Shown here: one piece after another, positions 1 through 64,000 of the stretch
Layout: the number at the start of each line of letters is the position of its first letter
How positions within the stretch are numbered: position 1 is the stretch's first letter
From: Thiomargarita sp.
GTDB lineage: Bacteria; Pseudomonadota; Gammaproteobacteria; Beggiatoales; Beggiatoaceae
Direction: 5' to 3'
NCBI GenBank assembly: GCA_020721045.1
Contig: DYNN01000002.1
Location: 15,567 to 79,566 of the forward strand
Length of the DNA stretch: 64,000 bases
Notes under the pieces: generated by a model
Seen by the model: the letters and a program-made list of their open reading frames with translations, nothing else
What the model was told of the DNA's origin: nothing
The model's database searches: none
Made by a program: the position numbers and the translations under genes

Positions 1-531
1 GCCAAATCTAATCCGGACATTGAAAAGAAATTGAATTCCCTAGTTTTTCCCGGTACACAAGGTGGTCCGTTAATGCACGTGATTGCTGCTAAAGCTGTTG
101 CATTGAAAGAAGCTTTGCAACCTGAATTTAAAGCGTATCAACAGCAAGTTATTGATAACGCACGCGCAATGGTGAGTGTCATGTTATCACGCGGTTATAA
201 TATCGTTTCTGGCGGCACGGATAATCACTTATTTCTTGTTGATTTGATTAATAAAGGATTGACCGGTAAAGCAGCAGATGCAGCGTTAGGCAATGCGCAT
301 ATTACGGTAAATAAAAATGCGGTGCCCAATGATCCACAATCTCCTTTTGTAACAAGTGGAATTCGTATTGGTACGCCCGCTATGACAACGCGCGGTATGG
401 GCACGACAGAAGCTGAACAAATCGCTCATTGTATCTGTGATATTTTAGATAATATTGATGATCAAGCTGTTCAAGCCACGGTTAAATCACAAATAATTAC
501 ACTTTGTCAGCGTTTTCCTGTCTATGGTTGA
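1..531 (+). CDS. glyA: serine hydroxymethyltransferase, C-terminal fragment (5' end lies upstream of the window)
   Basis: The frame is open from base 1 ([38 protein letters not shown]...). It carries the conserved SHMT motifs FPGxQGGPLxHxIAAKA and [14 protein letters not shown]. Confidence 0.9.
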
Positions 532-1684
532 AATGAATAATTCTCTCAATAATCATGATCAATATTACATGGCATATGCGCTACGGCTTGCAGAACGCGG
601 CTTGTGGACAACTGACCCTAATCCACGCGTTGGTTGTGTGATTGTCCATGAAGGTCAAATTGTGGGTGAAGGCTGGCATCAGGTGACTGGTGAACCTCAT
701 GCTGAAATTCATGCTTTGAAGATGGCTAAAGAAAAAGCCGCTGGTGCCACATGTTACGTGACTTTAGAGCCTTGTTGTCATCACGGACGTACGCCACCTT
801 GTACTGATGCCTTAATTAAAGCGGGCATTGCTCGTGTCGTAATTGCAGTAGTTGATCCTAATCCGCAAGTTTCTAGTAAAGGCATTGAACAATTGTTACA
901 TGCAGGAATTATGGTGGAAACCGGCATTTTAGGACATGAAGCGGAACAATTAAATATCGGTTTTTTCAAAAGAATGCGCCATAATCGTCCACATATTCGC
1001 TGCAAATTAGCCATGAGCTTAGATGGACGCACCGCCATGGCATCGGGCGAAAGTCAGTGGATTACGTCTAAAGATGCGCGAATGGATGTGCAAATATTAC
1101 GAGCGCGTAGTTCGGCAATTATGACCGGCGCAGGCACTATTTTAGCCGATAATCCGTCGTTGACAGTGAGGGAAGATGATTTACCCGATCACCTGTTACA
1201 ATTTGCTAAAATCAGACAGCCATTACGTGTTATTGTTGATGAACATTTAAGCACGCCTCCTGACGCAAAAATATTAACAGCGCCCGGACAAACGGTGATT
1301 TTTACCGCATCAAGTAGTGAAAGTGTGAAAATGATGCTGGAGAAAACAGGCGTAAAAGTCGTTCATTTACCCTGTCGCGATAGAAGAATTGATTTAAATG
1401 CGATGTGTCAATATTTAGCTCAAGAACATCAAGTCAATGAATTATTACTGGAAACGGGGGCGACATTAGGGGGATCGATGTTGCGACAAGGTTTGATTGA
1501 CGAACTGATTATTTATATGGCACCTATTTTAATGGGTAATCGAGCCAGAGGTTTGTTTGATTTACCGCATCTTGAATTGCTTGAGCAAAAAATATCTCTG
1601 AATATTAAAGATATACGTGCAGTTGGTTGTGATTGGCGTATTACGGCATACCCTATTTATCATCAAATTGAATCAATATGTTAA
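524..1684 (+). CDS. ribD: bifunctional riboflavin biosynthesis protein RibD (pyrimidine deaminase / uracil reductase)
   Basis: The N-terminal half has the deaminase zinc motifs HAEIHAL and [11 protein letters not shown]. The C-terminal half is reductase-like ([19 protein letters not shown]). It overlaps the glyA stop by 8 nt. Confidence 0.9.
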
Positions 1685-3093
1685 TTCCTGTTATTCTTTC
1701 AGGTGGCGTTGGCAGTCGTTTGTGGCCCCTATCGCGTGAATATTATCCAAAACAACTGCTTACGTTAGTAGGGCAGTATACCTTGTTACAAAATACGGTG
1801 TTACGTTTGGATGGTCTGCCTAATAAAACAGCACCACTGATTGTTTGCAATGAAATGCATCGTTTTTTAGTGGCGGAACAATTGCGGGTTCTTGGTATTA
1901 GGCATTCACCCATTTTGCTCGAACCCATAGGACGTAATACTGCACCGGCTGTGGCTGTAGCGGCTTTACGTGCAGTATTGCGTGATCCGGAAGCTGTGTT
2001 GTTGATTTTACCGGCTGATCATGTGATAGTGGATGCCGCTCGTTTTTGTGAAGCCGTAATTGCGGGTATTCCATTGGCTGAAACCGATTATTTGGTGACT
2101 TTTGGCATTGTGCCCGATAGACCAGAAACCGGTTATGGTTATATCAAAGCCGATTATCCAGTGATCGATACGCCTGCTTATGCCGTGGAGCAATTTGTGG
2201 AAAAGCCGCTTTTAGAAACAGCAAAAATATATATTGAATCAGGTAATTATTATTGGAATAGCGGTATTTTCTTGTTTAAAGCAAAACGGTATTTAGCTGA
2301 ATTGGAAAAATTTGCGCCCAATATTTTAGGTGCGTGTCGACAAGCTATTGATCATGGTTTAGAAGACAGAGATTTTTTACATTTAGACGAAGCAGCTTTT
2401 AAAACTTGTCCTAGTGATTCTGTCGATTATGCAGTGATGGAACACACCAATGCCGCTGTGGTTATTCCATTACAAGCAGGTTGGAGCGATGTCGGTTCAT
2501 GGAGTGCTTTGGCTGACATCAGTGAACAAGATACGCAAGGAAATGTGATTTTAGGCGATGTGTTGACTGAAAATGTACAAAATTGTTATTTGCGGTCAGA
2601 ACATCGTTTATTGGCGGTAGTTGGTTTGCAAGATCATGTTGTAGTTGAAACTGCCGATGCAGTGTTGGTTGCGCATAAAGAGCAAGTGCAAAATGTCAAA
2701 AATATTGTGCTTGCTCTAAAAAATCGTCAACGGGGTGAGGCAAATTTACATCGAAAAGTTTACCGTCCTTGGGGAAGTTATGAAACAATTACAGTGGAAC
2801 AACGCTTTCAAGTAAAACACATTATTGTCAATCCGGGTGCGGGCTTATCACTACAAATGCATTATCATCGTTCGGAACATTGGGTTGTGGTAAAAGGTAC
2901 CGCAAAAATTACGCGTAACGATGAAAGTTTTATTCTAACTGAAAATCAATCTACTTATATTTCTATTGGCGTTAAACATCGTTTGGAGAATCCCGGTAAG
3001 TTGCCTTTAGAACTTATTGAAATACAATCAGGTAGCTATTTAGAAGAAGACGATATTGTGCGTTACGATGATCTATATGGTCGCACCCATTAA
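1678..3093 (+). CDS. manC: mannose-1-phosphate guanylyltransferase / mannose-6-phosphate isomerase
   Basis: N-terminal nucleotidyltransferase motif ILSGGVGSRLWPLSR. C-terminal cupin/isomerase region (RPWGSYE, QMHYHRSEHWVVVKG). 471 aa. Confidence 0.85.
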   Translation: MLIPVILSGGVGSRLWPLSREYYPKQLLTLVGQYTLLQNTVLRLDGLPNKTAPLIVCNEMHRFLVAEQLRVLGIRHSPILLEPIGRNTAPAVAVAALRAVLRDPEAVLLILPADHVIVDAARFCEAVIAGIPLAETDYLVTFGIVPDRPETGYGYIKADYPVIDTPAYAVEQFVEKPLLETAKIYIESGNYYWNSGIFLFKAKRYLAELEKFAPNILGACRQAIDHGLEDRDFLHLDEAAFKTCPSDSVDYAVMEHTNAAVVIPLQAGWSDVGSWSALADISEQDTQGNVILGDVLTENVQNCYLRSEHRLLAVVGLQDHVVVETADAVLVAHKEQVQNVKNIVLALKNRQRGEANLHRKVYRPWGSYETITVEQRFQVKHIIVNPGAGLSLQMHYHRSEHWVVVKGTAKITRNDESFILTENQSTYISIGVKHRLENPGKLPLELIEIQSGSYLEEDDIVRYDDLYGRTH

Positions 3094-4139
3094 CCTTGTG
3101 TCAACGCCGAACCCAATAATTTTGCAGTTAAATCAACAATAGGAATGATGCGTTCATAAGCCATACGAGTTGGTCCAATCACACCCAAAACACCCAAAAT
3201 TTCGCCTTTTAGAACATAAGGAGAGGTAATCACGCTACAGTCACCCAAGACTTCATAGCCCGATTCCTCACCAATGAAAATTTGCATTCCTTGCGCTTTA
3301 ATGGCTTGATCAAATAAATGTAAAATGTCCTGTTTTTGATTAAATGCTGCAAATAAATCGCGTAACTTTTCAACATTAGATAATTCAGCCACATCCATCA
3401 AATTCGTTTGTCCAGATAATACAAAATCGTCCACCATTTCTTCAGTTGCAAAGGCTTGATCTGCAACTTCAATGGCTGCTTTCATGGTTTCATCAATATG
3501 TTTACGGACTGCTTTTAGTTCTTGTAGTAAATGCTTCCTAACTGTTTTAATATCTTTACCTGCAAATTCGGTATTTAAGTAATTGGCAATTTGTTGGAGT
3601 TCTCTTTCAGAATAACCGCGCGATGGATATATAATGCGATTTTGCACTTCTTGCTCGTTGACAACCAAAATAACTAATATGCGTTTGTTAGATAAAGACA
3701 AAAATTCTACATGGCGCAACATATTAGAATCTCGACGTGGCAGCATGACAACACCAACTAAATGAGTAATTTCAGAAAGTAAAGTCGAAGTTTGCTCCAT
3801 TAAACGCTGTCCACCATATAATTGGGTCAACTGTTTACGCAAAAGGGCTTCTTCTGCACCATTCAACGGATTAATTTGCAATAAAGAATCGATGAAAACT
3901 CGATAACCTTGAGCAGTAGGCACCCGTCCGGCGGACATATGCGGCGAACGTACTAATCCCATTTCTTCCAAATCAGCCATTATATTTCTAATAGTTGCTG
4001 AACTTAAATCTAACTCAGCATCACGTGATAAAGTGCGCGAACCCACTGGCTGTCCATCACGAATATAACGGGTTATCAGCAATTTTAGTAGATGTTGCGA
4101 ACGTTCATTCATGACATCATGGCTAATTGTTTTTGGCAT
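3090..4139 (-). CDS. hrcA: heat-inducible transcription repressor HrcA
   Basis: Winged-helix N-terminus (ERSQHLLKLLITRYIRDGQPVGSRTL, IRNIMADLEEMGL) and typical length (349 aa). It overlaps manC by 4 nt, stop to stop, in convergent orientation. Confidence 0.9.
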   Translation of the reverse strand: MPKTISHDVMNERSQHLLKLLITRYIRDGQPVGSRTLSRDAELDLSSATIRNIMADLEEMGLVRSPHMSAGRVPTAQGYRVFIDSLLQINPLNGAEEALLRKQLTQLYGGQRLMEQTSTLLSEITHLVGVVMLPRRDSNMLRHVEFLSLSNKRILVILVVNEQEVQNRIIYPSRGYSERELQQIANYLNTEFAGKDIKTVRKHLLQELKAVRKHIDETMKAAIEVADQAFATEEMVDDFVLSGQTNLMDVAELSNVEKLRDLFAAFNQKQDILHLFDQAIKAQGMQIFIGEESGYEVLGDCSVITSPYVLKGEILGVLGVIGPTRMAYERIIPIVDLTAKLLGSALTQG

Positions 4140-4341
4140 AGCGAGATTATTGCATAGAGTGAAATGGGTGGGAAAATTCTGTTACTCTATTGATTTCGTA
4201 CAAAGTTTGTTTGCAAGACTTACTTATATTGGAAAGAGACAAAGAACAATTCATTGAGGTCACAGATTATAATAATCACAACAACATAAAGCAATTCATA
4301 GAAACAAATTTTTTTAATGATATTGATTCAAAATCTAAATT

Positions 4342-5022
4342 TTAACATCCGCGCTCGCTTCCCCATAAAGTAAGATGAAGTCTAGGCGAATAACGGTATT
4401 GTTTTTCCTTACAAATTTCAGCTAACCACTGTTGTCGTTGATTTACTTCATCAGATTCACGCCCTTGCGGCATTAAGATAATCAACTCTTTAGGAATAGC
4501 TAATTGCGCTTCTAACTCCTCAACTTCATTAATATCAGAGGGTTGTGTGATCACAAATTTGAGTTGACATTCATAATGATCAAGCAGTTTGCGAATGATA
4601 TTAGGCTTTAATCGATTTTGTTCATGTAAAATTTGCCAACGTTTATCTTCTGTTGGCGTTGAATGAGCTAACTTTGGGCTAATTGAAATCAGGTGCGCAG
4701 CTATTTGACTGAAAAATGTACCATTTGTTTCAACTGTAATATGATGTCCATTTTCATACAATTGTTGACATAAAGCTACAAAATCTTTGCCTTGTACAAA
4801 AGGTTCACCACCCGTAATCACTACATTCTTAACTTTAAATTGAGTAATTTGTTGAACAGCTTCTTCAACGGTAATGTCTTTATTTTCGGGTGTCCAACTG
4901 GCATAAGGCGTATCACACCATTGACATCTGAGGTTACAAAAACTGGTGCGAAAAAAAACCGATGGTACCCCAATCAATTGTCCTTCACCTTGTAAACTAT
5001 AAAATATTTCGCTATATTTCAT
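4342..5022 (-). CDS. queE: 7-carboxy-7-deazaguanine synthase (radical SAM)
   Basis: Radical-SAM motif CNLRCQWCDT and the N-terminal EIFYSLQGEG typical of QueE. The ORF is open to 5040. The ATG at 5022 gives the usual MKY..EIF start and overlaps the queD stop by 11 nt. Confidence 0.85.
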   Translation of the reverse strand: MKYSEIFYSLQGEGQLIGVPSVFFRTSFCNLRCQWCDTPYASWTPENKDITVEEAVQQITQFKVKNVVITGGEPFVQGKDFVALCQQLYENGHHITVETNGTFFSQIAAHLISISPKLAHSTPTEDKRWQILHEQNRLKPNIIRKLLDHYECQLKFVITQPSDINEVEELEAQLAIPKELIILMPQGRESDEVNQRQQWLAEICKEKQYRYSPRLHLTLWGSERGC

Positions 5023-5452
5023 AAACTTGCTCGATATCATCTCGTTGGTAAGAAGCGATACCCGTACAGGTTTCTCGAATAGTTACGCGCATTACTTGGA
5101 CATTGATTGGACGTTCTAAGCTGACAACTTGTTCAAATAAATATCGTGCCATTATCTCTGCACTGGGTTCGGCTGGAAAGGTAAAAATTTTCATACCTTC
5201 CGCACGCAAAGCAGGTAACAGTGGGTCTTGTTCATGAGCCAGATATGCATGATCCCAAAATTCGTTAATCCATTGTTTGAGCGGCGTTTTAATATCACTA
5301 AAATCCATAACAAAACAATTATCATTCAATGTAGGTGACATTAATTCAATTGTTGCCTCTCCGCTATGACCGTGTACATGACGACATTTGCCACAATGAT
5401 GAAGTAGACGATGCGCATATTCAAAATTAATTTTTACTAAAATTTTATACAT
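5012..5452 (-). CDS. queD: 6-carboxy-5,6,7,8-tetrahydropterin synthase
   Basis: 146 aa with a PTPS/QueD-like pattern FEYAHRLLHHCGKCRHVHGHS (Cys plus His ligands). Located next to queE. Confidence 0.85.
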   Translation of the reverse strand: MYKILVKINFEYAHRLLHHCGKCRHVHGHSGEATIELMSPTLNDNCFVMDFSDIKTPLKQWINEFWDHAYLAHEQDPLLPALRAEGMKIFTFPAEPSAEIMARYLFEQVVSLERPINVQVMRVTIRETCTGIASYQRDDIEQVYEI

Positions 5453-5518
5453 AGTTAGGCAATATTTGTATAAATATATAAATAACTCTTTGAAAATAAA
5501 AGATAATCAAAAATCAAC

Positions 5519-7066
5519 TTAATTTCTGTTTCCATGTAACACATTGATCAGAGTTGTTGGAAATTCTTCTTCACGCATTTTTTTTTCAATTAATTCAAGG
5601 TTATATTGTATAGTATGAAAAGTAACCTTATGTTCTTTCTGATCATAAATGGCAAATTGGGCACCACTTTTACCATTGCGTGGCTGTCCAATTGAACCAG
5701 GACAAATCAAGCTATGATCAAATTGTTGTAAAGCAATTTCATCTTCAAGATAATATTTGTCTGTTCTACCTTTGCGTGCATACATACCCGGTTGATGTGT
5801 ATGTCCATGAAAACAAATAGGTATTTTCTTCCGTGCTAGTACATCCAAATTATCTTGATAAGTCATTTCATACACATAGGCATTAAAAAAAGTGGGGTCA
5901 ATCGGTGCACCGTGCAAAGCTAACCAATTGTCTTCGTGAGCCAATGGCGGTAAATCAACTAACCATTGAATATGTTCACTATTGGTATGTTGTTGAGTCC
6001 AAGTGAGTACCCATGAAGCAGTGCTTGAAAAACCTTTCTGAAAATTATTAGTTGCCAGTCCATGATCATGATTACCTTTTAGCACTAAGAAATCAGTTTT
6101 TTGAATTAATTCAATACATTCACTTGGATGTGGACCATAACCAACGATATCGCCTGCCATGATGCCTTGCTTAATATTATTTGAATCTAAAAATGCAAGT
6201 ACAGCTTGTAGTGCCGGTAAGTTAGCATGAATGTCGGCTAAAATAGCTAAGTAGCGATTATGATGTAAGTGAATCGGTGGCACTTGTGGTTTTTTATTGC
6301 CTTCATTTAATCCAGCAATAAATTCTTGTATTAACTTTTGTTGATGTTGAGCAGGCATAAAGACATCTTTCATTTGCTCTTCTAATACAATAAGATATTG
6401 CACATCAGCAAAATGTTCGATGATCTGTTGACGTATAGCATATCCTAATTGCTTAGCAAGAGACGGCGTCAACCAAGTCAAAGAGCGAAAATAAACGCCT
6501 AACATTTGGGCACAAGAGATAAAACGATCCCAACTATAGATGTCATCATCTAAGTAATATAACTGGCGATCGGTTGTCATACCAAAATTGGACAAGCCTT
6601 CATCTAACCTAATTTGTAAAGTTTTTGCTAAACGAAAATAGTGATGAAACAAGCGGGTAAAATAGTGTAAAAAATCTTCTGGATTTACCTTTTGATCGAC
6701 AACAATTTCATGTAGAGGTGCCAATCTAGGGCAAATATTACCAATCACTACTGTTGATTTTTCTTGATGACTGTATTCTGCAACAAACCACGTTTTATCA
6801 GGATGATGTACTTGATAGCGTATTTCTTTTTCTAATGCTTGCTTTGCCCATCGTATGGCAGAAAGCGCATCTAAACGGATTTCACTACGTATTTTTAATA
6901 CGCTATTGATGTCAATATAAACTTTAGTATCAGGACGACCGGTGAAAGTTTCGCCATGAGATAAAGCCGTTTGTTGTGTATTTAGTAATCGGATAATATC
7001 ATCATCATTATAAGGCGATATTCCACCGACTGCACCAATAATAGTAATGGTATAACTCATTCGCAT
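5519..7066 (-). CDS. two-domain protein: unknown N-terminal domain (~270 aa) fused to a calcineurin-like metallophosphoesterase
   Basis: The C-terminal ~240 aa carry the phosphoesterase motif series ILADIHAN, AGDIVGYG, LKGNHD, LHGAP, CFHGHTH. I did not recognise the N-terminal part. The start could equally be the ATG at 7060. Confidence 0.7.
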   Translation of the reverse strand: MRMSYTITIIGAVGGISPYNDDDIIRLLNTQQTALSHGETFTGRPDTKVYIDINSVLKIRSEIRLDALSAIRWAKQALEKEIRYQVHHPDKTWFVAEYSHQEKSTVVIGNICPRLAPLHEIVVDQKVNPEDFLHYFTRLFHHYFRLAKTLQIRLDEGLSNFGMTTDRQLYYLDDDIYSWDRFISCAQMLGVYFRSLTWLTPSLAKQLGYAIRQQIIEHFADVQYLIVLEEQMKDVFMPAQHQQKLIQEFIAGLNEGNKKPQVPPIHLHHNRYLAILADIHANLPALQAVLAFLDSNNIKQGIMAGDIVGYGPHPSECIELIQKTDFLVLKGNHDHGLATNNFQKGFSSTASWVLTWTQQHTNSEHIQWLVDLPPLAHEDNWLALHGAPIDPTFFNAYVYEMTYQDNLDVLARKKIPICFHGHTHQPGMYARKGRTDKYYLEDEIALQQFDHSLICPGSIGQPRNGKSGAQFAIYDQKEHKVTFHTIQYNLELIEKKMREEEFPTTLINVLHGNRN

Positions 7067-7400
7067 TGATCCCTTTGTTGGATAAAACTTAGAAAATACG
7101 CTAACACCAAGCGCAATCGCAACAACACGGGCTTGATTTTTGCCATAGGATATACGTTGTTTCGTAGGGATAGTGAGGAAGTATTTTCCTGATCATCGTA
7201 TGGCAAAGATTCTAACAATTTCAACTCGTTGCCAAATACTGTTGGATAAATTCCATTGTCAGAAACTGCCATCTTAGAAATGAAGCAAGATTGTACAGAT
7301 TTATTCTAACTTTTTGTTTTAGTGAATAAATATTTTAGTCTTCATTAGCACAGAATTTTTTAGCTTGTAATAACCGTTAGTTTACATTAGGGAATACTAG

Positions 7401-7820
7401 CTAATATTGAGATAGCTGTCCACTTTTTTCTTTGACAAAAGGTACATAGCGTTTATCGATATCGAGAATATGTTCTTGCAACCATATCTTTAAAAACTGC
7501 ATAATTTGATCGGTATTCACTGACTGACCTTGCTCAAATACGTGACTTAGGAATTCAACTTTTTCAGTCAGCGAATCATGCTCTGCTTTATGTGAAGGAT
7601 AAGAGGGATAATCACATCTTTCAAGTAAATGTTCCTCATAACTAAAATGCTCTATCGTGTAGTCTAGCAAGCCTCCCAAAACTTTACCTAATGCCTCATT
7701 ACCATAACCGGCTGCAATTGCAGTATCTAACGCATTAATCAAATCAATTAATTTTTTGTGTTGCGTATCAATAGATTCAATACCCAATCTTAAATCTTCT
7801 GTCCATTCCATGAAAGCCAC
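7401..7820 (-). CDS. bacteriohemerythrin
   Basis: 139 aa. Motifs MEWTEDLRLGIESIDTQHKKLIDLIN, H-x3-E (HFSYEEHLL), HKAEHD and WLQEHILDIDKRY match the hemerythrin iron-ligand pattern. Confidence 0.85.
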   Translation of the reverse strand: MAFMEWTEDLRLGIESIDTQHKKLIDLINALDTAIAAGYGNEALGKVLGGLLDYTIEHFSYEEHLLERCDYPSYPSHKAEHDSLTEKVEFLSHVFEQGQSVNTDQIMQFLKIWLQEHILDIDKRYVPFVKEKSGQLSQY

Positions 7821-8027
7821 TATAATCTCCTAATAATGATATATGTTTTAACTATCCGCTTAATTTATATCATTATTTCTGGATGCATCTGCTATGCCAT
7901 ATTTTTCTTTCTCAACATAATCCCGTCACCTTGGATAACGCCACAGTCATTTTAGTTTATTTGGCACATTTCATACAATGTCGTGATGAGACTGTAAAAT
8001 GCTACAATCTCAATCACATCATTTTAA

Positions 8028-9635
8028 TTAATTACCGCTAGGACCCGCTGCACGAATTTCTGCTGTCGTTTCTGTTTCATACTTTTTGAAATTTTCAGCA
8101 AACATACCAGCCAATTTTTTCGCTTGGGCATCATAATCAGCAGGATTACGCCATGTATTGCGAGAATTAAGAATTTCTGTAGGTACATTAGGACAACTGG
8201 TTGGTATTTGTAAACCAAAGAAAGGTTCTTTTTCCGTAGGTACATTAGCTAATTCACCATTTAACACTGCATTGACCATAGCACGGGTATGCGCAATTTT
8301 AAAGCGTTCACCCACACCATAAGGTCCACCACTCCAGCCGGTATTAATCAACCAGACTGTAACATTATGCTCATCTAACTTGCGACCTAATAACTCAGCG
8401 TAACGTTGTGGATGTAAAGGCATAAAAGGCGCACCATAACAGGCACTAAAATTAGGCGTAGGCTCGGTCACACCACGTTCTGTACCTGCAACTTTAGCTG
8501 TATAACCAGATAAAAAGTGATACATTGCTTGTTCTTTGGTTAATTTAGCAATGGGCGGTAACACCCCAAAAGCATCGGCTGACAAGAAAATAACATTCTT
8601 AGGATGTCCACCTTGACCACCACGTGTTGCATTGGGTACGTGAGAAATAGGATAAGAACCGCGCGTATTTTCAGTAAAAGAATTATCAAACAAATCGATC
8701 CGTCGATCTGCTGCATTCATAGCCACATTTTCTAAAATAGTACCAAACCGGCGCGTCGTTCCATAAATTTCTGGTTCTGCATCAGGCGATAAATTAATCA
8801 ATTTGGCATAACAACCGCCTTCAAAATTGAAAATACCTTCTTGGCTCCACCCATGTTCATCATCACCAATTAACACTCTTGATTTATCAGCAGAAAGTGT
8901 CGTTTTACCCGTGCCACTTAAGCCAAAGAAAAGTGCAGTTTCACCATTTGCACCAATATTTGCTGAACAGTGCATGGGTAAAATATCTTTTTGTGGCATC
9001 AAATAATTCATGACGCTAAAGATTGATTTTTTAATTTCACCGGCATAACTAGTACCACCGATTAAAATTAGGCGTTTTTCAAAATTAAGAATGATAAAAG
9101 TTTCGGAATTAGTGCCGTCTGCCTTGGGCACTGCATGAAAACGGGGCACATCAATGACAGTAAATTCAGGGACATGATTCACCAATTCTTCTTTTGTTGC
9201 TTGAATAAACATATTTCTGGCAAACAGATTATGCCAAGCATATTGCGTAATAATGCGAATCGGTAAACGATTGTTAGGATCAGCACCCGCAAAACAATCT
9301 TGCACAAAAACATCTTGTGTTTGTAATTGTAACGCCATACGTTTATGCAAATCATCGAATTTTTCACTGGAATAAGGGCGATTAATTTTTCCCCACCAAA
9401 TTTGATCTTTGGTCGTTGCTTCTTCCACAACAAACTTGTCATTGGCTGATCGTCCAGTATGATGTCCAGTACGCACAGCCAACGCACCTAAATGGGCTAA
9501 CGAACCCTCGTGACGTGCGATAACTTGTTCATACAAAGCGGGTGTTGTCAAATTCCAATAAACATCGCTTAAATTAGTTAAACCATGATTTTCTAAACCG
9601 TAACTGCTGTGGTCTTCACAGTGCTTGTCCCGCAT
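8028..9635 (-). CDS. pckA: phosphoenolpyruvate carboxykinase (ATP)
   Basis: P-loop GLSGTGKTTLS, LIGDDEHGW and NTGWSGGPYG. The ORF is open to 9713, but the ATG at 9635 follows GGAGAAGAAT and gives a typical ~535-aa PckA. Confidence 0.9.
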   Translation of the reverse strand: MRDKHCEDHSSYGLENHGLTNLSDVYWNLTTPALYEQVIARHEGSLAHLGALAVRTGHHTGRSANDKFVVEEATTKDQIWWGKINRPYSSEKFDDLHKRMALQLQTQDVFVQDCFAGADPNNRLPIRIITQYAWHNLFARNMFIQATKEELVNHVPEFTVIDVPRFHAVPKADGTNSETFIILNFEKRLILIGGTSYAGEIKKSIFSVMNYLMPQKDILPMHCSANIGANGETALFFGLSGTGKTTLSADKSRVLIGDDEHGWSQEGIFNFEGGCYAKLINLSPDAEPEIYGTTRRFGTILENVAMNAADRRIDLFDNSFTENTRGSYPISHVPNATRGGQGGHPKNVIFLSADAFGVLPPIAKLTKEQAMYHFLSGYTAKVAGTERGVTEPTPNFSACYGAPFMPLHPQRYAELLGRKLDEHNVTVWLINTGWSGGPYGVGERFKIAHTRAMVNAVLNGELANVPTEKEPFFGLQIPTSCPNVPTEILNSRNTWRNPADYDAQAKKLAGMFAENFKKYETETTAEIRAAGPSGN

Positions 9636-9829
9636 ATTCTTCTCCGAAAATTGAGTGATTAAATACGATAAATAAACTTTTTGCGCAAGAGAGCCAGATT
9701 CGCTATGATACACAGAAATGGATTAATGATACAGAGTGGGTGAGCATTTTACGTGATAATTTTTGATACTCAGTCTAAGTGCAAGTTTACTGATGCAGGA
9801 AACGCATTAATCATGAAATGCAGCATACT

Positions 9830-10885
9830 TTAAATATTTTCATGAATTTTTAGATGCGGTTGTTGTTGAGTGATACAGTGAATATTGCCGCCACCGTGAA
9901 TCAAATCAAGCGTATTTATCGCTACAACACGTCGTTGGGGAAATAATTGTTGTAAAATTTCTTGCGCAGCTTGATCTGCAGAATCTGCGAAAATGGGCAT
10001 CACAATCCCACCATTAGCAATATAAAAATTAATATAAGACAGCGTTAAACGTCCTAATTCTGGATGATCTCGTCGACTAGGCTGTTCAATTTCAATCACT
10101 TCTAAAGTTCGTCCACATGCATCTTTTGTAGTACGTAATCGCTGTAAATTATCTTGCAAAATCTCATAATGGCTATCTTGTGGATCACGACAAGATAAAG
10201 CAACCACAACGCCCGGACGTACAAAACAAGCTAAATTATCAATATGTCCGGTGGTTTCATCATCCTCTAATCCTTCGGCTAACCAAATAATTTGATTAAT
10301 CCCTAAGTAGTGACGAAAATAATATTCAATATCCACACGAGTAAGATGCGGATTACGAGTAAATAAACACTGTTCCGTAGTTAATAACGTGCCTTCTCCA
10401 TCAACATGAATTGCCCCACCTTCCAAAGTAAGTGGTGCTTGATAACAGGGTAATTGTACGCTGTGTAAAATACGATCAGCTAACTCATTATCCAACTGAT
10501 GATCGGCATGGCTACCACTCCAACCATTAAATTGCCAACTCACACCCGCGCCACGACCTTGTTTATCAACGAGAAAAGTCGCACCTGTATCACGTAACCA
10601 AGCATCATTCATCGGCAAAGACAAAATTTCAAACTGCTGTTCACTCAGCCGTTTAGCTTCGGTCACATAATCGGGATGTACAACCATCGTCACCGGTTCA
10701 AACTGAGCAATTGCGCGAGCTACTTCGATATAACTGGCTTGTGCCCGACTGAGTTCAAAGGGCCAACTATTAGGGCGACAAGGAAAACCCATCCAACAAC
10801 GTTGATGCAAATGCCATTCAGCTGGCATAAAAAAGTGATCATCCCGAGGTAATTTCATTATAATTAACCATTTATCCTTCATCAT
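9830..10885 (-). CDS. aguA: agmatine deiminase
   Basis: MPAEWHLH near the N-terminus and the catalytic-Cys motif HGGGNIHCITQQQP near the C-terminus. The start is uncertain (10885, 10858 or later). The longest form overlaps the upstream gene by 14 nt. Confidence 0.8.
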   Translation of the reverse strand: MMKDKWLIIMKLPRDDHFFMPAEWHLHQRCWMGFPCRPNSWPFELSRAQASYIEVARAIAQFEPVTMVVHPDYVTEAKRLSEQQFEILSLPMNDAWLRDTGATFLVDKQGRGAGVSWQFNGWSGSHADHQLDNELADRILHSVQLPCYQAPLTLEGGAIHVDGEGTLLTTEQCLFTRNPHLTRVDIEYYFRHYLGINQIIWLAEGLEDDETTGHIDNLACFVRPGVVVALSCRDPQDSHYEILQDNLQRLRTTKDACGRTLEVIEIEQPSRRDHPELGRLTLSYINFYIANGGIVMPIFADSADQAAQEILQQLFPQRRVVAINTLDLIHGGGNIHCITQQQPHLKIHENI

Positions 10886-11858
10886 TTTTAATAAGAGAGA
10901 TTTCTACACGGCGATTTTGCTGTCTACCCATCGGCGTTGTATTGTCTGCAACCGGGAAATTTTTTCCAAAGCCTTTTGCCGTAATTTTCTCAGGCGCAAT
11001 ACCGCTTCTTATTAGCGCAAGACGCACTGCATTAGCACGCTGTAAAGACAAATTAGTATTATAATCCACGCTGCCGACGTCGTCTGTATAACCTTTGATC
11101 AGAATATTATGATCATCATGTTCACGCAAAAAAGTGGCTAATTTTTTAAGATTTTGCAAAGCCATAGGAATCAGCGTAGTACGATCAGTTTCAAACAAAA
11201 CATCTCCTAAAATCAGTACATTACCAGATTGTAAACTCTCTAATTGTTTTTGTAATTGTTGATTCTTCTCTTGTTCTACAGTCAATTGCTCACCCAACAT
11301 ATTTCCTTCTAACTGCTGTAATTCCTTCAAAAAATTAACCTGTCCACTTACCTTCTCTTCCTTCGTGGATTCGATTAATTTTCGTTGCACAACACGCGCT
11401 GCAATTTGAGCTTGTTGCTGTGCTAGATAAGCAATATAACGCATATCGCTGGCATCTTTAGCATTTTGTGCTTGCATGAGCGTTTGTTCGGCTTCACGCA
11501 AAGCTAATTCGGCTTCTGATTTTTTTTGCGCTAAATCCTGTAACCCCTTAATTTCCCGCTCATCTTTTTGACTTTCTGCTTGAGTCAGCGCCTTTTCCAT
11601 GGTTTCTAACGCAGCATGTTCAGGCATAACCGCCGTTATTTCATTGAGTGCTTGCAAAGAATTGTTAATATCATTCATTGCTAACTCAGTCGTTCGCGTC
11701 GTATTTTTTAAATTGTCAGTTGTAGCAAATTCTGTATCACCTATACCACAAGTACTACTGATAGTTTCTGCTTTAGGAAAAAAAGAGCGACAACCAGATG
11801 CCAGCCCCATCATTGTGGTGATAATTACAATGAAAAGTGTATAATGAAATTTAGCCAT
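10872..11858 (-). CDS. OmpA-family lipoprotein with a long coiled-coil spacer
   Basis: Lipobox signal MMGLASGC, then a Q/E/A-rich helical region. C-terminal OmpA peptidoglycan-binding domain (GYTDDVGSVDYNTNLSLQRANAV...NRRVEI). Confidence 0.8.
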   Translation of the reverse strand: MAKFHYTLFIVIITTMMGLASGCRSFFPKAETISSTCGIGDTEFATTDNLKNTTRTTELAMNDINNSLQALNEITAVMPEHAALETMEKALTQAESQKDEREIKGLQDLAQKKSEAELALREAEQTLMQAQNAKDASDMRYIAYLAQQQAQIAARVVQRKLIESTKEEKVSGQVNFLKELQQLEGNMLGEQLTVEQEKNQQLQKQLESLQSGNVLILGDVLFETDRTTLIPMALQNLKKLATFLREHDDHNILIKGYTDDVGSVDYNTNLSLQRANAVRLALIRSGIAPEKITAKGFGKNFPVADNTTPMGRQQNRRVEISLIKNDEG

Positions 11859-12079
11859 GAGTGATTATTTACTGTGATTGATACGTGCTCTCACCATCTT
11901 CAGGGAAAGTTGAAAGATAATCATATTTTCCTACCTATATACAATAAAATTTATAGAATAAACTTCTAAATAGCAACTAGATATGGCATTCTACACTATT
12001 TATTTTTCTTTTTATAGAGATAGTCTAATTTCAACAATTCTCAATTTTAATAACTGAAAGGTTATGGATATTTTTTAAC

Positions 12080-15000
12080 ATGAAACTCATTAAACAATTA
12101 AAAAATCTTTTTCTAAAAAAACAAAAACATATTATTAATTCCCTCCATATTTATCATAAAATTCCTGCGCTCACCTTACTCAATGGACAGCAACCAGCAA
12201 GTAAACTCATTTCTGATGGAAATATTGCATTATGCTTAATAAAGGGCATTTTTGCGCATTTTTTCATCATTCCTCAAACCAATAAAATAACAGGAATTAG
12301 TTTACGATTAAGTAGTTACTGTCGTATTAATCATTCACATTTAATTATCAAAATAGAAAATTTTACTCAACGTTTTAATGTCAGTCAGATCAAAGACAAC
12401 GAATATACTCACTTTACTTTTTCAACACCTTATACTTGTATTGCTGGAAAATCGATAGAAATTACGATTTATTCCGATGATGCGACTGAAAACAACGCGA
12501 TTGCTCTATGGTGTGCAGAAAATATTTTACCTTTTTCTTACCAATTAAATTTTGATCTACTAGATTTACCTTTTACTGAACAACCACAAGTAAGCATTAT
12601 AATTCCTATATTTAACAATGTATTATATACCTACAATTGCCTATTAAGCTTACAACAATGCGATCAACAGATTAGCCAAGAAATTATTTTGATCAATAAT
12701 GCCTCTACCGATGAAACGACCCAATTACTTTCTCATCTTTCTCATCAATGTAAAATCATTAATAATCAAGAAAATCAAGGTTTTGTCCAAGCATGTCATC
12801 AAGGTGCTGACATTGCACAAGGCGAATTTATCGTTTTGTTAAATAACGATACACAAGTGACGCCCGGTTGGTTAGCTAACTTATTGTCTATTATGCAAAA
12901 ACAACCCAATGTAGGCATTGTAGGCTCAAAATTAATTTACCCAGACGGACGTTTACAAGAAGCCGGTGGCATTATTTTTAACGATGCAACTGGCTGGAAT
13001 TATGGGCGTTTTCAACAAATTACACATAACTTATTTAATCAAGATCGCCCTGTAGATTATTGTTCTGGTGCGAGCTTAATGATTCGTAAAGCATTATGGC
13101 AACAACTGGGTGGTTTCGATTTACGCTACGCACCGGCATATTATGAAGACACCGATCTATGTTTCGCCGCACGTCAAGCCGGTTATCACGTTATGTATTG
13201 CCATAATTCAACAGTCATTCATCACGAAGGTATAACCGCCGGTACTGATGTACAAAGTGGTTACAAACGCTACCAAAGCATCAATCAAGAAAAATTTCAG
13301 CAAAAATGGGAAACAGTATTAGCAACCCATTTTCCACCGCCACCCCACTGTTCACCGGACGCAGCCGCTTTTCGCTTAGCCACTGACAAACTCGCTTTTC
13401 GTATTCCTAATCAAAAAATTATCGCAACCCATTTTTTAGCTGAAGGATGGGCGCCTAATTTCTGGAGTTACTTAAATATTCATCAGATAGACGAAGAATT
13501 ACTTTATATTCAGTCGCTTGACTTTAACACAATTATCATTTTAGTGCCTTGGGTAGGTTTTCAACCGACGATAGAACCTATTTGTTATTATGAAGCTTAT
13601 TTTCAATTTTTTGATCAATTACTAGCGAAAATACAAAAATACAATTTACAAGTCATATTACGGCTAGGTTATACCCACGATAATGGACCGATAAGTACAC
13701 CCGAAGGTTACTTAAGACAAGTAGTGATTGGCGAAGATAAGACAACATTAATTGCTTGGTGTGATTATTTGGATAAATTATGGCAAATTAGCAAAAAATA
13801 TTCAAATTTATTAGGTGGTTTCATTACATGGGAAGATTTCTTTTTCATGGATTTAACCCATACTCCTTTGGCACGACGACTGGAGTATGCACAAAAAACT
13901 GGTTATCAGCGTTATTTAACTGAAAACTATACTTTAGACATCATTTCACAACATTACTCCCAAACTTTTACCACTTACCAAAGCATTCCCATTCCGGCAG
14001 CTAAAACACAAGGAATACAGCTATTTTGTGAATTTTGGGATAAAATGCTGATAAATACTATTTTTACCACGTCTAAAAACCACTTTCCATTGTTAAGTAT
14101 GGAAGTTAGAATAGATTGTGATACTGAAGGTGAGCAAGATATTTTAATTTGCCATGAAAAGACCTTTGATTTAACACCTGATGCGCATATTTCCATGATT
14201 TACTATTCACCTGCTTGGGGTGCGCCTAATGAAGGTCAATGTGATTCAGCACAAACGATTTTAACTCGTATGCAGTTTATGTTTGACCATATTCATGCAC
14301 AAACACAAAATAGTATTTTTATCGATCAATTTAATTTTATCGATAATACACCAGGTTTTGAAGCTAATACCCGTATTCAACAAGAAGAACTTGCTGATTT
14401 TTTAGATAATGTAGTAACTTTATTACAAAATAATACCATTGGTTATGGATTATGGACTTTACGTGATGTAGCCGCGAATTTACTGCGTAACGGGCTTTTT
14501 ACTCAACAATATCCTAGTTGGGAAATAGAACACGGTCAGGTGATTTTTGATGCTGAAGCGCAAAAATATGCTGTTTGTCTGCAAAATAAAGGCAAATTAA
14601 GCCAATTGGTCACTCAAAGTTTTGGTGTTGCTTTAGTTAAAAATCAGCCATTTAAATTAGATTTTCAATTAAAAGCAACAGAAATAAATAATTGTTCAAT
14701 TAATATTTTGATTTTAAAAGAAAATAATATTATTTATCAACACACGATTACCACAATAACAACAGCCTGGCAAAACATTCATTTAACTGGAATTCAATTT
14801 GAGATAGGTTGTTATTTACAAATAATTTATCAAGGGAAAGCTGATATTTTATTAAGTCATTTTTATTTATATCAGATTTGCCAAGAAAATGGGGTAATTG
14901 ATATCTATGGTAAAAAGAAACATTTTTATCCTAATTTATTAAAACTTAATCAAAAATTAAAATCAACTTACCAAATTGAATTAAAAAGTTTCTTAGAGAA

Positions 15001-15388
15001 AACGGATTTATTTGGTTATCGTTTACGTGGGCTTTATTCCGATTTATGGATGGGACAACAGTTGTCAGGCAAATTAGCGACTTTATCAACAGAACAGGCA
15101 GAAATTTACTTTTTAGTTAAAATATATGTGCCTGAAATATGGGAAAATTATCATAATAAATTGGTATTAATGATTGATGAACAGGTTTTTTCAATTGAAC
15201 ATTTAATTATAGCAGGTTATCAAGAAGTTCATTGGGTAATTAAAAACGATTTTGTGACTGAGTGGATTAAATTTCAGTTACAAGTTCAACAAGTTTACCA
15301 GATAAAACAATATGATATCCAATCTCAAGATGGACGCGCGGTCAGTATGCAGATTGTCGGTTTAGGCTTGGTAAAACAGAATAAGTAA
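12080..15388 (+). CDS. 1102-aa multidomain glycosyltransferase (family-2 core, with unknown N-terminal and ~650-aa C-terminal regions)
   Basis: GT2 core roughly aa 170-400 (VSIIIPIFNN, NNASTDET, LLNNDT, AYYEDTDLCF). The C-terminal part has TIM-barrel/glycosidase-like hints (ILRLGYTHDN, GGFITWEDFFF) followed by beta-rich segments. A single uninterrupted ORF. Confidence 0.75.
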   Translation: MKLIKQLKNLFLKKQKHIINSLHIYHKIPALTLLNGQQPASKLISDGNIALCLIKGIFAHFFIIPQTNKITGISLRLSSYCRINHSHLIIKIENFTQRFNVSQIKDNEYTHFTFSTPYTCIAGKSIEITIYSDDATENNAIALWCAENILPFSYQLNFDLLDLPFTEQPQVSIIIPIFNNVLYTYNCLLSLQQCDQQISQEIILINNASTDETTQLLSHLSHQCKIINNQENQGFVQACHQGADIAQGEFIVLLNNDTQVTPGWLANLLSIMQKQPNVGIVGSKLIYPDGRLQEAGGIIFNDATGWNYGRFQQITHNLFNQDRPVDYCSGASLMIRKALWQQLGGFDLRYAPAYYEDTDLCFAARQAGYHVMYCHNSTVIHHEGITAGTDVQSGYKRYQSINQEKFQQKWETVLATHFPPPPHCSPDAAAFRLATDKLAFRIPNQKIIATHFLAEGWAPNFWSYLNIHQIDEELLYIQSLDFNTIIILVPWVGFQPTIEPICYYEAYFQFFDQLLAKIQKYNLQVILRLGYTHDNGPISTPEGYLRQVVIGEDKTTLIAWCDYLDKLWQISKKYSNLLGGFITWEDFFFMDLTHTPLARRLEYAQKTGYQRYLTENYTLDIISQHYSQTFTTYQSIPIPAAKTQGIQLFCEFWDKMLINTIFTTSKNHFPLLSMEVRIDCDTEGEQDILICHEKTFDLTPDAHISMIYYSPAWGAPNEGQCDSAQTILTRMQFMFDHIHAQTQNSIFIDQFNFIDNTPGFEANTRIQQEELADFLDNVVTLLQNNTIGYGLWTLRDVAANLLRNGLFTQQYPSWEIEHGQVIFDAEAQKYAVCLQNKGKLSQLVTQSFGVALVKNQPFKLDFQLKATEINNCSINILILKENNIIYQHTITTITTAWQNIHLTGIQFEIGCYLQIIYQGKADILLSHFYLYQICQENGVIDIYGKKKHFYPNLLKLNQKLKSTYQIELKSFLEKTDLFGYRLRGLYSDLWMGQQLSGKLATLSTEQAEIYFLVKIYVPEIWENYHNKLVLMIDEQVFSIEHLIIAGYQEVHWVIKNDFVTEWIKFQLQVQQVYQIKQYDIQSQDGRAVSMQIVGLGLVKQNK

Positions 15389-15787
15389 TCATTGCACCCC
15401 TAGAAGTTTTGCTAAAAAACAATGTAAGATCGCGCTAACCTTATCTTTGGATTGAATTTTTAATGTGGTTGCCTTGCTCATTCGACAAAACAGTTGATAT
15501 TGCAAACTAAAACCACTAGAATCACAGTGCTGTGGAATGGTTCAATTCAACAAGTTAAAGCCATATTGCTAAAACGAACCAGTGCCATTGGGTTGAAACT
15601 ACTCAACCAAAATTCTAGTTGTAAGTCTTTTAGCTTATCAACAGAAAGCGAATTATCAAGTACTTGCATTGTTTATGTTTATTGAAACAGTTTCAAATGG
15701 AATACAATAAGCCGCTCTACAATTGTTTCTATTTATAATAAATAGTTAATATATCTAATATAAATCACTTTATGAAGGAACTTTACT

Positions 15788-16825
15788 ATGCCACTAGTCT
15801 CTATGCGTCAACTCCTTGATCATGCAGCTGAAAATGGTTATGGTATGCCAGCATTTAATGTTAATAACATGGAACAAGTCCATGCGATTATGCAGGCTGC
15901 CGACGCAACTAATAGTCCTGTTATTATGCAAGGTTCAGCGGGTGCGCGCTCATATGCAGGTGAAGCTTTTTTGCGCCACCTTATTATCGCTGCAATTGAA
16001 GCCTATCCTCATATTCCTATTGTCATGCACCAAGATCACGGTTCAGAACCCGGTGTTTGCTTACGTTCGATCCAAAGCGGTTTTTCTTCCGTCATGATGG
16101 ATGGTTCTTTGATGGCTGATATGAAAACGCCTTCTAGTTATGAATATAATGTGGAAGTTACCAAAAAAGTCGTTGAAATGGCACATAGCTGCGGCGTTTC
16201 TGTCGAAGGCGAATTGGGTTGTTTAGGCTCTTTAGAAAGCGGTAAAGCAGGAAAAGAAGACGGTTCTGGGGCAGAAGGCATATTGTCTCATGATCAACTA
16301 TTAACCGATCCTGTTCAAGCGGCTGATTTTGTTGCTAAAACAGGTGTTGATGCTTTAGCAATTGCCATTGGTACCAGTCATGGCGCTTACAAGTTTTCTC
16401 GCCCACCTACAGGTGATATTTTAGCAATTAATCGAATTAAAGAAATTCATGCACGTATTCCTAATACCCATTTAGTGATGCATGGTTCTTCTTCTGTACC
16501 GCAAGAATGGCTAAAAATCATTAACGATCATGGTGGTAAAATGGGCGAAACCTATGGTGTGCCTGTTGAAGAAATCGTCGAAGGTATTAAACATGGGGTC
16601 AGCAAAGTCAATATTGATACTGATTTGCGTATGGCATCAACTGGTGCAATTCGTAAGTTTATGCATGATAATCCTAAAGCGTTTGATCCACGTAAATTCC
16701 TCAAAGCCGCTACTCAAGGTATGATGGAAATTTGTAAATCTCGTTATGAAGCATTTGGTTGCGCGGGTATGGCGTCAAAAATTAAGCCAATTTCTTTAGA
16801 AAAAATGATTAATTTCTATCGTTAA
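15788..16825 (+). CDS. fba: fructose-bisphosphate aldolase, class II (Calvin-cycle/CbbA-like subtype)
   Basis: [42 protein letters not shown] and GTSHGAYKF. 345 aa. Confidence 0.9.
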
Positions 16826-16838
16826 TAAATTGCAGTAA

Positions 16839-16877
16839 AATGGGCATTCAGATATTTCTTATGATCTGATGCCCATT
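16839..16877. terminator. bidirectional hairpin between convergent fba and the M23 gene
   Basis: AATGGGCAT(T)CAGAT ... ATCTGATGCCCATT, a 14-bp stem with one bulge, AT-rich on both sides. Confidence 0.55.
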
Positions 16878-16879
16878 AA

Positions 16880-18070
16880 TTATTTTGTTCGCAACCAATT
16901 CTCTGGATTGATTGGAATACCTTGGTGACGAATTTCAAAATAAAGCGCAGTTTGTTCTTTACCGCCGCTGTCACCCACAGTGGCGATAGTATCACCGGTT
17001 TCAACCCAAGTTCCTGTTTTTACTAATAAACTTTGATTATGCGCATATAGACTCATATAACCTTTGTCATGATCAATAATAATTAATAAGCCAAAATTAC
17101 GAAACCATTCAGCAAATGCCACACGCCCAGCTGCAATCACATGCACTTTTTCGCCGCGTTTCGCTTCAATCAGCACGCCTTGCCACTTTAACTGTTCTAT
17201 CAAAGGTTCACCAAATTTTTTGGCTACTTGACCTTGCGTAGGATAAGCTAATTGTCCTTTCAATTTCCAAAATTCTTGACTATTTGGATGAGGAATTATT
17301 TTTAAAGTGGGTTCTAAACCGCCTAATAGGGCTTCCAATTGTCGTTTATCTTCTTGTAATCGCTTTAATTCTTTATCTTGATCAGTCAAAGTTTTTTTCA
17401 ATCGGACCAAAATAACTTGTCGTTCATCATAACTAACATCTAAATCTTGTTTATGTTTATTTTGATAAGAGAGTAATTTATTTAAATGAGCGGTTTCTTG
17501 CGTGATTGTGACGGTTAGTGTTTGTAAATTAAGAATTGAATCTTTAACTAATTGAATTTTATTAGCTCGTGCCTTATTAATATAATCATAATAGGTCAAA
17601 ATACGCCCAATCATTGTCGGGTCTTGTTGATTTAACCATAATTTTAAATAATCTTGTCGTCCAATTAAATAAGCAGAATTAATTTGTTGTGCTAAAATGC
17701 GGCGTTGTTTTTCTAATGAAATCTGTTCGTTATCTTTCTGTTTTTGTAAATTCTTCAACGTATTTTCTTTATCCTCCAATTCTTCGTTAATAATCCCTAA
17801 TTGTTCTGCCACTTGACCAATATCTTCCTCACTCATTTTTAATTGCTGTTGTAGCTGATCATATTCAGTCTGTGTGGAATTCATTGCGGTTTGTAATTCT
17901 CGAATTCGTAACTCCAACTGTGCTAACTGTTCAGGCGTGACAGAAATAGTGGTTGCCATATCTGTTGCTATACTATTGGATATTAATAGAAAATAAATGA
18001 ATAAATACGAAAATCGTTGCATATATGTAGTGATTTGCATGATTGATAGAGAAAAAATATGATAGATCAT
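16880..18070 (-). CDS. M23/LytM-domain protein with N-terminal coiled coils (EnvC-like murein hydrolase activator)
   Basis: Signal/TM at the N-terminus, ~230 aa of heptad-rich Q/E/K/L sequence, then a C-terminal M23 domain (IIIDHDKGYMSLYAHNQSL, GDTIATVGDSGG, LYFEIRHQGIPINP). Confidence 0.8.
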   Translation of the reverse strand: MIYHIFSLSIMQITTYMQRFSYLFIYFLLISNSIATDMATTISVTPEQLAQLELRIRELQTAMNSTQTEYDQLQQQLKMSEEDIGQVAEQLGIINEELEDKENTLKNLQKQKDNEQISLEKQRRILAQQINSAYLIGRQDYLKLWLNQQDPTMIGRILTYYDYINKARANKIQLVKDSILNLQTLTVTITQETAHLNKLLSYQNKHKQDLDVSYDERQVILVRLKKTLTDQDKELKRLQEDKRQLEALLGGLEPTLKIIPHPNSQEFWKLKGQLAYPTQGQVAKKFGEPLIEQLKWQGVLIEAKRGEKVHVIAAGRVAFAEWFRNFGLLIIIDHDKGYMSLYAHNQSLLVKTGTWVETGDTIATVGDSGGKEQTALYFEIRHQGIPINPENWLRTK

Positions 18071-18155
18071 AACACATTAGATTGCAAATAATTTCCATGT
18101 ATTATCAACTAATTAGCACTTTAAAAAGCGTGATGTTGTGACTTAATATTGGCAA

Positions 18156-18172
18156 TGCACAAAACAGGTGCA
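18156..18172. promoter_or_regulatory. candidate NtrC (enhancer) binding site
   Basis: TGCACAAAACAGGTGCA is a TGCAC-N7-GTGCA inverted repeat with the spacing of the NtrC consensus TGCACCA-N3-TGGTGCA. It lies ~105 nt upstream of the sigma-54-like element. Confidence 0.4.
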
Positions 18173-18276
18173 TAGAAACTATACAGGTTGTATTATAGTG
18201 CATGTATCTTCTGGATACACGATAAAATCTTGCATTTTTCATCTTAATTAATTGTATTACAATATAAATTATCTAG

Positions 18277-18292
18277 TGGCATATTTTTTGTA
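18277..18292 (+). promoter_or_regulatory. candidate sigma-54 (-24/-12) promoter for the porin-glnK-amtB cluster
   Basis: TGGCAT-ATTTT-TTGTA against the consensus TGGCAC-N5-TTGCA (two C-to-T mismatches). About 145 nt upstream of the ATG at 18436. Confidence 0.35.
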
Positions 18293-18435
18293 TCCAAACT
18301 ACTCAAGCAATATTTTGGCGTGATTATTCCATTTGGTTAAAAAATTAAGTTGCAAACTGCTTAAGCTAGAAAAAAGTACCTTGTATTTCAATCTATTAAT
18401 TCCCTGCAAATTCTTCATCTATTAGGAAAATAAAA

Positions 18436-19206
18436 ATGAGAAATATTCAAAAAACGATGCTTGCGAGTACTTTTTTAAGTATATTGGTTGTTTCCAGTAT
18501 AAGTAGTGCTGAAGAATTTACTGGTAACATTGGTGTTTATTCTAAATATGTGTTACGTGGATTGACGACACCCGCTTCAGAAAGCGACCGAGCGGTTTTA
18601 CAAGGTGGCTTAGATTATGGGCATGATAGCGGTTTTTATGCCGGTTGGTGGGCATCAAGCTTGGATTATACCTATAGTGCAGACAGTTCTTCTACGACAG
18701 GAAATGGTTTTGAAAATGATTTTTACTTGGGATTTGCGGGTGCACTGGGTGAAACCGCCAGTTATGACTTAGGATTAATCCAATATTACTATCTTGATGT
18801 GGATGATTCCAATTTAACTGAATTTAAGTTCGGTTTGGGTGCGGGACCCATTAGCGCAGAAATGTATTATTTGTTAAATGATGGTTGGTGGGGAAATAAA
18901 GGTGATGCTTATTTTTCAGTTGGTTATGAAACTGAATTACCCAAAAACTTTACTTTTTCAGCCACTGCTGGCTTTTATCGCTATGAAGACGCAGATAATA
19001 ACAAATTGTGTGCACCAGCCCCAGCCGGTTGTGGGATTACTACTAAAAAATCAGGTTTTCGTCATGTTGATTTATCACTTTCCCATCCAATCGGAAATAC
19101 CGGTGCTGATGTCAGTTTTCGATACGTGATTGGCGGTAAAAATCGCGGTGATGTTGATCAAGATAATACCATGGTGTTAGGCATTTCTTACAATTTTGAT
19201 TTGTAG
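18436..19206 (+). CDS. small outer-membrane beta-barrel (TorF-like putative porin)
   Basis: Signal peptide ending SSA/EE. Alternating aromatic/Gly-rich beta-strand pattern (GNIGVYSKYVLRGLT, LQGGLDYGHDSGFYAGWWASS, terminal ISYNFDL). Lies directly upstream of glnK-amtB. Confidence 0.6.
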   Translation: MRNIQKTMLASTFLSILVVSSISSAEEFTGNIGVYSKYVLRGLTTPASESDRAVLQGGLDYGHDSGFYAGWWASSLDYTYSADSSSTTGNGFENDFYLGFAGALGETASYDLGLIQYYYLDVDDSNLTEFKFGLGAGPISAEMYYLLNDGWWGNKGDAYFSVGYETELPKNFTFSATAGFYRYEDADNNKLCAPAPAGCGITTKKSGFRHVDLSLSHPIGNTGADVSFRYVIGGKNRGDVDQDNTMVLGISYNFDL

Positions 19207-19214
19207 AATGAGCG

Positions 19215-19257
19215 GTAGGGTGTATAAACGCGAAATATCAAGTTTCATACATCCTAC
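19215..19257 (+). other. intercistronic hairpin between the porin gene and glnK
   Basis: GTAGGGTGTAT (19215-19225) pairs with ATACATCCTAC (19247-19257): 11 bp including one G-U, with a 21-nt loop. No U-tract follows. Confidence 0.3.
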
Positions 19258-19305
19258 AAATGTTAAATTTACTAAATGACTCACCCTAATGATTCAATAT
19301 ATTAA

Positions 19306-19656
<351 letters not shown>

Positions 19657-19671
19657 TTTAACAGGGAGGCA

Positions 19672-21036
19672 ATGATGCAAAGTCGTATTTTTAAAAATAT
19701 TCTATTCGTTTTATTAATCGTTTTATCGTATGCTGGATTTGCAGATGAAGTTGCGACAACCTCTACTGAAGTAGCAACTGTGGCTGCCGAAGCAACAACT
19801 GTAGTTGCAACGCCTGAATTAAGTGCGGGTGATACTGCTTGGATGCTCACTTCAACTGCTCTAGTGCTTTTCATGACCATTCCGGGTTTATCTCTATTTT
19901 ACGCAGGGATGGTGCGCAGCAAAAACGTGTTATCTGTACTGATGCAATGTTTTGCAATTACTTCCCTAGTCACCGTGTTATGGGTTGTTTATGTTTATAG
20001 CCTTGCTTTTTCTAACGGCGGCGCGGAATTACAACCATGGATTGGAGGACTTGATTTCTTGTTTTTAGAAGGACTTAAAGTTGATTCTATGCATGGAAGT
20101 ATTCCTGAAAGTGTTTTTATGACCTTCCAAATGACTTTTGCGATTATTACGCCAGCTCTGATTGTTGGTGCATTTGCAGAACGGATGAAATTTTCAGCTT
20201 TATTAATTTTTATGACATTATGGGTAAGTTTGGTTTATGCACCCATTTGTCACTGGGTATGGGGTGGCGGTTGGTTAGCTGATATGGGCGTATTAGATTT
20301 TGCTGGTGGTACTGTTGTCCATATTAATGCAGGTATTGCGGGTTTTGTTGCCTGTCTCATGATTGGCAAGCGTAAAGGCTTCCCTCAAACAGCGATGCCA
20401 CCACATAGTTTAATGTTAACTGTTGTTGGTGCCTCCATGTTATGGGTGGGATGGTTTGGTTTTAATGCGGGTAGTCAATTGGCAGCTGATGGCGTTGCTG
20501 GTATGGCAATGACAGTGACTCAAATTGCTACAGCAATGGCGGCTTTAGCTTGGATGTTCAGCGAATGGATTACTCATGGCAAACCCAGCGTATTAGGCAT
20601 TGCCTCTGGTGCAGTTGCGGGTTTGGTCGCAATTACACCCGCCTCTGGTACGGCTGGTCCAATGGGTGCCTTAGTGATTGGTGCCGCAGCAGGCGTTAGC
20701 TGTTTTATCGCTGCCACTAAAATCAAGCGGATATTTGGTTATGATGATTCTTTAGACGTATTTGGTGTTCACGCAGTAGGCGGTATTATCGGTGCAATTT
20801 TGACCGGTGTATTTGCAGCAGAATCATTAGGAGGTGTTGGTCTTGCCAAAGACACGATAGCAGAACAAGTTTATGTACAAATCATCGGTGTGGGTGTTAC
20901 CATTGTCTTCACTGCAATTATGAGCTTTATTATCTTGAAAGTAATTGATCTTATTATTGGTATTCGTGTTGATGAAGAACAAGAAAGTCAAGGTTTGGAT
21001 ATGTCACTGCATGATGAACGTGGTTACATCTTGTAA
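19672..21036 (+). CDS. amtB: ammonium transporter with cleavable signal peptide
   Basis: Signal peptide followed by 11-TM Amt motifs (DTAWMLTSTALVLFMT, DFAGGTVVHINAG, GVHAVGGIIGAILTG). Confidence 0.9.
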   Translation: MMQSRIFKNILFVLLIVLSYAGFADEVATTSTEVATVAAEATTVVATPELSAGDTAWMLTSTALVLFMTIPGLSLFYAGMVRSKNVLSVLMQCFAITSLVTVLWVVYVYSLAFSNGGAELQPWIGGLDFLFLEGLKVDSMHGSIPESVFMTFQMTFAIITPALIVGAFAERMKFSALLIFMTLWVSLVYAPICHWVWGGGWLADMGVLDFAGGTVVHINAGIAGFVACLMIGKRKGFPQTAMPPHSLMLTVVGASMLWVGWFGFNAGSQLAADGVAGMAMTVTQIATAMAALAWMFSEWITHGKPSVLGIASGAVAGLVAITPASGTAGPMGALVIGAAAGVSCFIAATKIKRIFGYDDSLDVFGVHAVGGIIGAILTGVFAAESLGGVGLAKDTIAEQVYVQIIGVGVTIVFTAIMSFIILKVIDLIIGIRVDEEQESQGLDMSLHDERGYIL

Positions 21037-21078
21037 TACAATTTTATCCTTCTTGAAAATGTGATTTGGTGTAAACTA

Positions 21079-21117
21079 AAACCTCTGAAGTGTGGTTGCT
21101 TCAGAGGTTTATTTGTG
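21079..21117 (+). terminator. rho-independent terminator after amtB
   Basis: AAACCTCTGAAG (21079-21090) pairs with CTTCAGAGGTTT (21099-21110), an 8-nt loop, followed by ATTTGTGTT. Confidence 0.7.
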
Positions 21118-21225
21118 TTGATCCAGCGACAATTCATGCTTTGTAATCAGTAAAATCTTTTAAAGAATAGCAAGTTATTCTTCGTAGTAAGTTATAAATG
21201 GGCATATCTCGGGAGAACCGTAACA

Positions 21226-22527
21226 ATGGAAGTGATTAATAATCCATTATTGGAAATTAATTACGCGTTAGATACATTTTATTTATTAATGACTGGCGCG
21301 TTAGTGATGTTCATGGCATTAGGTTTTGCCATGTTGGAATCAGGCTATGTACGTTCCAAAAATACCACAGAAATTTTAACCAAAAACGTAACACTCTATG
21401 CAATTGCTTGTGTTATGTACATGTTTGTGGGTTATGACGTGATGTATAACTCACCAACGATGGGTATGATACCTGAATTTTTTGCCGGTCTCATTCCTGA
21501 TTTTAATCAAGCCTTTCACTTCATGCTGAGTACATCTGGGAGCTATGATACAACCGAACAAGTGATGTCAGGTCAGGGCGGTACTTTTTCTAAAGGCGCA
21601 GATTTCTTCTTTCAAGTAGTTTTTGTTGCTACCTCTATGTCTATTGTGTCCGGCGCAGTTGCAGAACGGATGAAATTATGGGCGTTTTTATTTTTTGCAA
21701 TTGTGATGACGGGCTTTATTTATCCAGTACAAGGCTATTGGTCTTGGGGGGGCGGCTTTTTAAAACAATTAGGATTCAGTGACTTTGCAGGCTCAGGTGT
21801 TGTTCACTTTGCCGGCGGCATTGCTGCATTAACAGGCGTTTTACTCCTAGGTCCACGCAAAGGCAAGTACGGACATGATGGTCAAATCAACGCCATGCCT
21901 GGGGCTAATTTACCGCTGGCAACCTTAGGATTAATGATTTTATGGTTTGGCTGGTTTGGTTTTAATGGTGGTTCACAACTGAGAATTTCTAGCGTCATTG
22001 ATGCCAACGCGGTTGCTGCCATTTTTGTTAACACGAATATGTCTGCTGTAGGTGGATTGATCGCCGCTATGATTATTTCTCGTTTATTATTTGGCAAAAC
22101 TGACTTAACAGTCGTGATTAACGGCACATTAGCCGGCTTAGTTGCAATTACCGCCGAACCACTAACGCCTTCACCGGCTTATGCGACGCTGATCGGTGCT
22201 GTGGGCGGAGTATTAGTAATATTCTCTATTTTAACCTTGGATAGATTAAAAATTGACGATCCCGTGGGAGCGATTTCTGTACACGGTGTTGTAGGTATGT
22301 GGGGATTATTGGCTGTGCCTATTACCCATAAAGCAGAAACAATTAGTTTTATCAATCAAGCCAAAGGGTTAGGCAGTATTTTTCTTTGGGTATTTACTAT
22401 TAGTTTTATCGTTTGGTTTGTGCTAAAACTAACCGTCGGTATTCGTATCAGTGAAGAAGACGAATATGAAGGTGCAGATTTAGCAGAATGTGGTATGGAA
22501 GCTTATCCGGAATTTGTTCGTAAATAA
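21226..22527 (+). CDS. second ammonium transporter paralog (no signal peptide)
   Basis: Amt/MEP motifs (DTFYLLMTGALVMFM, DFAGSGVVHFAGG, WFGWFGFNGGS, SVHGVVGMWG). Separated from amtB by a terminator hairpin. Confidence 0.85.
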   Translation: MEVINNPLLEINYALDTFYLLMTGALVMFMALGFAMLESGYVRSKNTTEILTKNVTLYAIACVMYMFVGYDVMYNSPTMGMIPEFFAGLIPDFNQAFHFMLSTSGSYDTTEQVMSGQGGTFSKGADFFFQVVFVATSMSIVSGAVAERMKLWAFLFFAIVMTGFIYPVQGYWSWGGGFLKQLGFSDFAGSGVVHFAGGIAALTGVLLLGPRKGKYGHDGQINAMPGANLPLATLGLMILWFGWFGFNGGSQLRISSVIDANAVAAIFVNTNMSAVGGLIAAMIISRLLFGKTDLTVVINGTLAGLVAITAEPLTPSPAYATLIGAVGGVLVIFSILTLDRLKIDDPVGAISVHGVVGMWGLLAVPITHKAETISFINQAKGLGSIFLWVFTISFIVWFVLKLTVGIRISEEDEYEGADLAECGMEAYPEFVRK

Positions 22528-22546
22528 TTGTAATCTAAAATAAAAA

Positions 22547-22586
22547 GACCTGCCAAGTTGTTAAATTGACAGGTCATTTTATTTTT
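22547..22586. terminator. bidirectional terminator between the second amt gene and gspI
   Basis: GACCTG (22547-22552) pairs with CAGGTC (22570-22575), followed by ATTTTATTTTT. An A-run lies upstream, serving the opposite strand. Confidence 0.6.
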
Positions 22587-22615
22587 CCCCTAATTTATCA
22601 ATCTATTTCATAAAA

Positions 22616-22990
22616 TTAAAGATGGCTGCCACCTAAAAAACCGACTAGAATATCAATCGGTGTATTATCATCTGCTTGTTTATACACTTGAATATTCATT
22701 TGACGTAATTCAGGATCGGGCGTTTCTGATACTTTTATCCTCCAATACCATTCCATTCCTCCCATAGAAGCATGTCCTTTATGTTCGCCGATATCAAGCC
22801 ATTGATTTGCAATTTGTAATTCAGTGAACACATTCATCGCCACCCAATGGGCAAGTGTTTTGTCGCGTAAATAAGCTGTATTATCAATATATTGTGCAGT
22901 TGTTCTAAGAATAGCCGTTAGCGCAGTTGCTAAAATAGCTAAGGCAACTAACACTTCTAACAACGTAAATCCATTAATTAATTTTCTCAT
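22616..22990 (-). CDS. gspI: type II secretion pseudopilin GspI
   Basis: Prepilin N-methylation motif NGFTLLEVLVALAILA and the GspI-like pattern AHWVAMNVFTELQ. 124 aa. Confidence 0.75.
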   Translation of the reverse strand: MRKLINGFTLLEVLVALAILATALTAILRTTAQYIDNTAYLRDKTLAHWVAMNVFTELQIANQWLDIGEHKGHASMGGMEWYWRIKVSETPDPELRQMNIQVYKQADDNTPIDILVGFLGGSHL

Positions 22991-23501
22991 GTGGAACGAT
23001 CTCTATTGTACCATTCGCCATACCAGTGACATTATGCGTATAGCGTTCATCAACTATACAAGTCAAAGTGATTGTAAAAGGCGTCATTTCTCCACTGGAA
23101 AATAAAACAACTTGTGGTATTTTTTTTACAGTTGACTCCAAAACGACGCTTTCACCTTCCACTTCCAACTGTGCTTCAATACAACTTTGAAAAACATAAG
23201 GACGCATAATATCCTCTTGTATTTGCCAAGCATCACTTTCTAAACGGTAAAAACGATAACCAGTCTGCTCAAAGTACACGCCCATTTCCTGTCCTTGCAA
23301 AATAGCTTCTTGACTGGCTAAAGTTAATACCGCGGCTAAACGTTGCGCGGCTTCTGTCATTTGAGATTTGGCATCACTTTGATGAATTGATAATGTCGCA
23401 AAAGTTAAAATAATACCAATGATAACAATAACAACTAACAATTCTAATAAAGTAAACCCTTGTAACAGTTTAGTATATTTTAAGTTGGCAGGTTTCATCA
23501 T
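22974..23501 (-). CDS. gspH: type II secretion pseudopilin GspH/FimT family
   Basis: QGFTLLELLVVIVIIGII prepilin motif, 175 aa. Overlaps gspI by 17 nt. Confidence 0.7.
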   Translation of the reverse strand: MMKPANLKYTKLLQGFTLLELLVVIVIIGIILTFATLSIHQSDAKSQMTEAAQRLAAVLTLASQEAILQGQEMGVYFEQTGYRFYRLESDAWQIQEDIMRPYVFQSCIEAQLEVEGESVVLESTVKKIPQVVLFSSGEMTPFTITLTCIVDERYTHNVTGMANGTIEIVPHEKIN

Positions 23502-23634
23502 TAATCTAATTTGTAATTTTCTTGCTTTCCTTTACAATGCTCATATATTTTATACGCTGTCATTTTTATCATCTGTAACGCGTTTTCAAGGTAAATAGAC
23601 AATGTCTCTATCGTTATTATCCGGTTGATTAGTC

Positions 23635-24357
23635 ATGCGAAAAGAAAATAATATTCATACCCAATGTCCCCACTGCCAAACAATTTTCCGCGTTAATTCC
23701 GCACATCTTAATATTGCCAAAGGACATGTGCGATGTAGTCGCTGTCACAGTATTTTCAATGCATTAAATTATCTCACTAAAGAGTCATCACAACCCACTA
23801 GCCATTCTCAGCTTGCTGATGTCGAAGTACATGATTTATCAGATGAAGATGTTTATAAATCGCGTAGTTTAGGCAGTTTTTTGTTCTGGACATTAATTGT
23901 TATTGTGATGACAGGCTTATTAGTGGGACAGGCAATTTGGTTGCTAAAACGAGACTTAGTTTTACAACACTCAGACCTGCGCCCTTGGTTAATCCGTTTT
24001 TGTGATGTTTTATTATGTGATTTGCCACAAACCCGTAATATCGCCCTTTTTCATGTTGAAGATCACTTAATACAAGTGCATCCAACAATGGAGAATGCAT
24101 TGCAAGCCGATGTCACTTTTACCAATACGGCAACTTTTCCACAGCCTTATCCCAAACTAGAATTGACTTTTGAAAATACTGAAAAAAATCCCGTTGCCCG
24201 TCGCGTTTTCACCGCCGCTGAATACATGGGAAGTACTGATAATCTTCAAGAAATTCTACCAAATGCTAGTATACATTTACGCCTAGAATTGCAAGATACC
24301 AATGATCTGATTGAAGGTAAAGAATTAATTCACGGTTATCGATTTGATTTTTTGTAG
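23635..24357 (+). CDS. zinc-ribbon membrane protein (MJ0042-type ribbon plus a DUF3426-like C-terminal domain)
   Basis: CPHC-x17-CSRC zinc ribbon at the N-terminus, one TM (FLFWTLIVIVMTGLLVG), then a beta-rich C-terminal domain. Confidence 0.6.
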   Translation: MRKENNIHTQCPHCQTIFRVNSAHLNIAKGHVRCSRCHSIFNALNYLTKESSQPTSHSQLADVEVHDLSDEDVYKSRSLGSFLFWTLIVIVMTGLLVGQAIWLLKRDLVLQHSDLRPWLIRFCDVLLCDLPQTRNIALFHVEDHLIQVHPTMENALQADVTFTNTATFPQPYPKLELTFENTEKNPVARRVFTAAEYMGSTDNLQEILPNASIHLRLELQDTNDLIEGKELIHGYRFDFL

Positions 24358-24451
24358 TAAATTGGGTGAAAATAATCAATTCACTTGATAATTATCAATA
24401 TTCCCTTAAATTAAAAAATAACTTCAGTCCAATAAGGCAATTTATCTCATT

Positions 24452-25111
24452 ATGAATAACGCAGTGATTATTAATCCACCTCAGCCTGCCAATGCAAGTG
24501 TGATTTGGTTACACGGATTAGGCGCGGATGGACATGATTTTGAATCGATTATTACCCACTTTGCGCCCGCTGTGACTGAACGTACACGCTTTATTTTTCC
24601 ACATGCTCCATTGCGTGAAATTACGATCAATATGGGAATGCGTATGCGCGGTTGGTACGATGTAGCCGCTATGAATTTGACTAAACAACAAGATGAAAAG
24701 GGTATTCGCGAATCTGAACAGTTAATTCATACTTTTATTCAAACCGAATTGCAAGCCAATATTACCAATCAACGTATTATTTTAGCAGGTTTTTCTCAAG
24801 GTGGTGCCATTGCACTACATACAGGTTTACGTTATCCACAATCATTAGGTGGAATTATGGCATTATCAACTTATTTGCCATTGGCAGATACACTTGTTGC
24901 TGAAAAACGCGCTGAAAACGATAATATTGCTATTTTTATGGGACACGGTTTACACGACCCCGTTATTGGCGTTGCACAAGGACAAAAAAGTAAAGAATAT
25001 TTGGAATCATTAGGCTATCACGTAGAATGGCATAAATATACCATGGAACACCATATCAATATGGCAGAAATTGCTGATATTGGACAATGGTTAGCTGCGC
25101 GTTTAAGTTAA
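24452..25111 (+). CDS. carboxylesterase/phospholipase family alpha/beta hydrolase
   Basis: VIWLHGLGADGHDF, nucleophile elbow GFSQGGA, and a late GHGLHDPV His/Asp region. 219 aa. Confidence 0.8.
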   Translation: MNNAVIINPPQPANASVIWLHGLGADGHDFESIITHFAPAVTERTRFIFPHAPLREITINMGMRMRGWYDVAAMNLTKQQDEKGIRESEQLIHTFIQTELQANITNQRIILAGFSQGGAIALHTGLRYPQSLGGIMALSTYLPLADTLVAEKRAENDNIAIFMGHGLHDPVIGVAQGQKSKEYLESLGYHVEWHKYTMEHHINMAEIADIGQWLAARLS

Positions 25112-25182
25112 GTGGCTTGTATTTTGCCTCCTGCGATTAATGAAAAAAATAGCCATCTATTTATATTTAAAAAGAGTCGCTT

Positions 25183-26070
25183 ATGAACAAAAAAAAGATT
25201 CGTAAAGCAGTTTTTCCCGTTGCTGGTTTAGGTACTCGTTTTTTACCTGCAACCAAAGCCAGCCCAAAGGAAATGTTGCCGATTGTAGATAAACCGTTAA
25301 TTCAATACGCGGCTGAAGAAGTAATTGCAGCGGGTATTGAACAACTTATTTTTGTAACCAGTAGTAGTAAACGCGCAATTGAAGATCATTTTGATAAAAA
25401 TCAAGAACTTGAAGACGAATTAAGTCGACGGGGCAAAAATCAATATTTGGACATGATTCGTCACATTGTGCCACAAAAAGTATCATGTATTTATATTCGT
25501 CAACCTGAAGCATTGGGGTTAGGACATGCCGTTTTATGTGCGAAACCTGTTGTTGGTGACGAACCATTTGCGGTTATCTTAGCAGATGATTTGATTGATG
25601 GTAAAGATCGCCCTTGTTTACTACAAATGGTAGAACAATATCAAGAATATCAACATAGTATCATTGCTGTTGAGGAAGTCAATCCAAATGAAACAAATCA
25701 GTATGGCATTATTAAAGCAGATTTTGTTAATAATCAAATATCTAAATTAAATCGTATCGTAGAAAAACCCGCACCAGCAGATGCCCCTTCTAATTTAGGT
25801 GTTGTAGGACGTTATTTATTAAATCCCAGTATTTTTAATCATTTAGAACAAATTGGACGAGGCGCAGGTGGAGAAATTCAACTAACTGATGCAATTGCTA
25901 GTTTATTGATGGAAGAATCTGTTTTTAGTTATCAATTTGAAGGGACACGTTATGATTGTGGTAGTAAATTAGGTTATTTAACCGCCACCATCAATTATGC
26001 GTTACAACATGTTGAATTATCTGATGATTTTAGAAATTTTTTACGTAACTGTTGTCGCGAACATATGTGA
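25183..26070 (+). CDS. galU: UTP--glucose-1-phosphate uridylyltransferase
   Basis: KAVFPVAGLGTRFLPATKASPKEMLPIVDKPLIQY, VEKP and GRYLL motifs. 295 aa. Confidence 0.9.
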   Translation: MNKKKIRKAVFPVAGLGTRFLPATKASPKEMLPIVDKPLIQYAAEEVIAAGIEQLIFVTSSSKRAIEDHFDKNQELEDELSRRGKNQYLDMIRHIVPQKVSCIYIRQPEALGLGHAVLCAKPVVGDEPFAVILADDLIDGKDRPCLLQMVEQYQEYQHSIIAVEEVNPNETNQYGIIKADFVNNQISKLNRIVEKPAPADAPSNLGVVGRYLLNPSIFNHLEQIGRGAGGEIQLTDAIASLLMEESVFSYQFEGTRYDCGSKLGYLTATINYALQHVELSDDFRNFLRNCCREHM

Positions 26071-26106
26071 TTGACACGCATTAAATTTGACTGAATATTT
26101 AGTAAC

Positions 26107-26135
26107 GATGCGGTGGTAAGCCGCATCATTTCTCA
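26107..26135. terminator. hairpin between convergent galU and the cas6-like gene
   Basis: GATGCGG (26107-26113) pairs with CCGCATC (26121-26127), followed by ATTTCTCATTT. Confidence 0.5.
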
Positions 26136-26136
26136 T

Positions 26137-26823
26137 TTATTTCTTTTGTTGATCGTCATCCAGTGCTTTAATGTCTTTATGTGGAACAAATAAGCCACAT
26201 CCCATTTTTCGCCCCATTCCTAAGCCTTCTTGCTGTAAAGTGATTGAATCTTCAGGACTTAAATCAGCTAACATCAAACTGCGAGTAAATAAATTGGCTG
26301 TTGGAGTTTTTATATAATTTGTTTTGCCACACAATGCCTTACGACAACTAACGCCTATTTTTCCCAATTGATCAATCGCAGTACGTAAAAAATCATCTTC
26401 TGTTTGCGTTTCTTCAGCAATTATATGGCGTGCAAACAATACTGGCATTTTTAATAAAGCCTTTTCCATTCCTTTACCAATAATCCGTAACGTATGTCCT
26501 TGAATATTTAACACTTGATCTGTCAATATTTGTACATCAGCAAGGCGATGTTGTGGAATACGTAAAATTAATTTTGTACGATGTGACAAATAAAGTGTAG
26601 TTGTATCAGGACGTTGCCATCCATTACCCGATTCTGCAACACGAATTAAATGTAAACCGGCATAAATTTCGTCTTCAAACCAAAGCAGCACCCGTTGAAT
26701 CGCTTGTGATAAGGCATATGCGTGATCAAAGGGTAAACTCGGACAATCAATGCTAAAAGCGACATCAATACAAATTTGTGGTGGATTTTCTTCGATAATA
26801 GGATCGTCATCTTGCCATAACAT
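26137..26823 (-). CDS. Cas6-like RAMP protein (Cmx6-type), orphan
   Basis: 228 aa. C-terminal glycine-rich loop GLGMGRKMGCGLF fits the Cas6 G-h-G-x5-G-h-G signature. From memory, the overall pattern (MLWQDDD..., HLIRVAESGNGW, FTRSLMLADLSPEDS) resembles the small Cas6/Cmx6 family. No CRISPR array or other cas gene is in the window. Confidence 0.5.
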   Translation of the reverse strand: MLWQDDDPIIEENPPQICIDVAFSIDCPSLPFDHAYALSQAIQRVLLWFEDEIYAGLHLIRVAESGNGWQRPDTTTLYLSHRTKLILRIPQHRLADVQILTDQVLNIQGHTLRIIGKGMEKALLKMPVLFARHIIAEETQTEDDFLRTAIDQLGKIGVSCRKALCGKTNYIKTPTANLFTRSLMLADLSPEDSITLQQEGLGMGRKMGCGLFVPHKDIKALDDDQQKK

Positions 26824-26880
26824 AAGTTTTCTACGCTTTCGATTAAAATTGGATAAATATGGGTTATTTTGTTAAATTAA

Positions 26881-27354
26881 CTAAAAAATTTGTCCGCGGT
26901 AAATACGCTTGGCTTTTTTAGTATCATTCGTTTCTGTTGATGATAATTGGTCAGCGATTTTTGGTAAATTTTCTTCAATAAAATCATTATTATATACAAT
27001 ATTGCCGCGATATATGCGTGTGACTTTTTCTGCAATATTTGGCAAAGGTTCGTAGGTATAACCTAACTCATTAAAAATATTTATTGTAGACAATTGAGTA
27101 GAGTGATCAATGAAAGAAAATAGCACTTTTTCGGAAAAATTACATTTAGCTAAAGCAATATTTTTAATATGTTGTAATGCCTCATGATTTCTCCAATGAT
27201 CAAAAAAACAGTAGGTAATTTCCCCGACTTTAATTACAAATCCAGCCGCGTGACTATTGTGAACAGACATGAATAGTGTACCCGTTTTTTGATTTAAACA
27301 GAGTTCATTTAACCATTGAATTAATTGAGTTTGATTTAAAATTTTGTTCAACAT
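26881..27354 (-). CDS. hypothetical protein (possibly a DUF4388/PATAN-like N-terminal domain) with two C-terminal RIYRG repeats
   Basis: Start moved to the ATG at 27354 (MLNKILNQ...), which removes the 47-nt overlap with the upstream permease. LIQWLNELCLNQKTGTLFM weakly resembles DUF4388. The C-terminus has TRIYRGNIV and KRIYRGQIF. Confidence 0.4.
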   Translation of the reverse strand: MLNKILNQTQLIQWLNELCLNQKTGTLFMSVHNSHAAGFVIKVGEITYCFFDHWRNHEALQHIKNIALAKCNFSEKVLFSFIDHSTQLSTINIFNELGYTYEPLPNIAEKVTRIYRGNIVYNNDFIEENLPKIADQLSSTETNDTKKAKRIYRGQIF

Positions 27355-27370
27355 TTTGCCTATCTTCAAA

Positions 27371-28159
27371 TTAGTAAAATAACATTTTAATTCCAACGCC
27401 TGCGAGCAGAAGGGCAAAAATCCGTTTTAATAGTGTAACAGGTAATGTATGCGCTAATTTTGCGCCTAAAGGTGCGAATAACACACTGGTTATTGCAATA
27501 GTTAAAAAAGCAGGCAAATAAATGTAACCCACTTGTCCGGTTGAAAAATTGGTATCTTGCCAGCCAGTGATAATAAAACCCACAGTTCCTGCAATCGCAA
27601 TAGGCAAGCCGCAAGCCGCTGATGTGGCAATTGCATGACGAATTGAAAGATTGCTCCAAGTTAAAAAAGGCACCGTTAGTAAACCGCCACCAATCCCTAC
27701 TAATCCGGATAAACTACCAATTAATACACCCATGATATTCATGCCAAACCAGTTGAGTAATTGACGGTGTGACTTAGGTTGAATGCCAATAGCCATTTGA
27801 ATTGAAACGAATATAATGAAAATCCCAAAAATAATACGTAAAGTATCAGTTGGTATCATATTAGCGATTATCGCGCCCAACAATGCACCTATAATAATAC
27901 CGATTGTTAATTGTCTCACTATGTCCCATTGTATTACCCTATGTTGTTGATGTGCCACAATGGATGAGATCGCGGTAATCACAATGGTAGCAAGCGAAGT
28001 ACCAATGGCAATGTGCATTAAATGTGCTTGTGTAATGTCTTGATGTACTGATAAAATCCACGTTAAAATAGGTACAATAATTGTTCCACCACCAACTCCC
28101 AATAAACCTGCTAAAATACCGACAATGATGCCCACTACTAGTAAGGTTAGAATTTCCAA
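27371..28159 (-). CDS. TauE/SafE-family (DUF81) anion permease
   Basis: 262 aa, about 8 TM helices arranged as two repeats, each with a GxGGG motif (LLGVGGGTIIVP, LVGIGGGLLTVP). Confidence 0.8.
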   Translation of the reverse strand: MEILTLLVVGIIVGILAGLLGVGGGTIIVPILTWILSVHQDITQAHLMHIAIGTSLATIVITAISSIVAHQQHRVIQWDIVRQLTIGIIIGALLGAIIANMIPTDTLRIIFGIFIIFVSIQMAIGIQPKSHRQLLNWFGMNIMGVLIGSLSGLVGIGGGLLTVPFLTWSNLSIRHAIATSAACGLPIAIAGTVGFIITGWQDTNFSTGQVGYIYLPAFLTIAITSVLFAPLGAKLAHTLPVTLLKRIFALLLAGVGIKMLFY

Positions 28160-28242
28160 TATTTTATCCTAGATGGTTTTATTCTTGAAGTTTTCGAATA
28201 TTACCAAAATACTCTTTTTATAATAATTAGTTACTTCTATTT

Positions 28243-30282
28243 ATGCAATTTTTTAAACGATACAATTATATCATGTTGACAACTCTGATTGCCGTATTTA
28301 GTGTGGCATTTGGGTTATTTTATTTACAATATAGTACACAATATCAATATGAAATCAGTGAATTACAAGATGTATTTGAAGAAAAGCTGTTTGACATTGA
28401 ACATGTGGCTCAAACTACTGAAGAACAAGTACAGGCGATGAAATATAAGGCTGAAACTTATTTAGTCACGCATTTACAGCCACAAAATTCTTTACTTTTT
28501 AATCAATTACAACAAGTTAATGAATCTTCCTATAATTTGGATAATGTACAATCGCCTTTTGATGAAACGATGATTGGTAATTTAACCGGTCAAGGTCGAT
28601 TGGATAAGCGTGATGCTAATTTTTATCGAGAACTTGATATGGCATTAGATTTAAGTCCATTATTTACAATTGCTCAACGTAATGTTCCAAATGCCACATG
28701 GATTTATTACACTTCTGCTAATTATTTTATGTCGTTTTACCCGTGGATAGAATCTACTGAATTTAGTTTTGCTGAAGAGTTTTATAAATATGAATTTTAT
28801 ACGTTAGGATTACCAAATAATAATCTTAGCGGTACAATTTTTTGGACCAATCCCTACATTGATGCAGCGGGGAAAGGGCTCATGGTGACTTGTGCTATAC
28901 CAATTTATGAAAATAAACGTTTCCTTGGCACAGTAGCCATCAACCTTACTTTGACAACACTCAATCAAATGATACAAGATTTTCCCTACCCCACTGAAAA
29001 TTTGTTACTAGTCAATGATAATTATCAATTATTAGCGCATAGCAAGATGTTAAGTTCGCAAGCCGTACAATCGGCTAAAATCGGTTTTCCAACAGACATG
29101 CAGGCACAATGGCAGACTTTATTTCAGCACCCAGAAGGAGAAATTGTTAAAATAGGCGATTATCTAGCGATTTACAAAAAATTGTCTAATGTGCCTTGGA
29201 AATTAATTTTATTATTACCTAACCAATTGATTGTAAAAAATGTTATCTATAAAACGAGTTGGGGATTTATTATTTTATTGCCTTGCTTATTAGTCGTGTT
29301 GCTCATTACTTATCTTGTGACGCATCAAGAATTTATCCGTCCAGCGGGTTATTTAATTGAACATATTGAAAATGAGAGTAAAGTCATATCAAAACTAATC
29401 CCTAAAGTACCCACTGATTGGCATATATGGTTTACAACAGTGTCTAATATTTTTGCTCAAAATCGTGATTTATTCGCAGAACTCAAAGAATATTCTGCTT
29501 CTTTAGAAGAAAAAGTGCAGGAGCGAACACGAGATATTATTTTTAAAAACAAAACCTTAGTTTTGCTCAATCAAGAAAAAAACGAATTTTTAGGCATTGT
29601 TGCCCATGATTTAAAAAATCCATTGTCCGCCATTTTGAATCTTGCGCAAATGATCCAAGAAGCAAAAGGAGATTTAAGTCAAGAAGAATTATTGGAATAC
29701 GCTGATATTATTGAAATGAGCGCGCATAATATGTTCCAATTAATTACTAATTTGTTGGATGTTAACGCAATTGAATCTGGAAAAATGAATGTTAATCTGG
29801 AAATTATTGACATTTCTTCTATTATTAAAAGAACGATTGCTAATTATGCTGAACAAGCGAAACGTAAAAATATTACCATACATTTAAAATATTTAGGTGA
29901 AAAGACCGGCTCTTATTGGGCTTTTGTTGATATAAATCTTACCCAACAAATTTTGGACAATGTCGTTTCTAATGCCATTAAATACTCACCGCAAGGTAAA
30001 AATGTTTGCGTTCGATTGACTGATCTTGAAAAACAGGTACGTTGTGAAATTGAAGATGAAGGACCAGGATTAAGCGCGGATGAACAGAAAAAATTGTTTG
30101 GCAAATTCACCCGACTCAGCCCTAAACCTACAGGTGGTGAGCATTCAACCGGTTTAGGATTATTTATTGTTAAAAAATTGGTCGATACGCTTGCAGGTCA
30201 AGTTTGGTGTCAAAGTGAAGTGGGTAAAGGAACTCGTTTTATTATCGAATTTCCTAAAAATAGCATTAACAACATGAGCTAA
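28243..30282 (+). CDS. sensor histidine kinase with periplasmic double-Cache-like domain
   Basis: TM, ~300-aa extracytoplasmic domain (WIYYTSANYFMSFYPW, WTNPYIDAAGKGLMVTCAIPIY), second TM, then HisKA H-box FLGIVAHDLKNPLS and the HATPase boxes DNVVSNAIKYSP, EDEGPGL, GGEHSTGLGLFIVKKL. Confidence 0.8.
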   Translation: MQFFKRYNYIMLTTLIAVFSVAFGLFYLQYSTQYQYEISELQDVFEEKLFDIEHVAQTTEEQVQAMKYKAETYLVTHLQPQNSLLFNQLQQVNESSYNLDNVQSPFDETMIGNLTGQGRLDKRDANFYRELDMALDLSPLFTIAQRNVPNATWIYYTSANYFMSFYPWIESTEFSFAEEFYKYEFYTLGLPNNNLSGTIFWTNPYIDAAGKGLMVTCAIPIYENKRFLGTVAINLTLTTLNQMIQDFPYPTENLLLVNDNYQLLAHSKMLSSQAVQSAKIGFPTDMQAQWQTLFQHPEGEIVKIGDYLAIYKKLSNVPWKLILLLPNQLIVKNVIYKTSWGFIILLPCLLVVLLITYLVTHQEFIRPAGYLIEHIENESKVISKLIPKVPTDWHIWFTTVSNIFAQNRDLFAELKEYSASLEEKVQERTRDIIFKNKTLVLLNQEKNEFLGIVAHDLKNPLSAILNLAQMIQEAKGDLSQEELLEYADIIEMSAHNMFQLITNLLDVNAIESGKMNVNLEIIDISSIIKRTIANYAEQAKRKNITIHLKYLGEKTGSYWAFVDINLTQQILDNVVSNAIKYSPQGKNVCVRLTDLEKQVRCEIEDEGPGLSADEQKKLFGKFTRLSPKPTGGEHSTGLGLFIVKKLVDTLAGQVWCQSEVGKGTRFIIEFPKNSINNMS

Positions 30283-30286
30283 CAAC

Positions 30287-32263
30287 ATGCAATTTTTTAA
30301 ACGTTATAACTACATTGTTTTAGTTACTTTTTTCACTATTCTGACCATTATGGGCGGCTTGCTGTATATACAGTATCGAACAAATTATAATCATAAAATC
30401 AATCAATTAAAAAATGCTATTGATGAACGTTTGCTCAGTTTAGAATACGCATTACACATCGCAAAGTATCAAGTAGAAGGGATGAAAATTAAGGCAGAAT
30501 CCTATTTAGCAACGCATCCTGCACCTATAGGTGTTGCCCTATATTCGCAGTTACAGCCTATTTCAACACAATCTTATAGTTTGGATAATATAAAACCCCC
30601 TTTTACTGATAAAAATATAGGTAATTTAACCGGAATCGGGACATTGGCTAATCAATCCAATGATTTTTATCGTGAAATAGAAATGGCACTTGACTTAAAT
30701 CCACTTTTTTGCATTGCTACTCATAATATTCCCAATGCGGTATGGCTTTACTATACTTCTGCTAATCATTTTATAACACTCTATCCATGGGTTCATTCCA
30801 AAGATTTCATGTTTGACGATGAGTTTTACAAACACGAATTTTATGAATTAGGCTTACCTGAAAAAAATCCACAACGAGAAACTTTTTGGACACACGCTTA
30901 TATCGATGAAGCTGGTAAAGGATTAATGGTAACATGTGCGGCGCCCGTTTATGAAAATGATCGCTTTCGTGGTACGGTGGCATTGGATATCACACTGGAT
31001 ATTTTAAATCAATTTGTGAAAAACTTTATTTATCCAACCGAAAACTTATTTATTATCAATAATGATGAACAATTACTGGCACATAAAATACTGGTTGACG
31101 CAAAAAACACCGAAATCAACACAGCAGAAAATGCCTTTCCCGAAACGATGCGCACGCGCTGGAAAAGCCTATTTGAACACCCAAAAGATGAAATCATCGC
31201 CCTAGATGATTATTTGTTTATGTATAAAAATTTACCTCATATTCCTTGGAAATTGATTTTTTGGATACCTAAACGTACAATTGCACAAGAAGCCCTTTAT
31301 AGCATCAGTTGGAATATCGGCATTTTCTTTCCTAGTCTATTGATAATATTATTTATTGTAAATTATGTTACCCGCCGCACCTTTGTCAAACCCGCTGAAT
31401 TATTAGTAGAACATATTGAAAAAGAAAACCAAGGGCTAGGTGCACCCATACCGAATGTACCAGAAATGTGGCAAAAGTGGTTTAAAGAAGTTTCTCGCAT
31501 TTTTAATGAAAACCGTCATTTATTCATTGAGTTGAAAAATTATTCGTCCTCACTTATCGCATTGAATCAAGAAAAAAATGAATTTTTAGGCATTGTTGCA
31601 CACGATTTAAAGAACCCATTATCAAGTATCTTGGGATTTGCGGAATTGATACAAGAAGCAGATGACGGATTAACTAAAGCAGAAATCATTGAATATGCAG
31701 GACTTATTCAAATTAGTTCACGCAATATGTTTCAATTAATTACCAATTTACTTGATGTGAGTGCGATTGAATCTGGAAAAATTAACGTTAGCTTACAAAA
31801 TATTAATATTTCTCCTATTTTACATAGTATTATCACTGAATATACTGAACGAGCAAAACGTAAAAATATCACTCTTTATGCTGATGATATTACAATAAGT
31901 CACTACGCATTTGCCGATGTCCATTTGACGCAGCAAATTTTGGATAATTTAATTTCTAATGCGATTAAATATTCACCGCAAGGCAAAAATGTCCATATTC
32001 GACTGATTGAATTTAAAGAACAAATTCGTTGTGAAATTCAAGATGAAGGACAAGGATTAACCCTAGATGAACAGAAAAAATTATTTGGCAAATTTACCCG
32101 ACTCAGCACCAAACCCACAGCCGGTGAACATTCAACTGGCTTAGGCTTATTTATTGTCAAAAAATTGATTACTGCAATGAACGGTCAAATCTGGTGTGAA
32201 AGTGAACTTGGTAAAGGCTCGGTCTTTATTGCCACCTTACCTAAACAAATAGTAAACTTATAA
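30287..32263 (+). CDS. sensor histidine kinase, tandem paralog of the preceding gene
   Basis: Same architecture and the same N-terminus (MQFFKRYNYI) as 28243-30282. It starts 4 nt after that gene's stop. About 18 aa shorter in the linker before the H-box. Confidence 0.8.
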   Translation: MQFFKRYNYIVLVTFFTILTIMGGLLYIQYRTNYNHKINQLKNAIDERLLSLEYALHIAKYQVEGMKIKAESYLATHPAPIGVALYSQLQPISTQSYSLDNIKPPFTDKNIGNLTGIGTLANQSNDFYREIEMALDLNPLFCIATHNIPNAVWLYYTSANHFITLYPWVHSKDFMFDDEFYKHEFYELGLPEKNPQRETFWTHAYIDEAGKGLMVTCAAPVYENDRFRGTVALDITLDILNQFVKNFIYPTENLFIINNDEQLLAHKILVDAKNTEINTAENAFPETMRTRWKSLFEHPKDEIIALDDYLFMYKNLPHIPWKLIFWIPKRTIAQEALYSISWNIGIFFPSLLIILFIVNYVTRRTFVKPAELLVEHIEKENQGLGAPIPNVPEMWQKWFKEVSRIFNENRHLFIELKNYSSSLIALNQEKNEFLGIVAHDLKNPLSSILGFAELIQEADDGLTKAEIIEYAGLIQISSRNMFQLITNLLDVSAIESGKINVSLQNINISPILHSIITEYTERAKRKNITLYADDITISHYAFADVHLTQQILDNLISNAIKYSPQGKNVHIRLIEFKEQIRCEIQDEGQGLTLDEQKKLFGKFTRLSTKPTAGEHSTGLGLFIVKKLITAMNGQIWCESELGKGSVFIATLPKQIVNL

Positions 32264-32269
32264 TTATCG

Positions 32270-33217
32270 ATGTTTAAATTAGGTATTTTTAAAATACTTG
32301 CTGAAATACTCATGTTCATATTAACCGTGGTATTTTTAGCATTAGCAGCAGTTATTATTCAATATTTACAAATACATGAGAATTTAAAACAACTCACTTA
32401 TTTAGCAGATTTAATCAAGGCATTACTATTTTTATATCCTATCTTTTGGCTTGAAAGAGTGATTTTTATTTTTAGGTGCCATTTAAAAAAATTAGCTACT
32501 TGGAAAACTTACTTATTTGCCATCAGCGTCGCCTTATTTCCGCCTTTACGTCTTGCCGCGAAACCTTGCACTGACAGCCAACAAATTTGGTTTATTGATC
32601 ACTGGCAATTACTTGAATTACCGCTACTAGATAATATACAACTACAACAAAACACGGAGAAAAAATTTCTATTTTGGGTGCTAACACTCTCAGTTTTCAT
32701 GATACCCCTTTGGTTAACTGAATTATTCATGCCCATAGAAATGACAATTTATCCTATTTTATATCATATACTTACATTAGGTAATGCGCTAATTTGGGGT
32801 ATTTTCGTCGCCGAATTCGTTATCATGATGTCGTTGGTAAAAAAACGCGGATTATATTTAGCCAAACATTGGTTAGAACTGTTAATCATTATCTTGCCCA
32901 TGTTTGCTTTGGTTCGATTCATTAGATTAGCAAGTTATACTAGAATTTTAACTTTGACACAATTTCAACAAGTAGTGATAAACCAATTAGTTAAATTTCA
33001 AAGACTTCTAAATTTATACCGCACACGTACCGTTTTTAATCGGTTATTTCGGATTTTGATTTTAATTGACGCATTTAGAAAATGGCATCTATATCATCAT
33101 CCACATCAACATTTAACCAATTTATTAGAAGAATTGAAAGAGAAAGAGTTAGAAATCATGCAATTAAAACAAAAAATTGCAGAAGCGCAAGCTAAAATTC
33201 AACAACAAAAACAATAA
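32270..33217 (+). CDS. polytopic membrane protein with C-terminal coiled coil (possible voltage-sensor-like segment)
   Basis: About 6 hydrophobic helices. The segment [29 protein letters not shown] resembles S3-S4 of ion-transport proteins. No pore signature seen. C-terminal [31 protein letters not shown]. It starts 6 nt after the kinase stop. Confidence 0.45.
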
Positions 33218-33234
33218 CGCACCCAATATTTTCC

Positions 33235-35457
33235 ATGAACACAATTGAAGAAATAGAACAACAGCCATTACATCAATTTACCGAACAAGCCTATCTTAAT
33301 TATGCGATGTACGTGATTTTAGATCGTGCATTACCACACATTGCTGATGGGCTTAAACCCGTTCAACGGCGTATTATCTACGCTATGTCTGAATTAGGTT
33401 TAAAATCAACGCAAAAGTTTAAAAAGTCTGCGCGTACTATCGGTGACGTTTTGGGTAAATTTCATCCCCATGGCGATAGTGCGTGTTATGAGGCAATGGT
33501 ATTGATGGCACAACCTTTTTCCTATCGTTATCCATTGGTTGAAGGACAAGGCAATTGGGGATCAATCGATGATCCCAAATCTTTTGCAGCCATGCGTTAT
33601 ACCGAAGCACGTTTATCTGCATTTGCCGAATTGTGGCTAAGTGAGTTAGCGCAAGGGACTGTTGATTGGACTGATAATTTTGATGGAACGTTAGCAGAAC
33701 CTTGTTTATTGCCAGCGCGTTTACCAACAATTTTATTGAATGGTGCCACCGGCATTGCTGTAGGCATGGCAACCGACATTCCACCGCATAATTTAGTTGA
33801 AGTAACAAAGGCTTGCATTCATTTATTACAATACCCAGAAGCGACGATTCAAGAGTTATGTCAACATTTGCCCGCGCCTGATTATCCCACTGACGCTGAA
33901 ATTATTACGCCTATCAAAGAGTTGTATAAAATTTACGAAACGGGTAATGGTTCTTTACGAATGCGCTCACGTTATACGATGGAAGAAGGCGATATTATCA
34001 TTACAGCCTTGCCACATCAGACTTCCGGCGCGAAAGTGGTCAGTCAAATTGCTCTACAAATGACGGCTAAAAAGTTGCCAATGATTGCCGACATTCGTGA
34101 TGAATCTGATCATGAAAACCCTATTCGTTTAGTGATTGAATTGCGCTCGTCACGCACGAATATTGAAGAATTAATGACACATTTATTTGCAACCACTGAT
34201 TTAGAACGTAGTTATCGCGTGAATTTAAATATGATCGGTATAGATGGTAAACCGCAAGTTAAAAATTTGAAAATTCTGTTGCAAGAATGGTTAACTTTTC
34301 GTTTACAAACTATAAAACGCCGCGCACAGTATCGTTTGGATAAAATTGAAAAACGTTTGCATATTTTATCAGGATTATTAATCGCTTACTTAAATATCAC
34401 TGCTATAATTGCTCTGATTCGTGATGAAGATGGACCCAAAGCGTTATTAATACAAAAATTCAGTTTAACAGAGACACAAGCAGAATCCATTTTAGAACTT
34501 AAGTTGCGTCAATTGGCAAAATTAGAAGAAATTAAAATCCGTGACGAACAACAACAATTAAACTCGGAAAAAATGCAATTAGAAGAATTAGTTAGTTCTG
34601 AGAAAAAATTAAAACAACGATTGATACAAGAAATGCGAACCGATGCGGATTTGTATGGTGATAAACGTCGTTCGCTTTTAATTGCCAGAACTCAAGCTCA
34701 AGCTTTTGATAATACAACGATTACACCTGCTGAAGCCATGACAGCGATTTTATCAACTAAAGGCTGGATACGCGCTGCTAAAGGTCATGAAATTGATCCG
34801 CGCGGTTTAAGCTATAAAGCGGGTGATAGTTTTCAGCAAGCGTGTCAAGGAGATAGCCAACAACAAGTGGTTTTTATTGACAGTACGGGACGTAGCTATT
34901 CAACTTCTGTACATGAGTTGCCTTCTGCGCGTGGTCAAGGAGAGCCGTTAACCGGTTATTTTACCCCACCAAGTGGAGCAATATTTGCCCATATGTTATT
35001 AGGGGAAAGTACTGATAATTATTTATTTGCCTCAGATGCAGGTTATGGTTTTATTGTTAATTTAGGTGATTTATATACAAAAAACAAAGCAGGTAAGGCG
35101 ATTTTAACTTTGCCGCCCAATGCCCAGTTATTACCACCGATTGCGATCAAACAATTAGCCGATGAACAGTATATTGTGATCACCAGCGAAGGTTATTTAG
35201 CTATTATTCGTTTAACAGAGTTACCTTATTTATCAAAAGGTAAGGGCGTTAAATTATTAAATATTCCGGCTAAAAGTCAAGAACGCGTGACTTTACTGAC
35301 TTTATTAGGCAATGGTTCGGAATTAATTTTACAATCGGGTAAACGGCATTTAACTTTGAAAGAACGTGATATTGATTTTTACAAAGTTGAACGTACGCGT
35401 CGTGGTCATAAATTACCCAGAGGATTCCAAGTGGTTGATAATTTGATCGTTAAATAA
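33235..35457 (+). CDS. parC: DNA topoisomerase IV subunit A
   Basis: Breakage-reunion domain with the catalytic Tyr motif [10 protein letters not shown]. 740 aa and no GyrA-box (QRRGGKG) seen, which favours ParC over GyrA. Confidence 0.88.
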
Positions 35458-35553
35458 CACGTCGTTTCTCGTATAACAATTCAAACGACAAATGCACACA
35501 ATGGGTTATAATGAGCCGCATTTCATTAAAAAAACAGCGATAGGCAGGTTTCT

Positions 35554-36591
35554 ATGGTAGAGCAATGGATAAAGTATTTGCGTCAGATTGGAGCGCAATT
35601 TGAAAATCATACAGTAACCCATTTTGGGCAGCCTGTTGACGAACAGCAACACGTACTTACTGATGATATATTAATGGATTTATCCTATTTGGGTGTCATT
35701 AAAGTCACGGGAAAAGATGCACAGTCATTTTTGCAAAGACAATTAACTAATGATGTAGAACAAGTTACTGAAGTAAAAGCGCAATTAAATGCATGGTGCA
35801 GTCCAAAAGGGCGTACGATTGCTAATTTTCGTTTATTTAAATCGGAAGGGATTTATTATATATTTTTACCTGAAGAAAATATCGTAAGTGTCTTGAAAAG
35901 AATGCAAATGTTTGTATTACGAGATGATGTAAAATTAGAAGATATTAGCTACAGTTTTGCACGCATTGGGCTTGCTGGTGCAAATAGTCAAACTTTGTTA
36001 GCAGATTGTTTAGGACAAACGCCTGATTTAACAGTTAATTCTACGCTAACACACGATGAAATAATCGTATTACGTGTAACTAGCGACATCCCACGTTATG
36101 TAATTATTAGTAAAGCAGCACGTCTACAAAAAATATGGGAATGTCTCAGTCAAAAAGCCCGACCTGTCGGCACGCAAGCGTGGCAATTGTTGAATATTTT
36201 AACAGGATTTCCTCAAATTCTACTGGAAACTAAAGAAGAATTTACCCCACAAATGATTAATTTACAATTGTTAGGTGGTATTAGCTTCACTAAAGGCTGT
36301 TATGTTGGTCAAGAAGTTGTAGCGCGTACTCAACATTTAGGTATATTAAAACGCCGACTTTATTTGGTAAAAGCGGAGACTGATCAATTACCTGAAGCAG
36401 GTGATACGGTTTATTGTGCAGCCGATACGCAAGGTTTGGGTAAAATTGTCAATGCCCAATTTCATCCTGAAGGCGGTATCGTTGCTTTAGCAGTTTTACC
36501 GATTGAACATGCTGAAACTGCACCCATTCATCTCCATAATGCGCAAGGTGCTCGTTTACAAATATTAAATTTACCTTATTCCGTTAATTAA
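35554..36591 (+). CDS. ygfZ: folate-binding tRNA-modification/Fe-S repair protein YgfZ
   Basis: GcvT-like fold. The YgfZ signature KGCYVGQE is present. 345 aa. Confidence 0.8.
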   Translation: MVEQWIKYLRQIGAQFENHTVTHFGQPVDEQQHVLTDDILMDLSYLGVIKVTGKDAQSFLQRQLTNDVEQVTEVKAQLNAWCSPKGRTIANFRLFKSEGIYYIFLPEENIVSVLKRMQMFVLRDDVKLEDISYSFARIGLAGANSQTLLADCLGQTPDLTVNSTLTHDEIIVLRVTSDIPRYVIISKAARLQKIWECLSQKARPVGTQAWQLLNILTGFPQILLETKEEFTPQMINLQLLGGISFTKGCYVGQEVVARTQHLGILKRRLYLVKAETDQLPEAGDTVYCAADTQGLGKIVNAQFHPEGGIVALAVLPIEHAETAPIHLHNAQGARLQILNLPYSVN

Positions 36592-36600
36592 TTGTTAATA

Positions 36601-37731
36601 ATGTCAAATACTCTACAATTAGCTATAGATTTACTTGCTCGTCCATCCGTCACACCACAAGATATGGGATGTCAACCGTTAATTGCTGAGCGTTTACAAG
36701 CAATTGGTTTTAGCATTGAATCATTACGTTTTGAAGAAGTTGATAATTTATGGGCAAAACGTGGTCAGGATAAACCGCTTTTAGTGTTTGCCGGTCATAC
36801 TGATGTGGTACCACCGGGACCATTGGGTGCTTGGAAATTTCCACCTTTTGAACCTACTATCCACGAAGGTATGTTGTATGGCAGAGGTGCTGCGGATATG
36901 AAAAGTAGTATCGCTGCGATGGTAACTGCTTGTGAGCGTTTTATCAAAAAATATCCTAACCATCAAGGTGCTATCGCTTTCTTGCTTACCAGTGATGAAG
37001 AAGGACCTTCGATCAACGGAACGGTTAAAGTGATTGAATATTTGCAAGCACAGCATGAATCAATCACTTGGTGTTTGGTTGGTGAACCGACGGCAACCTA
37101 TCGTTTAGGGGATACGGTGAAAAATGGACGACGGGGTTCTCTCACAGGTTATTTAAAAATCAAAGGGATACAAGGACATGTCGCTTACCCACATCTAGCA
37201 GACAATCCCATACATCATGCTGCGCCCTTATTGGCTAAATTGTGTGCCACGCAATGGGATCAAGGTAATGCATTCTTTCCGCCTACAACTTTTCAAATCG
37301 CCGATATTCATGCGGGTAATGGCGCAACTAACGTTATTCCAGCTGATTTAAGCGTAATTTTTAATTTTCGCTATAGCACCGCAGTGACTCACTTGCAATT
37401 ACAACAACAAGTAGTTGATTTAATTAATGAACAACAATTTGATTATGAATTGACTTGGGAACATAGTGGTTCACCTTTTTTAACCGCAGAAGGTGAATTG
37501 GTGATGGCAACACAGCAAGCTATTCGAGAAATTTGTGGTTGTACGACTGAATTATCCACCAGTGGTGGCACTTCTGACGGACGTTTTATTGCCCCAACGG
37601 GTGCGCAAGTCCTAGAATTTGGTCCTCTAAATGCGACAATTCACAAAATCAACGAACACATCAGCGTTAAAGAATTAGATTTATTATCAGCAACTTATGA
37701 ACGTATTTTAGAATTATTGCTGGTAGCTTAA
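36601..37731 (+). CDS. dapE: succinyl-diaminopimelate desuccinylase
   Basis: M20 peptidase motifs FAGHTDVVP, GRGAADMK, TSDEEG and GGTSDGRF. The ATG at 36601 (MSNTLQL) is preferred over the TTG at 36592. Confidence 0.9.
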   Translation: MSNTLQLAIDLLARPSVTPQDMGCQPLIAERLQAIGFSIESLRFEEVDNLWAKRGQDKPLLVFAGHTDVVPPGPLGAWKFPPFEPTIHEGMLYGRGAADMKSSIAAMVTACERFIKKYPNHQGAIAFLLTSDEEGPSINGTVKVIEYLQAQHESITWCLVGEPTATYRLGDTVKNGRRGSLTGYLKIKGIQGHVAYPHLADNPIHHAAPLLAKLCATQWDQGNAFFPPTTFQIADIHAGNGATNVIPADLSVIFNFRYSTAVTHLQLQQQVVDLINEQQFDYELTWEHSGSPFLTAEGELVMATQQAIREICGCTTELSTSGGTSDGRFIAPTGAQVLEFGPLNATIHKINEHISVKELDLLSATYERILELLLVA

Positions 37732-37814
37732 CCGAACAATCATTTTGATGAACAAGTTGTTAAATTTTACTATACTCATTGCAATGAAATCCACAATAAA
37801 TCCATTCTATTCCT

Positions 37815-39299
37815 ATGAATCTTGAACAGTTTAATCAATTAGTCAACGCTGGATATAATCGCATTCCCGTTTTGCGCGAAGTATTGGCAGACTTAGATAC
37901 ACCACTCAGTGCTTATTTAAAATTAGCCAAAGGTGCTTATTCCTACTTATTTGAATCTGTCCAAGGTGGCGAAAAATGGGGACGTTACTCCATTATCGGT
38001 TTACCTGCAAAAACTGTCGTAAAAATTCACGATTATACGGTTACTATCACACAACATAATGAAAATATTGAACAATTTAAAGTCGCCGATCCACTACATT
38101 GGATCAGTGAATTTCAACAAAATTTTCGCGTGCCAAAATTACCTCATTTACCCCGTTTTACTGGCGGTTTAGTGGGTTATTTTGGCTATGATACGGTGCA
38201 ATATATTGAATCTCGCTTAGGCAAGACAACGCGCACCAATCCAGTTGCCACGCCTGATATTTTATTGATGGTATCCGATGAAGTTGTGGTTTTTGATAAT
38301 TTAAAAGGTAAATTGTACCTTATCGTTCACGCTTCGACTGAGCAAGAAAGTGCATTTTCTCAAGCAGAACAACGTTTAGATCAATTAGTTACTCAACTGC
38401 GTGAAACCTCACTACCACTATTTGATACCACGCCAGCAGAACCGATTTTGGAAACCGATTTTATTTCGGGATTTACTCGCCAAGGCTTTGAAAATGCAGT
38501 TGAACAAGCGAAAAAATATATTGTTGCGGGTGATGTCATGCAAGTTGTGCTATCGCAACGTTTGTCTATTCCTTGTCAAGTACCGCCTTTAAATATTTAT
38601 CGTGCCTTACGGTGTCTAAATCCGTCACCTTACATGTATTATTTGGATTTAGCTGATTTTCATATCGTTGGTTCTTCACCTGAAATTTTAGTTCGTTTGG
38701 AAGATCAACAAATTACTGTACGCCCAATTGCTGGCACTCGTCCACGCGGGAATAATGAAGCCGAAGATTTGGCTTTAGAACAAGAATTGCTTGCCGATCC
38801 CAAAGAAATTGCAGAACACGTGATGTTGATTGATTTAGGTAGAAATGACGTGGGGCGTGTGGCAAAAATTGGAACCGTACAACTCACTGAAAATATGGTG
38901 ATTGAACGTTATTCCCATGTTATGCATATTGTTTCTAATGTAACGGGAGAATTAAAACCGGAATTAGATGCAATTGATGTATTACGCGCCACTTTTCCAG
39001 CTGGCACTTTAAGTGGTGCGCCTAAAATACGAGCAATGGAAATTATTGAACAATATGAACCAATTAAACGTGGTATTTATGGCGGTGCCGTAGGTTACAT
39101 TGGTTGGTACGGTGAAATGGATACTGCTATAGCCATTCGTACAGCAGTGATTAAAGATGATACGCTACACATTCAAGTGGGTGCTGGCATTGTCGCAGAT
39201 TCTATTCCGGAAAAAGAATGGGAAGAAACGATGAACAAGGGACGCGCAATGTTTCGTGCTGTCGCGATGGCAACCGCCGGTTTAACACGGTGTGGATAA
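37815..39299 (+). CDS. trpE: anthranilate synthase component I
   Basis: [27 protein letters not shown] and [24 protein letters not shown]. No trpG/D follows it. Confidence 0.9.
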
Positions 39300-39358
39300 A
39301 TTTTAATCTCAGCCTATTGATTTTTTAGCCGGAATGTTTTTACCGAAATGTAACGTAT

Positions 39359-39605
39359 TCAATTAAATAGAAACTACTATTGTTTAGCACATTCTGATTA
39401 CACTCATGCAAATTCAAACGGGCTTATTTTCTAACGAAGAAGAGACATTACAAAATGCAACAGCTATTTTGCAGCAATATTATGAAAAAGATAGTGATGT
39501 TCCTATTCAACTTTATGAACAATTAATTCGTGATTATAAAAAATTGCTCAAACAAACTAAAATTTTAGTTAAAATGAGTGATAAACAACAAAATCGCCTG
39601 AGTGA
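39359..39605 (+). repeat. 247-nt diverged 5' block of the kinase cassette, copy 1
   Basis: Aligns without gaps to 42291-42537 with about 13-14 substitutions (~94-95 % identity). Covers a 47-nt leader plus the first ~66 codons. Confidence 0.8.
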
Positions 39606-40359
39606 AGCTGAAGCTAATAAAATTCGTCTTTTACAAGAACAAGAGATTAAAAACGTTGAATTAATTAAACTTAATCAGGAAAAAAACGAATTTTTGGGCA
39701 TTGTTGCGCATGACTTGAAAAATCCATTATCCGCCATTTTAGGTATGGCAGAAATGTTGCAGGAATCGGCTGAATTGATAACGATCAAAGAAATCATAGA
39801 ATGCTCTAACATCGTTCAACGCAGTGCGCAAATGATGTTCCAATTGATTACTAACTTACTAGATGTAAACTCGATTGAATCTAATGGGATAAATTTACAT
39901 TTAGAGAAAACTGATCTTTTGCCAATTTTAAGTGATGTTGTAAATAATTATAAAGAACGAGCAAAAACAAAGAATATTACCTTGATATTTCAATTGGATA
40001 CTAATAAATATTTCGCCATTATTGATCAAAATATTATTCAACAAGTTTTAGATAATTTGATTTCTAATGCAATTAAGTATTCTCCTTATAATAAACAAGT
40101 TCGTATTCGTATTTTTAATACTAACGCTTGTATTCGTTGTGAAATTGAAGATGAAGGTATGGGCTTAAGTTTGTCAGATCAACAAAAATTATTTGGCAAA
40201 TTCACTCGATTGACGACAAAACCAACTGGTGGAGAACATTCTACCGGCTTAGGCTTATTTATTGTTAAAAAATTAGTAAATATGATGCAAGGCAAGGTGT
40301 GGTGTGAAAGTGAGTTAGGTAAAGGGGCAAATTTTATCATTGAATTACCTTCTGGCTAA
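39406..40359 (+). CDS. cytoplasmic histidine kinase, PAS-less copy of 42338-43693
   Basis: 317 aa. The N-terminal 66 aa are ~90 % identical and the C-terminal 250 aa are 100 % identical to the 451-aa paralog. HisKA/HATPase boxes are intact. Confidence 0.8.
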   Translation: MQIQTGLFSNEEETLQNATAILQQYYEKDSDVPIQLYEQLIRDYKKLLKQTKILVKMSDKQQNRLSEAEANKIRLLQEQEIKNVELIKLNQEKNEFLGIVAHDLKNPLSAILGMAEMLQESAELITIKEIIECSNIVQRSAQMMFQLITNLLDVNSIESNGINLHLEKTDLLPILSDVVNNYKERAKTKNITLIFQLDTNKYFAIIDQNIIQQVLDNLISNAIKYSPYNKQVRIRIFNTNACIRCEIEDEGMGLSLSDQQKLFGKFTRLTTKPTGGEHSTGLGLFIVKKLVNMMQGKVWCESELGKGANFIIELPSG

Positions 40360-40376
40360 ATAAAAACGACGGCGGG
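39607..40376 (+). repeat. 770-nt direct repeat, copy 1 (3' part of the kinase gene plus 17 nt downstream)
   Basis: By base-by-base reading it is identical to 42941-43710. Confidence 0.85.
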
Positions 40377-40434
40377 CTACAATCAGAATGTTTTTATAAT
40401 TAGTTGAAGGTAATTTTCCAAATGAGATTACATC

Positions 40435-42009
40435 TTACGAGTTTAAAGATTTTTCATTAAATTCAACAGTAAATACTGATCCCTTATTCAATTCGCTTTT
40501 GCAACTGACTTTCCCGTTCATCATTTCCATTAATTTTTTAACGGAAAATAGCCCCAATCCAGTTGAATGTTCATCGCCGGTGGGCTTTGGAGTTAACCGA
40601 CTGAATTTAAGGAATAATTTTTTTTGATCTTCAGGACTCAACCCTAATCCTTCGTCTTGAACTTCGCACTTGACGACATTTTGACTGTGTTTTAATCGTA
40701 TGTGAACATTTTTCCCCTGCGGAGAGTATTTGATGGCATTAGAAATAAGATTATCTAATACTTGGTAAACACTACCTTTATCTGCTAAAACAACAAAATG
40801 TTCTTCATCAGGATTAAAATGCAAATGAATGTTTTTGTTTTTAGCTCGCTCCAAATATTCCTTAACCAATTGTTGAGTAATAGGAAATAAGTCAACCTCT
40901 TCTAAAGTAATATTAATTTTTCCAGATTCAATGGCATTAACATCGAGCAAATTAACAATGAGTTGTAACATTTTATGTGAACTGCTTTGAATGACTTTAT
41001 TAAATTCAATGAGTTCTTCTTTAGATAAATTATCAAAAGATTCTAAAATTTCTTCAGAAAACCCCAAAATAGCTGACAACGGGTTTTTCAAATCATGAGC
41101 TACAATTCCTAAGAATTCATTTTTTTCTTGGTTTAGTTTCACCAAAGCGGTATTTTTTGTTTCTAGTATATTGAAAGCTAAACGTAATTGTGCAGCCATC
41201 TCATTGAAAATTAACGTTAATTTACCTAGTTCGTCTTGTTGTACCGGCGATTCCATTTGTTTCCAGTCGCCTTTTGCCAAACCTTGAGCAAAGAGTTGCA
41301 ATCTATTGATAGGGATAATAACGGAACGAACGACGATAAATCCAAAGAGCCAAGTCAGAAAAAATGCTGCGACCACCACGGTTGAATTAATGATAAATGC
41401 TTCTCTTGTTTTCATACCAGCGATGGCGTGGTTTTCAGAAACTTCTTTTGTAGCAATTTGAATGGCTTGCTCAATCGTTGAGAAGACTAGGTTTTCGGCT
41501 TCTTCTAATGTTTCTTTTATTTCTAGGAAATCAGGTTCCTCTTTTTCTAAATCCATTTCAATGAATTTGTAACTACTATTTTTCAATATATTTACAGAGT
41601 CAACCAGTCGTTCTCCAATTAATGATTCTTCTGAATTAGCAACTAATTCTTTATATTTATTTAAAAAATTAGCAATGATTTGTTCTGAAGTATGAAACTC
41701 TTCTGTTTCCTCTTCAATTTGTTCTTTAGATTCACTATAACTTTCAGTTTTATAGGGTTCAGTGGCGGTTTCTTTTAAGTGGTGAGACACTTTTATATTA
41801 ATTAGCCCGATACTCAAGGCTTCCATCTCTATTCTCGAAGCAGTTTGTTTAATCTGGTAAAGAATTTCGAGCTTGGGAATGCTTCCATCAATTACGTTTC
41901 CAAAGCTGTAATTAATTGTTGTGGTAGTGTAAATGCACACCATTCCCACAATCACTATGAGCAAAGTAATGATGGAAAAAGCAGAAGTCAATTTTGTTTT
42001 TAAATTCAT
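40435..42009 (-). CDS. membrane sensor histidine kinase (helical extracytoplasmic domain, HAMP)
   Basis: Two TM helices flank a ~190-aa helical domain. HAMP-like IIPINRLQLFAQGLAKGDW. The same LNQEKNEFLGIVAHDLKNPLS transmitter module as the neighbouring kinases. Confidence 0.8.
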   Translation of the reverse strand: MNLKTKLTSAFSIITLLIVIVGMVCIYTTTTINYSFGNVIDGSIPKLEILYQIKQTASRIEMEALSIGLINIKVSHHLKETATEPYKTESYSESKEQIEEETEEFHTSEQIIANFLNKYKELVANSEESLIGERLVDSVNILKNSSYKFIEMDLEKEEPDFLEIKETLEEAENLVFSTIEQAIQIATKEVSENHAIAGMKTREAFIINSTVVVAAFFLTWLFGFIVVRSVIIPINRLQLFAQGLAKGDWKQMESPVQQDELGKLTLIFNEMAAQLRLAFNILETKNTALVKLNQEKNEFLGIVAHDLKNPLSAILGFSEEILESFDNLSKEELIEFNKVIQSSSHKMLQLIVNLLDVNAIESGKINITLEEVDLFPITQQLVKEYLERAKNKNIHLHFNPDEEHFVVLADKGSVYQVLDNLISNAIKYSPQGKNVHIRLKHSQNVVKCEVQDEGLGLSPEDQKKLFLKFSRLTPKPTGDEHSTGLGLFSVKKLMEMMNGKVSCKSELNKGSVFTVEFNEKSLNS

Positions 42010-42180
42010 TTTGATGTTCCTTTTAAAAAATGGTTTTAAACTTATATATACTTTAAGCAGTTAGCGTTCTTAGCTTTCCGATAATAGTAAGACTAAAACA
42101 ACAAATAATTTAATATAGCATGAAAGATGCAATTTTGAGTGCATTTTCTATTGCTTTACGATAACGGCTTGTTAAAAGCG

Positions 42181-42296
42181 AGAAAGTATATCTGATTGCT
42201 AGAAAATAATGGTGACATTGTCAAGGTGTGGAGACTATAATTAGCTATTTTTTGTCAATAATCATATTTTTATTGAAGGCTAACCTTAAGTCAATT
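42181..42296 (+). repeat. ~115-nt copy of the MCP leader placed upstream of the PAS kinase
   Basis: About 90 % identical to 43709-43824. It has AAG (42288-42290) where the MCP gene has its ATG (43816-43818). Confidence 0.75.
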
Positions 42297-42537
42297 AAAT
42301 AAAAACAACTATTGTTTAGCACATTCTGATTACACTCATGCAAATTCAAACAGGTTTATTTTTTAACGAAGAAGATACATTACAAGATGCAACAGCTATT
42401 TTGCAGCAATATTATGAAAAAGATAGCGATATTCCTATTCAACTTTATGAACAATTAGTTCGTGATTATAAAAAATTACTCAAACAAACTAAAATTTTAG
42501 TTAAAATGAGTGATAAACAACAAAATCGTCTTAGTGA
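42291..42537 (+). repeat. 247-nt diverged 5' block of the kinase cassette, copy 2
   Basis: Counterpart of 39359-39605. Confidence 0.8.
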
Positions 42538-43693
42538 TAAAGTGGAAGAAGTTGAACGTGTTAGCGAAAAAAAAGTCAGCCAATTTTTAGAAGCCGTACC
42601 TATCAGCATTCTTGTCATTGATTCTCAAGGCGCAGTTTATTATGCCAATCAACAAGCACAACAAATATTAGGTAAAGATACTACCACAGCCACCTCGCTC
42701 TACCAACTACAAGAAGTCTGTCCCGCTTATCTAGCAGGCACTGATGTACCCTATCCGCATCAACAACATCCAATTATCTGTGCTTTAGCCGGTGAGACGA
42801 TGGTTGCTGTTGATAATATGGAAATTCATCTACACAATCACATTATTCCCATTGAAGTATGGGGCACACCCATTTTTGATGAAAATAATCGAGTCAATTA
42901 TGCAATTGCAGCTTTTCATGATATTACTGAGAGAAAACAAGCTGAAGCTAATAAAATTCGTCTTTTACAAGAACAAGAGATTAAAAACGTTGAATTAATT
43001 AAACTTAATCAGGAAAAAAACGAATTTTTGGGCATTGTTGCGCATGACTTGAAAAATCCATTATCCGCCATTTTAGGTATGGCAGAAATGTTGCAGGAAT
43101 CGGCTGAATTGATAACGATCAAAGAAATCATAGAATGCTCTAACATCGTTCAACGCAGTGCGCAAATGATGTTCCAATTGATTACTAACTTACTAGATGT
43201 AAACTCGATTGAATCTAATGGGATAAATTTACATTTAGAGAAAACTGATCTTTTGCCAATTTTAAGTGATGTTGTAAATAATTATAAAGAACGAGCAAAA
43301 ACAAAGAATATTACCTTGATATTTCAATTGGATACTAATAAATATTTCGCCATTATTGATCAAAATATTATTCAACAAGTTTTAGATAATTTGATTTCTA
43401 ATGCAATTAAGTATTCTCCTTATAATAAACAAGTTCGTATTCGTATTTTTAATACTAACGCTTGTATTCGTTGTGAAATTGAAGATGAAGGTATGGGCTT
43501 AAGTTTGTCAGATCAACAAAAATTATTTGGCAAATTCACTCGATTGACGACAAAACCAACTGGTGGAGAACATTCTACCGGCTTAGGCTTATTTATTGTT
43601 AAAAAATTAGTAAATATGATGCAAGGCAAGGTGTGGTGTGAAAGTGAGTTAGGTAAAGGGGCAAATTTTATCATTGAATTACCTTCTGGCTAA
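42338..43693 (+). CDS. cytoplasmic PAS-domain histidine kinase
   Basis: 451 aa. PAS-like segment at about aa 67-200 (FLEAVPISILVIDSQGAVYYANQQAQQILG ... NYAIAAFHDITERK), followed by HisKA/HATPase. Confidence 0.85.
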   Translation: MQIQTGLFFNEEDTLQDATAILQQYYEKDSDIPIQLYEQLVRDYKKLLKQTKILVKMSDKQQNRLSDKVEEVERVSEKKVSQFLEAVPISILVIDSQGAVYYANQQAQQILGKDTTTATSLYQLQEVCPAYLAGTDVPYPHQQHPIICALAGETMVAVDNMEIHLHNHIIPIEVWGTPIFDENNRVNYAIAAFHDITERKQAEANKIRLLQEQEIKNVELIKLNQEKNEFLGIVAHDLKNPLSAILGMAEMLQESAELITIKEIIECSNIVQRSAQMMFQLITNLLDVNSIESNGINLHLEKTDLLPILSDVVNNYKERAKTKNITLIFQLDTNKYFAIIDQNIIQQVLDNLISNAIKYSPYNKQVRIRIFNTNACIRCEIEDEGMGLSLSDQQKLFGKFTRLTTKPTGGEHSTGLGLFIVKKLVNMMQGKVWCESELGKGANFIIELPSG

Positions 43694-43710
43694 ATAAAAA
43701 CGACGGCGGG
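42941..43710 (+). repeat. 770-nt direct repeat, copy 2
   Basis: By base-by-base reading it is identical to 39607-40376. Confidence 0.85.
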
Positions 43711-43824
43711 AAAGTATGTCTGATTGCTAGAAAATAATGGTGATATTGTCAAGGTGTGGTAGACTATAACCAACTATTTTTGTCAATAATCATCTTTTTA
43801 TTGAAGGCTAACCTTATGTCAATA
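43709..43824 (+). repeat. ~115-nt MCP leader and first codons (the functional copy)
   Basis: Counterpart of 42181-42296. Confidence 0.75.
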
Positions 43825-45480
43825 AAGAAATTATTTTTATTTGCTTTCTCTATATCTATTTTATTATTGCTCATATTAGGCTTTTTAACCTTTAAACTCT
43901 ATCAAAATCAACTTTTGTTAAATGATAGCCAAGAGAATCGCTATCAGTCCTATTTAGCGGCGACAGAATTACGCCAAAGTTCTGATGATTTAACCAAATT
44001 CGCGCGAACTTATGTGGTAACAGCCAATGCCAATTATGAAAAAATCTATTGGGATATATTAGCTATTCGTAATGGTACTAAACCGCGTCCGGAACGATAT
44101 GAACATATTTATTGGGATTTTTTTGCTTATTTAGGTGAAAAACCACGCCCCAATGGTGAAATGATTGCCCTGAAACAAAAAATGCGAAGTTTAGGTTTCA
44201 CCGATGCGGAGTTTGCAAAATTAACTGAAGCTCAGAACAATTCTAATGAACTTGTGAGTATAGAAGCCATTGCTATGAATGCGGTTAAAGGCTTATATCG
44301 AGATCATAACGGAAAATTTACAATAAAAGGGGAAGCTAAACCAGCGTTGGCTCAAGAACTTATGCATAGCAAAGAGTATCATAAACAAAAATATCTCATC
44401 ATGAAACCCATTGATGATTTTTTTGTTTTACTAAGCGAACGTACTCAAAATAGTGTAGTGTATTATCAAAAATTAAATCAAATTTATGTTTGGTCAATTA
44501 TTGCTTTAATTTCATTGATTATTATATTTTCTGCAATTTTTTATTACCGTATTACTCGTCATATCATGGCACAATTGGGTGGTGAGCCTAATGTGGTTAT
44601 CAAGATCATTCATCAGTTGGCGGCTGGTAATTTATCACAGTCATTCGATACCCAAAAAACATTAACCGGTCTTTTTTTAACTGTATATCAGATGCAACAA
44701 CAATGGAAAGAGATAGTGACTGCCATCACCCAAACGGCAGCAGTGCTCAATACAACTGCTCAAGAAATTGCACAAGGAAATATGAATCTGAATCAACGGG
44801 TTGAAGAACAAGCCGCTTCGTTAGAAGAAACTGCAGCTAGCATGAATGAAATGACCAGTATCGTACAGCAAAGTGCGAATAATACGCGATTGGCAATTCA
44901 ATTAGCAGAAAATGCCCAACAACATGCGCATAAAGGCGGTGAAGTGGTTAATGCGATGATCGTTGCTATGGATGAAATTAATCATAGTAGCAAAAAAATT
45001 GCTGATATTATTAGTATAATTGATCAAATTGCGTTTCAAACCAATTTATTAGCACTCAATGCAGCTGTTGAAGCGGCACGTGCTGGTGAACAGGGTAGGG
45101 GGTTTGCTGTAGTTGCAGCAGAGGTACGTAATTTAGCACAACGCAGTGGTATTGCCGCTAAAGAAATTAAGGAGTTAATCCAAGAAAGTGTCGTCAGAGT
45201 CGATGAGGGAACTGTATTGGCAAATACTTCAGGAAAAACATTACAAGAAATCATTGCCTCAGTTAAGCAAGTAGATGATATAATTAGAGAAATTTCTACT
45301 GCCAGTTATCAACAAGCGGCGGGTATTCAACAAGTACATCGCGCAATCACGCATATGGATAGTATGACTCAACAAAATGCTGCTTTAGTAGAACAAACAG
45401 CATCTGCCAGCGAAGTCATGGGGCAACAGGTAGCAAATCTCGCTAATCAAATTGCTTTTTTTAATAATATCCAACACTAA
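43816..45480 (+). CDS. methyl-accepting chemotaxis protein
   Basis: The ATG at 43816 (MSIKKLFLFAF..., TM) is preferred over the upstream GTG at 43756. Helical periplasmic domain, second TM, HAMP, then the highly conserved signalling hairpin (IDQIAFQTNLLALNAAVEAARAGEQGRGFAVVAAEVRNLAQRS). Confidence 0.85.
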   Translation: MSIKKLFLFAFSISILLLLILGFLTFKLYQNQLLLNDSQENRYQSYLAATELRQSSDDLTKFARTYVVTANANYEKIYWDILAIRNGTKPRPERYEHIYWDFFAYLGEKPRPNGEMIALKQKMRSLGFTDAEFAKLTEAQNNSNELVSIEAIAMNAVKGLYRDHNGKFTIKGEAKPALAQELMHSKEYHKQKYLIMKPIDDFFVLLSERTQNSVVYYQKLNQIYVWSIIALISLIIIFSAIFYYRITRHIMAQLGGEPNVVIKIIHQLAAGNLSQSFDTQKTLTGLFLTVYQMQQQWKEIVTAITQTAAVLNTTAQEIAQGNMNLNQRVEEQAASLEETAASMNEMTSIVQQSANNTRLAIQLAENAQQHAHKGGEVVNAMIVAMDEINHSSKKIADIISIIDQIAFQTNLLALNAAVEAARAGEQGRGFAVVAAEVRNLAQRSGIAAKEIKELIQESVVRVDEGTVLANTSGKTLQEIIASVKQVDDIIREISTASYQQAAGIQQVHRAITHMDSMTQQNAALVEQTASASEVMGQQVANLANQIAFFNNIQH

Positions 45481-45488
45481 CATGATGA

Positions 45489-45518
45489 AATGATGCGACT
45501 GACAGTGAGCGCATCATT
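45489..45518. terminator. hairpin between the convergent MCP gene and yidC
   Basis: AATGATGCG (45489-45497) pairs with CGCATCATT (45510-45518): a 9-bp stem with a 12-nt loop. Confidence 0.55.
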
Positions 45519-45523
45519 AATCG

Positions 45524-47203
45524 TTATATGTTACCCGCAATTTTTTTAGTAATGACCCATTGCTGCGCAATTGAGAGTATGTTGTTAACCACCCAATAGA
45601 GTACCAAGCCCGATGGGAAAAACGCAAAAAATACTGTAAATATAAAAGGAAGTATCAACATGACTTTTTGTTGTACTGGATCAATTGGCATTGGATTTAA
45701 TCGATGTTGTAATAACATGGTTGCGCCCATGACCAAAGGTAAAATAAAATAAGGGTCTGGCGTTGATAAATCATTAAGCCATAGTATAAAACTAGCCTGT
45801 CTCAATTCCACACTTTCCAATAGCACCCAATATAATGCAATAAATACGGGGATTTGTACCAAAATTGGTAAGCAACCGCCCAATGGATTCACTTTTTCCT
45901 TTTTGTACATTTCTAACATGGCTTGATTTAAGCGTGCCTTGTCACTGCCAAAACGTTCTTTCAATTGTACTAAACGTGGTTGTAACCGTCGCATATTTGC
46001 CATAGAGCGATAGCTAGTTGCCGATAATTGGAAAAAAGCCAGTTTAATCAAAATAGTTAGAATAACAATAGACCAACCCCAATTTTTTACTAAGTCATGA
46101 ATGGCTTCTAAACCCCAAAATAGAGGTTGTGCAATAAACCATAACCAACCGTAATCGACGGTTAAATCTAATCCGGGCGATAACTCTGCAAGTTTGTCTT
46201 GAACTTTTGGACCAACGTAGAATGAAAAATCAAAGCTTTCTTGGCTATGTGGTGCTACAGTTTGTTCAGGTCCATACATGCCAATGACGTAGCGAGTGCC
46301 ATCGGGGATAAAATTGCTGTAATATTTGAATGCTTTATCTTTATTTGGAATCCAAGCCACCACAAAATAGTGTTGTAACATCGCTGCCCAACCACCTTTC
46401 CAATCTTCACGTTTTTCGTGCTCTAACTTACCGTCTTTAATGTTATCAAAGGTAATTTTTTCATACAAATTGTCAGGGCTGGAAAGAGCTGCACCGGTGT
46501 AAGTGTAGATGAAACTATTACCTGATTTGATGCTAGGTGTACGTTGTAGTTGTCCATATAAATGCCCTTTCCATGCTTGCTCGGCATTATTTTGCACAAT
46601 ATATTTTACATCAATAATGTAACTATCACGATGAAAAGTATAAATTTTATTGATATTTACATGTTCATTTTGCCAAGTCAGCGTCACTGCTAATTCATTG
46701 GCATCTTGCTTCATGCGATAGTCAGTATTCGCAGTTTGATAAATTGCTTGGTGCGTAGGCGCAATTTCTTTAGGCAATAAACCAGATTGGGCAATGAAAA
46801 AATTGGGTAGGGTATCATCCATCAAGTGAAAAGGCTTATCCAATTGGTCAATGGCAATCGGAAATTTAATTAATTCAACATGACGTAAATCGCCACCAAC
46901 AGTATCGATTTCTATTTTAAATACATCGGTTTCTACATGAATTCGGGTATGTGTAGGCACTAAGCGTTGCACTTGAGTCACAGGTAATTCAGGCAATGCA
47001 GACATTGTACTATTGTTTGCTACTTCATCCGTATTAGGTAATAAATCAATCGCCGAAGAAGGTGTTGTGCTAGGTATGTCAGTCACTGCTGTTGGTGTGC
47101 TTGTGATCGATGGTTTGGGCCCATAATCAACTTGCCAAGCTTGATACAACAATAGCAAAATGAAAAACCATCCTACAATGAGAATGAGTCTAAAGTTATC
47201 CAT
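45524..47203 (-). CDS. yidC: membrane protein insertase YidC
   Basis: 559 aa. N-terminal TM, large periplasmic domain, and a C-terminal core (NPLGGCLPILVQIPVFIALYWVL). Conserved position after yidD-rnpA-rpmH. Confidence 0.9.
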   Translation of the reverse strand: MDNFRLILIVGWFFILLLLYQAWQVDYGPKPSITSTPTAVTDIPSTTPSSAIDLLPNTDEVANNSTMSALPELPVTQVQRLVPTHTRIHVETDVFKIEIDTVGGDLRHVELIKFPIAIDQLDKPFHLMDDTLPNFFIAQSGLLPKEIAPTHQAIYQTANTDYRMKQDANELAVTLTWQNEHVNINKIYTFHRDSYIIDVKYIVQNNAEQAWKGHLYGQLQRTPSIKSGNSFIYTYTGAALSSPDNLYEKITFDNIKDGKLEHEKREDWKGGWAAMLQHYFVVAWIPNKDKAFKYYSNFIPDGTRYVIGMYGPEQTVAPHSQESFDFSFYVGPKVQDKLAELSPGLDLTVDYGWLWFIAQPLFWGLEAIHDLVKNWGWSIVILTILIKLAFFQLSATSYRSMANMRRLQPRLVQLKERFGSDKARLNQAMLEMYKKEKVNPLGGCLPILVQIPVFIALYWVLLESVELRQASFILWLNDLSTPDPYFILPLVMGATMLLQHRLNPMPIDPVQQKVMLILPFIFTVFFAFFPSGLVLYWVVNNILSIAQQWVITKKIAGNI

Positions 47204-47206
47204 AAT

Positions 47207-47434
47207 TTATTGATTTTCCTTACGCTCCGGGACAGGATCAATACCGCCCGGATGCCAAGGATGACAGCGGGACAGTCGTTTAATACTGAGAAATAAACCA
47301 CGCCAAACCCCATGTTCAGCAATGGCTATTTGTGCATACTCAGAACAACTTGGATAGAAACGACAATGCGAGCCTAACCACGGACTAACAATGAGTTGAT
47401 AACCACGAATGAGTAAAATTAAGATTTTTTGCAT
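47207..47434 (-). CDS. yidD: membrane protein insertion efficiency factor YidD
   Basis: [27 protein letters not shown] signature. The ATG at 47434 (MQKIL) is preferred over the TTG at 47455. Confidence 0.8.
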
Positions 47435-47793
47435 CGACGTGTCACAAATTGCCAATGCTGAATTAGCGCTTCTCGCAGAGTTTGATTATCTGCCTGTGCT
47501 ATATCATTTTTAATCATGACAATACAATCTAATCCAGCCAATTGATGTTGGTGATGTCGAAAACTTTCGCGTGTGAGCCGCTTAACGCGATTTCGTTTTA
47601 CAGCTTGTTTAATTCGCTTTTTAGCGATAACTAACCCTAACCGAGCGTGAGTTAATCCATTTAATCTGACTAGGAGAGTAAAATATTTATCGCTTGATTT
47701 ATAAGCTTTTTCAAAAACAAATTGATAATCTGCCGGTTTTAGCAAACGTTGATGTCGCTGAAACCGGTAAGATGGCTTGATTGAAGTCATCAA
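47419..47793 (-). CDS. rnpA: ribonuclease P protein component
   Basis: 124 aa, basic, with the [15 protein letters not shown] (RNR) motif. Overlaps the rpmH stop by 4 nt. Confidence 0.85.
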
Positions 47794-47924
47794 GCACAGA
47801 GTCTGAGCCGACCTTTAGCACGACGTGCTTTGAGTACATCTCTGCCGCCTTTGGTTGCCATACGTGACCGGAAACCGTGACGACGTTTACGTATTAATTT
47901 ACTAGGTTGATAGGTTCTTTTCAT
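47790..47924 (-). CDS. rpmH: 50S ribosomal protein L34
   Basis: [42 protein letters not shown], 44 aa. The ORF-track N-terminal extension to 48020 is rejected. Confidence 0.92.
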
Positions 47925-48224
47925 GAGATCATTACCAAAGCCATGACAAACTTTAAATTTTATTGTTTTATTTAGGTGTTTGTCAAGCAATTTATTAAAA
48001 AACTTTTTTATTTTACCCAAAATAGCAACAACAACAATTAATTAACTCGTTTTTTTAAAGTTGATTCTAAATAAAAAATAATATAATTATCATAGTGTTA
48101 TATTAATAAACAAGCAGTTATTGCCTAACTGGATAAGTAAGTTTATCAAGTATACACTGTTTTGTAATTTACTGAGATAGATAAATAACCGTATTTATTA
48201 TAAATAATTACATTTTAGATATTT

Positions 48225-49574
48225 ATGTCACTCATCAACGGAGGTTTAGTGGTGGCAGCATCGTTGTGGAATCAATGTGTTAAGCATCTTGAAAGGGAAT
48301 TGTCTAGCCAAGACTTCAATATGTGGATTCGTCCGCTACAAGCGATTGAAGCGAGTGGCTGTTTACGTTTGCTTGCGCCTAATCAATTTGTACTTGATTG
48401 GGTTAAACAACATGTTCAATTGCGTATAGAGGAGATATTGCGTCGTTGCCAACCAAAGTCTACCCCCAGTTTAATTTTACAAATTGGTAGCCGACAACAA
48501 TTTACTTCCCAATCTAAGCCGCTCATGACGGCAGTGGGTGGTCATACTGTGACGACACCGATTAATCGACTCAATTCGCAGTTGACATTTTCAACTTTTA
48601 TTTTGGGAAAATCCAATCAACTCGCGCGCGCGGCTGCACTGCAAGTCGCAGAACAGGGTGGATATAATCCTCTGTTTATTTATGGCGGTGTTGGGTTAGG
48701 TAAAACGCATCTGATGCAAGCAATTGGTAACCAAATTATTGCTAAACGTCCTCAGGCGAAAGTTCTATATTTACGTTCTGAACAGTTTGTCAATGAAATG
48801 GTTAAGGCATTGCGTGAAAAGAAAATTAATGAATTTAAGCAATTTTACCGTTCTTTAGATGCTTTACTAATTGACGATATCCAATTTTTTGCGCATAAAA
48901 TACAATCACAAGAAGAATTATTTCATACTTTCAATGTATTACTGGAAGAAAAAAAGCAAATTATCTTAACTGGCGATCGACCACCACAGATTATTGCAGG
49001 TTTGGAAGATCGCTTAAGGTCCCGTTTTAGTTGGGGTTTGACCGTTAATGTGATGCCACCTGATTTTGAAACTCGCGTCGCTATTTTGATGGCAAAAGCG
49101 CAATTTGCCCATGTACATTTACCCGAGGAAGTCAGTCAATTTATTGCAGATCATGTGCATTCAAATGTAAGAGAATTGGAAGGGGCTTTGCATCGTTTGA
49201 TTGCAACTGCGCGTTTTATGCAGCAAACGGTGACTTTAGAAAGTGCGCAGACCACTTTACAAGATTTGTTACATTTTCATTCACAATTAGTTACATTGAA
49301 TGGTATTCAAAAAACAGTCGCTGAATATTTTAAAATTCCCATTGCTGATTTGTCTTCACGTAGACGACATCGTTTAGTCGCACGTCCACGACAAATTGCC
49401 ATGTTTTTGTCTAAGGAATTAACTCAACACAGTTTGCCCGAAATTGGTAAAGCTTTTGGTGGGCGTGATCACACCACAGTGATGTATAGCTGCAAAACAA
49501 TCGCTAAATTAAAGACAGCTGATCATCAAATAAATCAAGACTATACTAATTTGTTGCAATTGCTTTCAGCATAG
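48225..49574 (+). CDS. dnaA: chromosomal replication initiator protein DnaA
   Basis: AAA+ Walker A GGVGLGKTHLMQAIGN, LIDDIQFF, and the C-terminal DNA-binding domain (RPRQIAMFLSKELTQHSLPEIGKAFGGRDHTTVMYSCK). The exact start is uncertain. Confidence 0.9.
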   Translation: MSLINGGLVVAASLWNQCVKHLERELSSQDFNMWIRPLQAIEASGCLRLLAPNQFVLDWVKQHVQLRIEEILRRCQPKSTPSLILQIGSRQQFTSQSKPLMTAVGGHTVTTPINRLNSQLTFSTFILGKSNQLARAAALQVAEQGGYNPLFIYGGVGLGKTHLMQAIGNQIIAKRPQAKVLYLRSEQFVNEMVKALREKKINEFKQFYRSLDALLIDDIQFFAHKIQSQEELFHTFNVLLEEKKQIILTGDRPPQIIAGLEDRLRSRFSWGLTVNVMPPDFETRVAILMAKAQFAHVHLPEEVSQFIADHVHSNVRELEGALHRLIATARFMQQTVTLESAQTTLQDLLHFHSQLVTLNGIQKTVAEYFKIPIADLSSRRRHRLVARPRQIAMFLSKELTQHSLPEIGKAFGGRDHTTVMYSCKTIAKLKTADHQINQDYTNLLQLLSA

Positions 49575-50054
49575 TTTAACCTTGAATATTCGTGAACTAG
49601 TTAATTTGAAAAATATTTTAATTAGCAATTCCATGAAAAACTGGTAAAATTAATTTACTTGCAATGAAAAACAAGTTGTGAAAAAATGCCTCATTCATTA
49701 ATTTATCGCTGTTGCAAGAAATTAAATCAATTTTGCATAGCGATATCTAGTATTACGCAACTTAATTTTTGCTGGGTAATATCAGGAAGTATAATGAATG
49801 ATGTGAATTGATTTACCACATTAAGTCAATAAGATGTTGGCTATACAAGTGCTGATTGTATACGACTGAAATGGTAACATCTATCTCACCCAAACATATA
49901 CCGTAAGTTCGACGGTATCGGTTGTATGACTTTAAAAATCAAGTAGAAAATAAGCTGAACATGTTATTCGTGTGTTTTAGGCAGTTTTTATAATTATAAA
50001 TATGGTTAAGAACTAAATATCTGTGATGATCTACCACAATTAGGAGGAAGATAA

Positions 50055-52868
50055 ATGGCTTGGAGTTTTCCTAGTCTTTCGCGCCGCTCTTTTTTAAAAG
50101 CTTCAGGCTATGGAGGAGCTGCGCTTTCTTTGTTGCAACCACTGGGTTTTGTGGGGAAAGCAACAGCTGATGCTACCTCAGGAGAAGGCAAAGAAGATAT
50201 TAGTTACACAATTTGTAACTTTTGCTCATCTTTGTGTAATGTAAAAGTAACTTCCCGTACCACAAATGGTGTTAAACGAGTTGTTAAGTTAGATGGAAAT
50301 CCTAATTCTACCTTAAATCGCGGTAAAATGTGCGCACGGGGTCAAGCAGGCTTACGTCAAACTTACGATTCCGATCGATTCAAAAAACCCATGATCCGAG
50401 TTGAAGGCACCAAGCGCGGTGAAATGGAGTTTCGTGCTGTTGAATGGGACGAAGCATGGAAATATATTGAAGATCGCATGAAAGCTGCCAAGATTCAGCC
50501 TTGGGAATGGACGATGATTGGGGGCTGGACATCTTGTGTATTTTACATGAATTGGTCTGTTCCTTTTGCATTGACTAGTGGTATTCCTAATATTGTTGCT
50601 TCTCCGATGCAACACTGTGTAACAACAGGACATTTAGGGACTGATTCCGTTACCGGTAACTTTAATATTCACGATGAAATTTTACCAGACTACGATAATG
50701 CAAAATACATTATTTATGTTGGTAATAATTCCTCTATTGGTGCTGTATCGACCTGTCGGGTAGTCCGTTTTGCGCAAGGACGTAAAAATGGTGCTAAAGT
50801 TGTTGTTTTAGACCCACGCTTATCAGAAACCGGTGCTAAAGCTGATGAATGGATACCAATTCGTCCGGGTACTGACTTAGATTTCTGTTTGGCTATGTTG
50901 AGAGAAATGCTCAACAAAAAATTGTATGATGCTGATTTCCTCAGAACGCATACCAATATGCCATTTTTGACCTATAAAGACGATAATAATCAATGGCAAT
51001 TAGTCAAAGATGTTGAAGGTCATCCAATGGTGTTGCGTGCTAATACTTCTGAAATTCACGTATTACCTGCTTACAGCAATGAAAATTTAACTGATGTTGC
51101 TGGCAATACTTTCTATCCCGCGTTGTACGCGCCTATACCTCAAGGTGTTCTTGTCCCAGAAAATGCAGTAGCGGGCGTAGGTAAACCAGCTTTTACTGTT
51201 TTACAAGCACAATTGGCTGAAATTGCCCAATGTACTCCTGAATGGGCTGAAAAAACAACTGGTATTCCCGCAGAAACCATTCGTCGTATTGCGCATGAAT
51301 TTGGTAGCAGTCGTCCTGCTTTAATCGATCCAGGTTGGCATGGTGCACGTTATGGCAATATTATGATGACGCGTCGCGTACAAGCTATGATTCAAGCCCT
51401 AAATGGTGGGATTGATAAAGAAGGCGGTTGGGTTATGAGCGGTGAATTCCATCATAAAGCGTTAAAGCAGCATGAAGCCAAGTTGGCGGGTAAAGATTTA
51501 GGTTCTCCTTTAGCTAACAAAGCTGGCATGGACTTCGCGATGGTGGTTGTGGGTGCATTTTCTGATCCTAATAATTTTGCACATGGGCATCCGGGTTGGG
51601 CATGGGCTTATTCTCAACAACAAAAAGCTGAAGGTAAACAAGGTATTGCTTTACCGGTTCTTGCTGATGAAGGATTAAAAGAATCCGTTGAAGGTAAGGT
51701 CAAGTGGAAAGGTGAACCCTATTTAACACGCGCTTTGTTTGTGAATGCAGCCAATCCTGTACGTCATTATTATCCTGATACTTATTGGAAGGAAATGATG
51801 CAACACGAGAATATGGAGCTTATTGTTGCATTGGATGTATTGCCTTCTGATACTACGCCTTATGTTGATGTGATTTTACCCAGTAGTACTTACCTTGAAC
51901 GTGATGAACCTAATATTTATGGTAATGGGGTTAATCAAGATTTAGCCATGACAACTCGTTACGCTGCGATTGATCCGCTTTATGATTCTTGGGAAGCACC
52001 TGATGTTTTGTTGAAATTGACTGAATTAATTCATGGTAAAGAGAATGCGATTGAAGATTTGACTAAACATATGGAAGGTCTTACTGGAATGCCAGCGCAA
52101 GCAATGGTAGCAGTTCATAAAGAATTGAAAGAAGCGGGTAAAGCCAGTCCTTTCAGTGCGGCTTGTCGTAAGGTAGCTATCGCGGAAGCGGCTAAGCGTG
52201 TTCATGTTTCTCCTGAAGAATTTGATAAAACTTTACGTGAAAAAGGTGTCTATCACGAAGAAAATTGGCGCGATTTGTTAGAACATGCGGCAGTTCCTCA
52301 TGTGATTCCTGCGGTGACTGCCAGTGGTCGTATTGAGTTTTTCAGTAGTTTATTTGATATGTTGCGTGGACAAGGTAATATTGGTCCTCATTTCAGTGTG
52401 TTGGCAACTCATATCCCATCTGAATGTCGTCAAGGTCAAACGATGGATCAGCCTCTTAATGAAGATGAGTTTTACTTTGCCTATGGTAAGGTGCCGACTG
52501 TTTCTTATGGTTCAACCAATAGCAATAATCCTGTTTTGGCTGCAATTAATACGTTGAAGAAAGACATTTATATGGGCGTGTGGATGCATCCGGATCGTGC
52601 TGCAAAATTGGGTATTAAAACCGGTGATAAAATTCATTTAACCAATACTTTGTCTAATCAAGAAGCAGATGGACACGCTTACGTGACTCGCAAAGTGCGT
52701 CCTGATACCCTCTTTTTGCATTCTGCATTTGGGGTTGAAAATAAACAACTGACTCGCAGCTATGCCATGGGCGGTACTGCAACTAATAAGCTAATTCCTC
52801 ATACCGTAGAACCCGTTGTCGCTGGTTTTCGTTCGCAGGAATTTACTCTTCGTGTTAAAAAAGCATAA
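50055..52868 (+). CDS. Tat-exported molybdopterin (bis-PGD) oxidoreductase catalytic subunit, Psr/Phs/Arr/Arx/Ttr-type; subfamily unresolved
   Basis: RBS AGGAGG at 50042-50047. Twin-arginine signal LSRRSFLKASG...ATADA. FS0 cluster motif CNFCSSLC-x31-CARG. 937 aa with molybdopterin-oxidoreductase-like sequence throughout. Confidence 0.85.
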   Translation: MAWSFPSLSRRSFLKASGYGGAALSLLQPLGFVGKATADATSGEGKEDISYTICNFCSSLCNVKVTSRTTNGVKRVVKLDGNPNSTLNRGKMCARGQAGLRQTYDSDRFKKPMIRVEGTKRGEMEFRAVEWDEAWKYIEDRMKAAKIQPWEWTMIGGWTSCVFYMNWSVPFALTSGIPNIVASPMQHCVTTGHLGTDSVTGNFNIHDEILPDYDNAKYIIYVGNNSSIGAVSTCRVVRFAQGRKNGAKVVVLDPRLSETGAKADEWIPIRPGTDLDFCLAMLREMLNKKLYDADFLRTHTNMPFLTYKDDNNQWQLVKDVEGHPMVLRANTSEIHVLPAYSNENLTDVAGNTFYPALYAPIPQGVLVPENAVAGVGKPAFTVLQAQLAEIAQCTPEWAEKTTGIPAETIRRIAHEFGSSRPALIDPGWHGARYGNIMMTRRVQAMIQALNGGIDKEGGWVMSGEFHHKALKQHEAKLAGKDLGSPLANKAGMDFAMVVVGAFSDPNNFAHGHPGWAWAYSQQQKAEGKQGIALPVLADEGLKESVEGKVKWKGEPYLTRALFVNAANPVRHYYPDTYWKEMMQHENMELIVALDVLPSDTTPYVDVILPSSTYLERDEPNIYGNGVNQDLAMTTRYAAIDPLYDSWEAPDVLLKLTELIHGKENAIEDLTKHMEGLTGMPAQAMVAVHKELKEAGKASPFSAACRKVAIAEAAKRVHVSPEEFDKTLREKGVYHEENWRDLLEHAAVPHVIPAVTASGRIEFFSSLFDMLRGQGNIGPHFSVLATHIPSECRQGQTMDQPLNEDEFYFAYGKVPTVSYGSTNSNNPVLAAINTLKKDIYMGVWMHPDRAAKLGIKTGDKIHLTNTLSNQEADGHAYVTRKVRPDTLFLHSAFGVENKQLTRSYAMGGTATNKLIPHTVEPVVAGFRSQEFTLRVKKA

Positions 52869-52892
52869 GCGCAGTTTTATAGGGGAAAATTA

Positions 52893-53519
52893 ATGACAAC
52901 TCCACATTATGCGATGGTGATTGATTTAAATACTTGTGTTGGTTGCAATGCATGTATGGCAGCTTGTTCCATGGAAAACCAAACACCGGTTTGGGACAAT
53001 AAATGGCGTACTTATGTTCATGATATGGAAATAGGTGCAGGTACTGAAAATGAAGTAAAACGACGTTTCTTTCCACGTTTGTGTAATCATTGCGATAATC
53101 CACCTTGCATGAGTGTGTGCCCAACAGGGGCTACTTACAAGCTGGATAATGGTATCGTGTTGGTTAATGATGAAATGTGCATGGGATGTCGTGCTTGTGC
53201 TATGGCTTGTCCTTATGATGCACGCTATGATGTGACTTATGATGATCTGGATAAAGGTACTGAATTCTACGGAGAACTACACTTCCGCACCTCACCCAGT
53301 GTCGATAAATGCTCGTTTTGTGCGCACCGCGTGATGAAAGGGCTTAAACCCGCTTGTGTGGAAACCTGCGTAGGTTCTGCACGTTTGTTTGGTGACATGA
53401 ACGATCCTAAAGATGAAGTAGCTAAGATTGTTGCCAGTGGTGTGGCAAAACCATTGATGGCGCATTTAGGTACTCGACCCAATGTCTATTACATCAGCGA
53501 TTTAGAGAGGAACGTCTAA
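52893..53519 (+). CDS. 4Fe-4S ferredoxin-type electron-transfer subunit (PsrB/DmsB-like)
   Basis: Four Cys groups: CVGCNACMAAC, CNHCDNPPCMSVCP, CMGCRACAMACP and CSFCAHR...PACVETC. No signal peptide of its own. Confidence 0.9.
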   Translation: MTTPHYAMVIDLNTCVGCNACMAACSMENQTPVWDNKWRTYVHDMEIGAGTENEVKRRFFPRLCNHCDNPPCMSVCPTGATYKLDNGIVLVNDEMCMGCRACAMACPYDARYDVTYDDLDKGTEFYGELHFRTSPSVDKCSFCAHRVMKGLKPACVETCVGSARLFGDMNDPKDEVAKIVASGVAKPLMAHLGTRPNVYYISDLERNV

Positions 53520-54523
53520 TGGAAGGTATGTTTTATTCAACCCAAGAATTATGGACTTGGTGGATCGCTATTTATCTGTTTTTAGGCGGTTTAGGGGGTG
53601 CTTTAGTCGTTGTCAGTGGACTCACCAATATGTATGTGAAAGAACATAAGGAACTGGTCTTATGGGCTAATATTTCTTCTTTGATCATGTTGAGCGTTGG
53701 ATCGTTTATGCTATTTTTGCATTTACTACATCATATTGCAGTTATCAATGTGTTGAATCCAATGGTACTCATTAATAAACCTGATGCTTGGATTAGCTGG
53801 GGTACACAATTCATTGTATGGATGATGGTATGGAGTTTTGTCTACACTTATCCCTACTTAGTTGACAGTAAATTCTGGCGTGGCATACCTATTATTGGTG
53901 GATTGATTGGTTTATTTGGCTGGGTTGGTAATTTATCCTTGAGATTTCATAAACTAATCGGTTGGTTAGCAGTCATCAATGGGATTGGTACCGTACTTTA
54001 TACAGGTTTGTTGCTGCAATCTTTTCCAGCGGTTGCTTTGTGGCATAATCCGGGCGTACCCTTGTTATTTATCGTATCCGCATTTTCCACCGCGATGGCG
54101 TTCTTGTTAATTGCTTTGTATGTATTTATCAAGAATCCAGAAGATCATGGTTTGAAAGTTCTGTTTGAACGCTCTGACGTTATTTTAATTGGGATTGAAT
54201 TACTGATTATTTTTGTGTTCTTCCAATTTACCACTTACGGACTCGAATCTGCCCGTTACACTGCAAAGATATTATGGAATGATATGGGTTGGATTATTGG
54301 TTTTGTGGGTTTTGGTTTGTTAATTCCTTTCATTATTGAATTTAGAGGAGTAACCAAAGGTTGGAAAGGTAGCGCGCCGATTGTCTTAGCTGCAATACTT
54401 GTACTTTCAGGTGGTTATTTACTACGCCACTACTTCATGTATGCTGGTGTATACGAACGTCCTTATCCAGCAATTAATAGTACCCATCATCTACAAATGG
54501 ATGGCTCAGTGCAAACACAATAA
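53519..54523 (+). CDS. NrfD/PsrC-like integral-membrane quinone-interacting subunit
   Basis: 334 aa, about 8 predicted TM helices. Its start overlaps the B-subunit stop (TAATG). Confidence 0.85.
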   Translation: MEGMFYSTQELWTWWIAIYLFLGGLGGALVVVSGLTNMYVKEHKELVLWANISSLIMLSVGSFMLFLHLLHHIAVINVLNPMVLINKPDAWISWGTQFIVWMMVWSFVYTYPYLVDSKFWRGIPIIGGLIGLFGWVGNLSLRFHKLIGWLAVINGIGTVLYTGLLLQSFPAVALWHNPGVPLLFIVSAFSTAMAFLLIALYVFIKNPEDHGLKVLFERSDVILIGIELLIIFVFFQFTTYGLESARYTAKILWNDMGWIIGFVGFGLLIPFIIEFRGVTKGWKGSAPIVLAAILVLSGGYLLRHYFMYAGVYERPYPAINSTHHLQMDGSVQTQ

Positions 54524-54568
54524 TAGTTTTAGATAAAAGTTAATACTGTTATTTTTCGACTTTTTCAG

Positions 54569-54608
54569 GAACTGGTAATTTTTATCGATTGCCAGTTCTA
54601 ATTTTTTG
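54569..54608 (+). terminator. hairpin plus T-run between the molybdoenzyme C subunit and the torD-like gene (possible attenuating terminator)
   Basis: GAACTGG (54569-54575) pairs with CCAGTTC (54592-54598), followed by TAATTTTTTG. Confidence 0.45.
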
Positions 54609-54619
54609 CCTCTAATCAA

Positions 54620-55153
54620 ATGAATAGCATGTTACCTGATAACATCATCCCCCAACAACTTTCTTTATTCGCCGGCTTGCTTGCGGCACCAGGTCTTGAT
54701 AGTTTAGCCATTATAGAAGAACTCGCCCAAACCAACCCTTGGTTACAAGATGTCCCTGAAGAACTTGTTCAATGGGGATTACCGCGTTGGCAAGGAGAAC
54801 ATACTCGCTTATTTATTAATGGACACCCTAAAACTGTATGTCCTCCATTTGAATCGTCTTATATACATGGACAACAAAATGGGAAAGCTTGTAGTGATAT
54901 TTTGGCTTTTTATTATCAAATTGGTTTGCAACCCGTTGAAGGTGTGTTTCCTGATTATTTAGGCACATTATTGGAATGCGCTGCTTATTTAGCCCAACAA
55001 CAACCCGTTGATAGCGCATCGTGGGAAATATTGTGGCAGCAACACTTAGTACGTTGGGTACCACGATTTGCCCGTGATTTAGAAACACACAGTCGATTAC
55101 GTTTGTATCAACAATTAGGCAAACAATTACAGGAGCTTTTCCCCAGTGTCTAA
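54620..55153 (+). CDS. TorD/DmsD/NarJ-family redox-enzyme maturation chaperone
   Basis: EHTRLFINGHP..CPPFESSY, ILAFYYQIGL and FPDYLGTLLECAAYL follow the TorD-family pattern. 177 aa. Confidence 0.75.
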   Translation: MNSMLPDNIIPQQLSLFAGLLAAPGLDSLAIIEELAQTNPWLQDVPEELVQWGLPRWQGEHTRLFINGHPKTVCPPFESSYIHGQQNGKACSDILAFYYQIGLQPVEGVFPDYLGTLLECAAYLAQQQPVDSASWEILWQQHLVRWVPRFARDLETHSRLRLYQQLGKQLQELFPSV

Positions 55154-55697
55154 TTGGCAATTGATTGAAACTAATGAAGAAGAATTGATTTCTACGGTAA
55201 TTGAAACATTTACCCAACTTTATCAAAATTACTTTATTCACGAGGAATTAGTAAACCATAATTTGCCCATTGAAATTCGCGCGTTTCGTCAAATGGATAA
55301 CTGGTTTATTTTTTTATTATTAACCCCTTGGACATTAGCTAGACTTTTTATTCCTAATCAAGACCCGAATATTGAAATTCCGACAGGTTGGACTGCACAA
55401 GAACGTGTAAATATGCCGATAATAGTGATTGGACCGGCGGTTTTTTTATCTATTTTAGGTGGCAAAGAACGTGCACATTTAAATTATACGCCGCGATTAG
55501 GTCACTACTTAATTCAGCCTCTCATTCAATCTATGGCAGAATTTAACCAACCAGATGAGGCGTTTGCTGCTTGGAATGCGGTGATTACGACTCGTAACAA
55601 AGTGATTGAAGAACAAAAGAAAAAATGTGAATGGCAGCAAGAAGTGTCACGGCGAGAATTTTTTGCTAAATTGCGTCGTCGCTCAGAATTAAAATAA
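55146..55697 (+). CDS. HybE-like ([NiFe]-hydrogenase Tat-proofreading chaperone family) protein
   Basis: The GTG start lies 10 nt after AGGAG and overlaps the torD-like stop by 8 nt. LPIEIRAF..WFIFLLLTPWTLARLFIP and the C-terminal SRREFFAKLRRRS parallel E. coli HybE (..VITPWMLSAVIFP.., ..GRRALLFGRRS). The E. coli sequence is recalled from memory. Confidence 0.6.
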   Translation: MSNWQLIETNEEELISTVIETFTQLYQNYFIHEELVNHNLPIEIRAFRQMDNWFIFLLLTPWTLARLFIPNQDPNIEIPTGWTAQERVNMPIIVIGPAVFLSILGGKERAHLNYTPRLGHYLIQPLIQSMAEFNQPDEAFAAWNAVITTRNKVIEEQKKKCEWQQEVSRREFFAKLRRRSELK

Positions 55698-55699
55698 TC

Positions 55700-56170
55700 A
55701 TGGATATCAAAATACCACAAATTTATGTTTTATTAGTATTTGATGGTTTACATATGCTAGTCCCACAGCATGAAGTGCAATCTGTTGAAATTATTGCAGA
55801 TGTACATATAACTTCAATGTATACTGGTGCTGTGGGTTGGTTTGCGCATGGGCATGGACAAGAATCTCCAGTGTATTGTTTATCAGAAGAAATGACGTTA
55901 TTACTTGATTTACCTAAGAATCGAGAATTTTTTATTTTACTCAAATCCTCAGATGCAATAATCATTGGGCTTGCCTGTGATGAAGTAGAAACATTACATG
56001 CTAAAAATGATCATCTTTATTTGCAAGATTTACCTATTGTAATGAAATTACCTGGCTCACCTATCAGCCGATTGGTACGTTATCAGGATAAAATTGGTTG
56101 TATTTGTGAAGGTGAAGTGCTGCGAAAATATATTCTAAATTTATCGGAAACTTTTGTTAAAGGGCAATAA
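55700..56170 (+). CDS. CheW-like single-domain protein
   Basis: 156 aa. VLLVFDGLHMLVPQHEVQSVEII ... ESPVYCLSE ... FFILLKSSDAIIIGLACDEVETL ... follows the CheW two-beta-barrel pattern. It starts 2 nt after the previous stop. Confidence 0.55.
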   Translation: MDIKIPQIYVLLVFDGLHMLVPQHEVQSVEIIADVHITSMYTGAVGWFAHGHGQESPVYCLSEEMTLLLDLPKNREFFILLKSSDAIIIGLACDEVETLHAKNDHLYLQDLPIVMKLPGSPISRLVRYQDKIGCICEGEVLRKYILNLSETFVKGQ

Positions 56171-56193
56171 ATTGCAATAAAACACCTTATAAT

Positions 56194-57705
56194 ATGAAAA
56201 AAATAATTTGGTTAGTCATTTTTATTGTTTATTCGCCCTATATTTATGCAGTACATACATTAATATTTTTATCAGATACAACCACTTCTGATGAAATTAA
56301 TCAATTAGTTACACAAGCCCCGCTGGTTTGTGATTTACGTCCACTACCTTGGTTAGTACTAGAAACTCCTGATATTGAATCACTGTTTACGACCACCCGC
56401 GGTATTCGTAAGCGTTGGTCTGCGCAAGAAAATATCACGGGTTATTTCGCCGCGACTCCAAATGATCCTTTATATTCAAAACAATGGCATTTAGCAAATA
56501 TTGGCATTCCAGAATTATGGCAATTAACCCAAGGTGATGGTGTGGCAATTGCCTTGTTAGATAGTGGTGTTGATCCAGATCATCCTGATTTAAAAGGACA
56601 AATATCATTCGATGAAGGGTATGATTTTGGTGATAATGATGCTTATCCTTATGATAATAATGGACATGGGTCAGCGATGGCAGGATTGATGGTTGCTCGT
56701 TGCTATAATCAACAAGGCGGGTGTGGTGTTGCCCCACAAGCTTCAATCATTCCTTATAAAATAAGTGGTTACGAAGCCAATAAATTTTTAGCCGCCGATC
56801 TTGCCTGTGCGATTAAAGCTGCAGCAGACAGTTATGCTAAAATTCTTTCACTGAGTTTAGTGTTAGAAACAGCCAGTCAAGCAGTCACTGATACCTTAGT
56901 CTATGCAAAAATGAAAGATAAAACCATTGTAGCTGCTGCGGGTAATGAGGGAAAATCAGTGGCATTTCCTGCCTATTTACCTTGGGTAATCAGTGTGGCA
57001 GCCAGTGATAAAACCGGAGAGCGTTTACCATTTAGCAACTACGGTGATGCGCTATTTATCACTGCCCCGGGTATTGATTTACAAACAACGTTAGTTGGCA
57101 CAGATTATACAACACAATACACTGGAACATCGGCTGCAGCAGCTTTAGTCAGTGGAACATTAGCATTATTGAGCGCACAATATCCCACATTGACAGCCCA
57201 AGAATTGATAACACTTTTATTGACATCCAGTAAATACGAAAAATATCAAGGATTTAACAAAGAATACGGCTTTGGATATTTGCATACACCTATCCCAGAT
57301 GATCATAATGAACTGCAATTTTACCCGACAACAACGAATGTCTATCGAATCGGAGACACCGTATCATTGGAATTATTAATTACCCAAATAGCGAAACAAG
57401 AAGGTGATCTTTATTTACATCTCAATGTTCCGATTAATAATCAAGGCAATAGAACTGGTTTTTTTAAAGTATGGCACAGTATCGACACTATTGCTCCAAT
57501 CCCTTATAATTACCTCTTCATGAGCCCTTATTTTTTTGATAATGATGTCTTTTTACCGCTGTACGGTTCATCTTTTGCATTACTGGGTGATGGCAAGATA
57601 GACAAAACTCTACATTTAGGTGTTTATGAATTATCCGCACAACTGGTCATGTTAAATGGTATTCAAAGGCAAACACGTAAAATTGTTTGGCTAGAAACAC
57701 AATAA
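56194..57705 (+). CDS. secreted subtilisin-like serine protease (peptidase S8) with C-terminal beta-rich domain
   Basis: Signal peptide MKKIIWLVIFIVYSPYIYA. Catalytic motifs ALLDSGVD (Asp), NGHGSAMAG (His) and GTSAAAALVSG (Ser). Confidence 0.85.
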   Translation: MKKIIWLVIFIVYSPYIYAVHTLIFLSDTTTSDEINQLVTQAPLVCDLRPLPWLVLETPDIESLFTTTRGIRKRWSAQENITGYFAATPNDPLYSKQWHLANIGIPELWQLTQGDGVAIALLDSGVDPDHPDLKGQISFDEGYDFGDNDAYPYDNNGHGSAMAGLMVARCYNQQGGCGVAPQASIIPYKISGYEANKFLAADLACAIKAAADSYAKILSLSLVLETASQAVTDTLVYAKMKDKTIVAAAGNEGKSVAFPAYLPWVISVAASDKTGERLPFSNYGDALFITAPGIDLQTTLVGTDYTTQYTGTSAAAALVSGTLALLSAQYPTLTAQELITLLLTSSKYEKYQGFNKEYGFGYLHTPIPDDHNELQFYPTTTNVYRIGDTVSLELLITQIAKQEGDLYLHLNVPINNQGNRTGFFKVWHSIDTIAPIPYNYLFMSPYFFDNDVFLPLYGSSFALLGDGKIDKTLHLGVYELSAQLVMLNGIQRQTRKIVWLETQ

Positions 57706-57953
57706 ACTGTCTTTTTGTTGTAAATTAGAGTAAAAAACACCTAAGTGATGCAAAAAACTACATTTGCACATGAAGCCTCAATTGACGCACTTTTTAAAGG
57801 ATAGTTAATTTTGTGAAAAAATTATAAGAAACTTAAATATGCGCATAAATACTATCTTTTTATAAAAAATGAACTTATAATCAATTTATTAAGCAAAATA
57901 TTTTCGTGATATCCAACGGTGAAAATAAAAAAATTACCAAAAGGCTTGCAATA

Positions 57954-57981
57954 TTGATTGCTTCTGTGCAATATTTATAGT
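57954..57981 (+). promoter_or_regulatory. candidate sigma-70 promoter of the large surface-protein gene
   Basis: TTGATT (57954-57959), a 16-nt spacer, then TATAGT (57976-57981). This would give a ~170-nt leader. Confidence 0.35.
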
Positions 57982-58155
57982 ATGTGTTTGGACAGGTGGA
58001 CTTTAGATAAGTTAGTACATAAAGGTTTTGAGATTCAACAAAAAGCTTAACTATGATATACTTTTTTATGAAATGCTGCTTGTCAAATCGGTAAAGCGTC
58101 TGAGAATTAGTTAAGATGGTTGCTGATCAATTTAAATTTTTTGGAGATTGTTAAT

Positions 58156-61100
58156 ATGAACATGAAAAAAACGGCATTTGCCTCTGCCTTAGCGCTGGCG
58201 TTAGCCAGTAGCTCTGCGTGGGCGGCAGACTGTGCTGATCCAAGTGTTGGTTTGGGTAAAGATGTGAACGTAGGCTTTACCACTTACACATGTAGCGGTC
58301 AGTTTATCCTTGATAAAGTAACTGTTAGAGCAGGTGAGACTGTCAACCTCGCATTGATGGGACTGAATAAAAATAATGAAGTTGATCGCTTTGGTGAACA
58401 AGGTGGTTCTGTCATTATGGGTGTAGTAAACACAGTTCAAGGGCAGATTAGTGCTGTTCCTGTGGGTGGTGGGGTGTGGAATGAGCAAGGCGATAAAACG
58501 CCAGGTGCCACACCTAATGATTCTAAACCGGGATATGGTAATTTTGCTTCTCAAGTGAGATATATTCGCTTAGATCAAGGTAACGGTCAAATCAGCATCT
58601 ACTATCCACCGGAAGCGACCGGGGAAGATATTTTAACCCTCACTTTACAAGAAAGAAGAGCGACTGCCAACGGTGGTGTAGAGTTCAACGTCATTACCAA
58701 AGCAGAAAAAGTCGTTAAAATTGAACCACCTTCTGATAATCCCGGTGCTTTATATATTACCGCGTTCATGGCGCCTCTCGGTGATGAGAAGGGTATGAGC
58801 GATACGGATTCAGGGGATGGCATCTATGGTACGATGACAGCTGGTGCTTCCGGCGCTGAAGTTGTGATCGTTGCACGTAACGATAGAGCAGCTGGCGCAA
58901 TTACGCTTACTTTGAGCAAGGGTGATACTAAACTAACTTATACCGGTAAGATGACACGTGGCGTTGCCAAGATTAACTTAGATTCCAATGTTAAGTTAGC
59001 TGGTTCCTACTACATCAAAGCTGAGTTTGCTGGATTTGATGGTAGCAGTGTAGGTATGGTTAACGCTGATAAAGTCTATGTATATCCAACAGGTAAACCG
59101 ACTAAACTGAAACTCACCAGTGTTAAAAGCCGTATTAGTGAAAAAGTAGAAGGTGGTGGCACTGAAGTGTGGGGACAATTATTAGATGTATACGGTAACT
59201 CCACCAGTAACCGTGCTGGTAGTGAAGTGCGTTTCATCATCAAAGATGGAAATGGCATTGCTAGCAGTTCTGCACTAGATTTAACTGTTCCAGCCTCTGA
59301 TCCCAATGGTATGGCAGTTGCCAGAACGAATGATAATATTTTGGGCAACGTGGCGGGTGAAGTCAAAGAAGGAATTGTTTCTTTAGTGGCAACAGCTGCT
59401 CATGCAGATAATACACCTAACAGTGCAATTGCTGCTTCCGATCCACTTGAAATCCAAGTAGTTAAGGAGTCTGTCACCGCTGTTTTACACTCTGAACTTG
59501 CAGCTATGGTTGGGCTTGGTACCTCTCCTCTTGCAGGAAATGAGTTTAAAGCTTTCGTTATTGGTACAACTGATGGTGCAAATCCTGGTCAAATTGTACT
59601 CAAGAACTTGACTACAAAGGAAGAACTTACTGTAAACCCTAATGCAGATAAAGAAGTTGAAGCCCTCTTCAAAAAGGCAACTGCTGGCAATCGTTATCTA
59701 TTATCTGATAAGCAAGGTAAGTATGGACAAACTGTAGTTGTTGGTACTGGTATTAGCACCGCAGCGTCAACTTTGGTCGATGTTCGCAATGCGCATGGTG
59801 AAGTACAAACTAAGATTATTCCTTGGTTTGACAACGATGCCAAAACCTACGTTACTGTGGTACCAGAAATTGCATTCAATATGACTGATGCCTTTGGTAA
59901 TCAAACGACACCTGGTATTGAAACTGTCACAGGTTCTTTCTACCTGAAATCTTCCAATGGTACAGTGGCTTATAACACACTTGAAGGTGATCGTGGTGTA
60001 CCAAGCCGTGCACCTGGTTATTATCCTACGGTGACTTATACCGCAATGGGTGAAAGTGCGTTTGTGGGTGAAGATGTTATTGATGTAACCTTTACCAAAC
60101 CTGGTTTGGGTACCACGGAAACGAAGATCAAATCACCAATTGAAGGTATTAACAAGCTCAAAGCCTTTGGTGCTTACATCGAACAACTCAAGATTCCAGT
60201 AAACAGCGAAGTTGCTTTAGCAGTGGAAGCTTTGGGTACAGACGGTGATGTCTTTACTGATGTTGCTTCTGCCAGAGTGAAATTCAATATCTCTGAAGAA
60301 GATGGTTTGCTCGAATCCTTCAAAATGTATGAAGTTTACGGTGAAACCGATTCATTGACTTCATGGGGCGGTCAAGAAGTGTTTGACGGACAAACTTTGA
60401 ACTTCGGCGAATCTGGTGGACGTAAAGTCTTCCAAGTGGAAGGTGGACCTAAAGAAGGTAAATTTACTGTTACTTTCTCGGATATTAACGAAGCTGGTGT
60501 TTCTCCTGTCACGTTAGAATTTGAAGTCACTGGTCAATTAGTTGAACCAGTATGTAGCGCAACTGATCCAACTGCCTGTAAAACTGAAGAAGAATGTACT
60601 GCAGTCAATGGTGCGTGGGATGCAGCGACTAGCTCTTGTAGTGTTAAAGATGTAACGGGTTGTAGTGCTGAAAACCCATCTGCGTGTACTGATGAAGCGA
60701 GCTGTGTAGCTACAGGTGGTGCTATTTATCTTGAAGGTTATGCGGGTGTAACTGACGGTTGTTATGGTGTACCTACTGATCCAACTGAAACCGTTTCAGA
60801 TGTTATTTACAAAGATGGCACGCGTACCACTATAGATGGTTACTTTGCGGGTGGCGTACTCGTCGATGGTAAATTCTCTAAGAGTGAAAAAGCGGGTTCT
60901 GATCTAGGCAAGGTGACGATTGGTTTCAACTATAAGCCAGTGGCAGAGCATGTTGGTCAAGATGTGCACTTGTTAACAGTTGTTGGTGTTGAATCTCCTG
61001 ATACCGGTCCAATCGATGGTAGCTTTGATACCAGTTACTTCGGTTTGAGTGAATTCATCGGTGATTTCTATCCTGTGAATATTTATGCAGACAACCATCC

Positions 61101-61362
61101 TGATGATGAAGAATTGCCTGAAGGACAAATCAATCAAACAGGTTATTGGGCTGATGAAGTTGCTAAGTTAGCTGAAAAACCCTATCTTAAGGGTGTAACC
61201 TTACAAGCTGATGAACAAATCGTATTAGTACCGGGCGATTTGGGTGATTTGGGTGGTTTCAAAGGCGCATTATACTTCTTCGTGGGTTATATGCTGACCG
61301 GTGGCGATGACAAAGATGCTATTGTGTTTAATAATCGTCCAATTGTTTTAATAGTTGAATAA
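58156..61362 (+). CDS. large secreted multi-Ig-like surface protein (S-layer/sheath/adhesin candidate)
   Basis: GGAG at 58143-58146, 9 nt before the ATG at 58156. Signal peptide MNMKKTAFASALALALASSSAWA. Repeated Big-like beta-sandwich motifs (LDVYGNSTSNRAGSEV, MTDAFGNQTTPG). A Cys-rich duplicated module near the C-terminus. Acidic, and the codons are rich in GGT/GCT/ACT/GAA. The TTG-start extension at 58120 is rejected. Confidence 0.8.
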   Translation: MNMKKTAFASALALALASSSAWAADCADPSVGLGKDVNVGFTTYTCSGQFILDKVTVRAGETVNLALMGLNKNNEVDRFGEQGGSVIMGVVNTVQGQISAVPVGGGVWNEQGDKTPGATPNDSKPGYGNFASQVRYIRLDQGNGQISIYYPPEATGEDILTLTLQERRATANGGVEFNVITKAEKVVKIEPPSDNPGALYITAFMAPLGDEKGMSDTDSGDGIYGTMTAGASGAEVVIVARNDRAAGAITLTLSKGDTKLTYTGKMTRGVAKINLDSNVKLAGSYYIKAEFAGFDGSSVGMVNADKVYVYPTGKPTKLKLTSVKSRISEKVEGGGTEVWGQLLDVYGNSTSNRAGSEVRFIIKDGNGIASSSALDLTVPASDPNGMAVARTNDNILGNVAGEVKEGIVSLVATAAHADNTPNSAIAASDPLEIQVVKESVTAVLHSELAAMVGLGTSPLAGNEFKAFVIGTTDGANPGQIVLKNLTTKEELTVNPNADKEVEALFKKATAGNRYLLSDKQGKYGQTVVVGTGISTAASTLVDVRNAHGEVQTKIIPWFDNDAKTYVTVVPEIAFNMTDAFGNQTTPGIETVTGSFYLKSSNGTVAYNTLEGDRGVPSRAPGYYPTVTYTAMGESAFVGEDVIDVTFTKPGLGTTETKIKSPIEGINKLKAFGAYIEQLKIPVNSEVALAVEALGTDGDVFTDVASARVKFNISEEDGLLESFKMYEVYGETDSLTSWGGQEVFDGQTLNFGESGGRKVFQVEGGPKEGKFTVTFSDINEAGVSPVTLEFEVTGQLVEPVCSATDPTACKTEEECTAVNGAWDAATSSCSVKDVTGCSAENPSACTDEASCVATGGAIYLEGYAGVTDGCYGVPTDPTETVSDVIYKDGTRTTIDGYFAGGVLVDGKFSKSEKAGSDLGKVTIGFNYKPVAEHVGQDVHLLTVVGVESPDTGPIDGSFDTSYFGLSEFIGDFYPVNIYADNHPDDEELPEGQINQTGYWADEVAKLAEKPYLKGVTLQADEQIVLVPGDLGDLGGFKGALYFFVGYMLTGGDDKDAIVFNNRPIVLIVE

Positions 61363-61395
61363 TCATTTAGTATTTTCAACTGAATAGTTGTATCT

Positions 61396-61435
61396 ACGAC
61401 ATGTCATAGCAATGTGGCATGTCGTTTTTTTTTTT
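61396..61435 (+). terminator. strong rho-independent terminator after the surface-protein gene
   Basis: ACGACATG (61396-61403) pairs with CATGTCGT (61418-61425), followed by a run of 11 T. Confidence 0.8.
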
Positions 61436-61446
61436 GGAGTAACGAA

Positions 61447-62208
61447 ATGAAACGGTTAATCGCCTATACGAGTCTATTAATTTTATCAATGAATAAAATC
61501 TATGCCTTTGATTTGTTTGATCCGGAACGTGGTAAGATACCTCCTCCTCCTCCGACGGTTGCCGAACAGCCTAAACCAAAGGAAGAGCCTAAGCCGCCTC
61601 CCGTTAATCCCTTTGCGGCACCACCTAAGCCACCACCTGTACAACGTGATTTTGTCCTGCGTGGTATCAGTCGCATTGGAAACATGTATAAAGTTATTTT
61701 GCAACCTCCTGATGGTAAACCTGCTTTTGTTCAAGATTGGAAACCTCAAGAAGTGAATAAAATTAAGGGGTTTAGCGATTATATTTTATTAAATGTAGAA
61801 TCGCGTGAAGTCGGAATCAGCTATCCAGAAGCATCTTGTTTAAAAAATAATTCGCAAATTGGAGTAAAATGCAGTTCTGATAATAAAGTGGCTACATTAG
61901 AGCTGGTAGCACGCGACGCAATTCCTGCGGCAGTTGCCCCTCCCCCTCCTTCAACACCGCCACCTAATCCGTTTGCTTTAGCGGCAATGTCGGCTGCTAA
62001 TAATGCAACACCAGAGGAATTGGCGAAACATGAAGAGGAAATTGCAAAACGTCGAGAGGTTTATCAAAATTTTCAAAGGCAAGTCATTAAAGATGAAGAT
62101 GTACCCCCAGGTATGCGGGTTGTACGTACCCCTTTTGGAGATCGCTTAGTACCTGATAATGGTGAATCCGATGCTCCGCCTCCGGTCAAAAGGAATCAAA
62201 GACGATAA
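61447..62208 (+). CDS. secreted proline-rich protein
   Basis: GGAG at 61436-61439 followed by the ATG at 61447. Signal peptide MKRLIAYTSLLILSMNKIYA. Two Pro-rich tracts, each ending PP(V/P)NPFA, flank a beta-rich core. The 61414 start lies inside the upstream terminator and is rejected. Confidence 0.7.
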   Translation: MKRLIAYTSLLILSMNKIYAFDLFDPERGKIPPPPPTVAEQPKPKEEPKPPPVNPFAAPPKPPPVQRDFVLRGISRIGNMYKVILQPPDGKPAFVQDWKPQEVNKIKGFSDYILLNVESREVGISYPEASCLKNNSQIGVKCSSDNKVATLELVARDAIPAAVAPPPPSTPPPNPFALAAMSAANNATPEELAKHEEEIAKRREVYQNFQRQVIKDEDVPPGMRVVRTPFGDRLVPDNGESDAPPPVKRNQRR

Positions 62209-62238
62209 TGTTTAATTTTATTTAAAGTTCTAATTACT

Positions 62239-63846
62239 ATGACCCAACAAAGTTATTATGACGTATTAGTGATCGGCAGTGGTGCCGCTGGTCTAAGCCT
62301 TGCGCTTGAATTAGTGGAACATATTCAAGATATTAGCATTGCTATTTTATCAAAAGATACTTTAGAAGCCGGTAGTACTCAACATGCACAAGGCGGCATT
62401 TCTGTTGTGCTTGGAGAAGATGATTCGTTGGCTTCACATGTTGATGATACTTTAAATGCAGGGGCGGGTTTATGTAATCCTGAAATTGTGAGTTTTACCG
62501 TCGCACAAGGTCCTGATCGTATTGCTTGGTTAATCAATCAAGGCGTGCCTTTTACTCAGCAATTTGATGGATTAGGGCATTTAACTTATCATTTGACCCG
62601 TGAAGGTGGGCATAGTCATCGTCGTGTGATTCATGTAGAAGATGCAACGGGTAAGGCAATTATCGATACACTGATTGCTAACGCGCATCGTCATCAAAAC
62701 ATTGAGTTATTAGAACGACATATTTTAGTTGATCTGATTAATGGCAAAAAGATTGGTTTATCATCAACGCGTTGCATGGGTGCTTATGTACTAGATCGTG
62801 ATAATGCAAAAGTTAAAGTCATACGTGCTCGTTTCGTGATTTTGGCGACGGGTGGTGCGGGTAAAGTTTATTTATATACCAGTAATCCTGATGTGGCAAC
62901 TGGCGATGGGATTGCAACTGCATGGCGTATTGGTTGTCGTATTGCTAATATGGAATTTATTCAATTTCATCCCACTTGCTTATATCATCCTGATGCAAAA
63001 TCGTTTTTAATTAGCGAAGCAGTACGTGGCGAAGGTGGTAAATTATTATTGCCTAATGGCGCGACTTTCATGGAAAATTTTCATCCCCGCGGCGAATTAG
63101 CCCCACGAGATGTTGTTGCTCGCGCCATTGATCATGAAATGAAGCGGTTAGGTAGTGATTGTGTTTTTCTAGATATTAGCCACAAACCCGCGGATTTCAT
63201 CACTTCGCATTTTCCTAATATTTATGAATATTGTTTAGAATTAGGTTACGACATGACACGCCAGCCAATTCCCGTAGTACCCGCTGCGCATTATACTTGT
63301 GGCGGTATCGTCACTGATAAAAATGCGTGCACGGATATTGAAGGATTATATGCCATTGGAGAAGTTGCTTTTACTGGCTTGCATGGTGCTAACCGTATGG
63401 CGAGTAATTCTTTGTTAGAATGTCTGGTTTTTGCACACAGTGCTTGTCAACATATTATTGAACATTATCATACGACAACCGTTCCACAAACATTGCCAGA
63501 ATGGGATGAAAGTCGCGTAACTGATTCAGATGAAGAAGTAGTGGTTGCCCATAATTGGGATGAATTAAGACGTTTCATGTGGGATTACGTAGGTATTGTT
63601 CGCACTACCAAACGCTTGCAACGAGCAAAACACCGAATTGATTTACTACACAGCGAAATTCAAGAATATTATAGTCATTTTAGAGTCACTAACGATTTGA
63701 TTGAATTAAGGAATCTAGCAGTTGTCGCAGATTTAATTATCACTTCTGCCTTATTACGCAAGGAAAGTCGTGGATTACACTATACTTTAGATTATGCGAG
63801 AACAGATGCGTTAATTCAAAATACCGTTTTAGTAAAATCACTTTAA
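62239..63846 (+). CDS. nadB: L-aspartate oxidase
   Basis: FAD motif [26 protein letters not shown] and [11 protein letters not shown]. 535 aa. Confidence 0.9.
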
Positions 63847-63859
63847 AAGAGATATCGTA

Positions 63860-64000
63860 ATGGTTCCATTTGTTTTGATGACATTTTTGCTTTTATGTTT
63901 CAATACTTGGGCAGATGAATTTACAAAAACTTCACAAGAAGCAATTCCTGTTAGTGTTACTATGACCGCCTTGCGCCAAATGCAGGCATTACAAAAAAAG
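63860..64000 (+). CDS. 5' fragment of a gene for a signal-peptide protein (runs off the window)
   Basis: The ATG at 63860 opens a frame that stays open to base 64000 (MVPFVLMTFLLLCFNTWA/DEFTK...). Function unknown. Confidence 0.4.
   Translation, partial: MVPFVLMTFLLLCFNTWADEFTKTSQEAIPVSVTMTALRQMQALQKK

Follow-up and report, generated by a model that had tools for sequence, protein, structure and literature searches.

Does a locus that carries one sensor kinase gene twice, with a long perfect repeat and a PAS domain in one copy only, hold two real genes, and are they as identical as printed? We examined this in a 64,000-nt stretch of DNA (the window) from a Beggiatoaceae bacterium of the Frasassi cave biofilms, taken from a short-read metagenome bin of 253 contigs; the Frasassi samples are natural populations collected in 2006 and 2008. 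The locus is flanked upstream by trpE (37815–39299, forward strand; anthranilate synthase component I, Pfam Chorismate_bind and Anth_synt_I_N) and downstream by yidC (45524–47203, reverse), beyond which the order is yidC–yidD–rnpA–rpmH and then dnaA. Between these flanks lie kinase 1 (HK1, 317 residues; 39406–40359, forward), kinase 3 (HKrev, 524 residues; 40435–42009, reverse), kinase 2 (HK2, 451 residues; 42338–43693, forward) and a methyl-accepting chemotaxis protein (MCP, 554 residues from the ATG at 43816; 43816–45480, forward; Pfam MCPsignal, E = 4.5e-53), whose gene is called with the same length in other assemblies.

In the window, kinases 1 and 2 share a forward-strand repeat, R1 (39605–40376) and R2 (42939–43710), that is 100% identical over 772 nt, two bases longer than the 770 nt reported in an earlier note. 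As that note held, the repeat takes in the final 250 codons with their stop and runs 17 nt beyond it, and the oppositely oriented gene of kinase 3 lies between its copies. The 5′ block, which in copy 1 comprises a 47-nt leader and kinase 1 codons 1–67 (B1, 39359–39605, forward), recurs as B2 (42291–42537, forward); the differences between them, put earlier at about 13–14, came to exactly 13 of 247 on alignment. The mismatches were 6 synonymous, 6 non-synonymous (two in codon 67) and 2 upstream, and weaker similarity reached back on the B1 side to about 39334. Copy 2 further contains a PAS-encoding segment (42538–42938, forward) that is absent from copy 1 and has no further copy elsewhere in the genome. 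The two copies are spaced 3334 nt apart in the repeat and 2932 nt in the 5′ block, so that the net indel is 402 nt, the in-frame 134 codons described before, and the protein junction also reads as proposed (NRLS-E-AEANK versus NRLS-DKVEE...ERKQ-AEANK). The contrast between the 5′ block (13/247) and the repeat (0/772) is far beyond chance (Fisher p = 8e-9).

Two further elements define the junctions of the repeat: a unique 1.8-kb segment, U (40377–42177, edges GCGGG on the left and GCGAG on the right), which holds kinase 3 and its own upstream region, and the chemoreceptor's own leader with its start codon, X″ (43706–43826, forward), of which X′ (42178–42298, forward) is a copy with AAG in place of the MCP start codon. 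All four repeat junctions were present in independent contigs from the same cave population. Contig L046 runs trpE–B1–R1, L040 runs from the end of R1 through U, X′, B2, PAS, R2, X″ and MCP to yidC, and L048 and L049 lead from the end of R into X″ and MCP. JGI contig _1000428 has trpE contiguous with kinase 1, and JGI contig _1000252 contains R2 in the context PAS–R2–X″–MCP, 100% identical to the window. Because the four junctions were seen independently and are compatible with one linear order only, we conclude that both copies are real. The earlier note had raised assembly duplication as the trivial alternative, that is, a single kinase gene with a second copy made by mis-assembly, as might occur in a contig from a short-read bin with a repeat longer than the reads. 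That explanation is almost certainly wrong, and the four junctions lead us to reject it: B1 and B2 differ at their 13 sites and the flanks differ too, one independent contig links the PAS-less junction directly to trpE and another the PAS-bearing copy to kinase 3 and MCP, and R exits into both U and X″ across three data sets. The actual assembly problem is the opposite, the merging of near-identical copies.

The assemblies were built from short Illumina reads only (SOAPdenovo with k up to 101, Newbler and minimus2), the pipeline joins short contigs (the <1800-nt class) on 80-nt overlaps, and the 772-nt repeat exceeds the read length. In L046, the JGI FS08-3 contig with the trpE-linked upstream copy, R1 is visible for its first 352 nt only and differs from the window at 10 sites at repeat offsets 104–247 (39708–39851 in the window, forward), with 0 differences in the 6.9 kb preceding the repeat. 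This patch spans the C-terminal half of DHp helix 1, the loop and helix 2, and the changes are G113S, K128E, C133Y, V137I, R139C, A141V, M143I and T149I plus two synonymous ones. Orthologues agreed with the variant at 133, 137 and 143 and with the window at 113, 139, 141 and 149, a split of residue states that would be expected of two diverged paralogues; because some of the variant residues match orthologues, they are not errors. An exact look-up of the partial variant protein in the sequence collection gave no match. In addition, a loop contig of GCA_973786405.1 running PAS–R–U carries two differences, both inside R, and none in 2.7 kb of U, X′, B2 and PAS; judging by the path of this one contig, the two downstream SNPs, which are synonymous, would be placed in R1. 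Because the upstream copy in L046 shows its 10 differences, the identity is exact in the window assembly and probably not in the organism. The figure of 100% is probably overstated, with the repeat forming one collapsed node in the short-read assembly graph, and the true upstream copy has most likely retained a patch of about 144 nt that escaped conversion, with 10 differences, plus two synonymous differences further on.

The window might instead be right as printed, R1 having become equal to R2 over 772 nt by a very recent complete conversion, with the variants coming from co-existing cells; we consider this unlikely, though not negligibly so, and say the same of its corollary that conversion tracts are polymorphic in the population and have not (yet) covered the patch and the two SNPs. 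Consistent with it, the window and a further contig, L043 (sample FS06-10), both give B1 joined to R without the patch, and the samples are natural populations from different years. A second strain should differ elsewhere too, however, and the variants are confined to R, with none in the 6.9 kb upstream or in the 2.7 kb of U, X′, B2 and PAS. Bubbles this large are merged by short-read assemblers, and L043 falls within the size range of contigs that were joined again on 80-nt overlaps. The patch alone could likewise be an allele of a co-existing strain, a reading disfavoured because no other SNP occurs in the 6.9 kb.

L043 also bears on the possibility that the repeats, put forward in the earlier note as substrates for deletion or amplification, drive recurrent recombination, by which the 3334-bp interval (kinase 3 and the PAS part of kinase 2) would be lost in some cells to leave kinase 1 next to MCP. 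It joins window positions 39279–40376 exactly to 43711–44181, as such a deletion would predict, and the GCA_973786405.1 contig closes into a cycle of 3334 nt whose ends overlap by 141 nt, which might suggest that the interval is an excised circle or an amplified array and the locus a structural polymorphism or switch. A repeat collapsed into one node would nevertheless be expected to yield both contigs as alternative walks; the overlap of 141 nt resembles one of k-mer length, the R-to-X″ exit is also present in GCA_973786405.1, and no recombinase gene or specific site lies nearby. L043, at <1800 nt, came out of the Newbler/minimus2 merging step, and because of this size and the 80-nt overlap rule the apparent deletion contig is probably chimeric. 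We regard the loss of the interval as very improbable, and its existence as a circle, array or switch as no less so.

We judge it probable that the locus carries, as neighbours, two genuine paralogues of a single cytoplasmic HisKA-type sensor kinase, with a collapsed identity and the following history. The ancestral order would have been trpE, a kinase with an N-terminal module, PAS, DHp and CA, leader X, MCP and yidC. A unit of 1528 nt (kinase plus X) would then have been duplicated in tandem through a TCAAT microhomology that the kinase leader shares with the start region of MCP, and a 1.8-kb segment with a third kinase gene inserted between the copies. The upstream copy would have lost exactly its PAS domain (402 nt), fusing the N-terminal helix to the signalling helix, and non-reciprocal recombination (gene conversion) would have made the copies uniform over most of the unbroken 772-nt transmitter segment, with the 402-nt heterology shielding the 5′ block. 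Conversion would have been patchy and would have left untouched a stretch of the DHp region responsible for response-regulator specificity. The relative timing of insertion, deletion and conversion stays tentative because no sister genome with the same two-copy locus was found. In eight relatives the regions downstream of trpE contained none of these genes and showed no synteny; the comparison set comprised 30 relatives, none of the same genus, and a metagenome scan with the N-terminal module and PAS as query returned only relatives of at most 51% identity.

Several observations fit these steps. X′, X″ and the B2 junction have GTCAAT in common, GTCAAT(T)A at the X′/B2 junction is common to the MCP start region and the kinase leader, and we read the 8-nt overlap of B2 with X′ (GTCAATTA) as the tandem-duplication junction. 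A sister-species contig, L038, keeps the junction of R-end and X-start, in the order kinase stop, X start, MCP remnant and yidC, with one divergent PAS-less kinase adjoining yidC. The unconverted parts have diverged alike: X′ and X″ align over about 120 nt with 9 mismatches and 2 gap columns (7.5% for X against 5.3% for B, p = 0.48), and the patch (10/144) is close to both X (9/120) and B (13/247, p = 0.51). Divergence in the remainder of R is much lower than in the patch (p = 2e-6), L046 being a mosaic of converted and unconverted sequence (10/144 sites differ inside the patch and 0/208 on either side of it, p = 1e-4), and the repeat stays distinct from the 5′ block when the 12 suspected differences are counted (p = 0.003). 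Of the earlier proposal of recent gene conversion or partial duplication, the homogenisation of the 3′ part relative to the 5′ block in two real paralogues thus holds up, and the single clean tract gives way to a 10-SNP patch and two further SNPs confined to the repeat; because independent contigs carry these SNPs, we favour patchy conversion with assembler collapse over a clean 772-nt tract.

The proposed whole-domain indel at a linker was borne out as loss of PAS at a helical linker: homologues that have PAS together with the same N-terminal module are widespread in Beggiatoaceae, and in an AF2 model of kinase 1 (mean pLDDT 84) helix 34–120 runs unbroken across junction residue 67. In our reading the PAS-bearing form is ancestral and PAS was deleted from the upstream copy. 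Full-length homologues of kinase 2 reach 71% identity, the nearest being P0001.

For kinase 3, a membrane-bound protein with a 4HB_MCP-like sensor, HAMP, HisKA and HATPase_c (Pfam), an orthologue (P0122) is 81% identical. A sister-species orthologue has different flanks and adjoins bioD-like genes that are found here on another contig; one flank of that sister locus maps to contig C194, and because the neighbours on C194 differ, no clean empty site was found. A mobile-element origin was rejected, as there is neither a transposase nor a pair of inverted ends, and X, B and PAS are not found again elsewhere in the genome. An 11-nt inverted match between 40381–40406 and the kinase leader is at chance level.

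Kinases 1 and 2 are predicted from their domains to be catalytically complete orphan kinases. Both match HisKA (E = 8.5e-14 and 1.4e-13) and HATPase_c (E = 2.6e-26), the phospho-acceptor H102 of the HDLKNPL motif does not vary among 39 homologues, and conservation extends to the N, G1, F and G2 boxes (DNLISNAIKYS, DEGMGL, KLFGKF and GGEHSTGLGL). Receiver domains are absent from the window; the genome has 103, the nearest on this contig about 53 kb away. The PAS domain of kinase 2, at residues 80–201 between the N-terminal module and HisKA, scores above the Pfam cut-offs for PAS_4 (33.3 bits, cut-off 23.1), PAS_9 (32.6, 27) and PAS (27.8, 22.6), and the N-terminal 65-residue module matched no Pfam family above noise. 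X′ contains the best promoter-like site of a promoter scan (GTGACA-18-TATAAT, 42212–42241). Kinase 2 is predicted to read the PAS input under a putative promoter copied from the chemoreceptor, and kinase 1, which lacks PAS, to signal constitutively or through its helical N-terminal module. The neighbours of the orthologues are not conserved in other organisms and therefore give no functional clue; a SpoIIE-type phosphatase adjoins the orthologue in two of three other organisms.

The kinases here resemble Thermotoga maritima HK853 (PDB 2C2A, 3DGE) in their DHp and CA domains, H-box HDLKNPL, with H102 aligned to that of HK853, and N/G1/F/G2 boxes (sequence E = 2.5e-34; fold E about 1e-22, and 1e-22 by Foldseek for the kinase 1 model), with fold matches also to YycG and others. 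Identity to HK853 is only about 30%, and unlike HK853 these are orphan genes whose input is a 65-residue helical module that has no Pfam family, with or without PAS. In FixL and the engineered YF1 (PDB 4GCZ), a DIT motif followed by a coiled-coil connects the PAS or LOV domain to DHp. YF1 and FixL chimeras were among our PDB matches, and the kinase 2 PAS similarly ends in DITERKQAE followed by a helix into DHp; unlike them, kinase 2 has an extra N-terminal helical module and an only putative PAS cofactor or ligand, and has a natural PAS-less sister gene in which a deletion fuses two helices. Gene conversion and concerted evolution between bacterial paralogues are known, for example for tufA/tufB. 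As in such cases, linked direct repeats here share an uninterrupted tract far more alike than the adjoining homologous sequence, ending where homology breaks; unlike tufA/tufB, the partners differ by a whole domain and are known from assemblies alone, so that their identity is probably in part an assembler effect. Two-component paralogues are reportedly insulated after duplication by changes in DHp specificity residues (work attributed to Skerker, Capra, Podgornaia and Laub), and PDB 4JAS/4JAV were among the structures matched. By analogy, the R1 variant, mostly amino acid changes in DHp helices 1 and 2, might resemble such paralogues, with G113 aligned to HK853 A271; the register of helix 2 is ambiguous.

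We consider it rather unlikely, if somewhat less so than a switch at this locus, that conversion keeps the transmitters near-identical while selection preserves the diverged 48-codon DHp patch (8 amino acid changes, including the A271 position); pN/pS is about 1, not significantly above 1. If true, the PAS-bearing and PAS-less paralogues would be insulated by different regulator specificity or by not forming heterodimers, and the locus would give a natural picture of insulation arising in the face of concerted evolution.

For method, the locus is a warning that long perfect repeats in contigs of short-read metagenome bins can stem from bubble merging, which independent assemblies of the same samples can expose without reads. 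For biology, it is ordinary gene-family evolution, a clean case of how a two-component family grows, bringing together local duplication, the shedding of an entire sensor domain at a helical linker, a promoter taken over from a neighbouring gene, and recombination that makes the copies partly uniform. Should the spared DHp patch prove genuine and under selection, the locus would be a natural test of how new kinases escape cross-talk against recombination.

The locus lies between trpE on one side and yidC-yidD-rnpA-rpmH/dnaA on the other. It carries two related sensor kinase genes on the forward strand, HK1 (39406–40359, 317 amino acids; HisKA and HATPase_c) and HK2 (42338–43693, 451 amino acids; PAS, HisKA and HATPase_c), a forward-strand chemoreceptor (MCP) gene (43816–45480, 554 amino acids; MCPsignal) and, on the reverse strand, kinase 3 (40435–42009, 524 amino acids; 4HB_MCP-like, HAMP, HisKA and HATPase_c). 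A repeat search and direct string comparison found the 3′ repeat copies R1 (39605–40376) and R2 (42939–43710) identical over 772 nt (770 nt in the earlier note), whereas the 5′ blocks B1 (39359–39605) and B2 (42291–42537) differ at exactly 13 of 247 sites (13–14 had been estimated; Fisher p = 8e-9 against 0/772). The copy spacings of 3,334 and 2,932 nt imply an in-frame indel with a net length of 402 nt (134 codons), earlier described as encoding a PAS-like domain; the junctions read AGT GA/A GCT GAA in copy 1 and AGT GA/T AAA ... AAA CA/A GCT GAA in copy 2, with microhomology of 1–2 nt at most. With the bracketing of the oppositely oriented kinase 3 gene by the repeats, the pairwise comparison that the earlier note had suggested thus recovered every sequence feature it described in the window.

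To the bin of 253 contigs that constitutes the window's genome we added other assemblies of the same population, retrieved through exact-protein look-ups from Frasassi Fissure Spring biofilm metagenomes. These metagenomes were sequenced on Illumina HiSeq 2000, assembled with SOAPdenovo (k up to 101) and merged using Newbler on contigs below 1800 bp and then minimus2 (PMC4288042, which lists eight Frasassi sequencing runs, among them SRR1560266 and SRR1560849). In the JGI FS08-3 sample, contig L046 (_1000428) runs from parC through trpE and B1 and then 352 nt into R1, and L040 (_1000252) covers the last 105 nt of R1, the unique segment U (40377–42177), the leader copy X′, B2, PAS, R2, the chemoreceptor's own leader X″, MCP and yidC onward, with 100% identity to the window. 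In GCA_973786405.1, L041 (3475 nt, window 40236–43710) closes on itself as a graph cycle through a 141-nt terminal overlap, and L048 begins 141 nt within R and continues into X″-MCP; two Logan unitigs (L042 and L049) break 30 nt within the R end. All four junctions (B1-to-R, PAS-to-R, R-to-U and R-to-X″) therefore exist in independent contigs, and since only one linear walk, the window order, uses all of them, a single kinase copy with an assembly-made duplicate, which had been put forward as the trivial alternative, is excluded.

The perfect identity of R1 and R2 fared less well, on the evidence of contigs assembled from short reads. L046 matches the window perfectly for 6.9 kb, the whole of B1 included, before 10 differences appear at R offsets 104–247 (39708, 39741, 39742, 39787, 39803, 39814, 39820, 39827, 39834 and 39851); the R2 of L040, a contig of that same sample, agrees with the window at every position. 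Eight of the 10 changes in this patch alter residues (G113S, K128E, C133Y, V137I, R139C, A141V, M143I and T149I). Orthologues match the variant state at 133, 137 and 143 and the window state at 113, 139, 141 and 149, a mixture that points to two diverged paralogues and led us to reject sequence errors; among the other paralogues in the genome, none is closer than 74%. L046 ends 105 nt, about one k-mer length, past the last variant site, which is where an assembly-graph arm specific to one copy would be expected to merge back into sequence common to both. L041, which enters R from PAS (the R2 context) and exits into U (the R1 context), departs from the window only by two synonymous T>C substitutions, one at offset 515 of R (40119) and one at 554 (40158), which are probably R1-specific too. 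On balance, we favour the view that some 12 of the 772 sites truly differ between R1 and R2 and that these bubbles were merged in assembling the window, so the eye-catching identity is likely inflated by assembly. Were these variants instead alleles of co-existing cells and the window identity true, the second strain would have to lack any further SNP across about 9.6 kb. The 1569-nt contig L043 (FS06-10) joins window 39279–40376 to 43711–44181, the exact product of recombination between R1 and R2; however, it belongs to the contigs under 1800 bp that were merged again by 80-nt overlaps, and it carries the R2-type patch, so it is probably chimeric and a genuine deletion is very improbable. Other near-perfect internal repeats of 570–770 nt, each within a single contig of the window's short-read bin (C156, 16348–17116 versus 17252–18020, 99.5%; C57, C242, C208 and C193), may warrant the same assembler-collapse caveat.

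The simplest history would be a single tandem duplication in which TCAAT microhomology joined two copies of a 1528-nt unit (5′ block-PAS-R-X). X′ (42178–42298) aligns to X″ (43706–43826) with 9 mismatches and 2 gap columns, and ends in GTCAAT, coinciding with the start of the kinase 5′ block (TCAATTAAATA); X and the 5′ block show no difference in divergence (7.5% and 5.3%, p = 0.48). The MCP start ATG lies within X″, the corresponding X′ codon being AAG, and the best promoter-like site of a promoter scan, GTGACA-18-TATAAT, falls in X′. Segment U (1.8 kb), which carries kinase 3, separates R1 from X′; its two ends are marked by GCGGG and GCGAG, and copy 2 has a single GCGGG at the corresponding place. 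In a sister species, the kinase 3 orthologue (81% identity) has different flanks, one of which maps to contig C194 of the window's genome; this is consistent with a relocation of kinase 3 to this locus. Upstream of kinase 3, a 39-nt stretch (42114–42152) recurs on C174 (95% identity) and C133 (87%) and could represent either a shared regulatory site or a short dispersed repeat.

In a sister species (L038, JGI 3300033518, 969–1135), whose yidC is 98% identical at the protein level and 90% at the DNA level, yidC has as neighbours a divergent PAS-less kinase of 303 aa, then the conserved kinase-stop/X-start sequence and then only the last ~60 nt of the MCP gene, which argues that kinase-X-MCP-yidC is the ancestral order. 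The rest of that chemoreceptor gene is deleted, and this deletion and the much more divergent kinase paralogue indicate fast turnover of gene content at the origin-proximal yidC locus. The trpE-downstream regions of eight more distant relatives contained none of these locus genes.

Allowing for all 12 differences, R still shows less divergence than the 5′ block (p = 0.003), and its differences are strongly clustered (10/144 versus 2/628, p = 2e-6), the patch being as diverged as the 5′ block (p = 0.51). This pattern points to gene conversion that acted patchily on the segment of unbroken homology, with putative tracts at about 1–103, 248–514 and 555–772 of R and the 402-nt heterology isolating the 5′ block. 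Recent conversion or partial duplication of the 3′ part, as proposed earlier, thus holds as homogenization relative to the 5′ block, but probably not as uniform identity. The unconverted patch encodes the C-terminal half of helix 1, the loop and helix 2 of the phospho-acceptor (DHp) domain. G113 aligns with A271 of Thermotoga maritima HK853, a residue that is mutated in the rewired-interface structures 4JAS and 4JAV; the helix-2 register is ambiguous. With pN/pS of ~1 in the patch versus 0.22 in the 5′ block, selection keeping the patch apart between R1 and R2 is only a hypothesis.

Common to HK1 and HK2 are an N-terminal helical module of ~65 residues, kept in many homologues, for which we found no Pfam family, and a transmitter with H-box His102 and all ATP-binding boxes that resembles HK853 by sequence (E = 2.5e-34) and fold. 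The module motif, LFxNEE...YxxLxxDYKKLLKQTKLLVKMSDxQQ (residues 1–67; 39406–39606 and 42338–42538), occurs in many Beggiatoaceae kinases; related 600-aa proteins have a receiver domain N-terminal of PAS in its place. Full-length proteins with module, PAS and transmitter (P0001, 71% identical; P0003, P0004, P0007, P0012 and others, 48–56%) are common among homologues, whose source names point to Beggiatoaceae, and HK1 and HK2 group with P0001 in a transmitter-domain tree (support 100/99). The indel, left earlier as whole-domain gain or loss at a linker, thus appears to be a loss, making HK1 a PAS-deletion derivative; PAS-less homologues with different junctions (P0064 and P0103) indicate that such loss recurs. 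An AlphaFold2 model of HK1 (mean pLDDT 84) has a single unbroken helix from residue 34 to 120 that spans junction residue 67 and extends into DHp helix 1, so the deletion would leave a plausible kinase, which may be constitutively active.

No receiver domain was found within the window, and the genome has 103. Two further kinase genes at 28243–32263, with transmitters 59–62% identical to R in protein, bring the orphan kinases to five within 15 kb. On two Beggiatoaceae-like contigs (L029 and L031), orthologues of the module-PAS kinases directly adjoin SpoIIE/PP2C phosphatase genes, and one of the contigs also has genes of the SiaC and DUF6272 types, a hint of a connection with partner-switching modules. 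The locus appears to be an ordinary lineage-specific sensor kinase duplication, in which a domain was lost, a promoter was captured and concerted evolution acted in part.

Follow-up and report, generated by a model that had tools for sequence, protein, structure and literature searches.

Do the seven same-strand genes that stand close together in this Thiomargarita DNA form one unit, and what does a HybE-like gene do beside a molybdoenzyme? The earlier note on the window (the whole stretch analysed, 64,000 nucleotides) proposed a Psr-like A-B-C operon with an accessory tail of four genes, D to G. We are fairly confident that the operon comprises five genes, A-B-C-D-E (50055-55697), conserved in many bacteria that oxidise sulfur or iron, and that its enzyme is a periplasm-facing, membrane-anchored member of the Psr/Phs branch of the DMSO-reductase superfamily. 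The HybE family, so far linked to hydrogenases alone, here appears to supply the second chaperone of a molybdoenzyme operon.

Table 1. Features of the locus, in window coordinates
Feature	Position	Strand	Basis
A: catalytic Mo-bisPGD subunit, Psr/Phs-like, 937 aa	50055..52868	+	Pfam, PsrA structure match, motifs
Tat signal of A, S9RRSFLK	50079..50099	+	motif check
B: four-cluster ferredoxin subunit, 208 aa, without its own signal peptide	52893..53519	+	Cys groups, NCBIfam
C: NrfD/PsrC-type integral membrane quinone-interacting anchor, 334 aa	53519..54523	+	NrfD profile
Terminator-like hairpin and T-run, within the C-D gap	54568..54608	+	scan, fold z-score
D: TorD/DmsD/NarJ-family redox-enzyme maturation chaperone, 177 aa	54620..55153	+	PF02613
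E: HybE-family chaperone, 183 aa, GTG start, molybdoenzyme-linked subfamily	55146..55697	+	PF11939
Tat-signal-like C-terminal motif of E, S168-R-R-E-F-F173	55647..55664	+	alignment
F: divergent single-domain CheW-fold protein, 156 aa, lineage-specific	55700..56170	+	family profile, AF2 model
F-G inversion breakpoint relative to the nearest relative	56183..56193	.	collinearity with L011
G: secreted subtilase (S8), 503 aa, D123/H158/S313 triad, Sec signal	56194..57705	+	PF00082

Extent of the operon

The descriptive part of the earlier note was correct in all its coordinates and motifs. The open reading frame check returned the seven genes on one strand where it had placed them; B and C overlap by 1 nt, C and D are separated by 96 nt, the start of E overlaps the stop of D by 8 nt, and gaps of 2 nt (E-F) and 23 nt (F-G) follow. 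The twin-arginine signal of A is present, as are its FS0 4Fe-4S motif (C54-x2-C-x3-C-x27-C), the four ferredoxin Cys groups of B (residues 15, 64, 96 and 140) and about eight hydrophobic segments in C. The TorD/NarJ, HybE and S8 family guesses each score above the Pfam threshold.

Conservation was counted in 80 species-level genomes besides the window. The order A-B-C-D-E on a single strand was found in 51 of them, and seven more loci are cut by a contig end. The carriers span at least ten named lineages, including Beggiatoaceae, Sulfuricella, Sideroxydans, Gallionella, Sedimenticola, Thiodiazotropha, Chromatiaceae and Magnetococcales. Clustering of the neighbouring reading frames gave no further family conserved in more than 11 loci. 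D and E are paired in 75 of 83 loci, and such pairs persist without adjacent A-B-C (L021; six loci in the synteny survey). The four-gene tail does not hold together as a unit: D and E are syntenic with A-B-C and travel with them in 51-58 of the 80 genomes, while F and G stand there in none. The assignment of the HybE-like gene to the molybdoenzyme operon is upheld by this survey.

One observation within the operon counts against our reading. The hairpin with a T-run that the earlier note saw between C and D was recovered by the scan (54568-54599, stem of 13 bp, then AATTTTTT); it is one of two terminator-like sites in 8.9 kb, compared with 7.1 expected in shuffles, and the folding energy of the gap is -21.9 kcal/mol (z = -3.4). 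L011 and L015 retain both the stem GAACTGG/CCAGTTC and the T-run, with changes that preserve the pairing and a loop that varies. The hairpin is not present in Thioploca (L022), where the C-D gap is 19 nt, and this gap is at most 20 nt in 46 of 59 other genomes. Probably the element terminates transcription partially or acts in processing or stability, and in the window's lineage it would lower the expression of D-E-F relative to A-B-C; it could also make D-E-F a separate transcription unit there.

The enzyme and its two chaperones

A contains the Pfam domains Molybdop_Fe4S4, Molybdopterin and Molydop_binding, and its Tat signal keeps the pattern MAWxFPxL(S/T)RRxFLK across loci. In the alignment with PsrA, the Cys in "MQHCVTTG" pairs with the Cys in "VSLCTAPR"; we read A as having a Cys Mo-ligand. 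Besides its Tat signal, the exported subunit would bear the FS0 cluster and a Mo-bisPGD cofactor ligated by Cys, and B is presumably exported bound to it. C (91 bits to PF03916, NrfD) would be the NrfD-type anchor that interacts with quinone or quinol. The most likely guess for the substrate is an inorganic sulfur compound (polysulfide, thiosulfate or sulfur).

The earlier note considered that a hyb-type module (HybA/HybB with HybE) had exchanged its hydrogenase dimer for a molybdopterin subunit, or that B and C are shared with a hydrogenase encoded elsewhere. Two points speak for this: the homology of E to HybE is real, and in the metagenome-assembled genomes (MAGs) L074 and L077 a hyb-type hydrogenase cluster stands a few kb away from the operon. 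The swap is opposed by the subunits themselves: C has no similarity to E. coli HybB detectable by BLASTP, and B scores 197 bits with DsrO, 189 with TtrB, about 172 with ArrB and 164 with PsrB (2VPW_B, its closest solved structure), against 83 with HybA, whose Tat signal and C-terminal extension it lacks. The best matches of A, B and C are T. thermophilus Psr proteins or Psr-type models. Sharing with a hydrogenase finds no gene-neighbourhood support, NiFe large-subunit motifs being within 10 kb in only 4 of the 80 loci; the hydrogenase clusters seen carry a HybE of their own, and the one fully annotated also has its own genes in the HybA and HybB positions. We regard B and C as Psr-type, not Hyb-type, on the evidence of their sequences, and the hyb-module proposal, to which we give very little credence, as largely refuted already.

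D matches PF02613 with 63.9 bits (cutoff 22.2) and reaches no NCBIfam equivalog cutoff. E matches PF11939 (HybE) with 59.7 bits (cutoff 25), stays under the cutoff of TIGR03993 (34.8 against 78.5 bits) and under that of PRK10465. Profile comparison of the E clade with canonical HybE (hhalign) gave a probability of 96.7% and an E-value of 4e-10 over 151 columns; HMM scores are 178-309 bits within each clade and 5-42 bits across. These figures point to E as a distinct HybE paralogue, homologous over the full length and forming a subfamily apart from the hydrogenase-linked HybE. We found no description in the literature of a HybE-family gene as part of a molybdoenzyme operon; to our knowledge, the family has hitherto been tied to hydrogenases only, and the sole characterised member known to us acts on a hydrogenase.

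It could be argued from this that E serves a hydrogenase in trans and is encoded beside the molybdoenzyme by chance, the more so as the automatic annotation of E reads "[NiFe]-hydrogenase assembly chaperone HybE". We find this scarcely probable. In most of 72 loci the TorD-like gene and E are translationally coupled (33 show a D/E overlap of 8 or 4 nt), E follows A-B-C in the 51-58 genomes mentioned above, and its subfamily is separate. Furthermore, L074 and L077 hold E plus a separate canonical HybE that adjoins a hydrogenase gene near the operon. In one Thiodiazotropha genome a hybOABCD-hypC-hybE operon ends with canonical HybE; among the other Thiodiazotropha MAGs, L080 has the full A-B-C-D-E, L082 has D-E with a fragment of A, and L090 has E only.

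We therefore keep to a molybdoenzyme-dedicated pair: D and E would be translationally coupled cytoplasmic maturation factors of the A-B-C enzyme. By analogy with E. coli DmsD/TorD and HybE, D most likely binds the signal peptide of A and assists cofactor insertion, and E most likely delays Tat export as long as assembly of A, or of the A-B pair, is incomplete, as modelled on HybE and hydrogenase-2.

E ends in a Tat-signal-like motif. SRREFF is invariant in the E alignment and present in 79 of 79 complete orthologues; canonical HybE has a homologous tail, SRRx(L/F)(L/F), in 49/49 and 65/71 sequences (114/120 together), and the two tails align with each other in hhalign. The ending SRRx(F/L)(F/L) is family-wide and includes E. 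coli HybE, whose tail reads "...AGRRALLFGRRSGENA". In E it may be a built-in mimic of the signal peptide.

The genes downstream of E

As a single sequence F has no Pfam or NCBIfam match, CheW included. The CheW guess nevertheless held up at the level of the family: PF01584 is matched by 8 of 11 close homologues and by 46 of 78 extended family members, and all 18 significant Foldseek PDB matches of the F model (AF2, pLDDT 94.5) are CheW or CheA-P5 (TM 0.56-0.75). The model thus supports a true CheW fold. F stands 3' of E only in the window, in L011-L014 and in L015/L016, the two close lineages having about 89% and 83% DNA identity to the window; it is near A-B-C-D-E in 0 of the 80 other genomes. 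Judged by this distribution, F is a recent local addition to the operon. It would be a functional protein of CheW fold, paralogous to the ChpC-like adaptors encoded after ChpA kinases in related bacteria, and would have inserted 3' of E in a recent ancestor of the three lineages. Its dN/dS of 0.04-0.08 indicates purifying selection, and its retention in three lineages may mean a functional link to the operon, which is a point against our explanation.

Such a link could take the form of energy taxis, F connecting the respiratory operon to a Chp-type chemosensory pathway: as an extra adaptor expressed together with the enzyme, it would rewire or titrate the ChpA/MCP array once the cell turns to this respiration. 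The CheW fold, the selection at this position 2 nt after E, and homologues about 50% identical that stand directly 3' of giant ChpA-like kinases and MCP genes are in line with it; so are genes for an MCP and three sensor kinases, which the window carries 5-10 kb upstream. We consider it unlikely all the same: the arrangement is restricted to one narrow lineage, the Arg-Gly of the CheW "NLRGV" is apparently not conserved in the F family (a weak alignment, judged by eye), and another homologue stands after an FGE-sulfatase-family gene, so that the family lands in varied contexts.

G scores 167.7 bits with PF00082 and 191.5 bits with the mycosin model, under the cutoff of 278.75. It opens a neighbouring block of five genes, followed by a 1080-aa secreted protein, a 264-aa Pro-rich protein, an FAD flavoprotein and a second S8. 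The window is collinear with L011 over 45806-56182, while 56194-63998 maps reverse-complemented to L011 19947-12164; the far end of the inverted block in L011 holds the S8_500 gene, which shares 85% identity with G. Either orientation of the block leaves an S8 gene adjoining F. In L011-L014, the nearest relative, F is followed by another S8 gene, encoded on the opposite strand, and the orthologue of G is 8 kb away; no G homologue was found near E in the 80 genomes. We take G, from this collinearity, to be a neighbour outside the operon that owes its same-strand position to inversion of the block, with the breakpoint in the 23-nt gap. That gap is too small for a promoter, so in the window G is probably transcribed by read-through.

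The earlier note suggested a single functional unit, with the CheW-like protein and the secreted protease attached to the respiratory complex as a layer for sensing or processing. Seven genes on one strand with short junctions suit this idea, as do the probable read-through into G, the selection on F at its position in three lineages and the S8 gene beside F in both orientations. It is improbable nonetheless, more so than energy taxis, given the absence of F and G from the operon in the 80 genomes, the exchanged S8 in L011-L014, and the conserved partners of G, which are the 1080-aa secreted and the Pro-rich proteins and not redox genes.

Comparison with known systems

G resembles the mycosin-like subtilases (peptidase S8) in its PF00082 domain, Asp/His/Ser triad and Sec signal; its context is an invertible neighbouring block with a large secreted protein, without a link to the redox operon. 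F shares the fold of CheW and of the ChpC/PilI adaptors of Chp (type IV pilus) clusters, and its homologues come directly after a ChpA-like Hpt-HATPase-CheW-REC kinase; in Pseudomonas aeruginosa the CheW-like gene chpC lies two genes downstream of chpA, after chpB. F differs in scoring, by itself, below any Pfam CheW match, in apparently lacking the canonical Arg-Gly, and in standing in a respiratory-enzyme operon without an adjacent CheA or MCP.

For the enzyme, the closest systems are T. thermophilus PsrABC (PDB 2VPW) and Salmonella PhsABC, with the same three-subunit layout: a Tat signal, FS0 motif and aligned Cys Mo-ligand in A, a signal-less B with four clusters, and an NrfD-type 8-TM anchor in C. 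PsrA (2VPW_A, E-value 6e-66) and PsrB are the solved structures closest to A and B by sequence. A is longer than PsrA (937 against 765 aa, about 170 residues of insertions), and its best NCBIfam model, PhsA, gives 340 bits under a cutoff of 694; the family match therefore fixes neither the substrate nor the direction of catalysis. The window operon also differs in carrying two chaperones. The hosts being lithotrophs that oxidise sulfur or iron, the physiological context of the enzyme may differ from that of PsrABC and PhsABC.

A DmsD/TorD subclade has been associated with molybdopterin/Fe-S/NrfD trios in operons of the bisC-hybA-nrfD type (Bay et al. 2015, PMC4464133); HybE is treated there as an unrelated hydrogenase chaperone, and no pairing with a NarJ-family gene is reported. 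D is likewise a PF02613 protein 3' of such a trio and differs in being translationally coupled to a HybE paralogue. E, for its part, is homologous over its full length to E. coli HybE, the Tat-proofreading chaperone of hydrogenase-2 (PDB 2KC5, Pfam PF11939), and has in common with canonical HybE the (I/L)TPWM core motif and the C-terminal SRR tail. It differs in belonging to a separate subfamily, under the TIGR03993 and PRK10465 cutoffs, and in its location, which is 3' of a TorD-like gene, within the operon of a molybdoenzyme and not of a hydrogenase.

The conserved operon A-B-C-D-E

We believe that the significance of this locus rests on a putatively repurposed HybE paralogue (gene E) and its Tat-like tail, and not on the CheW-like and protease genes (F and G) behind it. 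The ORF scan agreed with the earlier note on the seven same-strand genes, their coordinates and their junctions: B and C overlap by 1 nt, C and D are separated by 96 nt, D and E overlap by 8 nt, and the E-F and F-G gaps are 2 and 23 nt. The G+C content is about 32-42%. In the databases this DNA is closest to uncultured Thiotrichaceae, Thioploca and Thiomargarita, which points to an uncultured large sulfur bacterium (Beggiatoaceae) as its source.

Features of the locus in window positions (genes A to G from the ORF scan)
Feature	Position	Strand	Description
Sensor histidine kinase	39406-40359		
Sensor histidine kinase	40435-42009	-	
Sensor histidine kinase	42338-43693		PAS
MCP	43756-45480		orphan
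dnaA	48225-49574		directly upstream of A
A	50055-52868	+	catalytic Mo subunit
B	52893-53519	+	four-cluster ferredoxin
C	53519-54523	+	NrfD-type membrane anchor
Hairpin with T-run	54568-54608		between C and D
D	54620-55153	+	TorD-like chaperone
E	55146-55697	+	HybE-family chaperone, GTG start
Tail motif of E	55647-55664		
F	55700-56170	+	CheW fold (modelled)
G (inverted block gene 1)	56194-57705	+	S8 protease, 85% identical to S8_500 of L011
Inverted block gene 2	58120-61362		1080-aa secreted protein, Gly/Val/Ala/Thr-rich
Inverted block gene 3	61414-62208		264-aa Pro-rich protein, signal peptide, PPPPP/KPxxP-rich region
Inverted block gene 4			535-aa FAD flavoprotein, 99% identical to L011
Inverted block gene 5	start ~63858		second, dissimilar S8 gene

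The alignment of E homologues was searched against 185,579 species-representative genomes, which gave 80 loci; their ORFs were annotated by BLASTP against the window proteins. The loci come from Thiotrichaceae, Thioploca, Thiomargarita, Sulfuricella, Gallionella, Sideroxydans, Rhodocyclaceae, Chromatiaceae, Sedimenticola, Thiohalomonadaceae, Thiodiazotropha, Ectothiorhodospiraceae and Magnetococcales. A-B-C-D-E stands in this order on a single strand in 51 of the 80, and (A)B-C-D-E interrupted by a contig end in 7; D-E occurs with more than 4.5 kb upstream and A-B-C absent in 6, and with an upstream sequence too short to judge in 9; the other 7 have E alone or, in L086, A-B-C on the opposite strand. 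A homologue of F or G was found in none of the 80, and clustering of all their neighbouring ORFs gave no further conserved family in more than 11 loci. The C-D gap is at most 20 nt in 46/59 loci, and the D/E overlap measures 8 or 4 nt in 33/72. Metagenome contigs with independent gene calls show all five genes again in a Nitrosomonadales MAG and a Thioploca MAG, and another has the D-E pair free-standing. Considering the gene order, the tight junctions and these independent calls, A-B-C-D-E is a real, widely conserved operon, with D-E as its tightest sub-unit. The seven-gene operon proposed from the sequence therefore keeps D and E (51-58 of 80 loci); it loses F, which does not extend beyond two close lineages, and G, which lies past an inversion breakpoint.

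The hairpin with a T-run noted between C and D is present. It is one of just two terminator-like sites across 8.9 kb, and the C-D gap folds with z = -3.4 against shuffles. It is kept in the window, in L011-L014 (the nearest relative) and in L015/L016, which are the three lineages with F after E, and is missing from Thioploca.

Two copies of B-C-D-E or D-E are found on separate contigs in the MAGs Magnetococcales nWRX1bin3 (L083/L096) and Thiomargarita CSMAG_1650 (L033/L063), which suggests paralogous operons. Lone D-E pairs, with A-B-C absent in the 5-9 kb upstream, occur in several large sulfur bacteria, L025, L027, L032, L034 and L035 (Pseudomonadota MAG115, Thiotrichaceae, Thiomargarita), and imply a trans action of the two chaperones on an enzyme whose genes lie at another locus.

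As regards the surroundings, L015, the relative with 83% DNA identity, has upstream of A not dnaA but a gene for a 291-aa protein (1755-2630). Its domains are a weak Globin and a TOBE of the molybdate-binding type, which makes it a candidate regulator responsive to Mo or O2; the adjacency of dnaA seen in the window is thus not a conserved feature. The three sensor histidine kinases and the orphan MCP of the window occupy 39406-45480, 5-10 kb upstream of the operon, and just precede yidC-yidD-rnpA-rpmH-dnaA.

The enzyme subunits

The catalytic subunit A exceeds the cutoffs of PF04879, PF00384 and PF01568 (Molybdop_Fe4S4, Molybdopterin and Molydop_binding). Both motifs described for it are there: the FS0 Cys motif is C54-x2-C-x3-C-x27-C, and the twin-arginine signal stands at the start of A, which opens with MAWSFPSLSRRSFLK and continues into a hydrophobic stretch and ATA-D. 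The Pfam TAT_signal model gives 19 bits, under its cutoff of 22.7; the SRRSFLK motif is conserved among orthologues, with the signal consensus MAWxFPxL(S/T)RRxFLK. The closest solved structure is T. thermophilus PsrA (E 6e-66), relative to which A is roughly 170 residues longer. In the phmmer alignment with 2VPW_A, the Cys of 'MQHCVTTG' falls on the Cys of 'VSLCTAPR', which is the Mo ligand of PsrA.

None of A-G reaches an NCBIfam equivalog cutoff. For A the best model is PhsA (340 bits, cutoff 694); ArrA gives 130/1600 and TtrA 53/1750, so that equivalog-level identity with PhsA, PsrA, TtrA or ArrA was not reached. Judged by its sequence, A belongs to an unnamed clade of Psr/Phs-type enzymes, for which the literature offered generic 'psr/phs' labels alone and no specific name; metagenome studies probably give the clade the label polysulfide or thiosulfate reductase without evidence. 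The enzyme represents a widespread Psr/Phs-like clade, not characterised so far, whose hosts are sulfur and iron oxidisers of environmental importance, among them large sulfur bacteria, Sulfuricella, Sideroxydans and lucinid symbionts.

The four ferredoxin Cys groups of B were recovered. B has no signal of its own (its alignment to DsrO and TtrB begins at their residues 42-43), and its closest solved structure is PsrB. The description of C as an NrfD-like protein of about 8 TM helices agrees with its NrfD match and about eight hydrophobic segments; a sequence search of the PDB gave no match for C.

The earlier note offered as one possibility that a hyb-type module had its hydrogenase dimer replaced by a molybdopterin subunit. 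We reject this origin for both B and C: C and E. coli HybB share no similarity, and B is nearer to the Psr-type models, scoring 83 bits with HybA (31% identity across the generic ferredoxin core) vs 171-197 bits with DsrO/TtrB/ArrB and 164 with PsrB.

Genes downstream of E

The CheW-like gene F and the protease gene G show how same-strand packing in one genome can mislead. The CheW-like assignment of F was not borne out by Pfam on the single sequence (no match at E<=10) and was borne out at the level of the family and of the fold. Its close homologues (n=10) are all from Thiotrichaceae or Marithrix-type samples. Of 11 close homologues, 8 match Pfam CheW (PF01584; best E 2.9e-4), as do 46 of 78 members of the extended family (best E 1.9e-7); the wider family has 458 representatives at E<=1e-3, and 78 sequences were used for matching and modelling. 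Profiles of F searched against the PDB by sequence gave no significant CheW match (best CheW E 0.14-0.17, with a designed scaffold on top), so a comparison of folds was needed. An AF2 model from the 11 close homologues alone was unusable (pLDDT 40.7) and was rebuilt from the representative search; the model from 78 sequences has pLDDT 94.5 and pTM 0.88. In a Foldseek search of the PDB the top 18 matches of this model comprise only CheW and CheA-P5 structures (E 5e-7 to 4e-4); the match after these is at E 0.38. On this model, F has the CheW fold, with two predicted intertwined beta-barrel subdomains.

The position after E is occupied by F in three lineages only: the window, L011-L014 (97% protein identity) and L015/L016 (78%). 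The dN/dS of F there, 0.04-0.08 and like that of D and E, indicates that F is functional, yet it is a recent, lineage-specific insertion. Homologues about 50% identical to F directly follow ChpA-like kinases of 2100-2400 aa (Hpt-HATPase-CheW-REC), one of them with an MCP upstream, and F might on this account tie the expression of the A-B-C enzyme to a ChpA chemosensory array. We consider this less likely than the HybE proposal below. No association of the window F with CheA or an MCP was seen, the nearest MCP being 10 kb off and a partial scan of the window finding no CheA. In Candidatus Marithrix (L009 9057-10453, L010 920-2316) the F homologue overlaps the stop of an FGE-sulfatase-family gene by 4 nt, a third genomic context of this small CheW-fold family.

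The S8 assignment of G is confirmed by PF00082 (167.7 bits) and by the triad D123/H158/S313. Its position is another matter. The window is collinear with L011 over 45806-56182, and 56194-63998 maps reverse-complemented to L011 19947-12164; a block of five genes is inverted whole between the window (56194-64000) and its nearest relative, at ~89% DNA identity (L011 10500-19947), with one breakpoint within the F-G gap and the other past the window end. In L011-L014, F is followed by the second S8 gene, which lies on the other strand. Transcription of G in the window probably comes from F by read-through, and this read-through is an accident of the block inversion. Neither Pfam nor NCBIfam has a match for the 1080-aa ORF of the block, whose start is likely internal and bears the Sec signal MKKTAFASALALALASSSAWA. 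The 1080-aa and 264-aa genes still adjoin the S8 gene in L011.

The chaperone pair and the tail of the HybE family

The TorD-like assignment of D stands (PF02613, NarJ/TorD, 63.9 bits vs cutoff 22.2). The HybE-like assignment of E stands at the family level and fails for the canonical protein: E passes PF11939 (59.7 vs 25) and is matched to canonical HybE by hhalign over its full length (probability 96.7%, E 4e-10, 151 columns), but it falls short of TIGR03993 (34.8/78.5) and PRK10465 (14.9/188). E is therefore a member of the HybE family in a distinct subfamily. The HMM scores separate the two groups: 178-309 bits for the E clade against itself, 137-347 for canonical HybE against itself and 5-42 between them.

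One could regard E as a stray hydrogenase chaperone. We rejected this on account of its separate subfamily, the A-B-C-D-E synteny and the separate presence of canonical HybE. No [NiFe]-hydrogenase operon context for E emerged from the 80 loci, with NiFe large-subunit motifs within 10 kb of E in just 4 of them; in L074 and L077, which are among these four, a second, canonical HybE adjoins the hydrogenase gene. In a Thiodiazotropha genome, canonical HybE ends a hybO-hybA-hybB-hybC-hybD-hypC-hybE operon, and other Thiodiazotropha MAGs have E: L080 with the full A-B-C-D-E, L082 with D-E and an A fragment, L090 with E alone.

The gammaproteobacterial MAGs L074 (15437-20537) and L077 (9946-14836) have a hyb-type hydrogenase cluster a few kb downstream of A-B-C-D-E, with a HybA-like gene, a 567-aa NiFe large subunit and canonical HybE, so that both HybE paralogues lie less than 10 kb apart. 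In Thiodiazotropha (L104 9739-11346), an MCP gene is convergent to canonical hybE and directly after it at the end of the hydrogenase operon; the place of this further chemoreceptor-type gene beside a respiratory operon is probably a coincidence.

E conserves the TPWM core and the C-terminal RR tail of the HybE family. All 79 complete orthologues (79/79) end in ...C-x-W-Q-x-E-V-S-R-R-E-F-F..., which resembles the conserved signal of the cognate A subunits. The C-terminus of E. coli HybE (MG1655; L103 4312-4800) is ...AGRRALLFGRRSGENA. Among 120 canonical HybE sequences (proteins P0275-P0394), (S)RRx(L/F)(L/F) occurs within the last 40 residues in 49/49 short and 65/71 long forms; the carriers include the hydrogenase-linked HybE of sulfur oxidisers. 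In the profile comparison the tails of the E clade and of canonical HybE align. Being common to the E clade, canonical HybE and E. coli HybE, the tail is a family-wide feature; its presence in E. coli suggests a simple mechanism that is testable in a model organism. In the titles and abstracts of the literature we found no discussion of an RR tail.

Altogether, what the earlier note had seen (coordinates and motifs) was reproduced, whereas its interpretation holds for the gene families and for D-E in the operon and fails for F, G and the hyb module. We put forward, as a tentative and rather doubtful proposal, that the HybE family is not hydrogenase-specific: a widespread paralogue, in all cases coupled to a TorD-like chaperone, would mature a Psr-like molybdoenzyme in sulfur- and iron-oxidising bacteria, with the family-wide tail serving as an in-built imitation of the Tat signal peptide. 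If the proposal is true, the tail could occupy the binding site of the chaperone itself, that of the partner chaperone, or TatBC, and signal-peptide binding would be a competitive switch timing export.

The likely roles of D and E are modelled on E. coli DmsD/TorD and HybE. D would bind the signal peptide of A and support cofactor insertion, and E would delay export until assembly of A, or of A with the signal-less B, is complete. The E tail may compete with the true Tat signal; the C-D hairpin would probably lower the output of the chaperones compared with that of A-B-C.

The open-access literature gave no description of a molybdoenzyme operon that includes a gene of HybE type, and the Psr/Phs-type operon with such a second chaperone is widespread but apparently undescribed. 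Bay et al. (2015; PMC4464133) found TorD/DmsD genes in bisC-hybA-nrfD operons and treated HybE as a separate hydrogenase chaperone. The D-E pairing offers a natural system for asking what each class of chaperone contributes. Tat-proofreading chaperones are usually held to be enzyme-specific, NarJ/TorD/DmsD serving molybdoenzymes and HyaE/HybE hydrogenases; a HybE paralogue tied to a TorD-like gene and a molybdoenzyme operon in more than 50 species breaks this division between NarJ-type and HybE-type chaperones.
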